Shown here: positions 1 to 64,000 of the stretch, in pieces
How positions within the stretch are numbered: the first letter of the stretch is position 1
Layout: every line of letters starts with the position of its first letter
DNA from: Candidatus Shapirobacteria bacterium
GTDB lineage: Bacteria; Patescibacteriota; Microgenomatia; UM-FILTER-40-11
DNA: 64,000 bases
Direction of reading: 5' to 3'
Assembly (NCBI GenBank): GCA_020059745.1
Contig: JAGVBK010000003.1
Location: 1,123 to 65,122 of the forward strand
Position numbers and translations under genes: made by a program
The notes under the pieces: generated by a model
Seen by the model: only the letters and a program-made list of their open reading frames with translations
What the model was told of the DNA's origin: nothing
The model's database searches: none

Positions 1-264
1 GAGGTTTGGTTTCCTTCGGAAGGGAAATATCGGGAAACTCACTCAACCAGTAACTGCACTGACTATCAGGCAAGAAGACTCAACATTAAATACCGGAAAA
101 GTGATGGAGGAACTGACTTTATCCATATTTTAAACGGTACGGTTTTTTCAGAAAGACCGATTCTGGCAATTTTAGAAAACTACCAAGAAGAAGATGGCTC
201 TGTCAAAGTGCCGGAAGTTTTAAGAGATTATTTAGATAAAGAAAAAATTTCTCCCAAAAGCTGA
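1..264 (+). CDS. serS: Seryl-tRNA synthetase, C-terminal fragment (truncated by window edge)
   Basis: Frame +1 read by hand: [32 protein letters not shown]...HILNGT...[27 protein letters not shown], a typical SerRS C-terminus; TGA at 262-264. Confidence 0.93.
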
Positions 265-1559
265 TCACTCTCAAAGTCGGTAATCTTAACCGGTAAAATT
301 TGCCCCTTAATCTCCATTGTTCCTTGTTCATGGTTCATTGTTTTAATCTTGATAGGCCAGTTATTTTTAGTTAAACCTTCAAAGCCACCTTTTGTTTTTC
401 TGACAATTAAAGTTTCCTGAATGGTGTTGATAAGATTTTTAGCCTCTTTTTTCTTGTTTTTAGAAACTGCCTCATTAATGCCCTTTGCCCTTTGTTTTTT
501 TATGTCTTCAGAAACTTCCTGCCACTTTTCCTCCTTAATGTTCTGGTAAGCTTTAGTTCCTTTTCTTTTAGAAAAAGTAAATACATGGGCAAAGGAAATG
601 CTTGTTTCTTTTATAAAACTAAGGGTTTTACTAAATTCTTCATTAGTTTCTTCAGGAAAACCGGCAATAAAATCTGCCCTGAAAGTAAAGCTTGGGTCTT
701 TTTTCTTTATTTCTTTTAGAGTTTTTTTAAGCTTATTAAGATTTTTATTCCTTCCCATTCTTTCAAGGACACTTTCCGAGGCGGACTGAATGGAAAGATG
801 AAATGATTTTGTGGTTCGGGGGGAGCCTAAGATTAGAGAGACAAATTCCTTAGTTAAAACCTCCGGGTAAATTGAGGATAATGTAATCCTTTCGACACCG
901 GTTTCATTCAGAATTTTTTTAATCAGTTGCCTTAAATCAGTCTTTTTTTTCAGATCTTTTCCATAAAGACTGATATTTATGCCGGTCAAAATAATTTCTT
1001 TAACCCCTTTGCTTAGCCAGAAATTAATTTCTTTGATAATTTCATCCGGGGGGGTACTTTTTGGTTTTCCCCTTAATAATGAAGTTATGCAGAAAGTGCA
1101 GAAGTTGGCACAACCTTCCTGTATTTTGATAAATTTTCTGCCGGAAAGCACATACTTATTTTCTAAGTCAATTTTGGGATTTTTATTTAGGTAAGAGGAA
1201 TAATTTTCTTCGATTAGAGATATTACTCGGTCTTTATCTTTATTGCTTATAAAAAGATCAGCTTCAGGAAGGGTAATTTTAAATTTTTCCCTTGCCGTAA
1301 CTCCGCAGCCCAGCACAACCAGCAAAGAGCCTGGATAAAGCCTTTTTAGCCTTCTTATCTTTTTTCTTGTTTCCTTTTCAGCTTTTTGGGTTACCACACA
1401 AGTGTTTAAAAGAATGAGATTTGGTACTTCCCCGATCTTGCCCTGCCGTAGCCCGCAGTCTGCAAGCCGCATATTGATAGCTTCTATCTCTGCCTGGTTT
1501 GTCCGGCAGCCCAAAGAATAGGATTTAAAAGTTTTTGGTGATAAAATTGAGTTTGTCAT
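228..1559 (-). CDS. mtaB: tRNA methylthiotransferase (MtaB/MiaB family radical SAM)
   Basis: [33 protein letters not shown] radical SAM motif, TRAM-like C-terminus; ATG 1559 preferred because a -10 box lies 8 nt upstream. Confidence 0.85.
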
Positions 1560-1589
1560 CGAGCCTAATTTTAACAAAGAAAGAAAATA

Positions 1590-2246
1590 ATGTCATTTCT
1601 TAAAAAACTTATAAATGGCGGAGAGGTACTCGAAACATTTAATTCCCCGTTTAATGGGAAAATGGATGTTTTTAAGGACTTTTCCGGCCGGGTTTCTTTA
1701 AAATGCGACGGAGTGGTGCAATCAGGCGGTTTGGCTGAGAAACTTTGGCAAAAAGGAGTAAAAGAAATCTCCAAATTTAGAGGAAAAAGAGAGATAAGAG
1801 AATGTCTTATCTTAGGTTTGGGTGCCGGAACTTTAGTGAAACTGCTTTTAAAAGAATTTAAAGACTGTAAAATAACCGCAGTCGAGATTGACCCTTTAGT
1901 GATTAAAGCCGGAGAAAAGTATTTCAATCTCAAAAAAGGCAAGGCTCTTAAGATAATTAATTCCAACGCTTTTGAAGTCTTAGAAAAAGTAAAGGGAAAG
2001 TTTGATTTAATTGTGGTTGACCTATATAAAGGTCAGGAGTTTCCGGCCAAAGCCGAGGGCGAAGCTTTTTTTAAAACGCTTTTAGGTCTACTTGATAACA
2101 AAGGCATTGTTGTTTTTAACCGGCTTAACTATAGCCCTATTCATAAGGCCAAAACTCAGGTTTTTAGGCAAAAAGCGGAAAGAAGTTTTAAAAGGCTAAA
2201 AACAATTTCGGCAGTCACAAATTTGCTTCTTTTAGCTTCAAATTAA
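1590..2246 (+). CDS. Spermidine-synthase-like class I SAM-dependent methyltransferase
   Basis: LILGLGAGT, VEIDP and FDLIVVDLY motifs. Confidence 0.75.
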   Translation: MSFLKKLINGGEVLETFNSPFNGKMDVFKDFSGRVSLKCDGVVQSGGLAEKLWQKGVKEISKFRGKREIRECLILGLGAGTLVKLLLKEFKDCKITAVEIDPLVIKAGEKYFNLKKGKALKIINSNAFEVLEKVKGKFDLIVVDLYKGQEFPAKAEGEAFFKTLLGLLDNKGIVVFNRLNYSPIHKAKTQVFRQKAERSFKRLKTISAVTNLLLLASN

Positions 2247-2259
2247 TCCCCAAAAAGGG

Positions 2260-2265
2260 TATAAT
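2260..2265 (+). promoter_or_regulatory. Consensus -10 box (TATAAT) of secA, 7 nt before ATG 2273
   Basis: gggTATAATggtgacaATG. Confidence 0.6.
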
Positions 2266-2272
2266 GGTGACA

Positions 2273-4996
2273 ATGCTTAATATATTCAAAAAAGTATTTG
2301 ATGTTAACCAAAAAGAGCTTGACAGCCTTCTTCCTTTAGTGGAAAGAATAAACAGCCAGGAAGAAAATCTTAAAGATTTTTCCGATAAAGAACTGGCCGC
2401 AAAAACTCCGGAATTTAAGCTAAGGCTTTCTAAGGGAGAAAGTCTTGACAGTCTTTTACCTGAGGCCATGGCGGTAGTTCGGGAAGCGATTAAAAGAACC
2501 GTTGGCCAAAGGGCATTTGATGTTCAGCTTATGGCAGCCGTTTGCCTTCACCAGGGAAAAATTGCCGAACAAAAAACAGGTGAAGGAAAAACTCAAGCAG
2601 CAGCTTTAGCTGCTTATGTAAATGCTCTTTCTGAAAAAGGTGTTCATGTGGTTACTCCTAACGATTATCTTACCAAGGTCGGTGCCGGTTGGTACGGCAG
2701 AGCGCTTGACATGCTTGGTCTTAAGGTGGCGGCAATTGTTCACGAACAAGCATATCTTTTTGATCCGGACTATAGGGATAAGAGCCAAATCGACGACAGG
2801 TTAGCTCACCTAAAACCGATTGAAAGGAAAGAAGCATATCTTTCTGATGTTACCTATGGAACAAACAACGAATTTGGTTTTGATTATCTTCGTGATAACT
2901 TAGTTTCAGACCTTATTGAAATGGTGCAAAGAGGCCACCATTTTGCCATTGTCGATGAGGTTGATTCAATTTTAATTGACGAGGCCAGAACTCCGCTTAT
3001 TATTTCTGCTCCTGACACTGAACCCACAAAAAAATATTATGAATTTGCCCGGCTTATTAGCGGCCTTTCTTCTGATACTGATTACTCTTCTGACGAAAAG
3101 ACCAAAACCGTCAGCTTGACCGAGCATGGCATTAAAAAAGTGGAGAAAATGCTTGGAGTTGATAATCTTTATGAAAAGGACTTTGACACCATTCACCACA
3201 TTGAAAACGCACTTAAGGCAAAGGTTCATTTTTTAAGAGATAGAGATTATGTTGTCAAAGACAATCAGATTGTGATTGTGGATGAGTTTACCGGCCGGCT
3301 GATGTTTGGAAGGCGTTGGTCTGAGGGCCTTCACCAGGCAATTGAGGCTAAAGAAAATGTTCCCATTCAACAGGAATCAAAAACCCTGGCGACAATTTCT
3401 TTTCAGAATTACTTCAGGATGTATGAGAAGCTTTCCGGTATGACCGGAACCGCGGCTACGGAAGCGGAAGAATTCAAAAAAATCTATAACCTTGATGTGG
3501 TGGTTATCCCCACCAATAAACCGATGGTAAGAAAAGACCACACCGATGTGGTTTATAAAAACCAGCGGGCAAAATACGCGGCTATTGTTAAAGAAATTGA
3601 AGAATGCTACAAAGGGGGTCAGCCTGTTTTAGTGGGTACTACTTCAGTTGCCAAAAACGAAATTATTGACCAGTTTCTAAACCATAAAAAAATACCCCAC
3701 CAGGTTTTAAATGCCAAGCAGCACGAAAAAGAGGCTCAAATCATTGCTAATGCCGGTGCTAAAGGTGCAGTTACCATTGCTACCAACATGGCCGGAAGGG
3801 GAGTTGATATTGTTTTAGGAGGAGCCGCACCTCAGCGGATTGACTTTGAAAACGAAGCCGCTTACAAAAAGGCAGTTTCCGAATGGAACAAAAAACACGA
3901 GGAGGTTATAAGTTTAGGTGGCCTTCATGTTATTGGCACAGAAAGGCACGAATCAAGAAGAATTGATAACCAGCTTAGGGGCCGTTCAGGAAGGCAGGGC
4001 GATCCCGGCTCTTCCCGCTTTTTTGTGGCTTTGGATGATGACCTGATGAGGGTTTTTGGTGGAGAACAAATCTCTTCATTGATGACCCGCTTTAACATGC
4101 CCGAGGATGTTCCCCTTGAGCACTCCATTGTTTCCCGCTCCATTGAGCAGGCCCAGGTCAAAGTTGAAGGCTTTAACTTTGATTTAAGAAAACAAGTGGT
4201 TGAATATGACGATGTCATGAACCGGCAAAGGGAAATTATCTATAAAATGAGAAAAAGAGTTTTGGAAAGAGGAGTCATTGGCAACGGAGAAGAAAGCATT
4301 GACACCCTAAAGGATGATTTGCTTGAAAAAATTGAACGGGAAATCTCAAACCTGGTTTTAATGTATTCCCCTGAAGGCTATTCAGAGCCTGAGTATGAAA
4401 AAATTGTGGTTAGCTTTAATGAAATTATTCCTTTTGACACCAGCTCTCAGGAAAGAATTAAAAGCCAGGTTTCCAAACTTAAGACCCCTGAAGAAGTAAC
4501 TGGGTTTTTATCTAAGCTTGTTAAAGATTTATATGAGCAAAGGGAAAAAACCTATGGTGAGCAAACCAGCCGCGACATTGAAAAATATGTGTATATTTCT
4601 ACCATTGACAAGCTTTGGGTAGATCATCTTACTGCAGTTGATGACTTAAGAAACGGAATCGGGCTTCGCGGTTATGCCCAAAAAGATCCTTTAGTGGAGT
4701 ACAAAAAAGAAGCTTTTGAAATGTTTGAAAGACTGGTTAACCAGATTGACTATGAAGTGGTGAGAAAAATCTTCAGGATTCAGGTAGTTTCTCAGCCACA
4801 GACAATTTCCCTGGAAAACTCAACCGAAAAAAGAGGCAGTGCTCCCCTTCCTAATGGAAAAACGAATTTTTCCGAGGAAGAGGAAAGGCCAAAAACAAGG
4901 CCAATCGTTTCCGGGCAGAAAGTGGGCAGAAATGACCCCTGCCCATGCGGTTCAGGCAAAAAATATAAAAAATGTTGTTACCCTAAATATGGATGA
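2273..4996 (+). CDS. secA: Preprotein translocase ATPase SecA
   Basis: KTGEGKT, DEVDSILIDEARTPLIIS, ATNMAGRG, RRIDNQLRGRSGRQGDPG and C-terminal SEC-C GRNDPCPCGSGKKYKKCC; ORF track start is 2264. Confidence 0.98.
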   Translation: MLNIFKKVFDVNQKELDSLLPLVERINSQEENLKDFSDKELAAKTPEFKLRLSKGESLDSLLPEAMAVVREAIKRTVGQRAFDVQLMAAVCLHQGKIAEQKTGEGKTQAAALAAYVNALSEKGVHVVTPNDYLTKVGAGWYGRALDMLGLKVAAIVHEQAYLFDPDYRDKSQIDDRLAHLKPIERKEAYLSDVTYGTNNEFGFDYLRDNLVSDLIEMVQRGHHFAIVDEVDSILIDEARTPLIISAPDTEPTKKYYEFARLISGLSSDTDYSSDEKTKTVSLTEHGIKKVEKMLGVDNLYEKDFDTIHHIENALKAKVHFLRDRDYVVKDNQIVIVDEFTGRLMFGRRWSEGLHQAIEAKENVPIQQESKTLATISFQNYFRMYEKLSGMTGTAATEAEEFKKIYNLDVVVIPTNKPMVRKDHTDVVYKNQRAKYAAIVKEIEECYKGGQPVLVGTTSVAKNEIIDQFLNHKKIPHQVLNAKQHEKEAQIIANAGAKGAVTIATNMAGRGVDIVLGGAAPQRIDFENEAAYKKAVSEWNKKHEEVISLGGLHVIGTERHESRRIDNQLRGRSGRQGDPGSSRFFVALDDDLMRVFGGEQISSLMTRFNMPEDVPLEHSIVSRSIEQAQVKVEGFNFDLRKQVVEYDDVMNRQREIIYKMRKRVLERGVIGNGEESIDTLKDDLLEKIEREISNLVLMYSPEGYSEPEYEKIVVSFNEIIPFDTSSQERIKSQVSKLKTPEEVTGFLSKLVKDLYEQREKTYGEQTSRDIEKYVYISTIDKLWVDHLTAVDDLRNGIGLRGYAQKDPLVEYKKEAFEMFERLVNQIDYEVVRKIFRIQVVSQPQTISLENSTEKRGSAPLPNGKTNFSEEEERPKTRPIVSGQKVGRNDPCPCGSGKKYKKCCYPKYG

Positions 4997-5006
4997 AAAA
5001 ATGTTT

Positions 5007-5073
5007 ACCCCGTAAATGCGCCCTTGCGACGCAAACACGTAGTATTTGGGAGCAAGTAAGCATTTTCTGGGGT
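5007..5073. repeat. Imperfect REP-like stem-loop downstream of secA
   Basis: accccgtaaatgc (5007-5019) pairs with gcattttctggggt (5060-5073); internal ttgcgacgcaa mini-hairpin. Confidence 0.5.
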
Positions 5074-5103
5074 TGCTATCCCAAGTTTGGGTAAACCAAC
5101 CGC

Positions 5104-5133
5104 TTGACAAGCTTACCTAACTTCTTTTTTAAT
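5104..5133 (+). promoter_or_regulatory. Sigma70-type promoter for the 5140-7119 cluster
   Basis: TTGACA 5104-5109, 18 nt spacer, TTTAAT 5128-5133, ATG 6 nt later. Confidence 0.5.
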
Positions 5134-5139
5134 TAGTGT

Positions 5140-5589
5140 ATGGAAGAAAATCCATTGGCCGATTCTTTTCATGAGGAACCAAGTAAATACAAAAACTTTC
5201 TTTCTCCCCATTTTTTAGCGGCATTTTTGATTTTAACTGTTTGTACTTTATTTTTGGGTTTGTCTGTTGAAGAAGTAAAAGAAAAAAAGACTTTCCAGCC
5301 CAAGGCAAGTGTTAACGAGGAAACTCCCTTTTATGTTTATCTTGAAAGCCCTAAAGAGGATGCAGTAGTTATCGATGACAAAGTTCAGGTAATAGGAAGG
5401 ACACTTCCAGGCACGGTAATTTTTGTTTACACGGAAGACGATGTTTATTCTGCCGAGAGCGATAAAGACGGTAATTTTGCAATGGAGCTTTCGGTAAATG
5501 AGGGCATTAATACCATTACTTTGACTGCTTTTGGCGAGAACGGAGAGGAGCAAAGCATTTACTTTGATGTTGTATATGACAAATCATAA
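5140..5589 (+). CDS. Membrane-anchored protein with a bacterial Ig-like domain
   Basis: N-terminal TM helix, then SP.E.AVV...VIGRTLPG...DKDGNF.MELSVNEGINTITLTA Ig-like pattern. Confidence 0.7.
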   Translation: MEENPLADSFHEEPSKYKNFLSPHFLAAFLILTVCTLFLGLSVEEVKEKKTFQPKASVNEETPFYVYLESPKEDAVVIDDKVQVIGRTLPGTVIFVYTEDDVYSAESDKDGNFAMELSVNEGINTITLTAFGENGEEQSIYFDVVYDKS

Positions 5590-6379
5590 AGCTCTTAAAA
5601 CAATATTTTTTGTTTTCATTTTAAGCTTTTTTTTAGCCCAGCCTCTTAAGGCCCAGTATTATATTGGTTCTGTTTTGGGAGTAAAATCTGAAAAACCAAA
5701 TTCAGCAAGTGAAAGCAAGAGAATGACAGTTGGGGAAGTTGAAGAAATTAAAGGCAACAAAATATCAGTTGAAGATAAAAAAGAAAAGAAGACAAAGGAA
5801 ATAATTCTTGAGGGAAAAACAAGGATTATTAACCAGAATAACAAAGCCATAAATTTAAACCAAGTAAAACCAAAAGATAAAGTGGCCATTATTGCCACCG
5901 AGGGGCCTTTGGCTACAGATACGGCCGGATTAACCAATAGGTTTAAAGTATATGTTAAGCAGCAAAGAGAAATTAGGGAAACAAGAAGAAGGGCGGTTCA
6001 TGGGGTTATTACTGCTGTCAGCGGAAGCAGTATTACCCTTACCCACCAGACCCAGAGAGACAGAATCTCAAATCTAATAGTAACCGAAAGTACAGAAATA
6101 AAGATAAAAGGAGCAGAAACAGGAACTTTGTCTGATCTGGCCCCGGGGTTAAGGATCGCAGCAGTGGGAGACGCAAATTCAGAAGGAGTCTTAGAAGCAG
6201 TAAGAATTCATGTTATCCCGGGTAAGGCAACGGGAATTTGGGAAAATAGGCCACTTCCTTCTCAATCCCAAGACGGAACAGGTTCAGCCATTATTACTGC
6301 CACAAATTTTCCAACGCCGACACAATCTTTAACGGTAACACCAAGCGCCACTCCCAGTGTTTCTTTTACCTTAGAATAG
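5576..6379 (+). CDS. Secreted protein with two DUF5666-like (OB-fold) repeats and a Thr/Pro-rich tail
   Basis: Signal peptide; repeats GEVEEIKGNKISV..T.I...L..VK.KD.V and GVITAVSGSSITL..TEI...L.DL.PG.RI. Confidence 0.6.
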   Translation: MTNHKALKTIFFVFILSFFLAQPLKAQYYIGSVLGVKSEKPNSASESKRMTVGEVEEIKGNKISVEDKKEKKTKEIILEGKTRIINQNNKAINLNQVKPKDKVAIIATEGPLATDTAGLTNRFKVYVKQQREIRETRRRAVHGVITAVSGSSITLTHQTQRDRISNLIVTESTEIKIKGAETGTLSDLAPGLRIAAVGDANSEGVLEAVRIHVIPGKATGIWENRPLPSQSQDGTGSAIITATNFPTPTQSLTVTPSATPSVSFTLE

Positions 6380-6444
6380 CTTTTTAATAATTCGCAATTT
6401 AAACAGGCTAGTTTTCAAAATGAGAAAAGGAGGTGAAGAAAGAG

Positions 6445-7119
6445 ATGAAAAAAAAGAGTTCCACTAATGGAAGTATTGGTTTAGTTACGATGATTCTTGC
6501 TTTAATTGGTGCCATTACTGCCGGTGTAATTTACGGAGTTGGCTATGAGCAAAGAAGATCTGTTACTTCAAGTGCCGCTGGCCACGGAGCTCCAAACGGA
6601 GCCCACTATAACTTAAATATTATTGGTGTTCCTAAAGGAAAAACTGCTGACATGACCAGTGGTCACAGGATTTTTGTTCCTTTAGTAGGGAAATGTTCTG
6701 TTGCTTTGAGCCAAGGAGAATTTTCCGTTTTAGACGGCAATTGCACTGACGGCAAGGGAAGTTTCCAGCTGCCAAATCCTGATCCTGACAATGACGGGGT
6801 AACTACCTATTCAGTTTGGGCTAGAGCTTTAGGTAAACCTGGAGGAAAATCTGAAACAACCACTTGTGCCACCGATGCCACCGGAGTTGAATATTGTTCT
6901 GTTAATACCATGATTCAGATAAGGAACAAGGGAAAGACCTCATTCTCTGATGTTTCCAGACAGCTGCTCTATGTGTATGTCGATCTTAACGGAGACGGAG
7001 TCTTGGAAAGAATTCCTTTGTTTGACGAAAGACTGAAGGATTATTACTGGAGTTACGACAACAACGGTTTAAAAATTGTGCAGTTTAGATTCTACGAAAT
7101 CCCCACTAACGTTAATTAA
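6445..7119 (+). CDS. Exported Cys-rich hypothetical protein with DxDxDG-type motifs
   Basis: SD AGGAGGTGA 8 nt before ATG; TM helix; HYNLNIIGVPK, PDPDNDG, DLNGDG. Confidence 0.75.
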   Translation: MKKKSSTNGSIGLVTMILALIGAITAGVIYGVGYEQRRSVTSSAAGHGAPNGAHYNLNIIGVPKGKTADMTSGHRIFVPLVGKCSVALSQGEFSVLDGNCTDGKGSFQLPNPDPDNDGVTTYSVWARALGKPGGKSETTTCATDATGVEYCSVNTMIQIRNKGKTSFSDVSRQLLYVYVDLNGDGVLERIPLFDERLKDYYWSYDNNGLKIVQFRFYEIPTNVN

Positions 7120-7138
7120 ATTTTGACTTGGAGATTTT

Positions 7139-7169
7139 ACTAAGCCCGAACTAAGCGGGCTTAGTTTTT
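7139..7169 (+). terminator. Rho-independent terminator
   Basis: actaagcccg-aactaag-cgggcttagt followed by T-run. Confidence 0.8.
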
Positions 7170-7210
7170 CGTCCTACGAAATTTTTTAAAAAAAGTTAAA
7201 ATAGTTTAAG

Positions 7211-8461
7211 ATGAGAACTTTTCGACACCCCCCTTTTTTATTAAAAAACCACAAGCTTGATCATCGTTCTCTTTATCTTGTTTCTTTAATGCTTTTTTTC
7301 TGGTGTATTTTTGACGGCATTGTTGCCTTCATGTCTCCTTTGGTAATTACCAATGCCGGTTTTAGCAAAGCTGCAATGGGTTTGATTATTTCCTGCTCGT
7401 CTTTAACGGGCGCGGTTTTTGATTTTTTACTCAGTAAGTTTCTAAGAAATGCCCAATTTAGAAGATCTTACCTTTTTATGTTTGCCATAAGCTTTGCAGT
7501 ACCGTTCTTGCTTTGGCAAGCAAATACGCTGTTTGTTTTTCTTGCTGCAATGGCTCTCTGGGGGATTTACTTTGATTTCCAGAATTTTGGTAATTTTGAA
7601 TTTGTAACCATGATGACAAAAGAAGAAGAGCATGCTTCAAGCTTTGGGGCCTTAAGTGTTTTTCGGTCTTGCGGCTATTTAATTGCGCCGATACTCTTAG
7701 GTTTTGTTTTAAGCGGCCTAAGTTTTTTACCTTTTATACTGGCCTGGTTTTTTTTGATAGTTTCTTTTTTTGTTTTTTTGTTTCTTTTAAAGACGGCAGG
7801 TAAGGGGGAAAATAAGGCTGAAAAAAGCATGGTCAAAAAGTCAAGGCTTCTTCCTGAGTTTACTTTGTGGAGAAGGGTGGGTAAACTTTTATTTCCGTTT
7901 CTTTTTTTAATGACAATAATGCATATATATAATGCGGTTTTCTGGACAATTGGCCCGATTTTTTCAGAGTCTTTTCCCGGGCTGGGAAATTTCAGCGGCA
8001 TTTTTCTGGCTGCTTTTTTGTTTAGCCCACTTATCTTTGGCTGGCTAGTCGGGCCAGCTGTGAAAGTTTTGGGAAAAAGAAACTCAGTTATTTTTTGCTT
8101 TTTGGCAGGTTCGCTTCTTCTTTCGCTGTTTTCCCTTTTCAGCAATTTATATTTTTTGATTGCCCTTATTTTTGTCTCTTCCGGCTTGGTCACTATCGCC
8201 TGGTCCTCAATTAATGGCATTTTTTCTGACTATCTTAGCGAGTCTGTTGTTTTGGATGGAGAAATTGAAGGCCTGGCTGATTTTTTTACCAACTTAGGTT
8301 ACATAATTGGTCCGGCATTGGCAGGTTTTTTGGCAGAGAAGGTTGGTTCTGGAAACGCTTTTACCGTTATCGGGCTTTTGGGTTTTTCGGCAACCCTTTT
8401 AGTTTTTCTTTTTCTTCCTAAAAGGATAAGATTTGTTGAGCCGTCGCTTCTGAAAGCTTAA
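7211..8461 (+). CDS. MFS transporter
   Basis: About 12 hydrophobic segments in two halves; GYIIGPALAGFLAEKVG. Confidence 0.8.
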   Translation: MRTFRHPPFLLKNHKLDHRSLYLVSLMLFFWCIFDGIVAFMSPLVITNAGFSKAAMGLIISCSSLTGAVFDFLLSKFLRNAQFRRSYLFMFAISFAVPFLLWQANTLFVFLAAMALWGIYFDFQNFGNFEFVTMMTKEEEHASSFGALSVFRSCGYLIAPILLGFVLSGLSFLPFILAWFFLIVSFFVFLFLLKTAGKGENKAEKSMVKKSRLLPEFTLWRRVGKLLFPFLFLMTIMHIYNAVFWTIGPIFSESFPGLGNFSGIFLAAFLFSPLIFGWLVGPAVKVLGKRNSVIFCFLAGSLLLSLFSLFSNLYFLIALIFVSSGLVTIAWSSINGIFSDYLSESVVLDGEIEGLADFFTNLGYIIGPALAGFLAEKVGSGNAFTVIGLLGFSATLLVFLFLPKRIRFVEPSLLKA

Positions 8462-8463
8462 GG

Positions 8464-9807
8464 TTAGTTATTTAAAATTTCTCTAACTGCGCTTACAAGC
8501 TCAGGGGAATTAAAATATGCATTAAGATTTCTCTCCCAGTTTTTTTCTTCAATGTTTACTACCGGTTCTACCCCATTTCCTTCAATGGGTTGACCATCTT
8601 CACGAAGAGTCAGGCTGTGGACTAAAAACATAGAATACTTTTCCAAGGGGTCAATTTGCTGGTCAATTGAAAATACTTTTTCCACTGTTCCCCAGCCTTT
8701 TGTTTTTTTTCCAACCAAAACACCGGCATTATATTTTTTAAGGGTAGCAGCCATTACCTCTGCAGAAGACTGGGTGTTTTCATTAATCAAAACCACAACT
8801 TTTTTATAGCGGACAAGCCCGGGCAGCCAGCCGATTTTGGTTTTAAAGTCTTCTTTTTCTCCTTGGTGATAAAACTGGTAAGCATACTGGTCCATGCCGA
8901 TAAAAGGCCCTAAAAAGTAGGGCAGCCCGTCAATGGCACCGCCGACATTGTCACGAAGGTCAACAATAAGGGAATTTAAGGAATCATCTTTGCTGTCAAC
9001 TTTTTCCGTGACTTTTAAAAGTTCCTGTACCGTGGTTGGTGAAAATTTATCGATTTTAATATAGTAAACGCTTGGTTTAACTAGCCTGTGTTCCATAGTG
9101 GGTTCAATTCCGAACTGGTCATAGTTTTTTCTGTTATCTTCATCCGCCAAAGCCTGAAATGCTTTATTAAGTTGCGACAGCCTAAGTTCGGCTTCTGGCG
9201 AGGATTCCTTTTTAATCTCGTTTGATTTTTGCTCGAAAACCTGAGCGATTTCTTTGGCAGAAGCATCTTTGTCAACGCCAAGAACTTCATATTGGTCAAC
9301 TTCAGGGTTCCTGTTTTCAACAGTGTTTTTAAGATTAGTTTCTTCTTTGCGGCTGTAAAGCCTGCTTCGGCCGAAAGGCTGCAGGTTGGCCAAGACAATA
9401 TCGGCAAGGCTGACTGTAAACTGCTTTTTCTTTTCTTCACCCTCAAGGTCTTTAAGGATTTTTGTAAGCATTTTTATAAGACTTTGCTTGTCTTTTGGTT
9501 TTGTTGACTGCGGTTGTCCGGTTAGTTTTTCCGTGCCTAAAACAAAAATATTGGCAAGCTGTTCATCGGTGATGCTGTCCCAATAGTTTTCTTTTATTTT
9601 GTCGTAAACCTCAGAAAGAAAAGCCAGGTGCTTTTCTTTGGGAGAAGAAGGAGCTGTTATTTTTTTAAGGTCAATCTTTTTGTTGCCAATAAGATAGCCT
9701 CCAACCGAGCCGGAAATTACAAGAAGGGGAATTAAGAAAAAAAGAGAAATTTTGATAATGTTTTTAGGAAGAAGGCTTTTTTTGTCGAGAACTACTATTT
9801 CAGGCAT
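8464..9807 (-). CDS. S41 (CtpA-like) peptidase-family protein with an inserted J-domain-like segment
   Basis: N-terminal TM; YYIKIDKF, LIVDLRDNVGG, VVVLINENTQSSAE, G.GVEP; internal DQYEVLGVDKDAS.KEI...LNKAFQALADEDNRKNYDQFG. Confidence 0.8.
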   Translation of the reverse strand: MPEIVVLDKKSLLPKNIIKISLFFLIPLLVISGSVGGYLIGNKKIDLKKITAPSSPKEKHLAFLSEVYDKIKENYWDSITDEQLANIFVLGTEKLTGQPQSTKPKDKQSLIKMLTKILKDLEGEEKKKQFTVSLADIVLANLQPFGRSRLYSRKEETNLKNTVENRNPEVDQYEVLGVDKDASAKEIAQVFEQKSNEIKKESSPEAELRLSQLNKAFQALADEDNRKNYDQFGIEPTMEHRLVKPSVYYIKIDKFSPTTVQELLKVTEKVDSKDDSLNSLIVDLRDNVGGAIDGLPYFLGPFIGMDQYAYQFYHQGEKEDFKTKIGWLPGLVRYKKVVVLINENTQSSAEVMAATLKKYNAGVLVGKKTKGWGTVEKVFSIDQQIDPLEKYSMFLVHSLTLREDGQPIEGNGVEPVVNIEEKNWERNLNAYFNSPELVSAVREILNN

Positions 9808-9830
9808 AAAAACATTCTAGCAAAAAAACT

Positions 9831-11120
9831 TTAACTTTTTAAAGCCTGAGAATGCTTTTCTTTATAGTATTTTTGGGCAAAACGGTGGGATTCGTCTCGA
9901 ATTGCCTGGAGAAGCTGAAGCTCGGGATGCCTTCTTGAAAGACGAAGCGATTTCCAGGAAACGACCTTTCCGTTTAAAAATTTTGGAACAATTACAATTT
10001 CTTCCTTTTTAGCAATTCCCAATAGGGCAATTTGGTCCTCGAGATCTTTTTCTTTAATTGCTTCAAATGCGGCAGAAATCTGGGTTTTTCCTCCGTCTAC
10101 AAGAATAAGCTGGGGGTAGATCCATTCAGGGTGGTTAAGCCGGCGTCTGACTACCTGTTTTATTCCCTCCGGATCATTTTGACCAGAAAGGTTGTATTTT
10201 AAGTTAAATTTTCGGTAAAGAGATTTGTCGGGTTCTCCTTCGATAAAGGTTACCATGCTGCCGACAATAATGTCCCTACCTAGGTTTGAAACATCATAAC
10301 CCTCAATTTTCTTTAGGGTAATGGGGTCAGTTCCCTGGTATTTAGTTAAAAGTTTTCTTAATTCCAAAAAAACCTTTCCCATTTCTCTTTTTTCTTTAGG
10401 GATTCTCCACCCTTCTTTTAATCTTTTCAATGAATCAACTTTGTTTTTTAAACCCTGGGCTTCTTCAAATTTAAGATTGCGGCTTTCTTTTTTCATTTCC
10501 TTCTCCAACGATTTAATGATTTTATCAAGCATATTTGTTTTGCCGGAAAGAACTTTTCTTAGGGCTTTGATTGTTTCTTTGTATTCTCCTTCATTTTTCC
10601 CAATACAAACTCCAGGGCATAAGCCAAGTTGGTAGTAAAGGCAGGGAGCTTTATGTAAGTTCTTGCAGGAACGATATGGGAAAATCGGCCTTAAGGTTTT
10701 AAGGATTCTTCTGGCGTCTGAAGAAGAAGGGAAAGGTCCGAACCAGTCAAGCATGTTTTGGGAGTTAAGCTCTGTCCATCGGGCCAGGTAAACCCGGTTG
10801 GGAAAATCTTTGCCAATAACAATATAGAGGTAACTTTTGCTGTCTTTTTGGACAGTGTTAAACTTAGGCTTGTGCTGCTTTATCAGTCTTGCCTCAAGGA
10901 GAAGGGCTTCAAATTCCGAGTTGACTGCAAAATATTGTAAATCAGCAATATTGGAGACAAGCTCTTTAGTTTTTGGGTCCTTGCTGCTTTTTTGAAAATA
11001 ACTGGATACACGGTTCTTTAAGACTAGGGCTTTACCGATATAAATGATTTTACCTTTGTCGTTCTTAAGAATATAAACACCGGGTTTCTTAGGAAGTGAT
11101 TTTAGTTTCTCTTTTAGCAT
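9831..11120 (-). CDS. uvrC: Excinuclease ABC subunit C, short form without C-terminal HhH domain
   Basis: LPKKPGVY..IIYIGKA..LKNRVSSYF GIY-YIG; IEGYDVSN, LILVDGGKTQ, IRDESHRFA. Confidence 0.93.
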   Translation of the reverse strand: MLKEKLKSLPKKPGVYILKNDKGKIIYIGKALVLKNRVSSYFQKSSKDPKTKELVSNIADLQYFAVNSEFEALLLEARLIKQHKPKFNTVQKDSKSYLYIVIGKDFPNRVYLARWTELNSQNMLDWFGPFPSSSDARRILKTLRPIFPYRSCKNLHKAPCLYYQLGLCPGVCIGKNEGEYKETIKALRKVLSGKTNMLDKIIKSLEKEMKKESRNLKFEEAQGLKNKVDSLKRLKEGWRIPKEKREMGKVFLELRKLLTKYQGTDPITLKKIEGYDVSNLGRDIIVGSMVTFIEGEPDKSLYRKFNLKYNLSGQNDPEGIKQVVRRRLNHPEWIYPQLILVDGGKTQISAAFEAIKEKDLEDQIALLGIAKKEEIVIVPKFLNGKVVSWKSLRLSRRHPELQLLQAIRDESHRFAQKYYKEKHSQALKS

Positions 11121-11152
11121 TTAAAAATTGTTTTAAAACTTAAAATTTAAAA

Positions 11153-13831
11153 TTAGATAATTTTGTTCTTAAGGTATTTCCCTGTCCACGAGTTTGGATT
11201 GGCGGTAATTTCTGCTGGTTTACCCTGGGCAATAATTTCTCCGCCTCTTTCTCCGCCTTCTGGACCAAGGTCAATAACCCAATCTGCGTTTTTAATCATG
11301 TCTAAATTGTGCTCAATGACAATAACCGTGTTTCCTCTTCCCACAAGCTCCCTTATTACCTGAAGAAGTTTATCAACATCAGCAAAATGAAGCCCGGTAG
11401 TCGGCTCGTCAAGCAAGTAGGCAGCGTGGTTTCTTGACGGCTTAACCAGTTCCCTTGCCAGTTTCAATCTTTGTGATTCTCCGCCCGAAAGCGTGGGAGA
11501 AGGCTGACCAAGCTCAAGGTAGTCAAGACCGATTTTTTGAAGAACTTTAAGCTTGTTAACAATTTTTGGGAAAGAAGCGAAAAATTCTAAAGCCTCGCCA
11601 ATGGTTAATTCTAAAACCTCATGGATATTTTTTTCTTTATATTGAACTTCTAAAATTTCTTCTTTAAACCTGGTGCCGTGGCATTCTTCGCACTCAACCC
11701 AGACATCAGGTAAAAACTGCATTTCCACTTTGTTAAATCCCTGGCCCTGACAGGCTTCGCAACGGCCGCCGTTAACATTAAAAGAAAAGTGGCTGGAGGT
11801 AAAGCCTCGCAGTCTGGCTTCCTCTGTTTGGGTAAAAAGCTCCCTGATATCAGTGAAAACGCCGGTGTAAGTGGCAGGGTTGCTTCTTGAAGTCCGGCCA
11901 ACCGGGGACTGGTCAACCAAAAGTACCTGGTCAAGCTGCTGTACCCCGTTTATGCTCTCAAATTTTCCCGGCTCAGTTTTTGAATAAATATCAAGAGATT
12001 TGGCCAAAGCGGGGTAAAGGGTGTCGTGAATCAAAGTTGATTTTCCAGAGCCGGAAACGCCGGTAATGCAAACATATTTTTTCAAAGGAAACTTAACATC
12101 AATGTTTTTAAGGTTATGCTCACTGCAGCCAAAAAGAGAAATGAAATAGCCGTTTGGTTTGGGCAAAAGCTCGGGGTTAACTTCGGGGCTTGTTACCTTT
12201 TTCCTGCCGCTTAAATAAAGGCCGGTTAAAGAGTTTTTATCTTTCATGATTTGTTCTGGGGTTCCTTCGGCAATTATCTGGCCACCTTTTTTGCCCGCTT
12301 CTGGGCCAAAGTCAATGATCCAGTCTGCGGCTAAAAGCACTTCTTCGTCATGTTCTACTACTACCACGGTGTTACCAAGATCCTTGAGTTTTTTTAATGT
12401 TTCAATCAATCTTTGGGTATCTCTTTGGTGAAGCCCGACAGTCGGTTCGTCTAAAACATAAAGCACTCCGGTTAAACCGGTCCCGATTTGGCTTGCCAAC
12501 CTGATTCTTTGTGCTTCGCCAACAGAAAGAGTAGAGGCGGTTCTTCCTAAAGTAAGATAGTCAACGCCAACGGCGATAAGAAAATTTAATCTGCTGGTGA
12601 TTTCGCGGAGTAAAGGATCGGCAACTTCTTTTTCTTTTTCAGTTGATAAAGTTGGGACTAAGTTTTCAAGCCATTTTAGCAAGGACTCCAAAGAAAGGGC
12701 AGAAATATCGGCAATTGATTTTTGATTAATCGTTACCGACAAAGCCTCTTCTTTTAGCCTGTCTCCATGGCAAAGGGGACAAACTTTTTTAATCATAAGT
12801 TTTTCAATTTCTTCTCTGACTGTGTCGGAGGTAGTGGTGTAATACTGCTTTTCCAGCATTTCCGCCCGCCAGCTTGAAACCTTGCTTCTGTCCACGGCAA
12901 GTTTTACCCCCAAACCATTACATTCAGGGCAAGCTCCCTGGGGAGAGTTAAAGGAAAAAAGCCGGGGCTCGATTTCCGGCAAATTAAGGTTGCAAACCGG
13001 ACAGACAAAACGCCTGGAAAAAAGAGTATCCCCCATTTCTTTTGGCTTTTCCGGAAAATTAAAGTCTTTATCTTTAACTTCAGAGAGAATAGCCAGTCCG
13101 TCTGACAAGTCTAAGGCGATTTCAATGTCGTTAAGTATTCTTGTTTTGTACTCTTCTTCTGAATACTTTCTGAAGATGTTTATCTTGTCAATTACCACCT
13201 CAATGTTATGGCGGTTGGTTTTTATAAGCAGGGGAACATCTCTGAGATAATAAATCTGGCCGTCAATTCTCACCATCTCGAAACCTTTACGCTGAAGGTT
13301 TAAAAAAAGCTGGGAAAACTCGCCTCTTTTGTCTCTTATAACCGGGGAAAGAATAAAAAACCTTGCGGTTTGTCCCCCTCCGACTTTTTTTGAAATAATG
13401 TTCATAACCTGCTCGGTAATGCTGGCGCTGGTTTGGTGGCTTATCTCTCGGCCGCACTTAGGGCAATGGGGATGGCCGATTCTCGCATAAAGCACCCTAA
13501 GATAATCGTAAATTTCAGTTACCGTGCCGACGGTTGAACGGGGATTGTGGGAAAGGCCGTGCTGGTCAATGGCAATGGCTGGAGAAAGTCCTTCAACACT
13601 GTCAATTTCCGGCCTCTTCATCATGCCCAAAAACTGGCGGGCATAGGAGGAAAGGCTTTCTACATACCGGCGCTGGCCTTCGGCATATAAAGTATCCATG
13701 GCTAATGAAGATTTTCCTGAGCCGGAAACGCCCGACAAAACCACCAGTTTATTTTTGGGGATTTTGACAGTAATATCAGCAAGGTTATGCTCCCTTGCTC
13801 CTTTGATAATGATATGGTCTTTATCTTCCAT
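11153..13831 (-). CDS. uvrA: Excinuclease ABC subunit A
   Basis: GAREHNL, two GVSGSGKS Walker A motifs, EGQRRYVESLS, Zn fingers, LSGGE.QR. Confidence 0.98.
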   Translation of the reverse strand: MEDKDHIIIKGAREHNLADITVKIPKNKLVVLSGVSGSGKSSLAMDTLYAEGQRRYVESLSSYARQFLGMMKRPEIDSVEGLSPAIAIDQHGLSHNPRSTVGTVTEIYDYLRVLYARIGHPHCPKCGREISHQTSASITEQVMNIISKKVGGGQTARFFILSPVIRDKRGEFSQLFLNLQRKGFEMVRIDGQIYYLRDVPLLIKTNRHNIEVVIDKINIFRKYSEEEYKTRILNDIEIALDLSDGLAILSEVKDKDFNFPEKPKEMGDTLFSRRFVCPVCNLNLPEIEPRLFSFNSPQGACPECNGLGVKLAVDRSKVSSWRAEMLEKQYYTTTSDTVREEIEKLMIKKVCPLCHGDRLKEEALSVTINQKSIADISALSLESLLKWLENLVPTLSTEKEKEVADPLLREITSRLNFLIAVGVDYLTLGRTASTLSVGEAQRIRLASQIGTGLTGVLYVLDEPTVGLHQRDTQRLIETLKKLKDLGNTVVVVEHDEEVLLAADWIIDFGPEAGKKGGQIIAEGTPEQIMKDKNSLTGLYLSGRKKVTSPEVNPELLPKPNGYFISLFGCSEHNLKNIDVKFPLKKYVCITGVSGSGKSTLIHDTLYPALAKSLDIYSKTEPGKFESINGVQQLDQVLLVDQSPVGRTSRSNPATYTGVFTDIRELFTQTEEARLRGFTSSHFSFNVNGGRCEACQGQGFNKVEMQFLPDVWVECEECHGTRFKEEILEVQYKEKNIHEVLELTIGEALEFFASFPKIVNKLKVLQKIGLDYLELGQPSPTLSGGESQRLKLARELVKPSRNHAAYLLDEPTTGLHFADVDKLLQVIRELVGRGNTVIVIEHNLDMIKNADWVIDLGPEGGERGGEIIAQGKPAEITANPNSWTGKYLKNKII

Positions 13832-13837
13832 AATATT

Positions 13838-13914
13838 TAAAAACCCTAAACCTCAAATCCTAAATCCTAATTTCTACTGCTTAGAGTTTTGTGTTTTGAA
13901 TTTAGAGTTTTAGG
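13838..13914. repeat. Heptamer-built inverted-repeat hairpin, empty copy A, in the uvrA leader
   Basis: aaaccctaaacctcaaatcctaaatcctaa, 10-nt loop, ttagagttttgtgttttgaatttagagttttagg. Confidence 0.8.
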
Positions 13915-14007
13915 TTGATTTGGGTTTCCTTTGGGACTTTTAATTATATCACTTTTAAGGCCGGTTTGGGTATTGTAAAAAGGGTTTTTTTATACTATCT
14001 TAAAACC

Positions 14008-14295
14008 ATGTTAACAAAGGATGATTTAAAAGAAATAAGGGGTGTAGTTAACGAAGAAGTAAGGGCAGAAATTGACCCTTTAAAGAAAGATGTTTCAGGT
14101 TTAAAATCTGATGTTTCAGGACTAAAGGCTAAAACAGCAACGATAGAAAAAGGAATGAAGACTTTGCAATCTGATGTTACAAGTATAAGAAAAGATGTAA
14201 AATCAATTGTATCGTTTTTTGACAGTGAATATTTGGAGTTGCGGAAAAGGGTAGAAAAGATAGAGCTTCATCTGGGTGTGAATTTTTCTTCATAG
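14008..14295 (+). CDS. Small coiled-coil hypothetical protein
   Basis: MLTKDDLKEIRGVV; heptad repeats KDVSGLK/SDVSGLK; ends LRKRVEKIE.HLG. Confidence 0.75.
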   Translation: MLTKDDLKEIRGVVNEEVRAEIDPLKKDVSGLKSDVSGLKAKTATIEKGMKTLQSDVTSIRKDVKSIVSFFDSEYLELRKRVEKIELHLGVNFSS

Positions 14296-14357
14296 TTTCT
14301 TGTCTTTTGCTCACTGCTTTGCTCGCTATTTGAGGCTAAAGGTGGTAAAATTCAGGC

Positions 14358-16343
14358 ATGGATTTTGAACTTGAATCAAGTTTTCAACCCACCGGAGACC
14401 AGCCTCAGGCAATTGAAAAATTAACTGAAGGAATTAAAAAAGACTATCCTTTTCAGGTTTTGCTTGGGGTAACTGGTTCTGGTAAAACTTTTTCCATTGC
14501 CAATGTCATTAAAAACACCAAAAAGCCGACTTTGGTGATTTCCCATAATAAAACCTTGGCTGCCCAGCTCTATCAGGAATTTAAAGAATTTTTCCCGCAA
14601 AATGCTGTTTCTTACTTTGTTTCCTACTATGATTATTACCAGCCTGAGGCTTACATTCCCCAAACAGATACCTATATCGCTAAAGATGCCGATATAAACG
14701 AAGAAATCGATAAGCTAAGGCTTCTTTCCACCAGCCATATATTTTCCCGGAAAGATGTTATTGTGGTAGCTTCAGTTTCCTGTATTTATAATATTGGCTC
14801 GCCTGACCAATACCGGAACCGAATTTTACATATTGCTCCGGGCCAGAAAATAAAAAGGGAAGATTTCATGTATTCCCTGGTTTCCCTTTATTATCAAAGG
14901 TCCAGGCTTGAATTTAGCCGTGGTTTTTTCAGAATCAGAGGTGAAGTTGTAGAAATTTATCCTTCCTATGCGGACGAGATTATTAAGGTTGAATGGAAAG
15001 ATGATGAAATTATCTCTGTCACCGTCAGGCCGGTTATTGAGGGTGAGGAAAAAGTTTTGGAAAACTATTTCCTTTATCCGGCAAAGCACTTTTTGGCGGA
15101 CAAAAAGATTATGGATGAAGCCTTTAAGCAAATTAAAGCAGATTTAAAAATTAGACTTAGCCAGCTTAAAAAAGAAGGCAAAGACCTCGAGGCAAACCGT
15201 TTAAACCAGAGAGTTAACTATGACATGGAGATGATAAAGGAAGTCGGTTATGTCAACGGTATTGAGAACTATTCTCGCTATTTTGACGGCAGGCTGCCGG
15301 GAGAGCCGCCTTTTTCTCTTCTTGACTATTTTAAATATCAGTATAAAGATGATTTTTTGGTGGTTATAGATGAGTCGCACATGACTGTGCCGCAAATAAG
15401 AGGAATGTATTACGGTGATGCCTCAAGGAAAAAAACTTTGGTGGATTTCGGTTTCAGGCTGCCTTCTGCTTTAGACAACCGGCCGCTTAACTTTCAGGAA
15501 TTTTTAAAAAGGGTGCCGCAAGCGATTTTTGTTTCCGCTACTCCCGATAGTTGGGAAATTGAAAAATCAGAAAAAAGAGTTACAGAGCAATTAATTAGGC
15601 CAACCGGGTTAGTGGATCCGGTGGTTGAAGTAAGGCCGATTCAGGGGCAGGTAAAAGACTTGGTTAAAGAAATCCTTGAAAGAAAGAAAAAAGGAGAAAG
15701 AGTTTTAGTTACCACCTTAACCAAAAGAATGGCTGAAGACTTAAGCACTTACCTTGCAGACCCTGCCAATACCGGAGAAAGGATTTTAGTCCACTACCTT
15801 CATGCCGATATTGACACTTTGGAAAGAACCGATATTTTGGCCGATTTAAGAAGAGGTACTTATGATGTAATTGTGGGAATTAACCTCTTAAGAGAAGGTT
15901 TGGATTTGCCGGAAGTATCTTTGGTGGCAATACTTGATGCCGATAAAGAAGGTTTTTTGCGTTCCCGCGTTTCTTTAATTCAGACCATGGGAAGGGCAGC
16001 GAGAAATTCGGCAGGCAAAGTAATTCTCTATGCCGATTATCAGACAGAAGCAATGAAACAGGCTTTAGCCGAGGTTAAAAGAAGAAGAAAAATTCAGGAA
16101 GAGTACAATAAAAAACACGGCATTGTTCCCCAAACAATAAACAAACCAATAAGGGAAGCTTTGGTAATTGAAGAAGAAGAGGAAGAACTTTCAGAAGACG
16201 GCATGACCCCGGCTGATGCCAAAAAACTGGTGGCAAAGCTAGGCAGACAAATGAGGGAGTATGCCAAACTCATGGAATTTGAAAGGGCAGCGCAGCTTAG
16301 GGATAAAATAGAGGAAGTTAAAAAGAAATTTGATTTAAGCTAA
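14358..16343 (+). CDS. uvrB: Excinuclease ABC subunit B
   Basis: PTGDQPQAI, LLGVTGSGKT, FVSYYDYYQPEAY, DESH, GINLLREGLDLPEV, C-terminal UVR motif. Confidence 0.98.
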   Translation: MDFELESSFQPTGDQPQAIEKLTEGIKKDYPFQVLLGVTGSGKTFSIANVIKNTKKPTLVISHNKTLAAQLYQEFKEFFPQNAVSYFVSYYDYYQPEAYIPQTDTYIAKDADINEEIDKLRLLSTSHIFSRKDVIVVASVSCIYNIGSPDQYRNRILHIAPGQKIKREDFMYSLVSLYYQRSRLEFSRGFFRIRGEVVEIYPSYADEIIKVEWKDDEIISVTVRPVIEGEEKVLENYFLYPAKHFLADKKIMDEAFKQIKADLKIRLSQLKKEGKDLEANRLNQRVNYDMEMIKEVGYVNGIENYSRYFDGRLPGEPPFSLLDYFKYQYKDDFLVVIDESHMTVPQIRGMYYGDASRKKTLVDFGFRLPSALDNRPLNFQEFLKRVPQAIFVSATPDSWEIEKSEKRVTEQLIRPTGLVDPVVEVRPIQGQVKDLVKEILERKKKGERVLVTTLTKRMAEDLSTYLADPANTGERILVHYLHADIDTLERTDILADLRRGTYDVIVGINLLREGLDLPEVSLVAILDADKEGFLRSRVSLIQTMGRAARNSAGKVILYADYQTEAMKQALAEVKRRRKIQEEYNKKHGIVPQTINKPIREALVIEEEEEELSEDGMTPADAKKLVAKLGRQMREYAKLMEFERAAQLRDKIEEVKKKFDLS

Positions 16344-16597
16344 TGGGAAAAATTTTTGAAAGAATTTACGAAGAAGTAAAAAAAATCCCCAAAGGAGAGA
16401 CAAGAAGTTATGGCGAAATTGCCAGAAAAGCAGGTACTACTCCTCGCGTGGTTGGTTTTGCCTTACACGCTAACCCTGATCCCAAAAATATTCCTTGCCA
16501 CAGGGTAATTTTCAAAGACGGTAGGCTTTCTCCAGGTTATGTTTTTGGAGGAGAAGGAGTGCAAAGAAAAAAACTGGAAGAAGAAGGCGCTATTTAA
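16343..16597 (+). CDS. ogt: Single-domain O6-alkylguanine-DNA alkyltransferase (MGMT family)
   Basis: IPKGETRSYGEIA, PRVVGFAL, NIPCHRV active site; start overlaps uvrB stop (TAATG). Confidence 0.85.
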   Translation: MGKIFERIYEEVKKIPKGETRSYGEIARKAGTTPRVVGFALHANPDPKNIPCHRVIFKDGRLSPGYVFGGEGVQRKKLEEEGAI

Positions 16598-17987
16598 CCA
16601 ATACCAATATTCTTTCCCCTTCTTTTTTAATAACTTGATAATCCTTTGGACTGATGTTTTCTCTGTCCAAGAGCCATTGTTTGGTCAAAAGCAAAAATGG
16701 CCTGTCTGATTTTTCAAAAGCTTGAGCTGAGGTTTTAATTGTTGTATCGGTTGAATGGGGCAGGCTGTAAACTTTTTTTCCTGAATAGAAAACTGCAGCC
16801 GGCCAATAATCATCTTCAAGGTAAATGGTTCCTTCGTATTCCCCTGCTTTTCTGGAAAGGCTGACTTCATCACTGAAAGACTGAGATTTAACCAAATCAT
16901 GAAAAAGACCTTTGACGATTCTTCCCGAATTCCAAACACAAAAGGCAAGCATTAAAAAAACCGCAAGTCTTTTATCAAATTTCGCTCCGATTTTATAAAT
17001 AAAAGCAGGAATAAAAAGAGAAAGTGTGGGATAAAGAATAATTAGGTGCCAAAGCTCAGCCTTAGGCGAGGTGGCAAAGACAAGGAAATACACGAAAAAC
17101 CATAGCCAGAGAAGTTGAAAAGATTTTTGTTTGATGAATAAAAGCGATCCCAATAAAGAGACTAAAAAGGGTTTATACCAAAGTAAAACTCCCATATGAA
17201 GCTCCCAAAGCGTGTTTTTAAGATAAAACCCCTTGCTTGAAGTTAAATTTCCCAAAGATTTCATACCCGGAAGTCTTAAGCCAATGACAAAAATATTGCG
17301 GTTAATAAATAAAAGTCCATAAGCCAGGTAATTAACAACATACCAAGGAAGAAAAATAGCAAAAAACGGAACAAAGAAAAAGAAAATATCTTTTATTTCC
17401 TTTTTTGGGCAGCCGAAATAAAGAAAAAAAAGAACCGGAATCAAGCCAACTCCGATAACTGTTTTGGTAAGCAAAGCCAGGGCAAAAGCCGTACCTGCTC
17501 CTATTAAAAAAAGCCGGCTCTCTTTTGCTTTAAGCATAAAAAAGAGGGCAAGAAGCATGTTAAAGGTAAGAACAATATCCAAATTACCTTCTCTTGCCCT
17601 TAACCAAAACCAGGGAAAGACACTAAGGGAAAGCCCGGCAGCAAAACCTACAGCTCGGTTAAAGAGTTTTTTGCCAATTAGGTAAGAAAGAAGTACAGAA
17701 CCAATACCTGCCAGTGCCGAAGGCAGTCGGGCTGACATCTCACTGACTCCAAAGAGTTTAAAAGAAAGCGAGGTAAGCCAAAAACCTAAAGGTGGGTGGT
17801 CAAAATAGGGAAGACCGTTCCATTTAAGCAAAAACCACTGATTGTCTTTAACAATATTGCGGGAAATTTCTGCATACCAGGCTTCGTCCCAGCTTTTTAA
17901 AGGAGTGTCTCCCAGTTTTGAGAGAAACAAAAGACCTGTTAAAACAACCAAAATTAAAGGCAGAAAAAAGAAGGCTTTGTTCTTCAC
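16590..17987 (-). CDS. ArnT/PMT-family (GT-C) glycosyltransferase
   Basis: WDEAWYAEISR, YFDHPPLGFW, ARLPSAL, LLTK; multiple TM helices. Confidence 0.85.
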   Translation of the reverse strand: MKNKAFFFLPLILVVLTGLLFLSKLGDTPLKSWDEAWYAEISRNIVKDNQWFLLKWNGLPYFDHPPLGFWLTSLSFKLFGVSEMSARLPSALAGIGSVLLSYLIGKKLFNRAVGFAAGLSLSVFPWFWLRAREGNLDIVLTFNMLLALFFMLKAKESRLFLIGAGTAFALALLTKTVIGVGLIPVLFFLYFGCPKKEIKDIFFFFVPFFAIFLPWYVVNYLAYGLLFINRNIFVIGLRLPGMKSLGNLTSSKGFYLKNTLWELHMGVLLWYKPFLVSLLGSLLFIKQKSFQLLWLWFFVYFLVFATSPKAELWHLIILYPTLSLFIPAFIYKIGAKFDKRLAVFLMLAFCVWNSGRIVKGLFHDLVKSQSFSDEVSLSRKAGEYEGTIYLEDDYWPAAVFYSGKKVYSLPHSTDTTIKTSAQAFEKSDRPFLLLTKQWLLDRENISPKDYQVIKKEGERILVLVK

Positions 17988-18048
17988 TAAATTTTATTAT
18001 AGCTCACTCTCTGGTGACAATTTGTCAAGAGCTTGAAATTTAGCTATT

Positions 18049-19443
18049 ATGAAAATAAGTATGGAAACCAAAGAACTGCCTAAAGCCCCTTCTTTTTGGA
18101 AAATAATCGGGCCTTCTTTTATCTTTCTTGGTTTATCTCTTGGTAGCGGCGAGCTTGTTTTGTGGCCGTATATGGCAGCCAATTATGGTTTGGGAATTTT
18201 ATGGGGGGCGCTTTTAGGAATTACTTTCCAGTTTATTATGAATATGGAAATTGAGCGATACGCTTTGGTGCGCGGGGAGAGTGTTTTTGTCGGTTTCTGG
18301 AAACTGGGGCGCTATTGGTCGCTTTGGTTTATTCTTTCCACTTTTATTGCCTGGGGATTACCCGGTTTTTCCGCTGCCGGCAGCCAGCTCTTAAACCAGC
18401 TTTTTGGTTTTGCCAACGAGACGCTGGTGGCGGTAATCTTGCTCTTGCTTACGGGTTTGATTTTAAGCATCGGCAAAACCCTATACCGGACCATGGAGGT
18501 TTTACAAAAATCAATTATTATTTTCGGGACGATTTTTATCTCGCTTTTGGTCTTTCTTTTAACAAAATTAACTGATTGGCAAGCAGCCGCTTTTGGTCTT
18601 ATCGGCCAGGGAGAGGGTTACCGCTTTCTTCCGGCGGGAATTTCTTTTATGAGTTTTTTGGGTGCCTTTGCTTACGCGGGAGCAGGCGGAAACCTCAACT
18701 TGGCCCAAAGCTATTATGTTAAAGAAAAAGGATACGGCATGGGAAAATACAGCCAAAAGATAAAAAGTCTTTTTGCCAAAGGCGGCAGCGATGTTAGCCT
18801 TAAGGGCACGACTTTTGAAAACAACAAAGCAAGCCGTTTTGAGTTTAAAAAATGGTGGAGGGTGATTAATTTAGAGCATTTTTTTGTTTTCTGGCTTTTG
18901 GGGTTTTTGACAATTACCCTACTTGCTGTTTTATCTTATTCACTTGTTCACGGAGAAGCAGGTGTTAAAGAGGGGATAAACTTTCTTTTTATGGAAAGCC
19001 AGATAATCGGCCAAAAAGTTACCCCTGTTTTTGGGTTTGTTTTTCTCCTTCTTGGCTTCATGATGCTTTATTCAACCCAAATCGGGGTACTCGAATCAAC
19101 TTCAAGGATAATTTCGGAAAATTTCTTTCTCCTTTCTCAGGGCAAAAGCAGCGAGCTTAAAGTGAACCTTTCCAAACTTTTTTATCTTGCTCTTTGGGGT
19201 CAGATAACTTTTGGCATCAGTGTTCTTCTTTTGGGCTTTAAAGAGCCAAGACTTCTTTTAACCTTAGCTGCAGTAATTAATGCTTTTTGCATGTTTGTTC
19301 ACCTTGGACTTACTTACTTTTTAAACAAGAAAATGCTTCCTTCAGAACTAAGACCGGCTCTTTGGAGAAAAGCAATATTGCTAATTGCTTTTATTTTCTT
19401 TGGTGTCTTCTCCTTTTTAACGCTCCGGCAAGGTTTGAGGTAA
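18049..19443 (+). CDS. Nramp/MntH-like (APC superfamily) transporter
   Basis: IIGPSFIFLGLSLGSGELVLWP...E..RY.L..GES; about 11 TM helices; possible start at 18061. Confidence 0.75.
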   Translation: MKISMETKELPKAPSFWKIIGPSFIFLGLSLGSGELVLWPYMAANYGLGILWGALLGITFQFIMNMEIERYALVRGESVFVGFWKLGRYWSLWFILSTFIAWGLPGFSAAGSQLLNQLFGFANETLVAVILLLLTGLILSIGKTLYRTMEVLQKSIIIFGTIFISLLVFLLTKLTDWQAAAFGLIGQGEGYRFLPAGISFMSFLGAFAYAGAGGNLNLAQSYYVKEKGYGMGKYSQKIKSLFAKGGSDVSLKGTTFENNKASRFEFKKWWRVINLEHFFVFWLLGFLTITLLAVLSYSLVHGEAGVKEGINFLFMESQIIGQKVTPVFGFVFLLLGFMMLYSTQIGVLESTSRIISENFFLLSQGKSSELKVNLSKLFYLALWGQITFGISVLLLGFKEPRLLLTLAAVINAFCMFVHLGLTYFLNKKMLPSELRPALWRKAILLIAFIFFGVFSFLTLRQGLR

Positions 19444-19479
19444 GCTGGTATAATATTTATAGCTAAAAGCTAATTTAGT

Positions 19480-19920
19480 ATGGCCAGGAAAAGCAGTAAT
19501 TTTGATAAATTCAAAAGCTCGGTTTTGACAATTGTTTCCGGTGTTGCTTTTGTCTTTATTCTTTGGATGCTTTTATACGGTAAAATCAAAGCTACCGGGC
19601 TTCTCTCTCCAATTATAGGCAGGTTGCCTAAAAACGAGGAAGCCTTGGTGGATACAACCGAAGATATTTTAGGGACTGCGGTGCAAAAGGCCAAAGACGG
19701 TGGAGTAAAGCGGACAGTGGAAAGAGGAAGCGAAGTTTTTGAAGAATCAAAATACGCTGAGCCTGCCAGAGACTTAAGAGACGATGTAAGGGAAAAAATT
19801 GACGGTGCGGTTGAATCAGCCAAAGAATTGCCTGCCAAAGAGCTGAAGCTTGTTCAGAAGGAAATTTGCACACAATGGTTTGGGGACGAAATATTTATTG
19901 CCACTGATAGCGGCGAATGA
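19480..19920 (+). CDS. Single-pass membrane hypothetical protein
   Basis: One TM helix, then a charged helical domain with EDILG. Confidence 0.7.
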   Translation: MARKSSNFDKFKSSVLTIVSGVAFVFILWMLLYGKIKATGLLSPIIGRLPKNEEALVDTTEDILGTAVQKAKDGGVKRTVERGSEVFEESKYAEPARDLRDDVREKIDGAVESAKELPAKELKLVQKEICTQWFGDEIFIATDSGE

Positions 19921-20024
19921 AACCCTAAGTTCTAAATCCAAATCCTAAATAATTTTCAAAACCCAAAATTTATATTTAAAAATTTGAATTTGCTTAGAGT
20001 TTAGAATTTAGTGTTTAGGATTTC
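19919..20024. repeat. Heptamer-built inverted-repeat hairpin, empty copy B, upstream of prfB
   Basis: gaaaccctaagttctaaatccaaatcctaaataattttcaaa pairs with tttgaatttgcttagagtttagaatttagtgtttaggatttc; followed by ccccaaagggg mini-hairpin. Confidence 0.85.
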
Positions 20025-20039
20025 CCCAAAGGGGATTTT

Positions 20040-21125
20040 ATGGAAGAAATTGTCCAAAAAATTGAGGAACTTAAAAAAAGGCTTGAGTTTTTGGTAGCCA
20101 AGCTTAATGTTGAAGACAAAAGGAAAGAAATAAAAAGCTTGGAGGCGGAAGCGGCCCGGCCCGGTTTTTGGGATGACCCCGGTCAGGCGCAGGCCAAAAC
20201 AAAACTTCTCTCCTTATATAATGAAGAGCTGTCAAAGGTTCAAGAATATGAAGAAAAAATTAATTCCCTTAAAGAGCTTGCTTCTTCAGAAGATGCTTCA
20301 GAACTTCAGGAGGACTTGAAAAAAGAAGTTGACAGCCTCGAAAAAGCAATGGAAAAGCTTGAGATAAGCACTTATCTTAGCGGCCCTTATGATCGTTCTT
20401 CTGCCATTGTTTCCATTCATGCGGGTCAGGGCGGAACAGAAGCGATGGATTGGGCCCAGATGCTTGAAAGAATGTATGTTCGCTTCGCAGAAAAAAGGAG
20501 TTGGAAAGTTGATGTTGTCGACGAAATTGCCGGAGACGAGGCGGGAATTAAAAGCGCAACGCTTTCCGTAGAAGGACCTTTTGCCTACGGATACCTTAAA
20601 GGCGAAAGAGGAGCGCATCGCCTGGTCAGACAATCTCCTTTTAATGCCGACAAGCTAAGGCAGACTTCTTTTGCTTTAGTGGAGGTTTTGCCGGAAATCG
20701 AGGAAGCGGAAAAAATTCCCATTCCTGATTCTGATATTGAATGGGATTTTTTTAGGGCTTCTTCTCACGGCGGCCAAAATGTTCAAAAAGTTTCCACGGC
20801 TGTAAGATTAAGGCACCTTCCCACCGGAATTGTGGTAACCAGCCAAAGTGAACGCTACCAGGAAAGAAACAGAGAAATTGCCCTAAACCTTTTAAGATCA
20901 AAGCTCTGGCAGCTTGAAGAGGAAAAGAAAGAAAGAGAGAGAAAAGACCTCAAAGGCGAGTTTAAGCTGGCAGCCTGGGGAAACCAGATTCGCTCTTATG
21001 TGCTTCATCCTTATAAAATGGTTAAGGATTTAAGAACTGAGTATGAAGTCAATGACCCTTTCTCTGTTTTAGACGGAAACCTGGACGGATTTATTGAGGC
21101 TGAACTTAAAACTCTTAAAGATTAA
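20040..21125 (+). CDS. prfB: Peptide chain release factor 2
   Basis: HAGQGGTEAMDW, HRLVRQSPF (SPF motif), GGQNV, WGNQIRSYVLHPY; continuous ORF. Confidence 0.97.
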   Translation: MEEIVQKIEELKKRLEFLVAKLNVEDKRKEIKSLEAEAARPGFWDDPGQAQAKTKLLSLYNEELSKVQEYEEKINSLKELASSEDASELQEDLKKEVDSLEKAMEKLEISTYLSGPYDRSSAIVSIHAGQGGTEAMDWAQMLERMYVRFAEKRSWKVDVVDEIAGDEAGIKSATLSVEGPFAYGYLKGERGAHRLVRQSPFNADKLRQTSFALVEVLPEIEEAEKIPIPDSDIEWDFFRASSHGGQNVQKVSTAVRLRHLPTGIVVTSQSERYQERNREIALNLLRSKLWQLEEEKKERERKDLKGEFKLAAWGNQIRSYVLHPYKMVKDLRTEYEVNDPFSVLDGNLDGFIEAELKTLKD

Positions 21126-21215
21126 TTTTATACTTGTCCTTTCATTCTTTTCTGTGCTATTCTTTATTCAGCCAGGAGGTCGCCTTTATTAATTTTGGCC
21201 GACAAAAGGAGAAAA

Positions 21216-21668
21216 ATGCCAGAAGAAATTCCTAACCTTAATTCTGACGAGGTTTCTAAAAAAAGACCCAACCCAAAAATTCTTACCCCCTTGCTTTTAG
21301 TAGTGGCTTTAGGTTTAGGGGCTTTTACTGGTTATTGGTTTGCGGGAAGAAATCCTACTTCAGGTTCGGAAGAAATAACCGGAGTTATTTCTGAGGACAA
21401 AATCGAGAAAGGTGCAGAATTCGGAGTTAAAGACACTGAAAATTTCCCCGATAAGGCAATTGGTGTTATTGAGGCAGGCGGAGAAAACGGAGAAGGAACC
21501 CATAAGCTTATAAGAGAAGGCGGGCCAAGCCAAACAGTATATTTAACCTCTTCTGTTTTAGACTTGGATCAGTTTGTCGGTAAAAAAGTTGAAGTAAACG
21601 GCGCCACTACCAAGGCGCAAAAAGTGGCCTGGCTTATGGATGTCGGCAAAATTAAGGTTCTTGAATAA
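21216..21668 (+). CDS. Single-pass membrane hypothetical protein
   Basis: TM helix, then GEGTHKLIREGGPSQTVYLTSSVLDLDQFVGKKV OB-like domain. Confidence 0.75.
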   Translation: MPEEIPNLNSDEVSKKRPNPKILTPLLLVVALGLGAFTGYWFAGRNPTSGSEEITGVISEDKIEKGAEFGVKDTENFPDKAIGVIEAGGENGEGTHKLIREGGPSQTVYLTSSVLDLDQFVGKKVEVNGATTKAQKVAWLMDVGKIKVLE

Positions 21669-21705
21669 ACGAAGAAAGTTATTCTTCGTGGCAGTTTAAA
21701 CTGCA

Positions 21706-22416
21706 ATGATTATTTTTGATAAAGTCAGCAAAAAATTTGGAAGCATTATTGCTTTAGAGGATGTTTCTTTCACTCTGGAAAAGGGTGAGTTTGTTTTTCT
21801 TACCGGTGCTTCCGGGGCCGGAAAAACCACTTTGATAAAACTTCTTTTAGGTGAGTACTTGCCTTCTGCCGGTGAAATTGAAATGAATGGCGAAAAAGTT
21901 TCCAAGGTTTCAAAGAAAAATCTTTATCTTTGGCGGAGAAAGCTTGGGGTTGTTTTTCAAGACTACAAGCTTTTTTGGGATAAAACAGTGGCTGAAAATG
22001 TTGCCTTGCCTTTGGAAATAATAAAAACGCCGGCAAAAGAAATTGGGGAAAAAGTGCAAAAAATACTTGAACTTGTAGGGCTGGAGGAAAGAAAAAGCCT
22101 CTTTCCCGCCCAACTTTCCGGCGGTGAACTGCAAAGGGTTTCTTTGGCCAGAGCGGTTATTACTGCTCCGGAGATTTTACTTGCAGATGAACCTACCGGC
22201 AACTTGGACCCCAAAACCTCAAAGGAAATGATAAGGCTCTTTAAAGAGATAAACGAAAAAGGAACAACCATCTTAATGGCTACCCATAACAATGAGATTG
22301 TTGATTCCTTTAAAGCTCGGGTAATTGAGCTTGAAAAAGGTAAGGTGGCAAGAGACGAAAAGGAAGGAAAATACTATAAAGATAAAAAGAAGGAAAAAGA
22401 GGAGGATGATGATTAA
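21706..22416 (+). CDS. ftsE: Cell division ABC ATPase FtsE
   Basis: GEFVFLTGASGAGKT, GVVFQDYKL, LSGGELQR, LLADEPTGNLDP; upstream of ftsX. Confidence 0.92.
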   Translation: MIIFDKVSKKFGSIIALEDVSFTLEKGEFVFLTGASGAGKTTLIKLLLGEYLPSAGEIEMNGEKVSKVSKKNLYLWRRKLGVVFQDYKLFWDKTVAENVALPLEIIKTPAKEIGEKVQKILELVGLEERKSLFPAQLSGGELQRVSLARAVITAPEILLADEPTGNLDPKTSKEMIRLFKEINEKGTTILMATHNNEIVDSFKARVIELEKGKVARDEKEGKYYKDKKKEKEEDDD

Positions 22417-23278
22417 AACCGCTAAGGATCATATAGTAAGATCGCCCTACCAGTCTTTAGCTGCAATTTTTGTCTTAACGCTTTCGCTTTTTCTCTTAAG
22501 CGCCTTTTTTCTTATCGGCTCTGGCTCACAGGTAATTTTGCGCCATTTTGAGTCAAGGCCTCAGGTCAGCGCCTACCTAAAAGACGAGGCAGCAACACAA
22601 GACATCGATCTTGTTAAGGCAAAAATTCAAGGCAACCCTAAGGTTAAAAAAATTGAATTCATTTCCAAGGAGCAGGCGCTTGAGCTTTACAAAGAACAAA
22701 ACAAGGATAAGCCTTTGCTTTTGGAAATGGTTTCCGCAAAAATTCTTCCCGCCAGTCTTGAGGTTTCCACCTATGATCTTTCTTCCCTTAAAAGCGTTGC
22801 TGAAACCTTAAAACAGGAAGAGATGGTTGAGGATGTTGTTTACCATGAAGATGTTGTTTCTTCTCTTTCAAACTGGATGGCCACTGTAAGAAAGTTTGGT
22901 TTGGGGGTGGCGGTTTTTCTTTTAACCATTGCCATAATGACAATTCTTATCATTTTAGGGATGAAGATATCCCAAAGAAAAGAAGAGATTGAAATCTTAA
23001 AGCTTTTGGGGGCTTCACCGCTTCATATTTGCGCCCCTTTCTACTTTGAAGGGGTGATATACGGGGTTTTGGCGGCTTTTATTTCTTGGGGGTTAAGCTA
23101 TGGGGCAATTTTATTGTCAAGTTCATTTTTAACACAATTTTTAGCGGGAATACCGCTTTTGCCAGTTTCCCCGATTTTTATGCTTGAAGTTCTCGGCGGA
23201 TTGCTCTTTTTAGGAATTTTTGTGGGGTTTGTGGGTAGTGTCTTGGCGGTTTCTCGCTTCAGCAGAACAATTAGATGA
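22406..23278 (+). CDS. ftsX: Cell division permease FtsX
   Basis: TM1, extracellular loop FISKEQAL..LPASLEV, RKEEIEILKLLGAS...PF..EG. Confidence 0.92.
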   Translation: MMIKTAKDHIVRSPYQSLAAIFVLTLSLFLLSAFFLIGSGSQVILRHFESRPQVSAYLKDEAATQDIDLVKAKIQGNPKVKKIEFISKEQALELYKEQNKDKPLLLEMVSAKILPASLEVSTYDLSSLKSVAETLKQEEMVEDVVYHEDVVSSLSNWMATVRKFGLGVAVFLLTIAIMTILIILGMKISQRKEEIEILKLLGASPLHICAPFYFEGVIYGVLAAFISWGLSYGAILLSSSFLTQFLAGIPLLPVSPIFMLEVLGGLLFLGIFVGFVGSVLAVSRFSRTIR

Positions 23279-24477
23279 AGCAGAAGATATTACTGATTCT
23301 TTTTTTTATTTTTCTCCAGATTTTTAGTTTCAGGATTGGAGTTTTTGCGGCCGAATGTACGACTCCAAGAGAGGGAGCTACCAGAGAGGAGCTTGAGGAT
23401 ATTATTCGTGCCTGTGAAGCCCAGATAGGCGAAACCAAAAAACAAGTAGACAGCCTTTCCAGAGAAATTGGCATTATTGACGGCCAAATCAGGGTAGCCC
23501 AGCTTAAAATTTCCCAAACAGAATACCAAATAAGAACGCTTGAGGAAGAAATAGTTAATCTTTCCGGAAAAATTGAGAGACTTGACGGTTCGCTTGACTA
23601 TCTTTCCAGAGTTCTTTTAGACCGGGTGGCCGAATCTTACAAAAGAAACAAAGTTGATGCCATAACCATCCTTTTTTCTTCAAGGAATGTTTCTGATTTT
23701 GTTGCCCGCTACCGGTATTTGCAAAAAATCCAGCTTCATGACCGGGAACTTCTTTTGTCAATGGAACAAACAAGGACCAGCTATGACGAGCAAAAAAGCC
23801 TGAAAGAGCAAAAGCAGGAAGAGCTGGAAAAGCTGCAAGCCCAGCTTTTGACGCAAAAAAAGCAGCTTGATATTCAAGTGGCAAACAGGAAAAGAATCCT
23901 TGAGGAAACCAGAGGAAAGGAAGCAGTTTACCAGCAATTTCTTGCTAGCGCCAAAGGAGAACTAGAGGCCATCCTGGGAATTTTGGAGGGCAAGGGAAGA
24001 GAAGAAAGAATAAAAGATGTTTCCGAAGGCGAAAAAATTGCCTCAGTTATTTACGGAGCCTCATGTAATTCAAATGGTACACACCTTCATTTTATGATCA
24101 CTAAAGACGGCAAGCCCTTAAACCCTTTTAGCTATCTTAAGGGAGGTATTAATTATGAAAACTGTTCCGGTTCTTCCTGCGGCAGCGCGGACGCTGATCC
24201 TTTTAATCCGCAAGGTGATTGGGGCTGGCCTTTAAATGAAAAAATCAGGCTCACTCAAGGTTACGGTTATACCTGGGCAATTCAACACATTCCCTGGTTA
24301 AGGGCAATTTATACTTTTCATAATGGTATTGATTTGCAGGGAGGAAGCTTAGATGTTAGAGCAACAAAAAAAGGTGCTCTTTATTGGGGAAGTTATGTGG
24401 GAAGGTGCACTTTAAAGTATGTTAAAGTGGAGCATGAAGACGGCTTCAGTTCCTACTATCTTCATGTAAACTACTGA
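23275..24477 (+). CDS. Coiled-coil murein hydrolase/activator (EnvC/CwlO-like) with permuted M23 domain
   Basis: Signal peptide, long coiled coil, GTHLHF...NPFSYL then WPL..TQGYG..HNGIDL..VEH..YYLH. Confidence 0.8.
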   Translation: MKQKILLILFFIFLQIFSFRIGVFAAECTTPREGATREELEDIIRACEAQIGETKKQVDSLSREIGIIDGQIRVAQLKISQTEYQIRTLEEEIVNLSGKIERLDGSLDYLSRVLLDRVAESYKRNKVDAITILFSSRNVSDFVARYRYLQKIQLHDRELLLSMEQTRTSYDEQKSLKEQKQEELEKLQAQLLTQKKQLDIQVANRKRILEETRGKEAVYQQFLASAKGELEAILGILEGKGREERIKDVSEGEKIASVIYGASCNSNGTHLHFMITKDGKPLNPFSYLKGGINYENCSGSSCGSADADPFNPQGDWGWPLNEKIRLTQGYGYTWAIQHIPWLRAIYTFHNGIDLQGGSLDVRATKKGALYWGSYVGRCTLKYVKVEHEDGFSSYYLHVNY

Positions 24478-25338
24478 TGAGCAGATTTTTAAATAAACTA
24501 CCTTTTTTAGTTTTTTTTCAACTCCTGTTCCTCTTTTCTTTAGCAAAAACTTCCTATGCTCAGGTAGTGATTAATGAATTTGTTTTTGATCCGACAAATG
24601 ACCAAAACGAGTGGGTGGAATTATATAATATGGGTACAGAGACAGTTAATCTTCAAGGTTGGCAAATTTCCGATAAGCTTAGTTCTCCCCATGTTCACTC
24701 TCTTGATAGTCTCGGCTCCATTCCTTCTGATGGGTTTGTAGTTTTTGAATACCAATCTGGAGACGGTTGGCTTAATAATGATGCCGATACGGTTATTCTT
24801 AGGGATAAACGAGGGTAATATCTTGGATGAAAAAGAGTATTCCTCAAATCCGGGAGAAGGAAAATCTTACGGTAGAAGCCCAAATGGTACAGGAGGTTTT
24901 ATTGTTTATGATGCTGCTTCGGTTTCAAAAGGTGTGGTAAACCCTACTCCTACAGAAGTTCCTACCCCCACCCCAACTCCCCAGCCAACGGAGGTTCCGA
25001 CTGAAGCACCAGAGCCAACAGCAACCCCAACCCCTGAGCCGACTTTAACCCCTACTCCCACGACAAAGCCGACAACTAAGCCTTCACCGACTCCAACACC
25101 AGATAAAGAACCGGAAATGGTAACTACCAGCTTCGACGGACCTCAGGGCGAAGTTTTGGGTAGCGAGTCCTCTCCAACAGGACCAGACGAACTCGAAGAC
25201 ATAAAAGCTCTTTATTCCCCTCCGGAAAAGAAAAAATCAATTCTTCTTCCGATTTTTTTAATCGGTGGCGGCGGAGTATCTATTTTCTTTTCAGTTCTTT
25301 CTTTTCTTAAAAAGGAAGAAGGTGAGGAAGTTGCTTAA
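24477..25338 (+). pseudogene. Lamin-tail-domain (LTD) surface protein with PT-rich stalk and C-terminal TM, split by a 1-nt frameshift
   Basis: [25 protein letters not shown] in one frame continues as [21 protein letters not shown] in another; extra A in gatAAAc at 24807-24809. Confidence 0.75.
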
Positions 25339-25382
25339 TTTCTTGTCTTTTAAACTAATAAATAATATAGTTAATTTTACCA

Positions 25383-25799
25383 ATGGTTAAAGTTCTTAAA
25401 GATATTTTATATATCTTGCCTCCGCTTTTATGGATGGCTTTAATTTATTACCTTTCTTCGTTTAACAGGCTTCAGGCTTCCGAAATAGGCTGGCAGGATT
25501 TTGTTCTAAGAAAAGGGGCTCATTTTGCCGAATATGCAATTCTTTTTGTTTTAATTTACCGGGCCTTTAATTTTATGACCAGGCTTTCTTTAGCTGACAA
25601 GCTTTTTTTTACCTTTTTCCTAACAGTTTTGTATGCCCTGACAGACGAATATCACCAAACCTGGGTTTTGGGGAGAACCGGAAAGCTTTTTGATGTTATG
25701 GTGGACACTTCGGGGGCAGTTTTTGGCTTTGTTTTTTCTGCTAAATTAATTTACCGCTTGCCAATAAGTATGCAAAGATTTATTCTAAAAAAGTCATGA
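25383..25799 (+). CDS. VanZ family protein
   Basis: RKGAHFAEYAIL, YALTDEYHQTWV.GR....DV..D..G. Confidence 0.88.
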   Translation: MVKVLKDILYILPPLLWMALIYYLSSFNRLQASEIGWQDFVLRKGAHFAEYAILFVLIYRAFNFMTRLSLADKLFFTFFLTVLYALTDEYHQTWVLGRTGKLFDVMVDTSGAVFGFVFSAKLIYRLPISMQRFILKKS

Positions 25800-26779
25800 A
25801 AGTTTTAGTTACCGGTGGCGCCGGGTACATAGGTTCACATACGGTTGCCGAGCTGCAAAAGCAAAACATTGAAGTAGTGGTTTTTGACAATTTGATTTGC
25901 GGCCATAAAGAAGCGGTTACGTGTCCTCTAATTGTCGGCGATCTTCTTAAAAAAGATGAGATTAAAAAAGTTTTTAAGGAGAATAAGTTTGACGGGGTAA
26001 TCCATTTTGCCGCTTATGCCCTGGCCGGAGAATCGATGAAAGAGCCGGCAAAATATTTTGAAAACAATCTCCAGGGCGGGCTTAATCTTCTTGAAGCTAT
26101 GAGAGAGGGTGAAGTTAATAAAATTGTTTTTTCTTCCACTTGTGCAATTTACGGCTATCCGGATAAACTGCCGGTTATTGAAGAGGAAAGCAAAAAGCCG
26201 GTCTCTGTTTATGGGGAATCTAAGCTTATGTTTGAAACCATTCTTCGCTGGTATGACCAGCTTTTCGGAATAAAAAATGTTTGTCTTAGATACTTTAACG
26301 CCAGCGGCGATTCTTTGGACGGCTCAATTGGTGAAGACCACAAACCGGAAACTCATATTATTCCTATTGCCATGCAAGCTGCCTTAGGCCAAAGGGAAAA
26401 ATTCTCAATTTTCGGGGAAGACTACAATACTCCTGACGGCACCTGTATTCGCGACTACATTCATGTTTTGGATTTGGCCTCTGCCCACATAAAAGCGCTT
26501 GATTATTTATCTAAAGAAGGAGAAAGCAATTATTTTAATGTCGGTACCGGCCAGGGCTATTCAAACAAAGAAATTCTCAACATGGTTAAAGAGGTAACAG
26601 GGGTTGATTTTCCGGTTGAAGTTGGGCCGAGAAGAGAGGGAGACCCGGATGCAATTTTTGCGGACAGTTCAAAGGCAAAAACGGTTTTAGGCTGGGAGCC
26701 AAAGCACTCTGATCTTAAGACAATTATTGAGTCAGCCTGGAAATGGCACAAAAGCCACCCCAAGGGCTATTCTTCCTAA
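25796..26779 (+). CDS. galE: UDP-glucose 4-epimerase
   Basis: VTGGAGYIGSH, FSSTCAIYG, YGESK, LRYFNASG, TPDGTCIRDYIHV. Confidence 0.95.
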   Translation: MKVLVTGGAGYIGSHTVAELQKQNIEVVVFDNLICGHKEAVTCPLIVGDLLKKDEIKKVFKENKFDGVIHFAAYALAGESMKEPAKYFENNLQGGLNLLEAMREGEVNKIVFSSTCAIYGYPDKLPVIEEESKKPVSVYGESKLMFETILRWYDQLFGIKNVCLRYFNASGDSLDGSIGEDHKPETHIIPIAMQAALGQREKFSIFGEDYNTPDGTCIRDYIHVLDLASAHIKALDYLSKEGESNYFNVGTGQGYSNKEILNMVKEVTGVDFPVEVGPRREGDPDAIFADSSKAKTVLGWEPKHSDLKTIIESAWKWHKSHPKGYSS

Positions 26780-26870
26780 GCAAGCGCTTTCTTCTTACCA
26801 AGTTATTACTTCTTTTTAAGAAGCTTCATAAACCGTTAAGGTTTAATGAATTTTGAAGCTAAAAACACTC

Positions 26871-26916
26871 TTGACAAGAAAATTTTTTTTGGTATTTTTT
26901 AAATTAAAGGAGGTGA
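26871..26916 (+). promoter_or_regulatory. Promoter (-35 TTGACA) and strong SD for hsp20
   Basis: TTGACA 26871-26876, TGG-TATTTT about 16 nt later, AAGGAGGTGA before ATG 26922. Confidence 0.5.
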
Positions 26917-26921
26917 TATAG

Positions 26922-27344
26922 ATGGCGATAGTAAGATGGGAACCATCAGGTTTAACCAGAAGAATTTTAGATTGGCCTTTTTTATTCAGTGATGAGGAAA
27001 TGCCAATGGCAATAAGGCAGGGCCTTGACATTTATGAAACAGAAAACGAGGTAGTTGTTAAAGCTCCTGTTCCCGGAGTTTTGGAGGACGAGGTTGATGT
27101 GACTTTTGAAAACGGAGTTTTAAGAATTCAGGCCAGGCACGAAGAAACCGACAAGGAAAAGGAAGAAAAAAGAACTGTTTACCAGCAGCAAAGAATTGTA
27201 TCTTTTGACTACACAACTACTCTGCCGCGTTCGGTTGATCCAGACAAAATTTCAGCTGAAGTGGAGAACGGCGTTGTCGTTGTTAAGGCGCCAATTGCCG
27301 AAGAAGCAAAGCCGAGAAAAATTGCCATTAAAGGAAGAAGATAA
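26922..27344 (+). CDS. Hsp20/alpha-crystallin small heat-shock protein
   Basis: LDIYETENEVVVKAPVPGV..V.V..ENGVL.I, LP..VD..KISAE.ENGV, C-terminal KIAI motif. Confidence 0.93.
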   Translation: MAIVRWEPSGLTRRILDWPFLFSDEEMPMAIRQGLDIYETENEVVVKAPVPGVLEDEVDVTFENGVLRIQARHEETDKEKEEKRTVYQQQRIVSFDYTTTLPRSVDPDKISAEVENGVVVVKAPIAEEAKPRKIAIKGRR

Positions 27345-27364
27345 ACTACCTTTTTTTCTGTGAT

Positions 27365-27392
27365 AAGCAGGAAGGATTTCCTTCCTGCTTTT
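27365..27392. terminator. Terminator between convergent hsp20 and the small membrane-protein gene
   Basis: aagcaggaagg-attt-ccttcctgctt followed by tt. Confidence 0.8.
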
Positions 27393-27537
27393 AAAATGCC
27401 AAAATGCCTAGACCGATAAGACCGATAAGAATAAGATAAATCCCTACTAAAGTTGAAAGCAGTCTGGGATTAAACAGAATTAGAACTCCGAAAACAAGGG
27501 ATAAAATCGGGCTTAAATTCACTAAGGTTAATCTCAT
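27391..27537 (-). CDS. 48-aa two-helix membrane protein, DUF3096-like (not in ORF track)
   Basis: Manual translation MRLTLVNLSPILSLVFGVLILFNPRLLSTLVGIYLILIGLIGLGILAF*; SD-like GAAAGGGGG upstream. Confidence 0.8.
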   Translation of the reverse strand: MRLTLVNLSPILSLVFGVLILFNPRLLSTLVGIYLILIGLIGLGILAF

Positions 27538-27692
27538 TTAGCCCCCTTTCTTTTAGAGAAATTATGAATGGCTGCCAAACGAGAGTCAAGCAATCTTCTT
27601 TCTTGACAGCAGTTAGTAAAAAATTATATATCATAAAATATAGCAATTAATTTCTTCTGCCCAATCATTACTTACGAAAGGAGGTGAAAGAA

Positions 27693-28040
27693 ATGACTTC
27701 AACTGAAAGACGTATCCCTGACGATGGAGTTGCAGAAACACTAAGCCCCATTGCTAGAATGAAAGATTTGAAAGAAAGATTAGGAACAGCGGTTAAAAGC
27801 CCGGAATGGGAAATTGCTGACGATGAAGGAAGAAAGGAAATAATGGAAGGAGTGCTTGGTCAATCTTTGGAGTACTATACCGAAAACGGATACCGAGATA
27901 AAACTGAAGAACTAACCAGGATTCTTGGCCAGTTTAAGGAAGGAGCTATTGGAGTTGAGGTAATTGTTGATACTGCCATGCCGCAAGAAAATAATGGTGT
28001 CAAAAAGAAGGGTTTTTTGACTCTTTTTAGACGCCGTTAA
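27693..28040 (+). CDS. Hypothetical protein
   Basis: SD AAAGGAGGTGA before ATG; TTGACA at 27603; ends KKKGFLTLFRRR; hairpin at 28054-28089 downstream. Confidence 0.7.
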   Translation: MTSTERRIPDDGVAETLSPIARMKDLKERLGTAVKSPEWEIADDEGRKEIMEGVLGQSLEYYTENGYRDKTEELTRILGQFKEGAIGVEVIVDTAMPQENNGVKKKGFLTLFRRR

Positions 28041-28105
28041 ACTGGCTTTGTTAATATTATAGAGGGCTTTGGCAAGCTCTCTGTAATATGGAGTAAAATG
28101 GATTT

Positions 28106-28732
28106 ATGATCCATCTTCCTGCAAAAAAAATTGTTAATGTCTTTTCTTTGTTAATTATTTTTTTAGGAATTGGAATTTTGCTTCTTACTTTTGGCAGCCC
28201 TCTTTTTTATGAAGTTCAATATCAGGCAAAAACCATTGCCAAGCCTGGAGCGCAAGAACAAAAGAATAAAGAGATAGTTCCTGTGAATGCAGACTTTTCA
28301 ATTGTAATTCCTAAAATTAACGCTAATGCTCCGATTTTTCCCAACGTTAACCCTTTTGAAGAAAAAGAATTTTCTCCAGTTTTAAAAAAGGGAGTTGCCC
28401 ATGCCAAAGGAACTTCTTTTCCCGGCAACAACAAAAACATTTATCTTTTTGCCCATTCAACTGATGTTTTTTTTAATGTCGGCCGATATAATGCCGTTTT
28501 TTATCTTATTGGAAAACTTGAAAACGGAGATGAAATCGACATTTATTATAGGGAGGGACTTTTTAAATATAAGGTGTTTGAGAAAAAGATTGTTTCTCCG
28601 GAAGCAGTAAATTATCTGGAAATCGGAGATGAAGAAATACTTACTCTTCAGACTTGTTATCCTCCGGGAACAACTCTCAAAAGGCTGGTAGTAAGAGCCA
28701 GTCCCTCGGAAGCACTAAATTCAAAATACTAA
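28106..28732 (+). CDS. Sortase
   Basis: N-terminal TM; IVIPKI, GVAH, FAHS, F..IGKLE.GDEI, LTLQTCYPPG..KRLVV (His-Cys-Arg triad). Confidence 0.93.
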   Translation: MIHLPAKKIVNVFSLLIIFLGIGILLLTFGSPLFYEVQYQAKTIAKPGAQEQKNKEIVPVNADFSIVIPKINANAPIFPNVNPFEEKEFSPVLKKGVAHAKGTSFPGNNKNIYLFAHSTDVFFNVGRYNAVFYLIGKLENGDEIDIYYREGLFKYKVFEKKIVSPEAVNYLEIGDEEILTLQTCYPPGTTLKRLVVRASPSEALNSKY

Positions 28733-28743
28733 GCTCTAAATAA
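28709..28743. repeat. Left arm of hairpin element copy C, overlapping the sortase 3' end
   Basis: aagcactaaattcaaaatactaagctctaaataa is about 28/34 identical to the reverse complement of 29128-29161. Confidence 0.85.
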
Positions 28744-28749
28744 ACACAA

Positions 28750-29106
28750 ATGGCCCAAACTCAAAAAACAAAATTTGATTTAGATGAAAGAACATTTAAG
28801 TTTGCGAAGGAAGTTGTTAATTTTGTTAAAGGTTTGCCTCATAATATTTCTAATATTGAAATTGTAAAACAATTAGTCAGGTCTTCCGGATCGGTTGGGG
28901 CAAATTACATTGAAGCAAGCGAATCTTTAAGCAGGAAAGATTTTCTAATGAGGATCAAAATTTGTAGGAAAGAAGCCAAAGAAAGCGTTTATTGGTTAAG
29001 GTTATTGACTTGTTTGGCTGAACAAGAAACAGAAAGAGAGGCTTTGATAATAGAGGGAATCGAGTTAACGAAAATTTTCGGCTCAATTGTCGAGAAATCA
29101 AAATAA
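28750..29106 (+). CDS. Four helix bundle protein (23S rRNA IVS protein/TIGR02436-like)
   Basis: DLDERTFKFA, QLVRSSGSVGANYIEA.ESLSRKDF..RIKICRKEAKES.YWLRLL, E..EL.KIF.SI. Confidence 0.92.
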   Translation: MAQTQKTKFDLDERTFKFAKEVVNFVKGLPHNISNIEIVKQLVRSSGSVGANYIEASESLSRKDFLMRIKICRKEAKESVYWLRLLTCLAEQETEREALIIEGIELTKIFGSIVEKSK

Positions 29107-29161
29107 TTTGAACTTTTGGTTTTGAAATTATTTAGAGTTTAGGATTTAGGGTTTAGTGTTT
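29107..29161. repeat. Right arm of hairpin element copy C
   Basis: tttgaaattatttagagtttaggatttagggtttagtgttt; closely matches the right arm of copy B (19983-20023). Confidence 0.85.
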
Positions 29162-29174
29162 AATAAAATAGTTC

Positions 29175-29203
29175 TTGACAAGTCCTATAATCTCCTCTAT
29201 ATT
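29175..29203 (+). promoter_or_regulatory. Sigma70 promoter of the giant surface protein
   Basis: TTGACA 29175-29180, 17 nt spacer, TATATT 29198-29203. Confidence 0.7.
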
Positions 29204-29234
29204 AAGGTAAGCGCTTGCCTGTGCTTTTTATTAC

Positions 29235-32200
29235 ATGAATAAAATTAAGTTTCTTCAAAAAATATTTTCCCTAATCACTTCTTTTAGCTTGCTTATTCAG
29301 TCATCTTTTGGATTTTTAACAACCTACAATTTTGCTTATGCCCAGGAAGAACCAACCCCGACTCCTGAAGTTACGGTTACGGTTGTTCCTCCCCAAGAAG
29401 AACCTACCCCAGAACCAACAATAGTAGTGACAGAAATACCTTTGCCAGAACCAACAGAAACGCCAACTGTAACAACAAATGTAACAGAGCCGGAAACCAC
29501 TCCAACACCTACCCCAGCAGAAACACTTCAGCCTGATTTAAACGAGCCTGAAATAAACGAGCCAAGTGCAGCTCTTAACCCTTCTATTTCAACAGATAAA
29601 GATGATTACCCCCCTACAGGAACAGTAGTTCTTACCGGAAAAGATTTTCCGGCAAACACGGAATTAAGAATTAAGGTAACTTGGCCGGATGGGCAGGTAA
29701 GAAGCGCTTCAGGCGAAATAGGCCAGACAGATACAGCAAAAACAGACGATCAAGGGAACCTTACTTTCTTTTATCCCCTAAGAGGAGAAGGACAGGAAGG
29801 GGAATACCTAGTTGAAATTATTAATGGTGAAACAGTTTTAGCAATTACAAATTTTACAGATCAACATCCCGAGCAGTCTTCGCCAATTGTACTTAATGAA
29901 ATTTTACCTGATCCAATGGGGAATGTTGGAGCGCAAGAGGCAGATGAATTTATTGAAATATACAACAAAGGAACTGAGGTAATCGATCTTTCGGGTTTTA
30001 CCCTGACCGATACCCAGGGCGCAAATCCGTCTCCATTTTCGCTTTCCGGCACGATAGGGGCTGGAGGTTTTATTTCTTATCCTAAAACTGTTTCCCAAAT
30101 AACTCTTAATAACGACGGGGATACTGTGCAGCTTCTTTATAATAGTGTGGTAGTTGATTCGTATAGTTATACTTCTTCGTCAATTACTGAAGGCCGCAGT
30201 TACGGACGGTGTGGTGACGGAGAGGATAATTGGGTTGAGTTGGCGAACCTAACTCCAGGAAGCGCTAATGACTGCTCTTCGCTAGACGATAATCAGACTT
30301 TATCTCAAGAGGTTTGTCCTGAAGGTGAGGGCGGTTGGGTAAAGGTGGATGGTCTAAGTAGTTTATATTATTTTTACACGGCCCCAACAGGCAAACTTGT
30401 ATCTAATACTTGCTACAAAGCAGGAAATACTGTTGTTTATGGGGAAATTACTCCTCCTGCTTCTCCAGTTACAGTTTCCTCAACTGTTTTTAACCAAGAT
30501 GGTTGCACGGAAATTGGTTCGGGATGTAATTATCAGAATTTGTCTCATGCATCTTTTAAGCTTGTTGACGAACCTCTCCCTGATCCGTATTTTAATCTGG
30601 CTGTATGCTATGAAGGTTCTCTTGGTACCCAAGCAACAGAAGCAAGATTTGGGTATTTGGCAAGAGATCTTTCTCTTGAATCAGTAGTGGAAAGAAATAC
30701 ATTGACTAACGGGGGTTCCCTGCCGCAAGGAATTCCTTTAGGTCAGAATTCTGAAAGAGTATGGTCTACAAACACTTACGTATTGAATTCAAACAATTAT
30801 GTTTGGACAGTAAAAATTAACGGAAAACAAAAAACTGCAACAATTGATAAGTTGGGAGGTAAAAATAGTATTGTTACTGAGCAAAACCAATGTCCATTAC
30901 CTGAACCGGTTTGCGGTAATGGAATCTTGGAAGGAGACGAAGAATGTGATGATGGAAATACACTAGATGGTGATAATTGCAATTCCAATTGCCAGTGGGA
31001 ATTAATATGTGATCCTGAAAAAGAACTTGCCATTAACGGTGGGTTTGAAACACCGGTTGTTGGTTCTCAAAAATGGGATATTTTTGAATCAGGAACTTCA
31101 GGCCTTAGTTGGACGGTAAACTGGCGCGAAAGTTTTGGTAACTACAGAGGTTGGGAACTTCCTGATCCAGCTCATCTTGAGCTACATAGGAGTGTTAATG
31201 GATGGTTGCCAAGAGAAGGATCACAGCATGCGGAACTTGATTCAGATTGGAATGATCACTCAGGGAATCTTAATAACGAACCAGCCTCAACGGTCATTTA
31301 TCAAGATATTCCTACAATTCCAGGCAATCAATACACAATTAAGTTTTACTTTTCCCCAAGGCCAAATACACCTCAGACAGACAATGTTCTTGAGTTTAGT
31401 TGGGGGGGAGAAGTTAAGGAAACTATTTCCAGGGCAGGGGGTAGTAATACAGACTGGTCAGAGCATACTTATACTTTTACAGCAACAACAACACCAACAA
31501 GACTTCAATTTAAAGATTTGGGAACGGCAAATTCTTTAGGTACGCTGATTGATGGAGTAAGTGTTCGCTGTCTTGGTCCGGAAAAAGGTTCATTAACAAT
31601 TTGTAAATATAATGATTTAAACAAAGACGCACAAATAACTGAAGGTGAGCCAAAAATTTGGTGGGAAATGACAGTTGTTGATATGGATGGAGCAGATGCA
31701 GGGGAAACCTGGAATAAAGCTACTCCGGCAAATGACTGTTTAACACTTGAAGGGATGGATTTTGGGGAATACGAAGTAACTGAAACTGAAACGTCGGGGT
31801 GGACTCGATCTTATCCTACGGATAGTAATTCTCAAACAGCAGTCTTAAACGTAAGCAATTCGGATGTGATCGTGAATTTTCTAAACTATGAAACACCTCC
31901 GGTTTGTGGAGACGGAGTGATTAATCAAGATTCTGAAGAATGTGACGGAGATGATTTGGGAGATGCTGATTCGGAGAGTAATTTTTGCACCACTGAATGT
32001 AAACTAGTCCCTGTTTATTATGGCGGTAATTCTTGCCCTCCTGAGTATCCGGTTCCAAAGCTTCTTGGGACATACACTGTTTCCAGTACGGATGCTGATG
32101 GGATTTTGGTTCCGGTAACCACGGGAGGAAGATATCTCTTTGAGGCTCTAGGGACTTATCGCCCGACCCAAAGAGATGCTGTGCCGGCAATGTGGTTTGC

Positions 32201-35200
32201 CGATGCCGGTTATTCAACTGATAATAATTGGGACTCATTAAAAACTCAATATGGGATTGGGGGGAGTGGTATTGACAAGGGAGCACATGCGCTTTTGGGA
32301 AACTTGGGTAGCGGAGTGGGGATTGTCGAATGGGGGGATTACAACCAAGATCACGAATATCGTTTTTATCATGAACCAACTCTTTCTTCTTTGCAATTTG
32401 TTATTGGTGACCGTTGGGACTCTTGGTATGGGACAAAATGGGATAACCAGGAGGGAATGTATGATAACAGCGGAGAACTGACTTTAAAATTATATGAGTG
32501 CCTTCCTCAAAAACCTCAATATCTTTGTGACGATACAATTTATACTGCCAATAATCAGAGCAGCTTAACCTGGCTTGACAGCAGCAATGGCAGCACCCAT
32601 GAACTTACTACTATGAATTTTGGTTCTTCGGCCAGTGCAGACGACCCCTTTATGCATATAACTTATTATGTAAATAGATATGGAAACAGTGATGAGTTAG
32701 CTTACTACGACCATGATAGTGATACTCATACTACGGTTGGCAATTTGAATGTTTCATCATTCTTCACAAAACTTGCTTTTGACATTTATGGGAGGTTATA
32801 CGGTCTTACCGATGAACACTCTTTATACCTAATAGATAAAGAAAACGCCTCGGTTGAGAAAAAGGGAGTTATAAGCGGAATTAACAGTGGCGGCGACATA
32901 ATTTTTGATGAAAATAACGATTTATATCTCATTGGAACAAACGGATGGCTCTACACTATTGATCTTTCGACTCTAGTTGCTAGCTTAGTTAAAAAAACAG
33001 GACTAAGCAGCGTAACAGGGATTGCTTACAGGCAGGGGGTCTTTTATGTATCCACTGTAAATAGCGGAAAGTCCAATATTTACACTATGGATAAGTTAGG
33101 TAACGCTTCGGGCCCTCTCAATCAGGAACCGGTTGACCCCATTAATGACCTTAGCTCATGTCTTCCGGGAACCCCGCCTATTTGCGGCGATGGGGTGGTC
33201 AATCAAGCTTCAGAGCAATGTGACGGCGTAGAGGGGACAGCGGGTGATGGCAGTAATTTCTGTACTGATACTTGTAAGTTGATTCCGGTTTATTCAGGAG
33301 ACAATACTTGTCCTGATGGAAAAGTAAAGGCTGCTTCTCCTGTTTTTTCCCAATTTGTGAATGTTAGTCCCACAGCAAGTGAATACATGGTTGTTAATGG
33401 TTTAACAGAAGGAGAAGATTATCTTGTTGAAGTTTCAGGAAAGTATCAATTTGATCCTGGTGTTGCGACCAAATGGGCAGACGCAGCTTATGCCTCTTAT
33501 GCGGCGGATGGAGCAGGTTCACTTCCATGGAACTTCAGAACTGATTTAGGAATTCATCCAACAACAGGTAAAGACGCGGTGGGCAATTATAAAAGCAGGG
33601 GAATTACTTCTTTACTTTCCGACTTGGGAACTGGAGTTATGGGAGTGGTTGATTGGGGAGATTTCGATGAAGGTCATAATTATTCGTTCCTTTATAAGGC
33701 ACTTGCAAGTTCTCCAAAGTTTATTGTTTCTGAATGGTATGGGGATTGGTATAAAACAAGCCAGAGTAATTTTAATACCTTTAATAATCTTGGCAGTTTG
33801 AATCTTGAAGTTTATGAATGTGTGGAGCCGGGCATAATTAAAGGAACTAAGTATCTTGACGAAAACGCTAATGGTATTCATGATTATAATCTTTCTTTAT
33901 CCGATGTTTACGAAAGTCAGCTCCTGAATGGGTGGAAAATTAGGCTTTATGATTCTGGCTGGAACAAGATTGACGAAACTGAAACGGCGAATTTAGGAAA
34001 TAAAGGCCAGTATATATTTAACAATGTCGTCCCCGGAACCTATTATGTTTGCGAGGTAATGGAGAATGGTTGGGAACAAACAGGACCGAACGAGGGAGAT
34101 GGAAGTATAAACAATAATTGGCAGCAGACTGGCAATGGATTGGCGGTAGAGAATGAATCTCCTAATAAAGAGGAAGAAGGTTCAGTTTGTTGGAAAGCTG
34201 ATGTTGAGCCGGGCGAAGAAGATAAATGGCTTAAGTTTGGCAATACGCAATATGGTTCAATTTTGGGGGTTAAATGGGAAGATGTTAATGGAGATGGAGA
34301 CCGAGACGAAGGTGAGGATGGGCTTTCCGGTTGGACAATTCAATTAAAACAAGGAGAAAATACTATTGAAACCACTACTGGCGAAGGCGGAGTCTATTCT
34401 TTTGAGAATGTAATTTCCGGAGAATATGAAGTTTGTGAAGTCATGAAAGATGGTTGGGAAAACACTGCTGGCGGGGTTTGCCGGGAAATAACTTTATCTG
34501 CTGGCGAAGATAAGTCTGGCGTTGATTTTGGGAACTTTGAGCTCGGAAGAATTTTTGGTTACAAGTACAACGATATTAATGATGACAGCAACTTAGATGT
34601 TGGCGAGACCGGGGTTAACGGCTGGCAGATTTGCATTGAGAAACAGGAGGATCAGTTTTCACTACCTGATTTAGCAGCTGAGGTTGCTTCAGAAAATGAT
34701 GAAGGAAATTGTGTTTATACTGATGAAACTGGTTATTACGAATTTACGGGATTAACTGCCGGTATATATACTATTATTGAAGAAGACAGAAGCAGCGAAG
34801 GCTGGAGAGCAAGCAACCCTGAATCGGGAAAATATGAAGGAATTGAAATTCTCTCAGGAACAGGCTACGGTGAAGAAAGCAATTATGACTTTTATAATGC
34901 TCCTCCGCCCAGCATTCTTTTAAATAAAAGCAATAACAATTCTTCAGCCGGAGTTGGAGATACCGTAGGTTACATTTTAACCATTACAGTTGGCGAAAGA
35001 ACTCTTTCAGATATGACTTTGGTTGATAATCTTCCTGAAGGTTTTACCTATCAGGCTGGATCTTCCAAAATTAACGGGAATTCGGTTGAGCCGGCAATTT
35101 CCAATGAGGATAAAACATTAACCTGGACTTGGGGAGAAGTTTTAGCAGGGTCTGTGATAGTTGTAACTTATGATATTAAGATTGAGCCTTCAAACCAGCC

Positions 35201-35462
35201 TGCAGCTTATACAAACTATGCTCAGGTATCCGGGCACGGGTCTCCTACGGTAGTAACCAGCGATATTGTTCAATCAGAAGTTTGGATTGGCAATGTTTAT
35301 GCCTATAATGGCACGGTCGGAGGCCAGGTTTTAGGAACAAGCACAGGCCAGGTTTTAGGCGCTTCCACTTTGCCTGCAGCCGGTTCTGAGACTTGGTATT
35401 TACTGGCAGCCTTTAGCTTAATCGGAACAGGCCTTTTTATTAGAAAAAAGTATTTACATTAA
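29235..35462 (+). CDS. 2075-aa multidomain cell-surface adhesin, putative sortase substrate
   Basis: Signal peptide, PT/E stalk, LTD, CGNG/CGDG..ECD disulfide repeats, DUF642-like (INGGFETP), duplicated lectin-like module, propeller-like repeats, SdrD-B-like repeats (KW.D.NGDG.RD.GE.GL.GW.I), DUF11-like, LPAAG + TM + RKK. Confidence 0.9.
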   Translation: MNKIKFLQKIFSLITSFSLLIQSSFGFLTTYNFAYAQEEPTPTPEVTVTVVPPQEEPTPEPTIVVTEIPLPEPTETPTVTTNVTEPETTPTPTPAETLQPDLNEPEINEPSAALNPSISTDKDDYPPTGTVVLTGKDFPANTELRIKVTWPDGQVRSASGEIGQTDTAKTDDQGNLTFFYPLRGEGQEGEYLVEIINGETVLAITNFTDQHPEQSSPIVLNEILPDPMGNVGAQEADEFIEIYNKGTEVIDLSGFTLTDTQGANPSPFSLSGTIGAGGFISYPKTVSQITLNNDGDTVQLLYNSVVVDSYSYTSSSITEGRSYGRCGDGEDNWVELANLTPGSANDCSSLDDNQTLSQEVCPEGEGGWVKVDGLSSLYYFYTAPTGKLVSNTCYKAGNTVVYGEITPPASPVTVSSTVFNQDGCTEIGSGCNYQNLSHASFKLVDEPLPDPYFNLAVCYEGSLGTQATEARFGYLARDLSLESVVERNTLTNGGSLPQGIPLGQNSERVWSTNTYVLNSNNYVWTVKINGKQKTATIDKLGGKNSIVTEQNQCPLPEPVCGNGILEGDEECDDGNTLDGDNCNSNCQWELICDPEKELAINGGFETPVVGSQKWDIFESGTSGLSWTVNWRESFGNYRGWELPDPAHLELHRSVNGWLPREGSQHAELDSDWNDHSGNLNNEPASTVIYQDIPTIPGNQYTIKFYFSPRPNTPQTDNVLEFSWGGEVKETISRAGGSNTDWSEHTYTFTATTTPTRLQFKDLGTANSLGTLIDGVSVRCLGPEKGSLTICKYNDLNKDAQITEGEPKIWWEMTVVDMDGADAGETWNKATPANDCLTLEGMDFGEYEVTETETSGWTRSYPTDSNSQTAVLNVSNSDVIVNFLNYETPPVCGDGVINQDSEECDGDDLGDADSESNFCTTECKLVPVYYGGNSCPPEYPVPKLLGTYTVSSTDADGILVPVTTGGRYLFEALGTYRPTQRDAVPAMWFADAGYSTDNNWDSLKTQYGIGGSGIDKGAHALLGNLGSGVGIVEWGDYNQDHEYRFYHEPTLSSLQFVIGDRWDSWYGTKWDNQEGMYDNSGELTLKLYECLPQKPQYLCDDTIYTANNQSSLTWLDSSNGSTHELTTMNFGSSASADDPFMHITYYVNRYGNSDELAYYDHDSDTHTTVGNLNVSSFFTKLAFDIYGRLYGLTDEHSLYLIDKENASVEKKGVISGINSGGDIIFDENNDLYLIGTNGWLYTIDLSTLVASLVKKTGLSSVTGIAYRQGVFYVSTVNSGKSNIYTMDKLGNASGPLNQEPVDPINDLSSCLPGTPPICGDGVVNQASEQCDGVEGTAGDGSNFCTDTCKLIPVYSGDNTCPDGKVKAASPVFSQFVNVSPTASEYMVVNGLTEGEDYLVEVSGKYQFDPGVATKWADAAYASYAADGAGSLPWNFRTDLGIHPTTGKDAVGNYKSRGITSLLSDLGTGVMGVVDWGDFDEGHNYSFLYKALASSPKFIVSEWYGDWYKTSQSNFNTFNNLGSLNLEVYECVEPGIIKGTKYLDENANGIHDYNLSLSDVYESQLLNGWKIRLYDSGWNKIDETETANLGNKGQYIFNNVVPGTYYVCEVMENGWEQTGPNEGDGSINNNWQQTGNGLAVENESPNKEEEGSVCWKADVEPGEEDKWLKFGNTQYGSILGVKWEDVNGDGDRDEGEDGLSGWTIQLKQGENTIETTTGEGGVYSFENVISGEYEVCEVMKDGWENTAGGVCREITLSAGEDKSGVDFGNFELGRIFGYKYNDINDDSNLDVGETGVNGWQICIEKQEDQFSLPDLAAEVASENDEGNCVYTDETGYYEFTGLTAGIYTIIEEDRSSEGWRASNPESGKYEGIEILSGTGYGEESNYDFYNAPPPSILLNKSNNNSSAGVGDTVGYILTITVGERTLSDMTLVDNLPEGFTYQAGSSKINGNSVEPAISNEDKTLTWTWGEVLAGSVIVVTYDIKIEPSNQPAAYTNYAQVSGHGSPTVVTSDIVQSEVWIGNVYAYNGTVGGQVLGTSTGQVLGASTLPAAGSETWYLLAAFSLIGTGLFIRKKYLH

Positions 35463-35463
35463 A

Positions 35464-36426
35464 ATGAAAAAAATATTTTTAACAATTTTATTTTTAATTA
35501 GCCTCTGCTTTTTTTCAGTAAACAAGGCTTTTGCCGGGGATTTAGTACTTTCTTTATCAAAACTGCCTGATTATAGGAAGGGTTCTTCTTTCCGGCTTTA
35601 TTACACCTATTTTGAAACTGACGGAAAGACTGCAACAGTTAATCTTTTTATCCAAAAGGACGGCAAAGATTGGAGGCAGACAAACCAAAAAGACAAGACT
35701 ACTGTTTCAGGATACTTTGAAGTGGGCGGCTCTGATTTTTATGACGGTGAAGGAAAGTATCACTTTTATGCAACTGCAAAAACTGACGAAGACACAGTTA
35801 CCAGCGAAACTGTCAGCACTATTCTTGATTCAACTTCGCCGGGAAAAGTGACTGATTACAATAAAGAAAGGCTTAATGCGGCTAGCTTCAGATTAAAGTG
35901 GAAAAATCCTGAAGATTCCGATCTTGACCGGGTTCATATTTACCGTTCAAAAGAAAGAAGCTTTACTGCTGATTCAGGAACTAGGGTAGCGGTAATGCAT
36001 GGTGCTCCCGGGGAAAAGATGATTTGGGAAAATGGTGTTCCTGAAAACGATATTGAATTTTACTATGCTTTTATTGCCTTTGACCACGCCGGCAATCATT
36101 CAGAAATTGTGACTGATGCTCCGGGAGAAGTGACCCCTGGCGCTGTTTTAGGCACACAAACCGAGCTTGGCACAGGAGGGCCTTTAACTTATGATGAAGA
36201 AACAGTAACTTTGCCAGAGGAAGAGGAGACTGAAACGGAAGAGGAAGAAGGACAATTGGGAGGAGGAATTTCCACTGAAGCGGGCGATGTAATGGGCGAC
36301 CAAACTGAGAAGAAATCAAAAACTCCTTACTTTCTTGCCGGTTTGGGAGCTTTGGCAGTGCTTGTTTTTTCCTACTTTAGATTTGTTAAAAGAAATAAAA
36401 GAAGGATAAAACCCAGCAAATGGTAA
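35464..36426 (+). CDS. Secreted Ig/FN3-like surface protein with acidic linker and C-terminal TM anchor
   Basis: Signal peptide; D.T.PG.V, LKWKNP.DSD...V.IYRS, YYAFIAFDHAGN.S; TM + KRNKRR. Confidence 0.8.
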   Translation: MKKIFLTILFLISLCFFSVNKAFAGDLVLSLSKLPDYRKGSSFRLYYTYFETDGKTATVNLFIQKDGKDWRQTNQKDKTTVSGYFEVGGSDFYDGEGKYHFYATAKTDEDTVTSETVSTILDSTSPGKVTDYNKERLNAASFRLKWKNPEDSDLDRVHIYRSKERSFTADSGTRVAVMHGAPGEKMIWENGVPENDIEFYYAFIAFDHAGNHSEIVTDAPGEVTPGAVLGTQTELGTGGPLTYDEETVTLPEEEETETEEEEGQLGGGISTEAGDVMGDQTEKKSKTPYFLAGLGALAVLVFSYFRFVKRNKRRIKPSKW

Positions 36427-36448
36427 ATTTTTCGTACAAAGGATAACT

Positions 36449-36478
36449 AAAAAAACTCACCGGTTTGGTGGGTTTTTT
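36449..36478 (+). terminator. Rho-independent terminator/attenuator before the tasA-like gene
   Basis: aaaaaactcacc-ggttt-ggtgggtttttt. Confidence 0.7.
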
Positions 36479-36503
36479 CTTTTCTGGAAAGGAGGTGAGA
36501 TAA

Positions 36504-37070
36504 ATGAAAAGGATTTTAAGTAGCTTAATAATAATTGCCCTGCTTGCCTCTACCGCTGTTGGGGCAACCCAGGCTTTTTATCATGATGAGGTGGTTTTAG
36601 GAACTAATACTTTTGCTTTAGGTACAGTTGACTTGGAAAATGCTTGGACTAGCGGTTTTCCGTTTAGCTTAAATAATTTAGCCCCAGGGCAAGTCTCGTC
36701 AACTGGTGTTTTAGGTGTTGGCTATGGAGGCTCTCTTACGGCCGATCTTTATTTTGGAGTTAAGGCTGATACAGGGGAGAATCTAAAAGACTATTTAGAA
36801 TATTACATTGAGGAAGTGACAGCAGGAGGTACTCACATTAGGAATGTTTTTGGATGGAGGGATGTAAGCGATGCTTTTACCAACTGGAACTTGGTGGCAG
36901 ACAATGTCACCAAGAGTCAATGGAAATATTATAGGTTACATGTAAGAGTTAAGGATTCAGCTGATAATGGTACTCAAGGCATGTCTGCTACCAATTATGT
37001 AATAATTTATGCTGTTCAAGACGGGGGAACCGCTCCTGGTACAGCTCCATGGCAGTATCCAACTCCATGA
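36504..37070 (+). CDS. TasA/camelysin-like protein with SipW-type signal peptide
   Basis: Strong SD GAAAGGAGGTGA; MKRILSSL...GATQAFYHD......NTFALGTVDL, NLAPG motif. Confidence 0.8.
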   Translation: MKRILSSLIIIALLASTAVGATQAFYHDEVVLGTNTFALGTVDLENAWTSGFPFSLNNLAPGQVSSTGVLGVGYGGSLTADLYFGVKADTGENLKDYLEYYIEEVTAGGTHIRNVFGWRDVSDAFTNWNLVADNVTKSQWKYYRLHVRVKDSADNGTQGMSATNYVIIYAVQDGGTAPGTAPWQYPTP

Positions 37071-37090
37071 AAATCTAATTTAGATTCTCA

Positions 37091-37117
37091 GGTCACCTAA
37101 GCTAGGCTTGGGTGACC
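37091..37117 (+). other. Stable intergenic stem-loop without U-tract
   Basis: ggtcacctaagc-tag-gcttgggtgacc. Confidence 0.7.
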
Positions 37118-37133
37118 AATAGAGGTTAAATAA

Positions 37134-37793
37134 ATGATTAAGACAAAAAAAGTTGGAAGAGTTCTTTATTGGTTTTTAATTGCTTTTCTGGCGCTTGTGG
37201 CTGGGGTGGTGGCGGTATCAATTTTAGACATTCCCGGAGGGATTAAGCTGTTTACGGTTCAGAGCGGGTCAATGTCTCCTAAAATCAGAGCCGGGAGTAT
37301 TGTTGTAGTTAAGCCTGCTGATCATTATCGTACGGGAGATGTAATCACCTTTAGGTCCGAACCTGAGAGGGAAGTCAAAATACCAAAGCTCACAATAACC
37401 CACAGAATTGATGAAGTGAAGTTAAAAGATGAAGGTCTTTTTTATCAAACAAAAGGGGATGCTAACCCAGACCCAGATGTTGACCTGGTTGCAGCAGACT
37501 TGGTTTTAGGCAGGGTCATTTTTTCTTTACCCCTAATTGGATATCCGGTTTCTTTTGCAAAAACGCAAGTTGGACTAATCGTTCTTATTATTGTTCCTGC
37601 GACAGTAATTATATATTCAGAACTTCTGACTATTAAAAACGAAGCAAAAAAACTCATAAAAGAAAGGAAAAGGAGAAAACTTTCCTCTCTCGAAAAAGCG
37701 GAGGTAACAATCGGGGAGGGAATGGTATCAGTAGAAGAAGGGCTCGAAAAAGTGGGGGAAGAAATTAAGGAAAAAATGTCAAATGAAGAATAG
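37134..37793 (+). CDS. sipW: SipW-type (S26B, ER-type) signal peptidase I
   Basis: TVQSGSMSP, GDVITF, ITHRI (Ser-His dyad), TKGDAN..D, flanking TM helices. Confidence 0.9.
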   Translation: MIKTKKVGRVLYWFLIAFLALVAGVVAVSILDIPGGIKLFTVQSGSMSPKIRAGSIVVVKPADHYRTGDVITFRSEPEREVKIPKLTITHRIDEVKLKDEGLFYQTKGDANPDPDVDLVAADLVLGRVIFSLPLIGYPVSFAKTQVGLIVLIIVPATVIIYSELLTIKNEAKKLIKERKRRKLSSLEKAEVTIGEGMVSVEEGLEKVGEEIKEKMSNEE

Positions 37794-38418
37794 ATTGCTA
37801 AAAGTCTTACTTTTAATTTTTTTAATTGGAATTACCAGAATTCAGGAAACAAATTCATATTATCTTGACACAATAATACTTTCAGACAACACGATATCGA
37901 CAGGTTGTTGGGAAGATGATGAGCCTGGGCTTGGAGATGTGGTTATAAATGAGGTTTATTATGATGTTAGAAATGACGACAGCAAGGGAACGGAAAATAA
38001 AAATGAGTGGATTGAGCTTTACAATAGTTTGGATTATTCAGTCAGCCTTAAAAACTGGACAATAACTGATGGTCAGGGAAATATTAAAACAGTTCATCTC
38101 GAGGTATCGATTCCGGCTAAGGGGTTCGCCGTTTTGTCCCATGACCATTCTACCTGGAGTTTATATTGGCCCCTTCCGGCCGAAACAGTCACAATACAGT
38201 TGGGTGGTTCTTTGGCTTGGTTAAATAATAGCGGAGATGCTCTTACCCTAAAAGATAGTAACGGCAATGAAATAGACCTGGTTTCTTGGAAAAACTTTAT
38301 TGATGGATGGAGTTTGAACGCAACAGAGGGTGAATCGATTGTTCGCAAAGAGAAGGGAAAGGACACAAACAGTCCAGACGACTGGGAGGTATCAAGTGAG
38401 CCTAACCCTGGAGCTTAA
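37783..38418 (+). CDS. SipW-signal protein carrying a lamin tail domain
   Basis: TNSYYLD......NTISTGCW SipW-class motif; VVINEV.YD..EWIELYN..LNNSGD.LTL.D..PNPG. Confidence 0.8.
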   Translation: MKNRLLKVLLLIFLIGITRIQETNSYYLDTIILSDNTISTGCWEDDEPGLGDVVINEVYYDVRNDDSKGTENKNEWIELYNSLDYSVSLKNWTITDGQGNIKTVHLEVSIPAKGFAVLSHDHSTWSLYWPLPAETVTIQLGGSLAWLNNSGDALTLKDSNGNEIDLVSWKNFIDGWSLNATEGESIVRKEKGKDTNSPDDWEVSSEPNPGA

Positions 38419-38460
38419 CTCTTTACTTTTTCGAGCCTCTCATGCTTAAATAGAATTACT

Positions 38461-39381
38461 ATGTCTGCCCTTTGGCATTTATTCTTACCTCATCACAAAA
38501 ACAATCACAAAGCTAACTTACTAAAGCCTTATTCAATTCTTTTAGTTTCCGTATTTTTTGTCTTTTTTCAGGTTTTTTTGAGCTTTTTTATGATGGCCAA
38601 TCCGGCGGTTTTGGGATATTCGGCCAATATTTCTCCTGAAAAAATAATTGAACTTACGAACCTGGAAAGAGCTGGTTTGGGCCTTTCTCCGCTTAAACAT
38701 AACGGCTTGCTTTCGGAGGCAGCCAGACAAAAGGCGGCTGACATGTTTGCCTTTAATTACTGGGCTCATGTTTCCCCTTCAGGAAGAACGCCCTGGTCTT
38801 TTTTCTCAGATGTAGGCTATAAATATCAATATGCGGGCGAAAACCTGGCCCGGGATTTTAGAGACCCTGATTCAGTAGTTCGGGCTTGGATGAACTCGCC
38901 TTCTCACCGGGAAAATATTGTCAATGGGAAATATTCGGAAATCGGGGTTGCGGTTGTAGACGGCAGCCTTCAAGGAGCGGAAACTACGCTGGTAGTCCAG
39001 CTTTTCGGCACTCCTTACGGTGCTTCTGTTCCAAAGGTTGAACAACAGCCTAAACCCGCAGAAAAACCGGCAAAGCAGCCTGAGGCTGTAGCTCAGAAGC
39101 CTGAGGAAGTTTCTGAATTAGAGCAAAGACCGGTTGCCTCAAAAGAGGTTTTATCTCAGGGAGAAAAGCTTAAGCTTTCTCCTGTTGCCAGCCCGCTTGA
39201 CCTTACTAAAGCCATGGTAATCTTTATTGTCGGCATTCTAATTGGCGCTTTTGCCGCTGATTTGATTCTTGTTTCCCATAATCACACTCCCAGGCTATCA
39301 AGCAGAAGCTTGGCACAAATGCTCTTCCTTTTCTTTGTTCTGGTTGCCACATTATTTATTAAGCAAGGAGCAATTTTATGA
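38461..39381 (+). CDS. CAP/SCP domain membrane protein
   Basis: LTN.ER..GLSPL..N..L..AA..KA.DM...YWAH.SP, AGENLA, WMNSPSHRENI. Confidence 0.9.
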   Translation: MSALWHLFLPHHKNNHKANLLKPYSILLVSVFFVFFQVFLSFFMMANPAVLGYSANISPEKIIELTNLERAGLGLSPLKHNGLLSEAARQKAADMFAFNYWAHVSPSGRTPWSFFSDVGYKYQYAGENLARDFRDPDSVVRAWMNSPSHRENIVNGKYSEIGVAVVDGSLQGAETTLVVQLFGTPYGASVPKVEQQPKPAEKPAKQPEAVAQKPEEVSELEQRPVASKEVLSQGEKLKLSPVASPLDLTKAMVIFIVGILIGAFAADLILVSHNHTPRLSSRSLAQMLFLFFVLVATLFIKQGAIL

Positions 39382-39650
39382 AAAAACTTATTGCTGATAT
39401 GAGGGAGCACTCAAACCATTACCTGGTTTTAGTTTTTATCCTTGCTTTCGGCGCTTTGGCTTTTTTCTATTTTCAAAGAATACCCCAAGTTCAGATTCTT
39501 TCTGTTTTTATTACCGCAGTTTTTTATGTTGTTTGGGGGGTGGTCCACCATCACCTTGAGGGTGATCTTCATTTGAGGGTTGTTTTAGAGTATGCGGCGG
39601 TGGCTTTATTGGGTTTTTTAATTTTATTAACTCTAATTAAGAGGGTTTAG
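39378..39650 (+). CDS. Small membrane hypothetical protein (3 TM)
   Basis: Hydrophobic; YVVWGVVHHH..DL...VVLEY. Confidence 0.75.
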   Translation: MKKLIADMREHSNHYLVLVFILAFGALAFFYFQRIPQVQILSVFITAVFYVVWGVVHHHLEGDLHLRVVLEYAAVALLGFLILLTLIKRV

Positions 39651-39651
39651 G

Positions 39652-40368
39652 ATGAAAGGGGTTATTTTAGCCGGCGGTTTAGGCACCAGACTTTATCCTT
39701 TAACTCATGTAACCAATAAACATCTTCTTCCCGTCTACGACAAACCAATGATTTATTATCCTATTCAAACTTTAGTTAAGGCTGGGATTAATGAAGTAAT
39801 TATCGTTACCGGCGGCCCTTTTGCCGGCCATTTTTTAAATGTGCTTAAAAACGGTGGGGAATTAGGGCTTAAACATCTTGAGTATGCATACCAACAAGGA
39901 GAGGGGGGTATTGCTGCCGCCTTGGCTTTAACAGAGGATTTTGCTGACGGTGATTCAATAGCAGTTATTCTAGGCGACAATACCACTGACGCCGATATTT
40001 CCGGAGCAGTAAAAAATTTTAAAGACGGTGTTCTGGTTTTTTTAAAAAAAGTGCCTGATCCCCAGCGTTTCGGGGTAGCTGTTTTTGACCAAAATGACAA
40101 AAAAAGACTAATAAAGATTGAGGAAAAACCCAAAAAGCCAAAATCAAATTTTGCCGTAACCGGTCTTTATCTTTATGATAACAGTGTCTTTGACATCATT
40201 AAAACTTGTCGGCCTTCGGTCAGAGGAGAGCTTGAAATTACGGATGTTAACAACTGCTATCTAAAAGAGGGAAAGCTTAATTGGTCTGAGCTCAAAGGCT
40301 TTTGGTCAGATGCCGGCACTTTTGAGAGCCTATTTCGTTCCAACGCCTATTGGGCTAGTAAAAAATGA
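39652..40368 (+). CDS. rmlA: Glucose-1-phosphate thymidylyltransferase (RmlA/SpsI-like)
   Basis: GVILAGGLGTRLYPLT..NKHLLPVYDKPMIYYP, LGDN, EEKP, RGELEITDVN, W.DAGT. Confidence 0.88.
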   Translation: MKGVILAGGLGTRLYPLTHVTNKHLLPVYDKPMIYYPIQTLVKAGINEVIIVTGGPFAGHFLNVLKNGGELGLKHLEYAYQQGEGGIAAALALTEDFADGDSIAVILGDNTTDADISGAVKNFKDGVLVFLKKVPDPQRFGVAVFDQNDKKRLIKIEEKPKKPKSNFAVTGLYLYDNSVFDIIKTCRPSVRGELEITDVNNCYLKEGKLNWSELKGFWSDAGTFESLFRSNAYWASKK

Positions 40369-41309
40369 CTGTTTTTAAAAGACATCCTGAAAATCCACTT
40401 ATAAAACCTAACCCCAAGCATTATTGGGAAGATGAAGCTGTTTTTAACCCCGGCGCTACTTATTTTAATAATAAGTTTTACATGCTTTACCGGGCAATTG
40501 GGGAGTATGACCACTATATTTCTTTTGTCGGGTTGGCAGTTTCAGAAGACGGGGTGCATTTTGAAAGGCAGGAAGAGCCGCTCCTAAAGCCGGAACGAGT
40601 TTATGAACAACATGGCATTGAGGACTTGCGCATTAACCCTCTTGACGGTAATTATTACCTTACCCACACAGCTTTAAGCAGGCCTGCCACCCAGGGAGGA
40701 GAACCGCACCAGGTGGGGCTTATTAGAACAGCTGATTTTGTTAAATTTGAGAGAATTGGGGTTATTACCCCAAAGGAGTTTTGCAGTCGAAATGCAGTTT
40801 TATTGCCCAGAAGGATTGACGGAAATTATGTGATGCTTCACCGCCCCCTTTATTTGACTAAGGAAAGGTATCCTAAAAACGGATATTATCCTACTGAGCC
40901 CGGAATTTGGATTTCCTATTCCAAAAATTTGGTTGATTGGGTTAATCACCAATTACTTATGGAATCTTGGTTTCCCTGGGAAAGCTTTAAGATTGGGGGT
41001 GGTCCGCCGCCGATAAGGACAGAGAGGGGTTGGCTTTTTATTTATCACGGAGTTGACCAAAACCGCTGTTACCGGGCCGGAGCAGTCCTTCTTGACCTTA
41101 ACGACCCAAGAAAGGTGATTGCCCGTTCCCGCTACCCGATTTTAGAGCCGGAGGAAGAGTATGAAAGAAAAGGAGATGTTCCCAATGTAGTTTTTCCAAC
41201 CGGGCTTGTTGAAAAAGACGGACTTCTTTATCTTTATTATGGCGCGGCAGATAAAACCTGCTGCCTGGCAACTGCGCCTCTTACAGAGTTTCTGGATTCG
41301 ATTGGCTGA
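40365..41309 (+). CDS. GH130 family glycosidase/phosphorylase
   Basis: NPLI.P..WE..AVFNPGA, LAVSEDG.HF, GIEDLRI, MLHRP, KIGGGPPP, GDVPNVVFP.G, YYGAAD. Confidence 0.9.
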   Translation: MTVFKRHPENPLIKPNPKHYWEDEAVFNPGATYFNNKFYMLYRAIGEYDHYISFVGLAVSEDGVHFERQEEPLLKPERVYEQHGIEDLRINPLDGNYYLTHTALSRPATQGGEPHQVGLIRTADFVKFERIGVITPKEFCSRNAVLLPRRIDGNYVMLHRPLYLTKERYPKNGYYPTEPGIWISYSKNLVDWVNHQLLMESWFPWESFKIGGGPPPIRTERGWLFIYHGVDQNRCYRAGAVLLDLNDPRKVIARSRYPILEPEEEYERKGDVPNVVFPTGLVEKDGLLYLYYGAADKTCCLATAPLTEFLDSIG

Positions 41310-42315
41310 CTTTTTCTTCCACAATATCAAGTTTAATTGCGGAAATATAGGCAAAAAGGAAACAGATGTTCGATTCTGCCCCCCTGTTTAGGTTAACACC
41401 ATAAGAAGTTAAACCGTCATAACAAGCAAAGTCTTCAGTAACCATGCAGGCTTTTTTAAGGTTGTTGCCAAAAAACCAGCTCCACCACATGGCTGCCTCT
41501 TTGAGGTATTTGGGGTCTTTGGTTGCTTTATAAGCCTTTTCAAGACAGCAAACCATGTAGGCAGGGTCAATTGGCTGCTGGTCGTAAAGGGCTTTTTCTC
41601 CTCCCTTGGGATACCAGCCGTTGCAGCCGATAGGGGCAGGGATATTATTGACCTTTGAAGTTTCAAGGAGAAAATCAGTTGTTCTTTGGGCAATTTCAAA
41701 AGCTTTTTTGTCTTTTCTTTTTAAGAAAACTTCCCACATTGCCCAGGGAAAAATGGCGTTTGCATAAGTTAAAATGTTTTCGAACCAGGGCCAGTCTTTG
41801 GTGGCATTTTTTTCAAACAAATCAACAAGCTTTTCAAAAAGTGTTTTTTCAAGCGGGCTTGCTTTTTCTTCTACGGTTAGGCCGATTAGGGCTTCGGACA
41901 TGGCCCGCGGAGAGTTCCAGGTCAATGCGTTTTCAGAAATACTTTTAACAATTGGGGCAAAATCTTCTTTCTTATAATTTCCGGTCTTATAAAGAGCCCA
42001 GAGAGTCATAGCGTAAGCTTCCTGAGCAGATATTGTCTTTTCGGAAGAGGAGTTGTCTTCATGCCCGCCCTTTTTTTCGTAGTAGAACTGATGTAAAAGA
42101 CCGTCTTTTCGTTTTGCTTTAGCAATAAAATCAAGGTAAATACCGCAAAGTTCCTGGTTATTGAAGGTGTGGGCTACTAAAAGCGCACGAGCCTGGTCTT
42201 CCAAAGCAAAGCCGTGAACCGGGTCAATGCGGTCGTATTTGGTGTGCTGATATATTCCCAAAGGACTGGTTAGTTGTTTAATCCGTTTTAGAGGATCAAT
42301 ACTTTCACTTTCCAT
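41281..42315 (-). CDS. GT4-associated six-hairpin-glycosidase-like protein
   Basis: GIYQH, EDQARAL, WPWFE..LTYANA, YDQQPID, WFFGNN, CYDGL...VNLNRGAES. Confidence 0.75.
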   Translation of the reverse strand: MESESIDPLKRIKQLTSPLGIYQHTKYDRIDPVHGFALEDQARALLVAHTFNNQELCGIYLDFIAKAKRKDGLLHQFYYEKKGGHEDNSSSEKTISAQEAYAMTLWALYKTGNYKKEDFAPIVKSISENALTWNSPRAMSEALIGLTVEEKASPLEKTLFEKLVDLFEKNATKDWPWFENILTYANAIFPWAMWEVFLKRKDKKAFEIAQRTTDFLLETSKVNNIPAPIGCNGWYPKGGEKALYDQQPIDPAYMVCCLEKAYKATKDPKYLKEAAMWWSWFFGNNLKKACMVTEDFACYDGLTSYGVNLNRGAESNICFLFAYISAIKLDIVEEKVSQSNPETL

Positions 42316-43513
42316 AAACAGTTCTTAAGAACCTAAAGATGTCGGTGTAGGCATCTGCTACCTTGACCCAGGTCATTTTTCGTCCTAAAAGATAAGAGCT
42401 ATGGGCCATTTTTTCCCTTTCTTCCGGATTTTCAATAAGGAAGTTTAAGGCTTCAGCCAGTTTTTCGGAATTGTTAAAAGGAACTAAAATACCCCTTTTG
42501 TCGTTTAGGTGTTCTTTGGCATAGGCAAAAGGAGTGGCAACACATGCCCTGCCGCAGCCTATGGCGTAAGCAAGCGCGCCTGAAGAAATTTGCTGAGGGT
42601 TAGTGTAGGGCGCGACATAAATGTCCATGGCCTGGATAATTGAGGTGAGCTCCTGAAGCGACAGGTATTTGTTAAGGAAGTAAACTTTGTTTTTTATACC
42701 CAGTTTTTCTGTCAGCTCCACTAGGCTTTCCCTGTATTTTTCTCCCATGCTCTCCTTAACTTTAGGGTGGGTTTCTCCGGCAATAAGGCCAATGACCTCA
42801 GTGTGCTTTTCTATTACCGCAGGCAATGCCTTAATTAAATGTTCATAACCCTTATTGGGGCTAAGTAAACCAAAGCTGCCGATAATAAACTTGCCCTCAG
42901 CGTCAAGCAGGCTTTTCCAGAGTTCGGAAGAGCTGAAAGGCAAATCGGGAATTCCGTGGGGAATAATCACGATTTTACCGGGTTCAACCTCATGCTTTTT
43001 TATCAGCCTTTCTTTTGGAGTCTGCCCCATGACTACCATTACCTTAGCAATCTCAGAAAGCTCTTTCAGGATTCTTTTTTGGTTTTCTGAGGGGGTATCA
43101 AGGACTGTGTGCAGGGTAACAACAAGAGGCACTTCTAAATGCTTGGCAAAATTAAGAATATATTCTCCGTCTTTTCCTCCGAAAATGCCGTACTCGTGTT
43201 GTATGCAAACAGCGTCAAAGCCTTCTTTGTTTACGTACTGGGCAGCTTTGACATAATCTTCTTTGTTGTCGTATTCAATTTTATAAGAAACTTCCCACGG
43301 GTAGTTTGGCTTTTCCCCCCAAGGGGTAACGGCAATAATTTCAGAAAGCTTATTAGGGTTAAGAAGGTTAACGGCCGTGGTTAAGTCCTTGGTGAAAGTG
43401 GCAATTCCGCACTTGACCGGGGGATAAGTACCGACAAAAACATTTCTAATGTCTTCCTGGTTTTCCAAAACAACCGGCATTTTGTTTTTAGTGATTTTGA
43501 TTTTTGTTTCCAT
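42305..43513 (-). CDS. GT4 family glycosyltransferase
   Basis: GTYPPVKCGIATFT, IQHEYGIFGG, IPHG, FGLLSPNKG.E, Q.SSG.LAYA.G.G. Confidence 0.92.
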   Translation of the reverse strand: METKIKITKNKMPVVLENQEDIRNVFVGTYPPVKCGIATFTKDLTTAVNLLNPNKLSEIIAVTPWGEKPNYPWEVSYKIEYDNKEDYVKAAQYVNKEGFDAVCIQHEYGIFGGKDGEYILNFAKHLEVPLVVTLHTVLDTPSENQKRILKELSEIAKVMVVMGQTPKERLIKKHEVEPGKIVIIPHGIPDLPFSSSELWKSLLDAEGKFIIGSFGLLSPNKGYEHLIKALPAVIEKHTEVIGLIAGETHPKVKESMGEKYRESLVELTEKLGIKNKVYFLNKYLSLQELTSIIQAMDIYVAPYTNPQQISSGALAYAIGCGRACVATPFAYAKEHLNDKRGILVPFNNSEKLAEALNFLIENPEEREKMAHSSYLLGRKMTWVKVADAYTDIFRFLRTVYGK

Positions 43514-43595
43514 AAAAAAACCTCCATAATTACTATAAGGTATTTAATTATATCAAATTAGTTCAAAAGAACAAAGTTTTAAGGCTAGTTTGAGG

Positions 43596-44327
43596 CTATC
43601 TTTCAAACTGCAAACTTAAGCCGCCGTCAACAGTTATGGTTTCACCGGTGATATAACCGGACAAAGTAATGTTGGACAAAAAGGCAACTGTGTCGGCAAT
43701 GTCTTCAGGAGCGCCGGTTTGCATGTTAAGGGGAATTCTTGGGTCTTCAACTTTTTTTTCAGTGATTCTTCCGGGAGCAATGCCGTTAACCCTGATTCCG
43801 TATTTTCCCAAATCATAAGCCAGTTCTTTTACCGTCATAATAACCGCGCTTTTGGTAGAAGAGTAATCAGCGTTTCCGCTGGGGATTTTTCCGTGGATGG
43901 AGGAGATAAAGATAATGGTGCCTTTTATCTTTTTTTCAATCATTATTTTAGCTGCTTCCTGGGAAAGAAAAAAAGGAGCAATTAAGTTGGTTTTGACTGA
44001 TTTTTCTAAGTCTTTAAGCTCCATTTCTAAAAATTCTTTCCCTGAACCAATGCCTACATTATTAACAAGAATGTCAAGCCTGCCGAATTTTTCCAGAGCC
44101 CCACTTGTAAGTTCTTTGCGGTATTCTTCTGAGGTAATATCTCCACAGGAGAAATAAAGGCTCTTTTCTTTGGTTTCACTTTTAAAAGCATCTATTAAAT
44201 CTTCATTAATGTCATTTACCAAAACAACGGCTCCCTTATCTATAAGTTTTAAGGCAATTTTTTTGCCAATGCCGCTGCCACCTCCGGTGACTATGGCAAC
44301 TTGGTTTTTAAGGCTTTTATCCTCCAT
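43596..44327 (-). CDS. SDR family oxidoreductase (FabG-like)
   Basis: TGGGSGIG, LDILVNNVG, YSSTK, RVNGIAPG, ITGETITVDGG. Confidence 0.92.
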   Translation of the reverse strand: MEDKSLKNQVAIVTGGGSGIGKKIALKLIDKGAVVLVNDINEDLIDAFKSETKEKSLYFSCGDITSEEYRKELTSGALEKFGRLDILVNNVGIGSGKEFLEMELKDLEKSVKTNLIAPFFLSQEAAKIMIEKKIKGTIIFISSIHGKIPSGNADYSSTKSAVIMTVKELAYDLGKYGIRVNGIAPGRITEKKVEDPRIPLNMQTGAPEDIADTVAFLSNITLSGYITGETITVDGGLSLQFER

Positions 44328-44365
44328 ATATTGATTTTACCATTTGTTGTATAATTGCTACACCA

Positions 44366-45409
44366 ATGAACGTTTTAGTTACCGGCGGCGCTGGTTTTAT
44401 AGGTTCAAACTTCATTTCTTTTTGGCTTGAAAAATATCCCCAAGATAAAATTATTAACCTTGATAAGCTTACATATGCCGGCAACCTTTCTTCTTTAAGG
44501 GAAGCACAAAAAAACAAAAACTACAAATTTGTTAAAGGTGACATTTGTGAGGCAAACCTAATTGATAAACTAACAAAAGATATTGACTTAATTGTTCATT
44601 TTGCTGCTGAATCGCATGTTGACCGTTCCATACTTGGGCCTCAGGTTTTTGTGCAGACTAATGTAATCGGCACTCAGGTGCTTTTGGATGCTGCTCTGCG
44701 CAACAAAGTAAAACGGTTTCATTATGTCAGCACTGATGAGGTTTTTGGCGCTTTGCCGGACAAAGGGGAAGAGAAGTTCTGCGAAGACTGGCCTTTTCGG
44801 CCTAACTCTCCTTACGCAGCTTCAAAAGCTGCAGCCGACTGCTTGGTTAGGGCTTATTGCCAAACTTTTGGTTTGCCGGTAAGCGTTACTAACTGTTCAA
44901 ATAATTACGGTCCATACCAGTTTCCGGAAAAACTAATTCCTTTGGCAATTACAAACCTTATGGAGGAGAAAAAAGTGCCTGTTTACGGCGATGGTATGCA
45001 GGTTAGGGATTGGCTTTATGTTAAAGATCACTGCCAGGCAATTGATTTAATAGTTCATGATTCTGATTCAGTTGGAGAAACTTATTGTATTGGCGGCTTA
45101 AACAAAGACATTCCCAATCTTGAAGTAATAAAAAAAATTTTGAAAATTATGGAGGCAAAGGAGTCTGAGATTGAATATGTAAAAGACAGGCCTGGTCACG
45201 ACAGAAGATATAGCGTTGATTGGATAAAAGTTTCAAAAAAGCTGGGGTGGAGACCGGAAAACGATTTTGACACTTGGCTTGAGAAAACCGTTAAGTGGTA
45301 CAGAAACAACACTAACTGGTGGAAACCACTTAAGGAAAAACAAAAAGAATACTTTAAAAAACAATACTCTTCAGAGGAAAAGAAAAAAATTAAGAATTGT
45401 CGTTTTTAA
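44366..45409 (+). CDS. rmlB: dTDP-glucose 4,6-dehydratase
   Basis: [68 protein letters not shown]. Confidence 0.96.
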
Positions 45410-46118
45410 GAAGATCGGGCCGGTTTTCTTTTGTTTTTTCCAGGGCTTTTTGTTTTCTCCACTTTTCTATTTCAGCATGATTGCCGGAAAGAAGCACTTT
45501 GGGCACTTTAAGGCCACGGAAATCCTCAGGATGGGTGTATTGGGGATACTCTAACATTAATTTTAAATCTTGCCTGTCGGCAGACAGGTTTTTAATTTTT
45601 AATTTTAAACTATCAGAGAATGATTCATTTTGGGTTGCTTCGGGTTTTTCAAGAACTCCGGGAATTAATCTCACGATTGAATCAACTAAAACCATGGCTG
45701 GGATTTCGCCGCCGGTTAAAACATAGTCGCCGATACTGATTTCCTCATCAATAAAATTCATTACTCTTTCGTCAATCCCTTCATAACGGCCACAAATTAG
45801 GATTAAATGTTTTTTTTGGGAATATTCTTTGGCTTTTTTTTGTTGCCAGACTTTCCCCCTTGGACTAAGAAGAACCACTAAAGATTCTTTGGTTTTTAGC
45901 TCCTCAATTGCCTTAACGATAGGCTCTGCCATCATTACCATGCCGACCCCTCCGCCGTAAGGCCGGTCATCAACAGTTCCCCTTTTGTCGGTGGTCCATT
46001 TTCTTAAGTTGTGAAGGTTTATTTCTGCCAGTGATTTTTCCTGCGCCCGTTTAACAATGCTTTCGCCAAAAGGACCTTTAAACATTTCCGGAAACAGGGT
46101 AATGATATCTATTTTCAT
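45390..46118 (-). CDS. trmD: tRNA (guanine-N1)-methyltransferase
   Basis: [54 protein letters not shown]. Confidence 0.97.
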
Positions 46119-46201
46119 CTCTTGTTTATTTTAACACGGCAGTTATGCTATATTTAAATTATGGAGGCAATATTGCCTCTATAGTTCTTGAAAGGAAAAA
46201 A

Positions 46202-47344
46202 ATGAGAGTAGTCAACATGCTGGCCACCTATAATGAAAAAGATAATGTTGGCCCGATGGTGGAAACCCTGGAGAGGATTGCCAAAGACCTTTCTGAGGGG
46301 CAAAACCCTAAGTATGAATTTGTTAATTTGGTGGTGGATAGTCATTCTCCTGACGGGACCGGAGATGTAGTTAGAGAACTTGCTAAAAAGAGAAAAAACC
46401 TTTTTCTTCTGGAGACTCCAAGAGGGCTAGGGGTTTCTCTTATCCACGGCTACCGTTATGCCATGGAAGAGCTTAAGGCTGATGTGGTTATCCCTAACGA
46501 TTGTGACTTTCAGTGGGATCCGGAATTGATTCCGCAAATGCTTGAAAAAATTGAGGAAGGCTATGATGTGGTTGTTCCTTCCAGACATATTAAAGGAGGC
46601 AAAGATAATTTTAATTCCTTCAGAAAACTTACCCATTTTGTTTCCAACACTCTTTTTAACTACTACTGGGCAGGCATAAGGGAAGTAAAAGACCTAGCTG
46701 GAAATTTTAAGGCCATAAGAGTTAAAAATGTGCTTGATAAAGTGGAGCTCGACAAGCTTAATGTTAAGGGCTTTGTCATTCAGTCAACCATGATTTATGA
46801 GCTTTCCAAAACCGGAGCAAAGTTTGTAGAAATTCCGGCAGTTTTTGGGAATAGGAGAGCCGGAGAAAGCAAAGTCGGTTTAAGCAAACAATTTTTTAAG
46901 GATATTTTCGAAACCGTAAAAAACGCCACAAGAATAAGAATTGAGCGCTCGCGCCAATTTATTAAATTTGGAACAGTCGGCTTTATTGGTTTTATAGTTA
47001 ATTCTCTTGGGCTTGAGCTTTTTTACAGGATTGGCCTTGCTCCCGGAGTAGCCGCTGCTTTTGGCGCAGAGTTGGCAATTATTTCAAACTTCACCTTAAA
47101 CAATCTCTGGACTTTTTCCGAAAGAAAAATATTTAAACCGGCAGATATTGTTAAAAAGTTTTTAATGTTTAACCTGACTTCAGCAGGTGCGATTGCTATC
47201 CAGTTTATTGTAGTTGGCTTTGGAACCAGATTAACCGGGGACAGCCTAAGGCAGCTTTGGTTGGTGATTGCCATCGGCTTTTTTATCATTCCATACAACT
47301 GGTTTATGTATAACCGGGTTATTTGGAAGAAAAAAAGTGCTTAA
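46202..47344 (+). CDS. GT2 polyprenol-phosphate glycosyltransferase (DPM1-like) fused to a GtrA-like domain
   Basis: TYNEKDN, VDSHSPDGT, DCDFQ, F..RRAGESK; C-terminal FIKFGTVG..NF.LNNLWTF. Confidence 0.88.
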   Translation: MRVVNMLATYNEKDNVGPMVETLERIAKDLSEGQNPKYEFVNLVVDSHSPDGTGDVVRELAKKRKNLFLLETPRGLGVSLIHGYRYAMEELKADVVIPNDCDFQWDPELIPQMLEKIEEGYDVVVPSRHIKGGKDNFNSFRKLTHFVSNTLFNYYWAGIREVKDLAGNFKAIRVKNVLDKVELDKLNVKGFVIQSTMIYELSKTGAKFVEIPAVFGNRRAGESKVGLSKQFFKDIFETVKNATRIRIERSRQFIKFGTVGFIGFIVNSLGLELFYRIGLAPGVAAAFGAELAIISNFTLNNLWTFSERKIFKPADIVKKFLMFNLTSAGAIAIQFIVVGFGTRLTGDSLRQLWLVIAIGFFIIPYNWFMYNRVIWKKKSA

Positions 47345-48370
47345 TGATTTAGCACAAAAAATTAAATCCCAAAAATTATTTAAAAAGGAAAATTTCCTTT
47401 TATTTTTTTGGCCTTTTCAATTCCTTATTATTGGTTTAGTAATAGGCTATTTTGTCTCAAGAATTACTGTGGATAGATCCCATGATGTGGTCGGCGAGGT
47501 TCACCAATTCCAGGCTGAATATCCTTTTATTAACTCTTTAATGGCCTGTGATTTTTCAGAACAGAAAGCCTTAAAACCGTTTAAGGAAAAGATTAAAGAC
47601 TATATTGAAAACAGTAAAAAAAGAAATAAAGTTTCTCATGTTTCAGTCATTTTTAGAGACTTAAAAAAAGGAGACTGGTTCGGTGTGGAGGAAAACAGCG
47701 AGTTTATCCCCGCCAGTCTTCTGAAAGTTCCTCTTATGATGGCGTATTTAAAAGAAGCTGAAGAAAACCCGGGGATTTTAAGTGAAAAAATATACTTTGA
47801 TGGTGTGCATGAGTACACTACCACCAGAAACATAATTCCCACAGCCATTTTGGAAGAAGGAGACTACACAGTCGAAGAGTTAATAATGATGATGATTATC
47901 TATTCCGATAACGATGCTCTTGAGGTTTTGTTTAAACACATAAATAATTATAAGGAACTAGGTTCTTTTTACTTCAATTTGGGTCTCGGTCTTTTTGACG
48001 CGACACTTAAAGAAGGAGACGGTGCTGTTTCGGTCAGGTCATATTCCTCACTTTTTAGAATACTTTACAACGCCTCTTATCTTAACAAAAGAATGTGTCA
48101 AACAAAGCACTTGAAATTCTTTCAACGGTAGAATTTCGTGACGGTTTAAGAGCAAAATTACCTCCGGAAATAAAAATTGCCCATAAATTTGGAGAAAGAG
48201 GAACACGCGATGGTTTCCAACTTCACGACTGCGGCATTGTGTATTATCCGGAAAGGCCGTATCTTTTATGTGTTATGACCAGGGGCCAGGATATGGATAG
48301 CTTAAAAGAAGTGATCCAAGATATTTCATTTATGGTTTACAGCGAAGTATCAAAAAGCACTTACAAATAA
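47337..48370 (+). pseudogene. Class A beta-lactamase-like serine hydrolase split by a 2-nt frameshift
   Basis: PASLLK (SxxK) and YSDN in the first frame; AHKFG, HDCGIVYYP..PY.LCVMT in the second; atgTGtca at 48093-48100. Confidence 0.75.
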
Positions 48371-49545
48371 GGAGTCCAATCTGCAACCGGCGCAGTATTT
48401 TGGGCAATAAAGTTAATTGCAAAAAGGTAAACTGCGGGAATAATAATAAAAAGGGCAATTTTAAATTCTTTCTTTTGTAAAAACTCGTCAAAAGCAATAA
48501 GGCTGAAAGGAATTAAAGGAAGGCTGTAGCGGGCAAGATCACGGTGGGCTACAAATAATGTGGCACTGAAAAAAACTCCGGCAAAACTTGCCAAAGCGAA
48601 AAGCTTTTTCTTTATCAAAAAAACCACGGTTAAAGCTCCTAGCAGATATTGCCAAACCATGTCTTCTCTCCAAAAGTCTCCCAGCCAGCTTCTTTGGGGA
48701 GAAAAAGCTTGGTAAGGAGGGAAAAAGAGATGAAAATTATCACCGGAATGAAAATACGCCCAAAAATTTCCGGTTCTTATCTGGTAGAATCCGAAAACCA
48801 GCAATGCGGACAGGGGAATTAAAAGCAAAGGCAAAGACGGTTTTGCAATGTGGTTAAAAAGGTTTTTAAATGAAAAAGCTTTGCCTTTTTCTTTAATCAT
48901 TTTGTAAAAAAGGAAAATTTCAAAACCTGCAAAAAGAAGAATGCCCGGGCTTTTTGTTATTTGAGCCAATCCTCCGAAAATCCCTGCTAAAAGCAAATCA
49001 AGATAAACGTTTTTCTTTTTGGAAAAGAGATTGTTTTCTACCTTATCAAAAGCACTTTTGAAAAAATATATTGAGCTTAAGACAAAGAAAAGAAACATTG
49101 GTTCCGGGCTGCCGACTGCTTTGACTGCCACCCAGCGGGCCGGGAAAATAAGAAATAATAGGCTGAGGGAAAAAGGATCTTTTGAAAGTTTAAATTTATA
49201 AACCAAAAGATAAAAAGAAAAAAGGCAAAGTATAGAAAAAATCAAAGTAGAGCCAAGCATTGCCCAAGTTCCCGGCAGGAAAAGATCAAATACAAAGATT
49301 GAAAAAGGGTAACCGGGAAGGTGGGCCGGGTAATACTCCAGAGGTGTTGGCAAAGAGAACCTGCTTGCGATTTGAGCTTGATCATACCAGGTTTTGGCAA
49401 TGACAATATAATTTGGGCCGTCGTAGTTTTTAAAGACCGTTGTTATTCCTTCTTTTAGGTCGAAGAAAAAAGGCAGCCAGACAAATAAAGTTGCCAAAAA
49501 GGCAGCCAGAGTTAAGAAAAAAAGGTCTTTTTTTACTTTGCCCAC
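48361..49545 (-). CDS. GT-C fold membrane glycosyltransferase (mannosyltransferase-like)
   Basis: NYDGPNYIVIA..Y, HLPGYP, SPEPMF, TKSPG, RYSLP; about 10 TM helices. Confidence 0.65.
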   Translation of the reverse strand: MGKVKKDLFFLTLAAFLATLFVWLPFFFDLKEGITTVFKNYDGPNYIVIAKTWYDQAQIASRFSLPTPLEYYPAHLPGYPFSIFVFDLFLPGTWAMLGSTLIFSILCLFSFYLLVYKFKLSKDPFSLSLLFLIFPARWVAVKAVGSPEPMFLFFVLSSIYFFKSAFDKVENNLFSKKKNVYLDLLLAGIFGGLAQITKSPGILLFAGFEIFLFYKMIKEKGKAFSFKNLFNHIAKPSLPLLLIPLSALLVFGFYQIRTGNFWAYFHSGDNFHLFFPPYQAFSPQRSWLGDFWREDMVWQYLLGALTVVFLIKKKLFALASFAGVFFSATLFVAHRDLARYSLPLIPFSLIAFDEFLQKKEFKIALFIIIPAVYLFAINFIAQNTAPVADWTPYL

Positions 49546-49604
49546 TAGGTAAATGATAACAAAAACACGGTGTTTATGCTAATATTTTAATAAAGGAGAG
49601 GTGT

Positions 49605-50309
49605 ATGAAAAAACTTAGAGAACTTTCTTTGTTCTTTCCGGCTTATAACGAGCAGGAAAATATAGAAAACACAGTGGAAAAGGCTATCCCCGTGCTTTCT
49701 CAGGTTGCTGAAAAGTACGAGCTTATTATTGTCAATGACGGTTCGAAAGACAATACCGGGAAAATTGCCGCAAAACTGGCCCAAAAATACCCCTTTATCA
49801 GCGTAATTACCCATAACCCCAACCGCGGTTACGGTGGAGCGGTAAAATCAGGGCTTTACCATAGTAAGTATGAATGGATAGTTTTTACAGATTCAGACGG
49901 ACAGTTTGATTTTTCAGAAGTTGTCAAATTTATAGAAAAGCAAAAAGAGACAGGTGCTGATCTTGTAATCGGATATTATCTTAAAAGAGCGGTTAGTCCG
50001 ATAGTGATTTTTACTTCTAAATTGTGGGAATTTTTGGTATTCTTTCTTTTTGGTTTGAAAGTTACTGACACTGACTGTGGATTTAAGATGATAAGAAAAG
50101 AAGTTGTAGAAAAGATCCCGAAGCTTGAGGCGGAAAGAGGCCCTTTTATTACCAGCGAATTTTTAATTAAAGCTAAAAAAGCGGGTTTTAAATTTGCCGA
50201 GGTGGGGGTGAATCACTATCCAAGAAAAGGGGGCAAGGCTACAGGCAGAAGCTTTAAGGTTATCCTTTCCGGATTATCTGATCTTTTAAGGCTGCGCTTT
50301 TCAATATAA
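49605..50309 (+). CDS. GT2 glycosyltransferase (polyprenol-phosphate-sugar synthase type)
   Basis: PAYNEQENI, VNDGSKD.T, NRGYGGA, TDSDGQF, DTDCGFK. Confidence 0.9.
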   Translation: MKKLRELSLFFPAYNEQENIENTVEKAIPVLSQVAEKYELIIVNDGSKDNTGKIAAKLAQKYPFISVITHNPNRGYGGAVKSGLYHSKYEWIVFTDSDGQFDFSEVVKFIEKQKETGADLVIGYYLKRAVSPIVIFTSKLWEFLVFFLFGLKVTDTDCGFKMIRKEVVEKIPKLEAERGPFITSEFLIKAKKAGFKFAEVGVNHYPRKGGKATGRSFKVILSGLSDLLRLRFSI

Positions 50310-50311
50310 AT

Positions 50312-51859
50312 ATGGAAAAGGTTTTTAGTGAGCTCAAACGCTACTGGCCGATTATTCTTATTGTTTTAATTTCTCTTACCCTCAGGCTTTATAGAATTTC
50401 TTCTTACATGACCTTTTTAGGAGACGAAGGGAGGGATGCCTTGGTTTGGCTGAGAATGGTAAGAAACGGAAAGCTGACGCTTATTGGCCCCCAAACCTCA
50501 ATCGGCAACATGTATTTAGGTCCTCTTTTTTACTATTTAATGCTTCCCTTTTATTTTGTTTTAGGAACGGCCGGTCCCTCGGTTGGGACAGCTCTTTTTG
50601 GCGGAGCAACCACTTTTCTTCTTTGGTATGTAGGGAAAAACTGGTTTTCTTTCCGGGTTGGCTTGTTTGCCGCTTTACTTTATGCTCTTTCTCCGGTAGC
50701 CATTGTCCTTTCGCGTTCTGCCTGGAACCCTAATATTATGCCCTTTTTTGCCTTGCTTTCTGCCTGGGGAATTTGGCAGTTTTGGCAAAAAGAAAACTTT
50801 CAGTGGTTGGCTTTGGAGGGGATAATCCTTTCCATAATTGTCCAGTCCCACTATCTTGGTTTGTTAATCATTCCCTTGGTGGGAGTTTTTTTTACAATTA
50901 AGTTTGTAAGCCTTATTAAGAATAAAGATAAAAACTTGAAAAAATACCTTTTAAATTTTTTCCTTTGTGTTTTTGTTTTTGTTTTCCTCACCTTTGTGCC
51001 GCTTCTTTGGTTTGATTTAAGACATGGCTTTATAAATTATAATTCGTTTTACAAGTTTTTTTCAGAAAGACAGACAACGGTTAATTTTAAGCCCTACAAG
51101 GCCATTCCAAATTTTTGGCCTCTTTGGAAAATGTTTGTAACCAGGCTGCTTGCGGCAAAAGATGAGCTCGTCGGGCTTTGGCTTTCAATTGCAATTATCC
51201 TAGGAGGAATTTTCATTGCTGCTTTTAATTTTAAAAGCGAACTAAAAAGGATATTAAAAAACAAAAACTTAAAACCGCTTCCTCCGGGCGTTGCCATTAT
51301 TCTTGCTTGGTTAGGGATAGGGCTTTTGGGTATGGGCCTTTACAAACAGCACATTTATGACCACTACTTTGGCTTTCTTTTTCCGGCTTTGTTTTTATTC
51401 ACTGCAGCTTTGCTCTCCAGGGTTTGGAAGCTTCAGTACCCGGGAAAGCTTTTGGCTTTGGTTTGTTTTTCAATTATTCTCCTTTACTCTTTAAAAGAAT
51501 CTCCCCTCAAAGATGAGCCGGGTTTTCAAATGCAGAAAACCAGGGAAATTAGCAAAAAAATAATTGAAGAATCGAAAGGGGAGCCTTTTAACTTGGGTTT
51601 AATTGCCAAACAAAATTATGATGCAGGCTACCGCTATTTCTTGGAAAAAGAAGGCCGCAAGGCAGTTGAGATTAATGCCTTAAAGCCTGAGGAAACAATA
51701 ACCAAGCAGCTTTTTGTTGCCTGTGAAGACGAAAAATGCGAGCCAATAGGCCACCCCAATGCTGAGATTGCCAATTTTGGCTGGGCAAAAATAGAAGAAG
51801 AATGGACCTTTCCCTGGGGAACAAAACTCTTTAAGCTGGTTCATTATGAGAAACAATAA
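50312..51859 (+). CDS. ArnT/PMT-like GT-C glycosyltransferase
   Basis: FLGDEGRD, LIGPQTS..YLGPLFYY, SR.AWNPN; many TM helices. Confidence 0.8.
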   Translation: MEKVFSELKRYWPIILIVLISLTLRLYRISSYMTFLGDEGRDALVWLRMVRNGKLTLIGPQTSIGNMYLGPLFYYLMLPFYFVLGTAGPSVGTALFGGATTFLLWYVGKNWFSFRVGLFAALLYALSPVAIVLSRSAWNPNIMPFFALLSAWGIWQFWQKENFQWLALEGIILSIIVQSHYLGLLIIPLVGVFFTIKFVSLIKNKDKNLKKYLLNFFLCVFVFVFLTFVPLLWFDLRHGFINYNSFYKFFSERQTTVNFKPYKAIPNFWPLWKMFVTRLLAAKDELVGLWLSIAIILGGIFIAAFNFKSELKRILKNKNLKPLPPGVAIILAWLGIGLLGMGLYKQHIYDHYFGFLFPALFLFTAALLSRVWKLQYPGKLLALVCFSIILLYSLKESPLKDEPGFQMQKTREISKKIIEESKGEPFNLGLIAKQNYDAGYRYFLEKEGRKAVEINALKPEETITKQLFVACEDEKCEPIGHPNAEIANFGWAKIEEEWTFPWGTKLFKLVHYEKQ

Positions 51860-51877
51860 CTTTTTAAATTGTCTTTT

Positions 51878-53338
51878 ATGAAAAAAAGCCCTACCAACTT
51901 TCTTCTTTTTTTAATCCTTGGTGCTTCAGCTTTTTTTAGGCTTTATCGGCTGGGCGATCTTTTAGGCTTTTGGTATGACCAGGGCAGGGATGCTTTAGTC
52001 ATTTGGGATCTTTTAAACTATGGAAAGTTTTTTTTAATCGGTCCGGTAACCGGAATAGACGGCATTTATCTGGGCCCTTTTTATTACTACCTTATTGCTC
52101 CTTTTTACTGGCTCGGAAAAGGGAACCCGGTTTTCCCGGCTGCAGGAATAGTTTTTCTTACCCTTGGCTCAATTTACCTAATCTTTTATTTAGCTAAAAA
52201 AATATACAACCCGCAAGTTGGTGTTTTGGCGGCATTTTTATATGGTTTCTCTTACAGCTTGGTTACTTTTTCAAGATGGCTTTCCAACCCAACGCCTTTA
52301 CCCTTTTTTACCATGGTTGTTCTTATTGGTCTTTTTCTCTTTATTAACGGCAAGAAAAAAGCTTTGCTTTGGACTGCTTTTATAATTGGCTTGTGCCTTC
52401 AGCTTGAAGCTGCTTCAGCTGTCTTTTTTCTTCCTGCCACTCTGGCAATTTTATTTTTGGAAAAAGAAGTTTTTAAAGATAAAAGGATTTTAATTCTTTC
52501 TTTTCTTGCTTTTTTTATTACCTTGCTGCCGCAAATTTTATTTGATATCCGCCACGAGGGGGTGCTTCGGGCTGCTTTTAATAAATTTTTAGTGACGGAG
52601 AAAAGTTTTAAGCTTTCTTTATGGCAAACCTTTAGATTAAGGCTTTTGACCTATTATGATGTGTTTTTTGCAAAGCTTTTTCCCGGCAGCAAAATTTTAA
52701 AATTAGTTTCTTTAGCCTCGTTTTCCGCAGGTTTTCTTTTCTTTAGAAAAAGGGTATTAACAAAAGGAGGGAAGATGCTTGCGATTTGGCTGGCTGCTCC
52801 TTTAGTTGGTTTTTTGTTTTATCAAGGTAATAATGGCTATGTCTGGGACTATTATTTTACCGGCGTTGTTCCGGCGTTTATTATCCTTTTTGCCGCTTCT
52901 TTAGGTTTTCTTTTGGAAAAAAGAGCTTACCAAATTGCGGTGATGGTCTTTTTGCTTCTTTTTGCTGTTTCCAATGTCAGACAGATCGGTAATTATCACA
53001 AAACCGGTATTGGCATTACTTTAAAAGCGCAGAAATGGGCTATTGACTGGATATATAAAGACGCAGACGGCAGTGAGTTTAATATTGACGCTTATGTGCC
53101 CCCCCAGATTTATTATTCCTATTCATATCTTTTTAAATGGTATGGAAAAAGTAAATACGGTCGGGAACCCGAGACAAACCTGGTTAAAAACCTGTATACT
53201 TTATATGAGCCGGACGGTGAGCATCCCCAGTTTTTAGAAGGTTGGCTTTTAAGGCAGGATACAATCGGCAAAGTGGTTAAAAGCGACTTTTGGGGAGACA
53301 TTACTGTCCAAAAAAGAGAAAGAGTAATGTATGAATAA
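51878..53338 (+). CDS. ArnT/PMT-like GT-C glycosyltransferase
   Basis: FWYDQGRD, LIGP....YLGPFYYY, SRWLSNP; paralog of the previous gene. Confidence 0.8.
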   Translation: MKKSPTNFLLFLILGASAFFRLYRLGDLLGFWYDQGRDALVIWDLLNYGKFFLIGPVTGIDGIYLGPFYYYLIAPFYWLGKGNPVFPAAGIVFLTLGSIYLIFYLAKKIYNPQVGVLAAFLYGFSYSLVTFSRWLSNPTPLPFFTMVVLIGLFLFINGKKKALLWTAFIIGLCLQLEAASAVFFLPATLAILFLEKEVFKDKRILILSFLAFFITLLPQILFDIRHEGVLRAAFNKFLVTEKSFKLSLWQTFRLRLLTYYDVFFAKLFPGSKILKLVSLASFSAGFLFFRKRVLTKGGKMLAIWLAAPLVGFLFYQGNNGYVWDYYFTGVVPAFIILFAASLGFLLEKRAYQIAVMVFLLLFAVSNVRQIGNYHKTGIGITLKAQKWAIDWIYKDADGSEFNIDAYVPPQIYYSYSYLFKWYGKSKYGREPETNLVKNLYTLYEPDGEHPQFLEGWLLRQDTIGKVVKSDFWGDITVQKRERVMYE

Positions 53339-54089
53339 AAAGCCTTATCTTTCTGTTGTTATTCCTTGTTATAACGAGAAAGAGAATCTTGAACGCGGTG
53401 TTTTGGATGAAGTTTACGACTTTTTAAGAAAACAGGATTTTTTATGGGAAGTGATTATTTCCGATGACGGTTCAACTGATGAGAGCCGGGAGTTGGTGGC
53501 AAAACAAATTAAAGGAAAAAACAATTTCCGGCTAATTGAAAATCCTCACGGAGGAAAGCCGTCGGCGGTTTGGGGAGGAATAAAAAACGCAAACGGAGAG
53601 TATGTTCTTTTTACTGATATGGACCAGTCGGCTCCAATTGAGGAACTTAAGAAGCTGATGCCTTTTTTTGATGAATATGATGTGATTATCGGCTCACGAG
53701 GCATGGAAAGGGAGAACTTTTCTCTTTTGAGGAAAGTCGGTTCAAATGTTTTCAGGTTGGTAAGGAAAAGCCTTATGCTAAGGAGAATAAACGACACTCA
53801 GTGTGGTTTTAAAGCTTTTAAAACCAAAGTGGCTAAAGAGATTTTTCCTTTGCTTCAGTTTTTTAAAACCAACGAAACAATCAAAGGCTGGAAAGTTACT
53901 TCTTTTGATGTTGAACTTTTATTTATTGCCGAGAAGTTCGGTTATAAGATAAAAGAGGTTAAGGTGACCTGGAAAGACAGAGATGTAAGCACAGGCAAGA
54001 AAAAAAGCTATTTAAAAGAATCCCAAGATATGCTAAAGCAAATTTTTAGGGTTAAGCTTAATGATATCAAAGGAATGTACCACCTGTAA
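53331..54089 (+). CDS. GT2 dolichyl-phosphate beta-glucosyltransferase-like (ALG5 type)
   Basis: LSVVIPCYNE, DDGSTD, FTDMDQS.P, IGSR, DTQCGFK, FDVELL. Confidence 0.88.
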   Translation: MNKKPYLSVVIPCYNEKENLERGVLDEVYDFLRKQDFLWEVIISDDGSTDESRELVAKQIKGKNNFRLIENPHGGKPSAVWGGIKNANGEYVLFTDMDQSAPIEELKKLMPFFDEYDVIIGSRGMERENFSLLRKVGSNVFRLVRKSLMLRRINDTQCGFKAFKTKVAKEIFPLLQFFKTNETIKGWKVTSFDVELLFIAEKFGYKIKEVKVTWKDRDVSTGKKKSYLKESQDMLKQIFRVKLNDIKGMYHL

Positions 54090-54093
54090 TTAA

Positions 54094-55614
54094 ATGCTCA
54101 AAGAACTTCAGTTTTTGCACAAAGACTATCCATTAATACTTTTTTGCTTTATCTTGGTAGTTTTGTATTTTATCTCCAGGTTTTTAAACCTGACCATAAT
54201 TCCCGTTTTTGCCGATGAGGCAATTTACGTTCGTTGGGCGCAAGTGATGAGGGCGGTCAGCTCGCTTCGTTTTTTACCCCTATCAGACGGAAAACAGCCT
54301 CTTTTTATGTGGACTGTTATTCCTTTTTTAAAGATTATTAACGACCCTCTGGCTGCCGGAAGAACGGTATCTGTTTTTTTGGGGATGGGAACAATGGCAG
54401 GCGTTTTTACTTTAAGCCTTAGCCTTTTTAGGGATAAAAAGGCAGCTTTGCTTGCTTCCCTTTTTTATTTAATTACCCCCTTTGTTTTATTTTTTGACCG
54501 CATGGCTTTGGCAGACGCCATGCTTTCTTTTTTTATGGTCTGGTCCTTAATTCTTTTTATCTGGCTGGCAAAGTCACCCAGGCTGGATTTGGCAATGATT
54601 GCCGGAATTTTGACAGGTTTAGGTTTACTGACAAAATCTCCTGCCCTTTTTTTGCTTATCCTGCTTCCTTTTTCTCTGTTGGCCTTTTCTTTTAAAAATA
54701 AAAGCTTGCTTTCTTTGATAAAACTGGTGGGTTTTTGGCTGGTAATTTACGCTTTTGGATTTGCTATTTATAACATTCTAAGATTAGGTCCGGAGTTCCA
54801 TATGATTGGAATAAGGAATAAAGACTATGTGTTTTCTTTGGCCGAGATAATTAAGCATCCTTTTAATCCTTTAGTGGGGAACCTTAAAAGCGCTTTAAGC
54901 TGGTATTTTATCTTAATGACCCCCCCGGTTTTTTTCTCTTCCATTTTAGGGTTACTTATTTCTCTTAAGAAAAAATTTAGAGAAGGTTTGGTTCTTTTTC
55001 TCTTTTTCTTTGCCCCCCTTTTTGGCCAAAGCCTGATTGCCAAGGTTTATACGGCCAGATATATTCTATTTACCGTTCCTTTGCTTATTGTTTTTGCTTC
55101 TTTTTTTGTCTCTTTACTTTTTCAGAAAACAAAAAACAAAGTTCTTGCTACCTTTTTGCTAACGGCATTGTTTATCTTTCCCCTATATGAATCCTTGCTT
55201 TTAATTATCAAGCCTGAAAAGGCTTGGTTGCCGGAAAACGAAAGGAGCGGTTATCTTGAACAATGGACGGCAGGCTACGGCATCAAAGAATCTGCCAATT
55301 ATTTAAAAAAAGTAGCTAAAGAGGAAAAAGTTTTGGTCGGCACAGAGGGTTACTTTGGCACTCTGCCAGACGGCCTTTTAATTTACCTTGAAAAAGTTCC
55401 CAATATAACAGTAGTGGGGGTTGATTTTCCCGTAAGAAGCATTCCTGAGAAACTGGAGGACGGCAAAAAAGATAATCGGGTGTTTTTAATGGTAAACGAT
55501 TCTCGTTTTGAAGGGCCAGAAGATAATCTGAGGCTTGTAGCCAAGTATCCAAAGCCAAAAAATTTACTTACTGACAAAGCGGAAAATCTTTTGTTGTTTG
55601 AGATTCTTAAATAA
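54094..55614 (+). CDS. ArnT/PMT-like GT-C glycosyltransferase
   Basis: PVFADEAIY.RWAQ, DGKQPLFMW, FDRMALAD, LTK, RY; many TM helices. Confidence 0.82.
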   Translation: MLKELQFLHKDYPLILFCFILVVLYFISRFLNLTIIPVFADEAIYVRWAQVMRAVSSLRFLPLSDGKQPLFMWTVIPFLKIINDPLAAGRTVSVFLGMGTMAGVFTLSLSLFRDKKAALLASLFYLITPFVLFFDRMALADAMLSFFMVWSLILFIWLAKSPRLDLAMIAGILTGLGLLTKSPALFLLILLPFSLLAFSFKNKSLLSLIKLVGFWLVIYAFGFAIYNILRLGPEFHMIGIRNKDYVFSLAEIIKHPFNPLVGNLKSALSWYFILMTPPVFFSSILGLLISLKKKFREGLVLFLFFFAPLFGQSLIAKVYTARYILFTVPLLIVFASFFVSLLFQKTKNKVLATFLLTALFIFPLYESLLLIIKPEKAWLPENERSGYLEQWTAGYGIKESANYLKKVAKEEKVLVGTEGYFGTLPDGLLIYLEKVPNITVVGVDFPVRSIPEKLEDGKKDNRVFLMVNDSRFEGPEDNLRLVAKYPKPKNLLTDKAENLLLFEILK

Positions 55615-55636
55615 GTTCTTGAAATTGAATTGTTTG

Positions 55637-56917
55637 ATGTCCGCAATTAAAAAAGTTCTGCAAAAAAGCGAATTAATTGTTTTTTTAGTCATTACTTTCC
55701 TTTCTTTTTATCTTCGTTTTGCTGATTATCCTCGCTTGTTGAATTTTCATCACGATCCGGCATTTTACTTTCATGAGGTTAAAGATATGGTTGATTCGGG
55801 AAAACCAAGGCTAACAGGCCCTATTGTTTTAAGTAAGATGGTTGACGGAAGAGGGTTTTTTACCGGGCCCACGCATTATTACTTTTTGGCAGCATTGGGC
55901 CTTCTTTCAAATTGGGATGTAGTCTTTATGAGCGCGGTTTACACTTCCTTTTGGCTACTGGCTTATATTATCCTTTTTTTCTGGTTAAGATTTAGATTTG
56001 GAAAGGCGATTGCCTTACTTATTTATGGATTGCTTTCTTTTTACCCGGCAGTGGTTCCGATATCAAGAATGATATGGAATCCCCATTTTCTTCCTTTTTT
56101 CGGAAGCTTGTTTTTAGTGTTTCTGGATTTGAGAAAGAAGAAACCTTTTTTTTATTTTTTATCAGGCTTATTTTTTGGCCTAGCTTTTAGCGCTCACTAT
56201 GCTGCTGTTCTTTGGCTGCCGATAATCTTATGTGTTTTTGTTAACGACTATATTAAAGAGCGTTCTTTGCTTAGAAACTGGATTCTTTTTATACTTGCTG
56301 TAATCATTGCCGAATCGCCATTTATTTTATTTGAATTGAGGAATAATTTTTACAATTTAAGGACTTTTTATTTCCAATTACAAAACTATAAACCGTCAGC
56401 AGGATATACACTTGCCCTTTCCTACTATTATGTTTTTCCTTATATCCCGGTGGCAGCATTTTTGCTGGCTGCAATTTTGAAACGATTAAAAAGCTCGCCC
56501 TTATTTCCCTTTGTTAATACTTTACTTGTGGTTTTGATTTTTGTTTTTTTAATTGACTCGTTTTACGGAGAAGGCAAAAAAACTCTATACCCTTATTCCT
56601 GGAATTTGAGTACCCAGAGAAAAGTTACTCAAATGATCATTGATGATAATGAACCAAGTTTCGAGGTAGCAGAGACAATTAATTCCGACACCCGGGCTTT
56701 GGATCTTCGCTGGTGGTTACGCATGGAGGGGGTAAGGCCAATGGATGTAACTCAATATGACAAAGCGGAAGTTTTGTATTTGGTAGCTCCTAATGAGAGA
56801 CCTCCGGAAGAAGAAACTGTTTGGGAAGTAATTAGCCTAAGGCCGTTTGAAATCAAGAAAAAGGAAAATTTGGGAGGAGGCCTGATTTTTTACAAGCTAG
56901 TAAAAATGGTAAAATAG
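55637..56917 (+). CDS. GT-C glycosyltransferase-like membrane protein
   Basis: F.HD, LTGP, FTGP.HYY, SRMIWNP; similar to the 50312 and 51878 paralogs. Confidence 0.72.
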   Translation: MSAIKKVLQKSELIVFLVITFLSFYLRFADYPRLLNFHHDPAFYFHEVKDMVDSGKPRLTGPIVLSKMVDGRGFFTGPTHYYFLAALGLLSNWDVVFMSAVYTSFWLLAYIILFFWLRFRFGKAIALLIYGLLSFYPAVVPISRMIWNPHFLPFFGSLFLVFLDLRKKKPFFYFLSGLFFGLAFSAHYAAVLWLPIILCVFVNDYIKERSLLRNWILFILAVIIAESPFILFELRNNFYNLRTFYFQLQNYKPSAGYTLALSYYYVFPYIPVAAFLLAAILKRLKSSPLFPFVNTLLVVLIFVFLIDSFYGEGKKTLYPYSWNLSTQRKVTQMIIDDNEPSFEVAETINSDTRALDLRWWLRMEGVRPMDVTQYDKAEVLYLVAPNERPPEEETVWEVISLRPFEIKKKENLGGGLIFYKLVKMVK

Positions 56918-56923
56918 CCTCAC

Positions 56924-58591
56924 ATGCTTAAAAAAATTTACCCTTGGATTTTACTGTTGCTGCTTTCCTTTTTTTCTTTTAAATCCCTTCTTCGGCCGGG
57001 ATATTTTCCGATGCACGACGACATGCAGGCAATGCGCCTGCTTCAGCTTGATAAATGCCTTAGAGACGGCCAGTTTCCCTGCCGCTGGGTGCCTGACATG
57101 GGTTATGGTTATGGCTATCCTCAGTTTGTTTATTATTCTCCCTTGCCATATTATGTGATGGAGCTTTTCCATCTTTCAGGGTTATCTTTTCTTGATTCAG
57201 TTAAAGCCGGTTTTGCTTTGAGCTTTATTCTTTCGGGTTTGGCAATGTTTTTACTGGGCAAGTCTCTATGGGGGAAGCTTGGCGGGCTTGTCAGCGCGAT
57301 TTTTTATGTTTATGCTCCCTACCGGGCTTCAGACGCTTTTAGCAGGGGGGCAGTGGGAGAGTTTTGGGCTTTGGTATTTTTGCCGTTAATTTTCTGGTCG
57401 GTTCATGAATATGTTAAAACCGAGAAAAGTAAGTACCTTGTCTTTTTGGCTCTTTCTTATGGCAGCCTTCTTGTTACTCACAACATTACCTCCCTTGCTT
57501 TTACTCCCTTTTTAGCCTTATGGTCACTTTTTTTGCTTTATCTTTACAAAAAATGGAAATTGGTTTTAAAGCTTGTCCCTGGAGGGCTTTGGGGAATTGG
57601 TTTGGCATCATTTTTTCTTCTGCCGGTTATTTTTGAGAAAAAGTTTGCCCATACCGAAACCATGATTATGGGTTATTTTAACTATTTAGCTCATTTTGTC
57701 TCCTTAAAACAGCTTTTCTGGTCAGGCCACTGGGGTTTTGGCTCAAGCGAGCTTGGGCCAAATGACGATCTTTCTTTTAGTATTGGAGTTTTGCACTGGC
57801 TTTTTGCCTTAGTTGCTTTGGTTCTTTTCTTTATTAAAGAAAGAAAAGAAAAAATCTTTAAAATTGCAAGTTTTCTTTTTTTGACCGGGCTGATAGCGGT
57901 GTTTATGGCTCACCAACGGTCGGTCTTTATATGGAACAGGCTTCCATTTCTTGAGTACTTCCAGTTTCCCTGGAGGTTTTTAACCATTGTCACTTTTAGT
58001 TTTTCTTCTTTGGCCGGAGCCTTGATATATTTTGTAAAATCAGAGGCAAATAAAAAAACCTTGGCCTTTTTCTTGATTGTTTTAGGAATTTTCTTTAACA
58101 GTTTTTATTTTAATCCAAGGGAATGGTATGACCTTTCTGATGAGGAAAAGTTTTCTGGCGAGCTTTGGCAAAAACAGCTTACCATAAGCATTTTTGACTA
58201 TCTTCCAATTTTTGCGAAGATGCCGCCTAGCAGCGAGGCGCCTGGACTTCCATTGGTGGTTCAGGGGCAGGCGGAAATTTTGGATTACCAAAAAGGCTCA
58301 AATTGGCAAAAAGGAAAAATAAAAGTGTTTTCCGAAAATTCGAAAATTCAAATTCCCTCTTACTATTTTCCCGGTTTTAAGGTTTGGGTTAATGGAAGAG
58401 AAACGGAAATTGACTATAATAATGACCTAGGATTAATAAGAATAACCCTTTCCAGGGGCGAAAACGAAGTTATGCTTAAGCTTACCAAAACACTGCCGAG
58501 AAAAGCGGGGGATTTTTTAACCCTTTTTAGTGTTGGGGCCTTAATTTATTTTTTGTTTTATGAAAAGAATTTTTTCAAAAGAAAATCTTAA
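56924..58591 (+). CDS. YfhO/PTPS-related membrane protein (GT-C fold), paralog 1
   Basis: PMHDD, DGQFPCRW.PD..GYGYP.F.YY, YAPY...RGA.GE, QFPWRF, YFPG. Confidence 0.8.
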   Translation: MLKKIYPWILLLLLSFFSFKSLLRPGYFPMHDDMQAMRLLQLDKCLRDGQFPCRWVPDMGYGYGYPQFVYYSPLPYYVMELFHLSGLSFLDSVKAGFALSFILSGLAMFLLGKSLWGKLGGLVSAIFYVYAPYRASDAFSRGAVGEFWALVFLPLIFWSVHEYVKTEKSKYLVFLALSYGSLLVTHNITSLAFTPFLALWSLFLLYLYKKWKLVLKLVPGGLWGIGLASFFLLPVIFEKKFAHTETMIMGYFNYLAHFVSLKQLFWSGHWGFGSSELGPNDDLSFSIGVLHWLFALVALVLFFIKERKEKIFKIASFLFLTGLIAVFMAHQRSVFIWNRLPFLEYFQFPWRFLTIVTFSFSSLAGALIYFVKSEANKKTLAFFLIVLGIFFNSFYFNPREWYDLSDEEKFSGELWQKQLTISIFDYLPIFAKMPPSSEAPGLPLVVQGQAEILDYQKGSNWQKGKIKVFSENSKIQIPSYYFPGFKVWVNGRETEIDYNNDLGLIRITLSRGENEVMLKLTKTLPRKAGDFLTLFSVGALIYFLFYEKNFFKRKS

Positions 58592-60266
58592 AAAAGACAT
58601 TTTTTCCCTAGGACTTGTCTTGCTTTTATCTGTTCCCGCTTTTTTGCCATTGCTAAGGCCCGGGTATTTTCCAATGCATGATGATATGCAGGTAATAAGG
58701 CTAGAGCAGATGGAAAAATGCTTTCTTGACGGCCAGATTCCCTGCCGCTGGTCGCCAGACCTGGGAGCCGGTTTTGGCCAGCCGATGTTTAATTATTATT
58801 CTGCCTTTCCTTATTACTTTGGCGTTTTTTTCAGGATTTTTGGCTTTCAGTTTATTGACATTGTAAAGCTTCTCTTTCTTTTTTCTCTTGCTCTTTCCGG
58901 TGTCTTTATGTACTTTTTAGGCAAGCAATTTTTCGGGAAGCTGGGAGGAATAACGGCAGCGGTTTTTTATGTTTATGCGCCTTATCATGCGGTTGATATT
59001 TATGTTAGGGGAGCTTTGGCTGAATCCTGGGCAATAACATTTTTCCCCTTGGTCTTTTTACTGGTTTATAAACTTATTAAAGAAGGGAAACCAATATTTT
59101 TGGTTGGGTCGGTTTTATCTTTATTTCTTGTTTTTACCTCTCATAATGTTATGACCCTGATCTTTACTCCGGTTTTGCTTTTGTGGTCATTTTTTGCTAT
59201 GGCCGTTACGGGCCAAAAACGCCTTAAAGAGGTTTTGCTTTTTTTCTTTTGGTCGTTTTGTCTTTCTGCCTTTTTTATATTGCCGGCTTTTTTTGAAAAA
59301 GGGTATGTACTGATTGATTCTTTAAAAGCCGACTATTTTGATTTTCGTTTGCACTTTGCCAGTAAAAAACAGCTTCTTTGGTCAAGGCATTGGGGTTTTG
59401 GCGGCTCACTCGGGCCTGACAGCGATATGTCGCTCCAGATTGGCTGGCCGCACTGGCTTTTAGCCTGTTTTTCGGCTTTGTCTTTAGCGGCATATACTCT
59501 TAAAAAAAACTTATTAAGGAAAAGCGAAACTCTTTTAATCCCTGTCTTTTTTTTAAGTCTTTTTCTGGTTTCAGTTTTTTTTACTCACCGGCTGTCTTTG
59601 TTTTTTTGGGAAAATCTTCCTCTTCTTTCCTATGCCCAGTTTCCGTGGCGGTTTTTAGCGCTTGTTATTTTCAGTTCATCATTCTTGGCTGGGTTTATCT
59701 CCTTTTGGTTAAAAGACAAGGTAAAAGGAAAGCTTGGAATTTTACTTAGTCTCTTTATAATATTTAGCGCCATTTTTTTAAATTATTCTTATTTTAAACC
59801 CCAGGTGATGTACGGTTTTGCTACAGATGATTGGAAGTTGAGCGGAGAAGAGCTTAATAAGCAGAAAAAATCCGCTCTTTTTGACTATCTGCCTAAGCAG
59901 GTAAAAGACGCTCCTTTGCAAATTGCCCCCGATTCTCCCTGGATTGTTTCCGGCGAGGCCGAAATTTCCGAGTTTGAAAAAAGGACAAATTTTTTCAGAA
60001 TGACCGTTTCCGCAAAAGGAGATCTGCCTGCTACAATAAGGGTACCGGTTTTTGATTTTCCTAATTGGGAAATTTATGCAGATCAAAAAGTAATTCCCCA
60101 TAATTCGGAAAACAAACAAGGAGTGATTGAGTTTGAGATTGGCAGCGGCAAACACACCGTGGTCGGCTGGTTCAGAAATACCCCGCTAAGGGATCTTGCT
60201 AATGCGGTCACGCTTTTTTCTTTTGGCTCGCTGATTGTTTATTTTATTCTTAAAGAAGAAAGATGA
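58560..60266 (+). CDS. YfhO/PTPS-related membrane protein, paralog 2
   Basis: LRPGYFPMHDDMQ, GQIPCRW.PD, RGALAE, QFPWRFL. Confidence 0.8.
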   Translation: MKRIFSKENLKKDIFSLGLVLLLSVPAFLPLLRPGYFPMHDDMQVIRLEQMEKCFLDGQIPCRWSPDLGAGFGQPMFNYYSAFPYYFGVFFRIFGFQFIDIVKLLFLFSLALSGVFMYFLGKQFFGKLGGITAAVFYVYAPYHAVDIYVRGALAESWAITFFPLVFLLVYKLIKEGKPIFLVGSVLSLFLVFTSHNVMTLIFTPVLLLWSFFAMAVTGQKRLKEVLLFFFWSFCLSAFFILPAFFEKGYVLIDSLKADYFDFRLHFASKKQLLWSRHWGFGGSLGPDSDMSLQIGWPHWLLACFSALSLAAYTLKKNLLRKSETLLIPVFFLSLFLVSVFFTHRLSLFFWENLPLLSYAQFPWRFLALVIFSSSFLAGFISFWLKDKVKGKLGILLSLFIIFSAIFLNYSYFKPQVMYGFATDDWKLSGEELNKQKKSALFDYLPKQVKDAPLQIAPDSPWIVSGEAEISEFEKRTNFFRMTVSAKGDLPATIRVPVFDFPNWEIYADQKVIPHNSENKQGVIEFEIGSGKHTVVGWFRNTPLRDLANAVTLFSFGSLIVYFILKEER

Positions 60267-61984
60267 AAAAAATAATTGAGAAAGAGTTTTTTTGGATTGT
60301 TCTTCTTTTAGGGCTTTCCTTTCTTTTAATTTTACCAATTTTTAAAAGAGGTTTTTACCCTTTTCATGATGAGTCTCATGTGGCTAACCTTTACCAAATG
60401 GTGAGAGCTGTTTCTTCAGGCCAAATACCGCCGCGTTGGGCGCCTGACTTTAGTTTTAACTATGGATATCCTTTTTTTAATTTTAACTATCATTTGCCTT
60501 TTTACCTTGGTGCCTTTTTCAATCTTGTTTTCGGCCTTAGCCTGGTTTGGTCTTTGAAAATCGTTTTTGCCTTAAGCGTTCCTTTGTCAGCCCTTGCTTT
60601 TTACAAGCTTGGAAGAAAGTTTTCCTCTTCTGGTTTTTCGTTTTTTGCGGCCATGATTTACTGCCTTGCTCCTTATCGGGCAGTTGATCTTTATGTTAGA
60701 GGAGCGGTGGGAGAGCTTTGGGGGTTTGTTTTCATGCCCTTGGTTTTGCTTTCTTTTATAAACCTCATTGAGAAAAGAAGCCTTAAAAAAATAATTTTTG
60801 CCGGGCTTTCCCTGGCGGGGCTGGTTATTTCCCACAGCTTAACCACCATTGTTTTTATGCCTTTTGCGGCCTTGTTTCTTTTTTCGTGTATTCTTTTTGG
60901 GAAAGATAAAAAAAACGCCATTATTTCTTCTTTTTTTGGGCTGGTTTTAGGCTTGTCTTTAAGTGCTTACTACTGGCTGCCTGCTTTTCTGGAAAAAAAG
61001 CTAATGCAGCCCGGTACGCCTTTTAATCCTTTTGACCATTTTCCTTTTATTAAGCAGTTAGTTATTCCTTCCTGGGGATACGGAGCTTCCGTTTGGGGGC
61101 CGGGCGACGGCATGTCTTTTCAGATCGGAATTATCAATATCTTTTTTATTTTATTTTCTTTATTTTTGCTTTTGTTTTTCAGGAAAAAAACGGAAAAGTT
61201 TAATCTTAAGCTTTTTTTTGTTTCCTTAACTTTGTTTTTTTTAAGTCTTTTTTTAATGAATATTCGCTCGGGCTTTATTTGGTCTGCTTTTCCTTTGGGT
61301 GAATATGTTCAATTTCCCTGGAGATTTTTAATTATTTCCACTTTTTTTAGCTCGCTTTCTTTAGTGTTTGTGGAAAGGGTTATTGACCTTGAAAAAAAGG
61401 CGATTAGTAAATACGGGATACTGGCTCTTGTCTTTTTTTCCTTTTTTATAAACAAGCCTTATTTTAAACCTGAAAAAGAAGTTTTTACCGACGATGATTA
61501 CTTTTTAAAAAGATTTTTTATTGACCGGATTTCAACCGGGAAAAGCAAGGAACTCTCCGAAGCCTACTTTTTTTTAAGTGAGGATTATCTGCCTTTACCG
61601 GTTTGGGTTGAGAAAAGGCCCGACTCTTTGCCGGAAGAAAAAGTTGAGTTTTTGGCCGATCAGCCAAATGGGAAAATTACCTACAAAGAGATAACCCCGG
61701 TTAAATATGAAATTCAAGTTGTTTCTGAAAAGGAAGGCAAGGTAATAATTAATAACTACAACTATCCAGGCTGGACAGCAAAGGTAAACGGAAAAATTGC
61801 AGAGATAAAAACTGAAAAGCCTTATGGCAACATGTCAATTGAGGTACCTGCCGGGGCAAGCTCGATTTTGCTTTTCTTTAAGGAAACGCCGCTTCGGCTT
61901 GCAGCAGATTTAGTTAGTCTTTTCTCTTTTTTATTTTCAGCCCTAGCCCTTCTTTTAATAAAAAAAGTGGATTTTAAAAAATGA
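60263..61984 (+). CDS. YfhO/PTPS-related membrane protein, paralog 3
   Basis: PFHDE, GQIPPRWAPD..YGYP.FNF, RGAVGE, QFPWRFL, NYPGWTAKVNG. Confidence 0.8.
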   Translation: MKKIIEKEFFWIVLLLGLSFLLILPIFKRGFYPFHDESHVANLYQMVRAVSSGQIPPRWAPDFSFNYGYPFFNFNYHLPFYLGAFFNLVFGLSLVWSLKIVFALSVPLSALAFYKLGRKFSSSGFSFFAAMIYCLAPYRAVDLYVRGAVGELWGFVFMPLVLLSFINLIEKRSLKKIIFAGLSLAGLVISHSLTTIVFMPFAALFLFSCILFGKDKKNAIISSFFGLVLGLSLSAYYWLPAFLEKKLMQPGTPFNPFDHFPFIKQLVIPSWGYGASVWGPGDGMSFQIGIINIFFILFSLFLLLFFRKKTEKFNLKLFFVSLTLFFLSLFLMNIRSGFIWSAFPLGEYVQFPWRFLIISTFFSSLSLVFVERVIDLEKKAISKYGILALVFFSFFINKPYFKPEKEVFTDDDYFLKRFFIDRISTGKSKELSEAYFFLSEDYLPLPVWVEKRPDSLPEEKVEFLADQPNGKITYKEITPVKYEIQVVSEKEGKVIINNYNYPGWTAKVNGKIAEIKTEKPYGNMSIEVPAGASSILLFFKETPLRLAADLVSLFSFLFSALALLLIKKVDFKK

Positions 61985-62679
61985 AACTTTCTGTGGTTGT
62001 CCCTGTTTTTAACGAAGAAAAAACCATTAAAAAGATACTTGAAAAAGTATTGTCTGAAAAAACTCCGAAAGAGGTGATTGTGGTTGATGACGGCTCTTGT
62101 GACAAAACAAAAGAAATTCTTAAAGATATTAAAGACGAAAGAGTGAAAATAATCTTTCATGAGCAGAACAAAGGCAAAGGAGCGGCAGTGAGAACAGGTA
62201 TTAAAAATGCCGAAGGAGATTTTTTGATTATTCAAGACGCAGATTTGGAGTACGATCCGGAATGTTACCAGAAATTGGTCAATATTGTTTCTAAAGATAT
62301 AAAAGTTGTTTACGGAACAAGATTAAAAAATTTAAAATTCAGGCTTTTTGGAAAAAATAAAACTCCCATGCCACTGCATTTTGCCGCCAATCGTTTTTTG
62401 ACTTTACTGACAAATTTTCTTTACGGTTCAAAAATTACCGACATGGAAACCTGCTATAAACTCATGGCCAAAGAAGTTTACCAAAGTCTTGAGCTTGTTT
62501 CCGATAAATTTGAAATTGAGCCGGAAATAACGGCAAAAATATTAAAAAAAGGATTTAAAATTATTGAGATGCCAATTGTCTTTAAGCCAAGAACTTATAA
62601 GCAAGGGAAAAAAATAAAAACCAAAGACGCTTTTGCTGCTGTTTGGTCGCTTGTTAAATATAGAATAGTAAACAAATGA
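61981..62679 (+). CDS. GT2 glycosyltransferase (DPM1-like)
   Basis: PVFNEEKTI, VDDGS.D.T, NKGKGAA, QDADLEYDP, DMETCYK, FEIEPEIT. Confidence 0.92.
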   Translation: MKLSVVVPVFNEEKTIKKILEKVLSEKTPKEVIVVDDGSCDKTKEILKDIKDERVKIIFHEQNKGKGAAVRTGIKNAEGDFLIIQDADLEYDPECYQKLVNIVSKDIKVVYGTRLKNLKFRLFGKNKTPMPLHFAANRFLTLLTNFLYGSKITDMETCYKLMAKEVYQSLELVSDKFEIEPEITAKILKKGFKIIEMPIVFKPRTYKQGKKIKTKDAFAAVWSLVKYRIVNK

Positions 62680-64000
62680 GAACCAAACTTCTTTTATTAT
62701 TAATTTTCATTATTGCAATCTTTCTTTTTTCTTCTACCCTTTCTTGCTTTTTTGTTCAGGATGACTTTTTCCAGTTTAAGATGGCGGAGGTTGAAAAAGC
62801 AGGGGACTTTTTTGCATTTTTTCTTCCGGGAAATAAATTCGGTTACAGGTTTTACCGTCCTTTGACGCATCAGGGCTTTTTCTTTCTCGGCAGAAGTCTT
62901 TTTGGCCTGAATCCTCTTGGTTTTAGATTAATAATGACAGGGTTTTTCTTAGCCAACATTTATTTGGTTTACCGTTTGGCGGAAAAGATGGTTTCAGAGA
63001 AAGTTGGCCTTATTGCCGGCTTTCTTTATGCAATTTGTTCCTGCCATTTTACCTCTTTATCTTATATTTCCACTTTTGGGAGTATTGCCGTTGCATTTTT
63101 TATCTTTTTGACAATTCATTTTTATCTTAAGGAAAAAAAGCTTGCTCCCATTATTTTTGTTTTGGCTTTATTGTCTTGGGAAACGGCAGTTACTCTCCCC
63201 CTGGTCCTTTTGCTGGCTGAAATGTTTGGCGAAAAAAGATGGGAAAGGCTGATTATATATTTTTTAATTGCCGCAGGATATGTTGCTTTTCGTTTGTCGT
63301 TTTTTGCTTTTCCGAAAGGGGACAGCTATCAAATGTCCCTGACCGTTAAAAGTATTTTGAATACTTTGGCTTGGTATGTTTTTTGGGCGCTAGGAGCTCC
63401 TGAAAACATGGTTGATTTTGTTGGCTCAGGATTCAGGCCCACGGAGCGTTTTAACGAAGTATTTGGCTTAAGCGGTAAGCTTATTGTTGCCGGAGCAATG
63501 CTCGTCTTAATAGCGGTTGGCATCAGGTTTTTTCAGCTTTTGCTTCAAAAAAACAATAAACAAATCCGGGCTGAAATAATTGTCTTCTCCGGCTGGTTTT
63601 TGATTTTTCTTTTGCCTTTTCTTTTTTGGCCGCAGCACAAATTTGCGTATTATCTTGAAGCACCCCTTTTCGGGTTTTGCGTTCTAATTTCTTTGGCTAT
63701 CACTAAACTTCCCAAACTTTTTGCTTATTTGGTTTTTCTTTCTTTTATTACCACTTCACTTTTAACTGTCAACTTTTACAGAAATAACTATTGGACGGTA
63801 GGCAGGTCTAAACTTGCCAAAGAGTTAATTGACGATTTAAAAGTTAATTTCCCTGATGTTCAAAAAGGTTCTATTTTTTATTTTAAAAATGACCCTGAAT
63901 ATAAATTTATTTCCAAGGAATGGGGAGGATCAAGCTCTCAAGCAAAAATTGCAATTTCAGGCTGCAATGCGCCCCAAATAATTTATGGCGATAAAACTCT
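62676..64000 (+). CDS. GT-C (TMTC/PMT-like) membrane glycosyltransferase, truncated by window end (not in ORF track)
   Basis: Manual translation MRTKLLLLLIFIIAIF...FFVQDDFF...FYRPL...LFGLNPLGFR; ATGA overlap with the upstream stop. Confidence 0.72.
   Translation, partial: MRTKLLLLLIFIIAIFLFSSTLSCFFVQDDFFQFKMAEVEKAGDFFAFFLPGNKFGYRFYRPLTHQGFFFLGRSLFGLNPLGFRLIMTGFFLANIYLVYRLAEKMVSEKVGLIAGFLYAICSCHFTSLSYISTFGSIAVAFFIFLTIHFYLKEKKLAPIIFVLALLSWETAVTLPLVLLLAEMFGEKRWERLIIYFLIAAGYVAFRLSFFAFPKGDSYQMSLTVKSILNTLAWYVFWALGAPENMVDFVGSGFRPTERFNEVFGLSGKLIVAGAMLVLIAVGIRFFQLLLQKNNKQIRAEIIVFSGWFLIFLLPFLFWPQHKFAYYLEAPLFGFCVLISLAITKLPKLFAYLVFLSFITTSLLTVNFYRNNYWTVGRSKLAKELIDDLKVNFPDVQKGSIFYFKNDPEYKFISKEWGGSSSQAKIAISGCNAPQIIYGDKT

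Follow-up and report, generated by a model that had tools for sequence, protein, structure and literature searches.

The cassette described here lies between a sortase gene and a surface-protein gene, and not inside an rRNA gene, in a 64,000-nucleotide stretch of DNA, here called the window. The host, a Candidatus Shapirobacteria bacterium, is represented by an 857-kb genome in 5 contigs that is 96.6% complete. The sortase gene upstream of the cassette (28106..28732, + strand) is present without the cassette in relatives. The cassette is sequentially composed of a left outer arm (28710..28739, +), a left inner arm (28740..28765, +), a gene for a 118-residue four-helix-bundle protein (28750..29106, +), a right inner arm (29107..29131, −) and a right outer arm (29132..29161, −). 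Each outer arm carries five AA doublets in a 7-nt register, and the repeating unit of the left one is A-N-N-C-X-A-A, where X is mostly T. In a column profile, the left inner arm comprises the junction and a shifted heptamer array that extends across the start codon to the codons that follow it; the right inner arm is likewise a shifted heptamer array.

The arm at 28710-28743 aligns ungapped with the reverse complement of 29128-29161, and 28 of the 34 positions are identical. This bears out a sequence-only reading in which inverted heptamer arms bracket the 118-residue ORF, with the outer left edge refined to 28710. The left outer arm overlaps the final sortase codons and the stop codon, and the sequence confirms that it encodes the sortase C-terminus, EALNSKY, as that reading had noted. 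This overlap looks incidental, judging from the tails of the orthologues, which vary freely, and from the roughly 10 of 88 upstream genes that stop within an arm. The predicted fold of the 461-nt cassette pairs the two arms with a z of −4.0, a value equalled by none of 100 shuffles. An Rfam search over window positions 13000-31000 returned no match near a gathering score and none over the cassette. Outside the cassette, a promoter-like site (29175..29203, +; 11 of 12 consensus positions) precedes the surface-protein gene at 29235, and a TTGAC element is also found 3′ of the sortase in relatives. The surface protein, encoded 3′ of the sortase at 29235-35462, has 2075 residues with lamin-tail, SdrD B-like, SpaA and DUF11 domains and is likely the substrate of the sortase.

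The 118-residue ORF matches TIGR02436 with 73.7 bits (cut-off 24) and PF05635 with 54.2 bits (cut-off 33.8). Its predicted structure (pLDDT 92.8) consists of four helices spanning residues 11-26, 33-57, 62-85 and 90-117. A structure search with this model retrieved 2RLD (E 7e-6) and 2GSC (E 6e-4), and more weakly Avd (4DWL and 8UB7; TM about 0.67, E 0.02-0.05). Both 2RLD and 2GSC contain five chains. By analogy with these homologs, and from the citation given in PMC4990558, the cassette protein likely forms a homopentamer. The helix topology of the model would put the tail of helix 4 and the conserved DLEERT and KDF motifs at one end of the protein.

The window contains two further copies of the arm pair, neither of which encloses a gene. 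One (13841-13910) is located in the uvrA leader between a TATAAT element and the start codon, and is absent from two same-family relatives with a similar leader. The other (19920-20023) precedes prfB and begins at the stop codon of the preceding ORF; five same-family relatives that share this gene order lack it. These are the gene-less pairs that had been placed at 13838-13914 and 19919-20024, and they are real, with slightly different edges. All six arms in the window have five AA doublets at 7-base spacing. The gene-less copies fold with z values from −1.8 to −4.4 depending on the strand.

Across the genome, a profile scan identified 29 arms of the same heptamer family at 15 bits or more, compared with 0-2 in 5 shuffles. 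They comprise the gene cassette, five clear two-arm empty copies and single arms, several of which are within genes. A scan blind to heptamer family found 66 period-7 arrays, against 4-6 in 3 shuffles. Nor is the arrangement peculiar to one gene: inverted heptamer arms enclose all five four-helix-bundle genes of the genome and one remnant (local alignment scores 16-25), contrary to the possibility, raised at the outset, that other such genes lack them. The arms of these loci use different heptamers, and other heptamer families in the genome run to about 8 units. The cargo enclosed by arms consists solely of four-helix-bundle ORFs, except for one overlapping ORF taken as spurious. The remnant (G000:C5:201840-202086) is internally shortened and contains a stop codon, and it keeps both arms; it is a possible step from a full to an empty copy. 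The sequence-only reading saw no transposase in the window, and a search of the 96.6% complete genome that covered the Y1 family (PF01797) as its one transposase family, together with reverse transcriptase (PF00078), found neither. A GxxExxY protein was not found in the genome, and a gene for RNase III is present.

The best 80 of 550 genome matches to the protein, 57-71% identical to it, come from many phyla and one archaeon, and the protein tree mixes host phyla. An inverted-repeat score of at least 14 was obtained for 67 of the 77 close homologs with flanks and for 0 of 202 controls. Both arms exceed 15 bits at 59 of the 77, compared with 0 of 138 control regions. The expectation of the same arms around four-helix-bundle genes elsewhere held for most close homologs. 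Genome homologs, metagenome loci and loci from relatives together provide 115 two-arm elements with a median length of 472. No target-site duplication was detected in these 115 elements (2-8 nt, five offsets; no excess over permutation). Their surroundings are mostly unrelated loci: the 96 upstream genes fall into 78 families, and the 90 downstream genes into 78 as well. The neighbours are co-oriented with the cassette at 88 of 100 upstream and 78 of 96 downstream positions.

In 60 relatives, the count of a four-unit pattern tracks the count of genes (rho 0.76, against 0.57 for a reversed control pattern, with kin that are not independent). The 34 relatives with two or more genes have a median of 27.5 matches. 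The 15 in which no gene was found have a median of 1, yet three of them hold 18, 10 and 7. Viral contigs yielded 60 pattern matches, none of them a relative.

The arms share the unit A-N-N-C-X-A-A. At five in-register places, both arms retain the AA doublet with 96-100% conservation, which ends just outside the first doublet and gives the arm a sharp outer edge. Exactly five in-register doublets are present in 93 of 115 left arms and 93 of 115 right arms, a count that is partly built in by an arm profile that presets five units, whereas the absence of a sixth is not preset. A sixth doublet occurs on the outward side in 15 left and 19 right arms, and on the inward side in 2 and 3. The base X is identical in the two arms of 56 of 57 loci (2 of 59 were left out for short ORFs).

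The main alternative to a mobile unit is an RNA-level intervening sequence, in which the stem in the transcript would be cut by RNase III or bound by the pentamer, thereby controlling translation of the gene itself or decay of the host mRNA. The fold of the stem (z −4.0), the RNase III gene and the co-orientation of cassettes with host operons fit this reading as well. It also has a precedent in the S23p-bearing 23S rRNA element of Coxiella burnetii, which in the available part of its description has tandem heptamers before the start codon and a 28-bp stem and is excised by RNase III (PMC4990558). In Avd, all five protomers take part in binding an RNA stem-loop. The pairing between the arms argues against it. 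Watson-Crick pairs account for only 321 of 649 spacer cells, and wobble pairs (84) are no more frequent than A·C appositions (94); among close homologs, G·U and A·C appositions number 141 and 146. In the T class (P 0.45, n 40) and the G class (P 0.21, n 10), the two arms of a cassette resemble each other no more closely than they resemble arms from other cassettes, though the C class displays an excess (P 0.002, n 8). Thus covariation, which had been named as a point on which the reading could fall, is absent from the T and G classes beyond X and present to some extent in the small C class. In addition, single arms persist without partners, and one of the two gene-less copies shows no folding advantage of the sense over the antisense strand.

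Because the arms show neither base-pair compensation nor a G·U bias, a sense-strand RNA hairpin is not an evident target of selection. Both arms retain a single motif, on opposite strands and without compensation, so the two DNA strands look equivalent. This pattern resembles a series of binding sites more than an RNA stem under selection. Alternatively, the protein may read a bulged duplex, which would also require X to match between arms. We consider the RNA-level explanation unlikely. Of the two possibilities first offered, an mRNA intervening sequence or a small mobile unit, the second gains support and the RNA stem as the selected feature loses it.

Relatives provide evidence that the units were inserted. 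Orthologous sortase loci had been proposed as a place to look for an empty site, and none of the 29 best sortase loci from the 60 relatives has a match to the cassette protein in the flank examined. A match to the downstream surface protein is found at 6 of the 29 and a similar long ORF at two more; at these eight loci the stop codon is followed by a short armless spacer. Because they are only 44-66% identical, the eight are not exact pre-insertion alleles. They do establish that the gene is not fixed at this locus in all relatives. The prfB site lacks an arm in all 19 relatives compared, five of which are same-family genomes that share the upstream gene. At the uvrA site, 17 of 18 relatives score below 15 bits, and two same-family leaders are similar and empty. 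A further case is the YchF gene (G000:C5:79392-79454, L284), which has a 26-residue in-frame insertion made mostly of two arms in direct orientation. The segment measures 65 residues here, 39 in 10 relatives (among them all 5 of the same family) and 46-47 in 5, and was unparsed in 5. Together, the copies, the empty sites and the YchF insertion support an inserted unit of small size that exists both with and without the gene. Movement at the sortase locus need not be recent: the joints listed from 8 of 22 sequencing runs include no strain-level empty site that skips the cassette between host flanks, and near-identical contigs keep the cassette junctions. The arm-to-arm joints in those runs likely derive from empty copies in other organisms.

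Heptamer arrays also occur at some of these sites in relatives. In the uvrA leader, same-family relatives L334 and L336 carry arrays of another type at the corresponding site, reflecting either a repeated target or turnover in place, and the uvrA leaders of two other relatives contain an arm-like seed. The sortase homologs of L025, L026 and L030 are followed directly after the stop codon by gene-less heptamer hairpins.

The distribution of sites also bears on a second alternative, a domesticated repeat-binding regulator of the host for which scattered arms would serve as operators in leaders such as those of uvrA and prfB. Empty copies in leaders and at gene junctions would suit such a role, and MacGregor proposed one for TAACTGA repeats, according to the available part of PMC4679880. 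We regard this as improbable: the sites are not common to same-family relatives, no gene was found in 15 of 60 relatives, arms also lie within coding loops, and the protein tree mixes host phyla.

A likely link between the protein and its arms comes from base X. The protein columns most closely tied to X are 111 and 115, followed by 107 and 108, all in helix 4. The cassette protein of the window has G111 and E115, as do T-type cassettes. A two-residue rule was fixed before the hold-out loci were collected. The hold-out comprised 109 loci, of which 13 were dropped for a broken ORF or a short flank and 73 metagenome and 23 relative loci were kept. Among the 73, 57 were non-duplicate with a clear X, and 12 had a mixed X or none. 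In these 57, G111 accompanies X = T or G in 48 of 48 cases and S111 accompanies X = C or A in 8 of 8; one T-type cassette has D111. R or H at position 115 accompanies X = G in 10 of 10 cases and occurs in 0 of the 42 others, while 5 of 15 G-type cassettes lack it. Ten of the 23 relative loci were usable, with 9 and 10 of 10 fitting the rule. Over 122 rows, including the 56 training rows, the rule is right for 117, compared with 92 when X is taken from the nearest neighbour over residues 9-100. Where nearest neighbours are discordant, 27 of 30 differ as the rule predicts.

The association of X with residues 111 and 115 is firm. We infer from the sequences that these residues may determine the choice of X, and the earlier suggestion that the protein is tied to its arms likely finds its link here. 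GC content was considered as a cause of X and set aside, as the class medians (0.46 for T, 0.56 for G and 0.44 for C) have overlapping ranges; it may contribute to G without explaining it. On a tree built without the helix-4 tail, G requires 15 changes and C 5, with only 6 branches well supported, and a single C-type clade is weakly rejected (p-AU 0.042). Well-supported branches contain 1 independent pair, which gives no power. With so poorly resolved a tree and one independent pair, shared descent is a possible cause of the match. That the arms are passive repeats, arising and turning over by slippage at tolerant sites and linked to the gene through block inheritance without recognition, is the least probable explanation: other-type arrays at the uvrA leader of two relatives and an arm-like seed at that of two more, arrays in genomes without a found gene and the weak tree favour it, but the fixed unit number, the sharp outer edge, the degenerate units that are not slipped copies, the same arm across phyla and the closer tracking of X by the helix-4 tail than by the protein body do not.

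We assign a probability of about one half to a selfish cassette, whose protein would bind the arms, most likely as single-stranded DNA, and help them to spread, while host enzymes would carry out the joining. In the proposed mechanism, a pentamer would bind one arm with one subunit per heptamer unit and read X through the tail of helix 4. Five subunits and five units suggest this stoichiometry on a single strand. TRAP and Hfq bind single strands with one subunit per unit, at other periods. On geometric grounds, a 7-base period would be easier to reconcile with a strand that winds round a ring than with a rigid duplex. The first-choice ligand would be single-stranded DNA exposed in replication or transcription. 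The weakest step is insertion, which would be carried out by host enzymes without target duplication, with copies surviving at gene junctions, in leaders and in surface loops.

Several known systems resemble the cassette in part. In REP/REPIN systems, the gene of RAYT, a Y1 tyrosine transposase, lies between inverted repeats made of short palindromes, and many doublets have no gene. The cassette likewise has a gene flanked by inverted repeats and many gene-less doublets. Unlike RAYT, its passenger is not a Y1 transposase, none was found in the genome, and its arms are tandem heptamers; an identity with REPIN-RAYT was rejected since no Y1 tyrosine transposase lies between the inverted repeats. 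Like a MITE or an insertion sequence, the cassette has sharp-ended terminal inverted repeats and full and empty copies. A MITE was rejected because the 115 elements show no target-site duplication.

Dispersed heptamer repeats are known from bacteria, the cyanobacterial STRR among them. The TAACTGA repeats (PMC4679880) and the GGGAATC repeats of Xanthomonas (PMC4692102), as far as the available parts of those papers describe them, share with the arms the 7-base unit and the intergenic location, often immediately 5′ of a start codon, at the end of a gene or in frame; the Xanthomonas repeats also form inverted pairs. The genome studied here holds arrays of TCAGTTA, the reverse of TAACTGA, as well as a four-helix-bundle gene flanked by the TCAGTTA type. 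In those parts of both papers, the repeats are described without the tie to four-helix-bundle genes that the cassette has. Genes close to repeats are tabulated in the supplements of PMC4679880, which could be informative about such a link.

S23p rRNA intervening sequences (PMC4990558, available part) encode a member of the same protein family and have an ORF looped out by terminal inverted repeats, with tandem heptamers before the start codon. Unlike them, the cassette is found not in rRNA but in ordinary operons, at numerous unrelated loci, has gene-less and single-arm copies, and has an interrupted stem that is not compensated. An ORF-bearing rRNA intervening sequence proper was rejected because the cassette is not inside an rRNA gene, though its terminal inverted repeats can form a stem. 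What was known already, within these sources, is the heptamers, stem and RNase III excision of the S23p element (PMC4990558) and dispersed heptamers without a gene link (PMC4679880, PMC4692102).

Avd of diversity-generating retroelements has a similar fold, with 13-14% identity, and is a pentamer that contacts an RNA stem-loop with all five protomers, according to the part available (10.1101/2023.10.23.563531). In that complex, the RNA is at the narrow end of Avd and the C-terminus at the wide end, so Avd does not predict a binding site at the helix-4 tail. A diversity-generating retroelement was rejected, as the genome lacks a detectable reverse transcriptase (PF00078) and the neighbours are a sortase and a surface protein. 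The cassette works like a non-autonomous/autonomous mobile pair, but differs from MITEs, REPINs, diversity-generating retroelements and rRNA intervening sequences in their defining features. No general description of it was found in the literature searched, which mostly excludes subscription journals.

A more general proposal is tentative. Cassettes of this kind could be widespread minimal selfish elements without a catalytic gene, in which a pentamer reads five-unit arms by a residue-to-base code in helix 4. Subfamilies with their own heptamers would then be the source of dispersed prokaryotic 7-base repeats, ORF-bearing rRNA intervening sequences would be copies landed in rRNA, and DGR Avd would be a co-opted relative. 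The large orphan protein family gains a specific candidate ligand. If true, the proposal would link the function of S23p, the origin of dispersed bacterial heptamer repeats and the spread of ORF-bearing intervening sequences. It would also add a new kind of nucleic-acid reader, a ring-shaped protein that recognises repeat arrays by a residue-to-base code.

Other features of the genome are recorded here. A small coiled-coil ORF with a short internal direct repeat (window 13990-14295) is divergent from uvrA, its family matches all being sub-threshold. A paralog of about 110 residues (G000:C5:197048-197380) lacks, by eye, the middle of the IEA..E..S motif, and a GC-rich palindrome lies between its stop codon and right arm. 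Single arms are found in frame on the coding strand inside genes at G000:C5:188402-188432, C5:184674-184704, C1:159083-159113 and C5:179072-179102; three of the genes presumably encode an arginyl-tRNA synthetase, an aminopeptidase and a glycosyltransferase, which they resemble, and the fourth a 2778-residue protein. Arms also adjoin putative tRNAs at G000:C5:205-235, C5:7968-7998 and C4:475-563.
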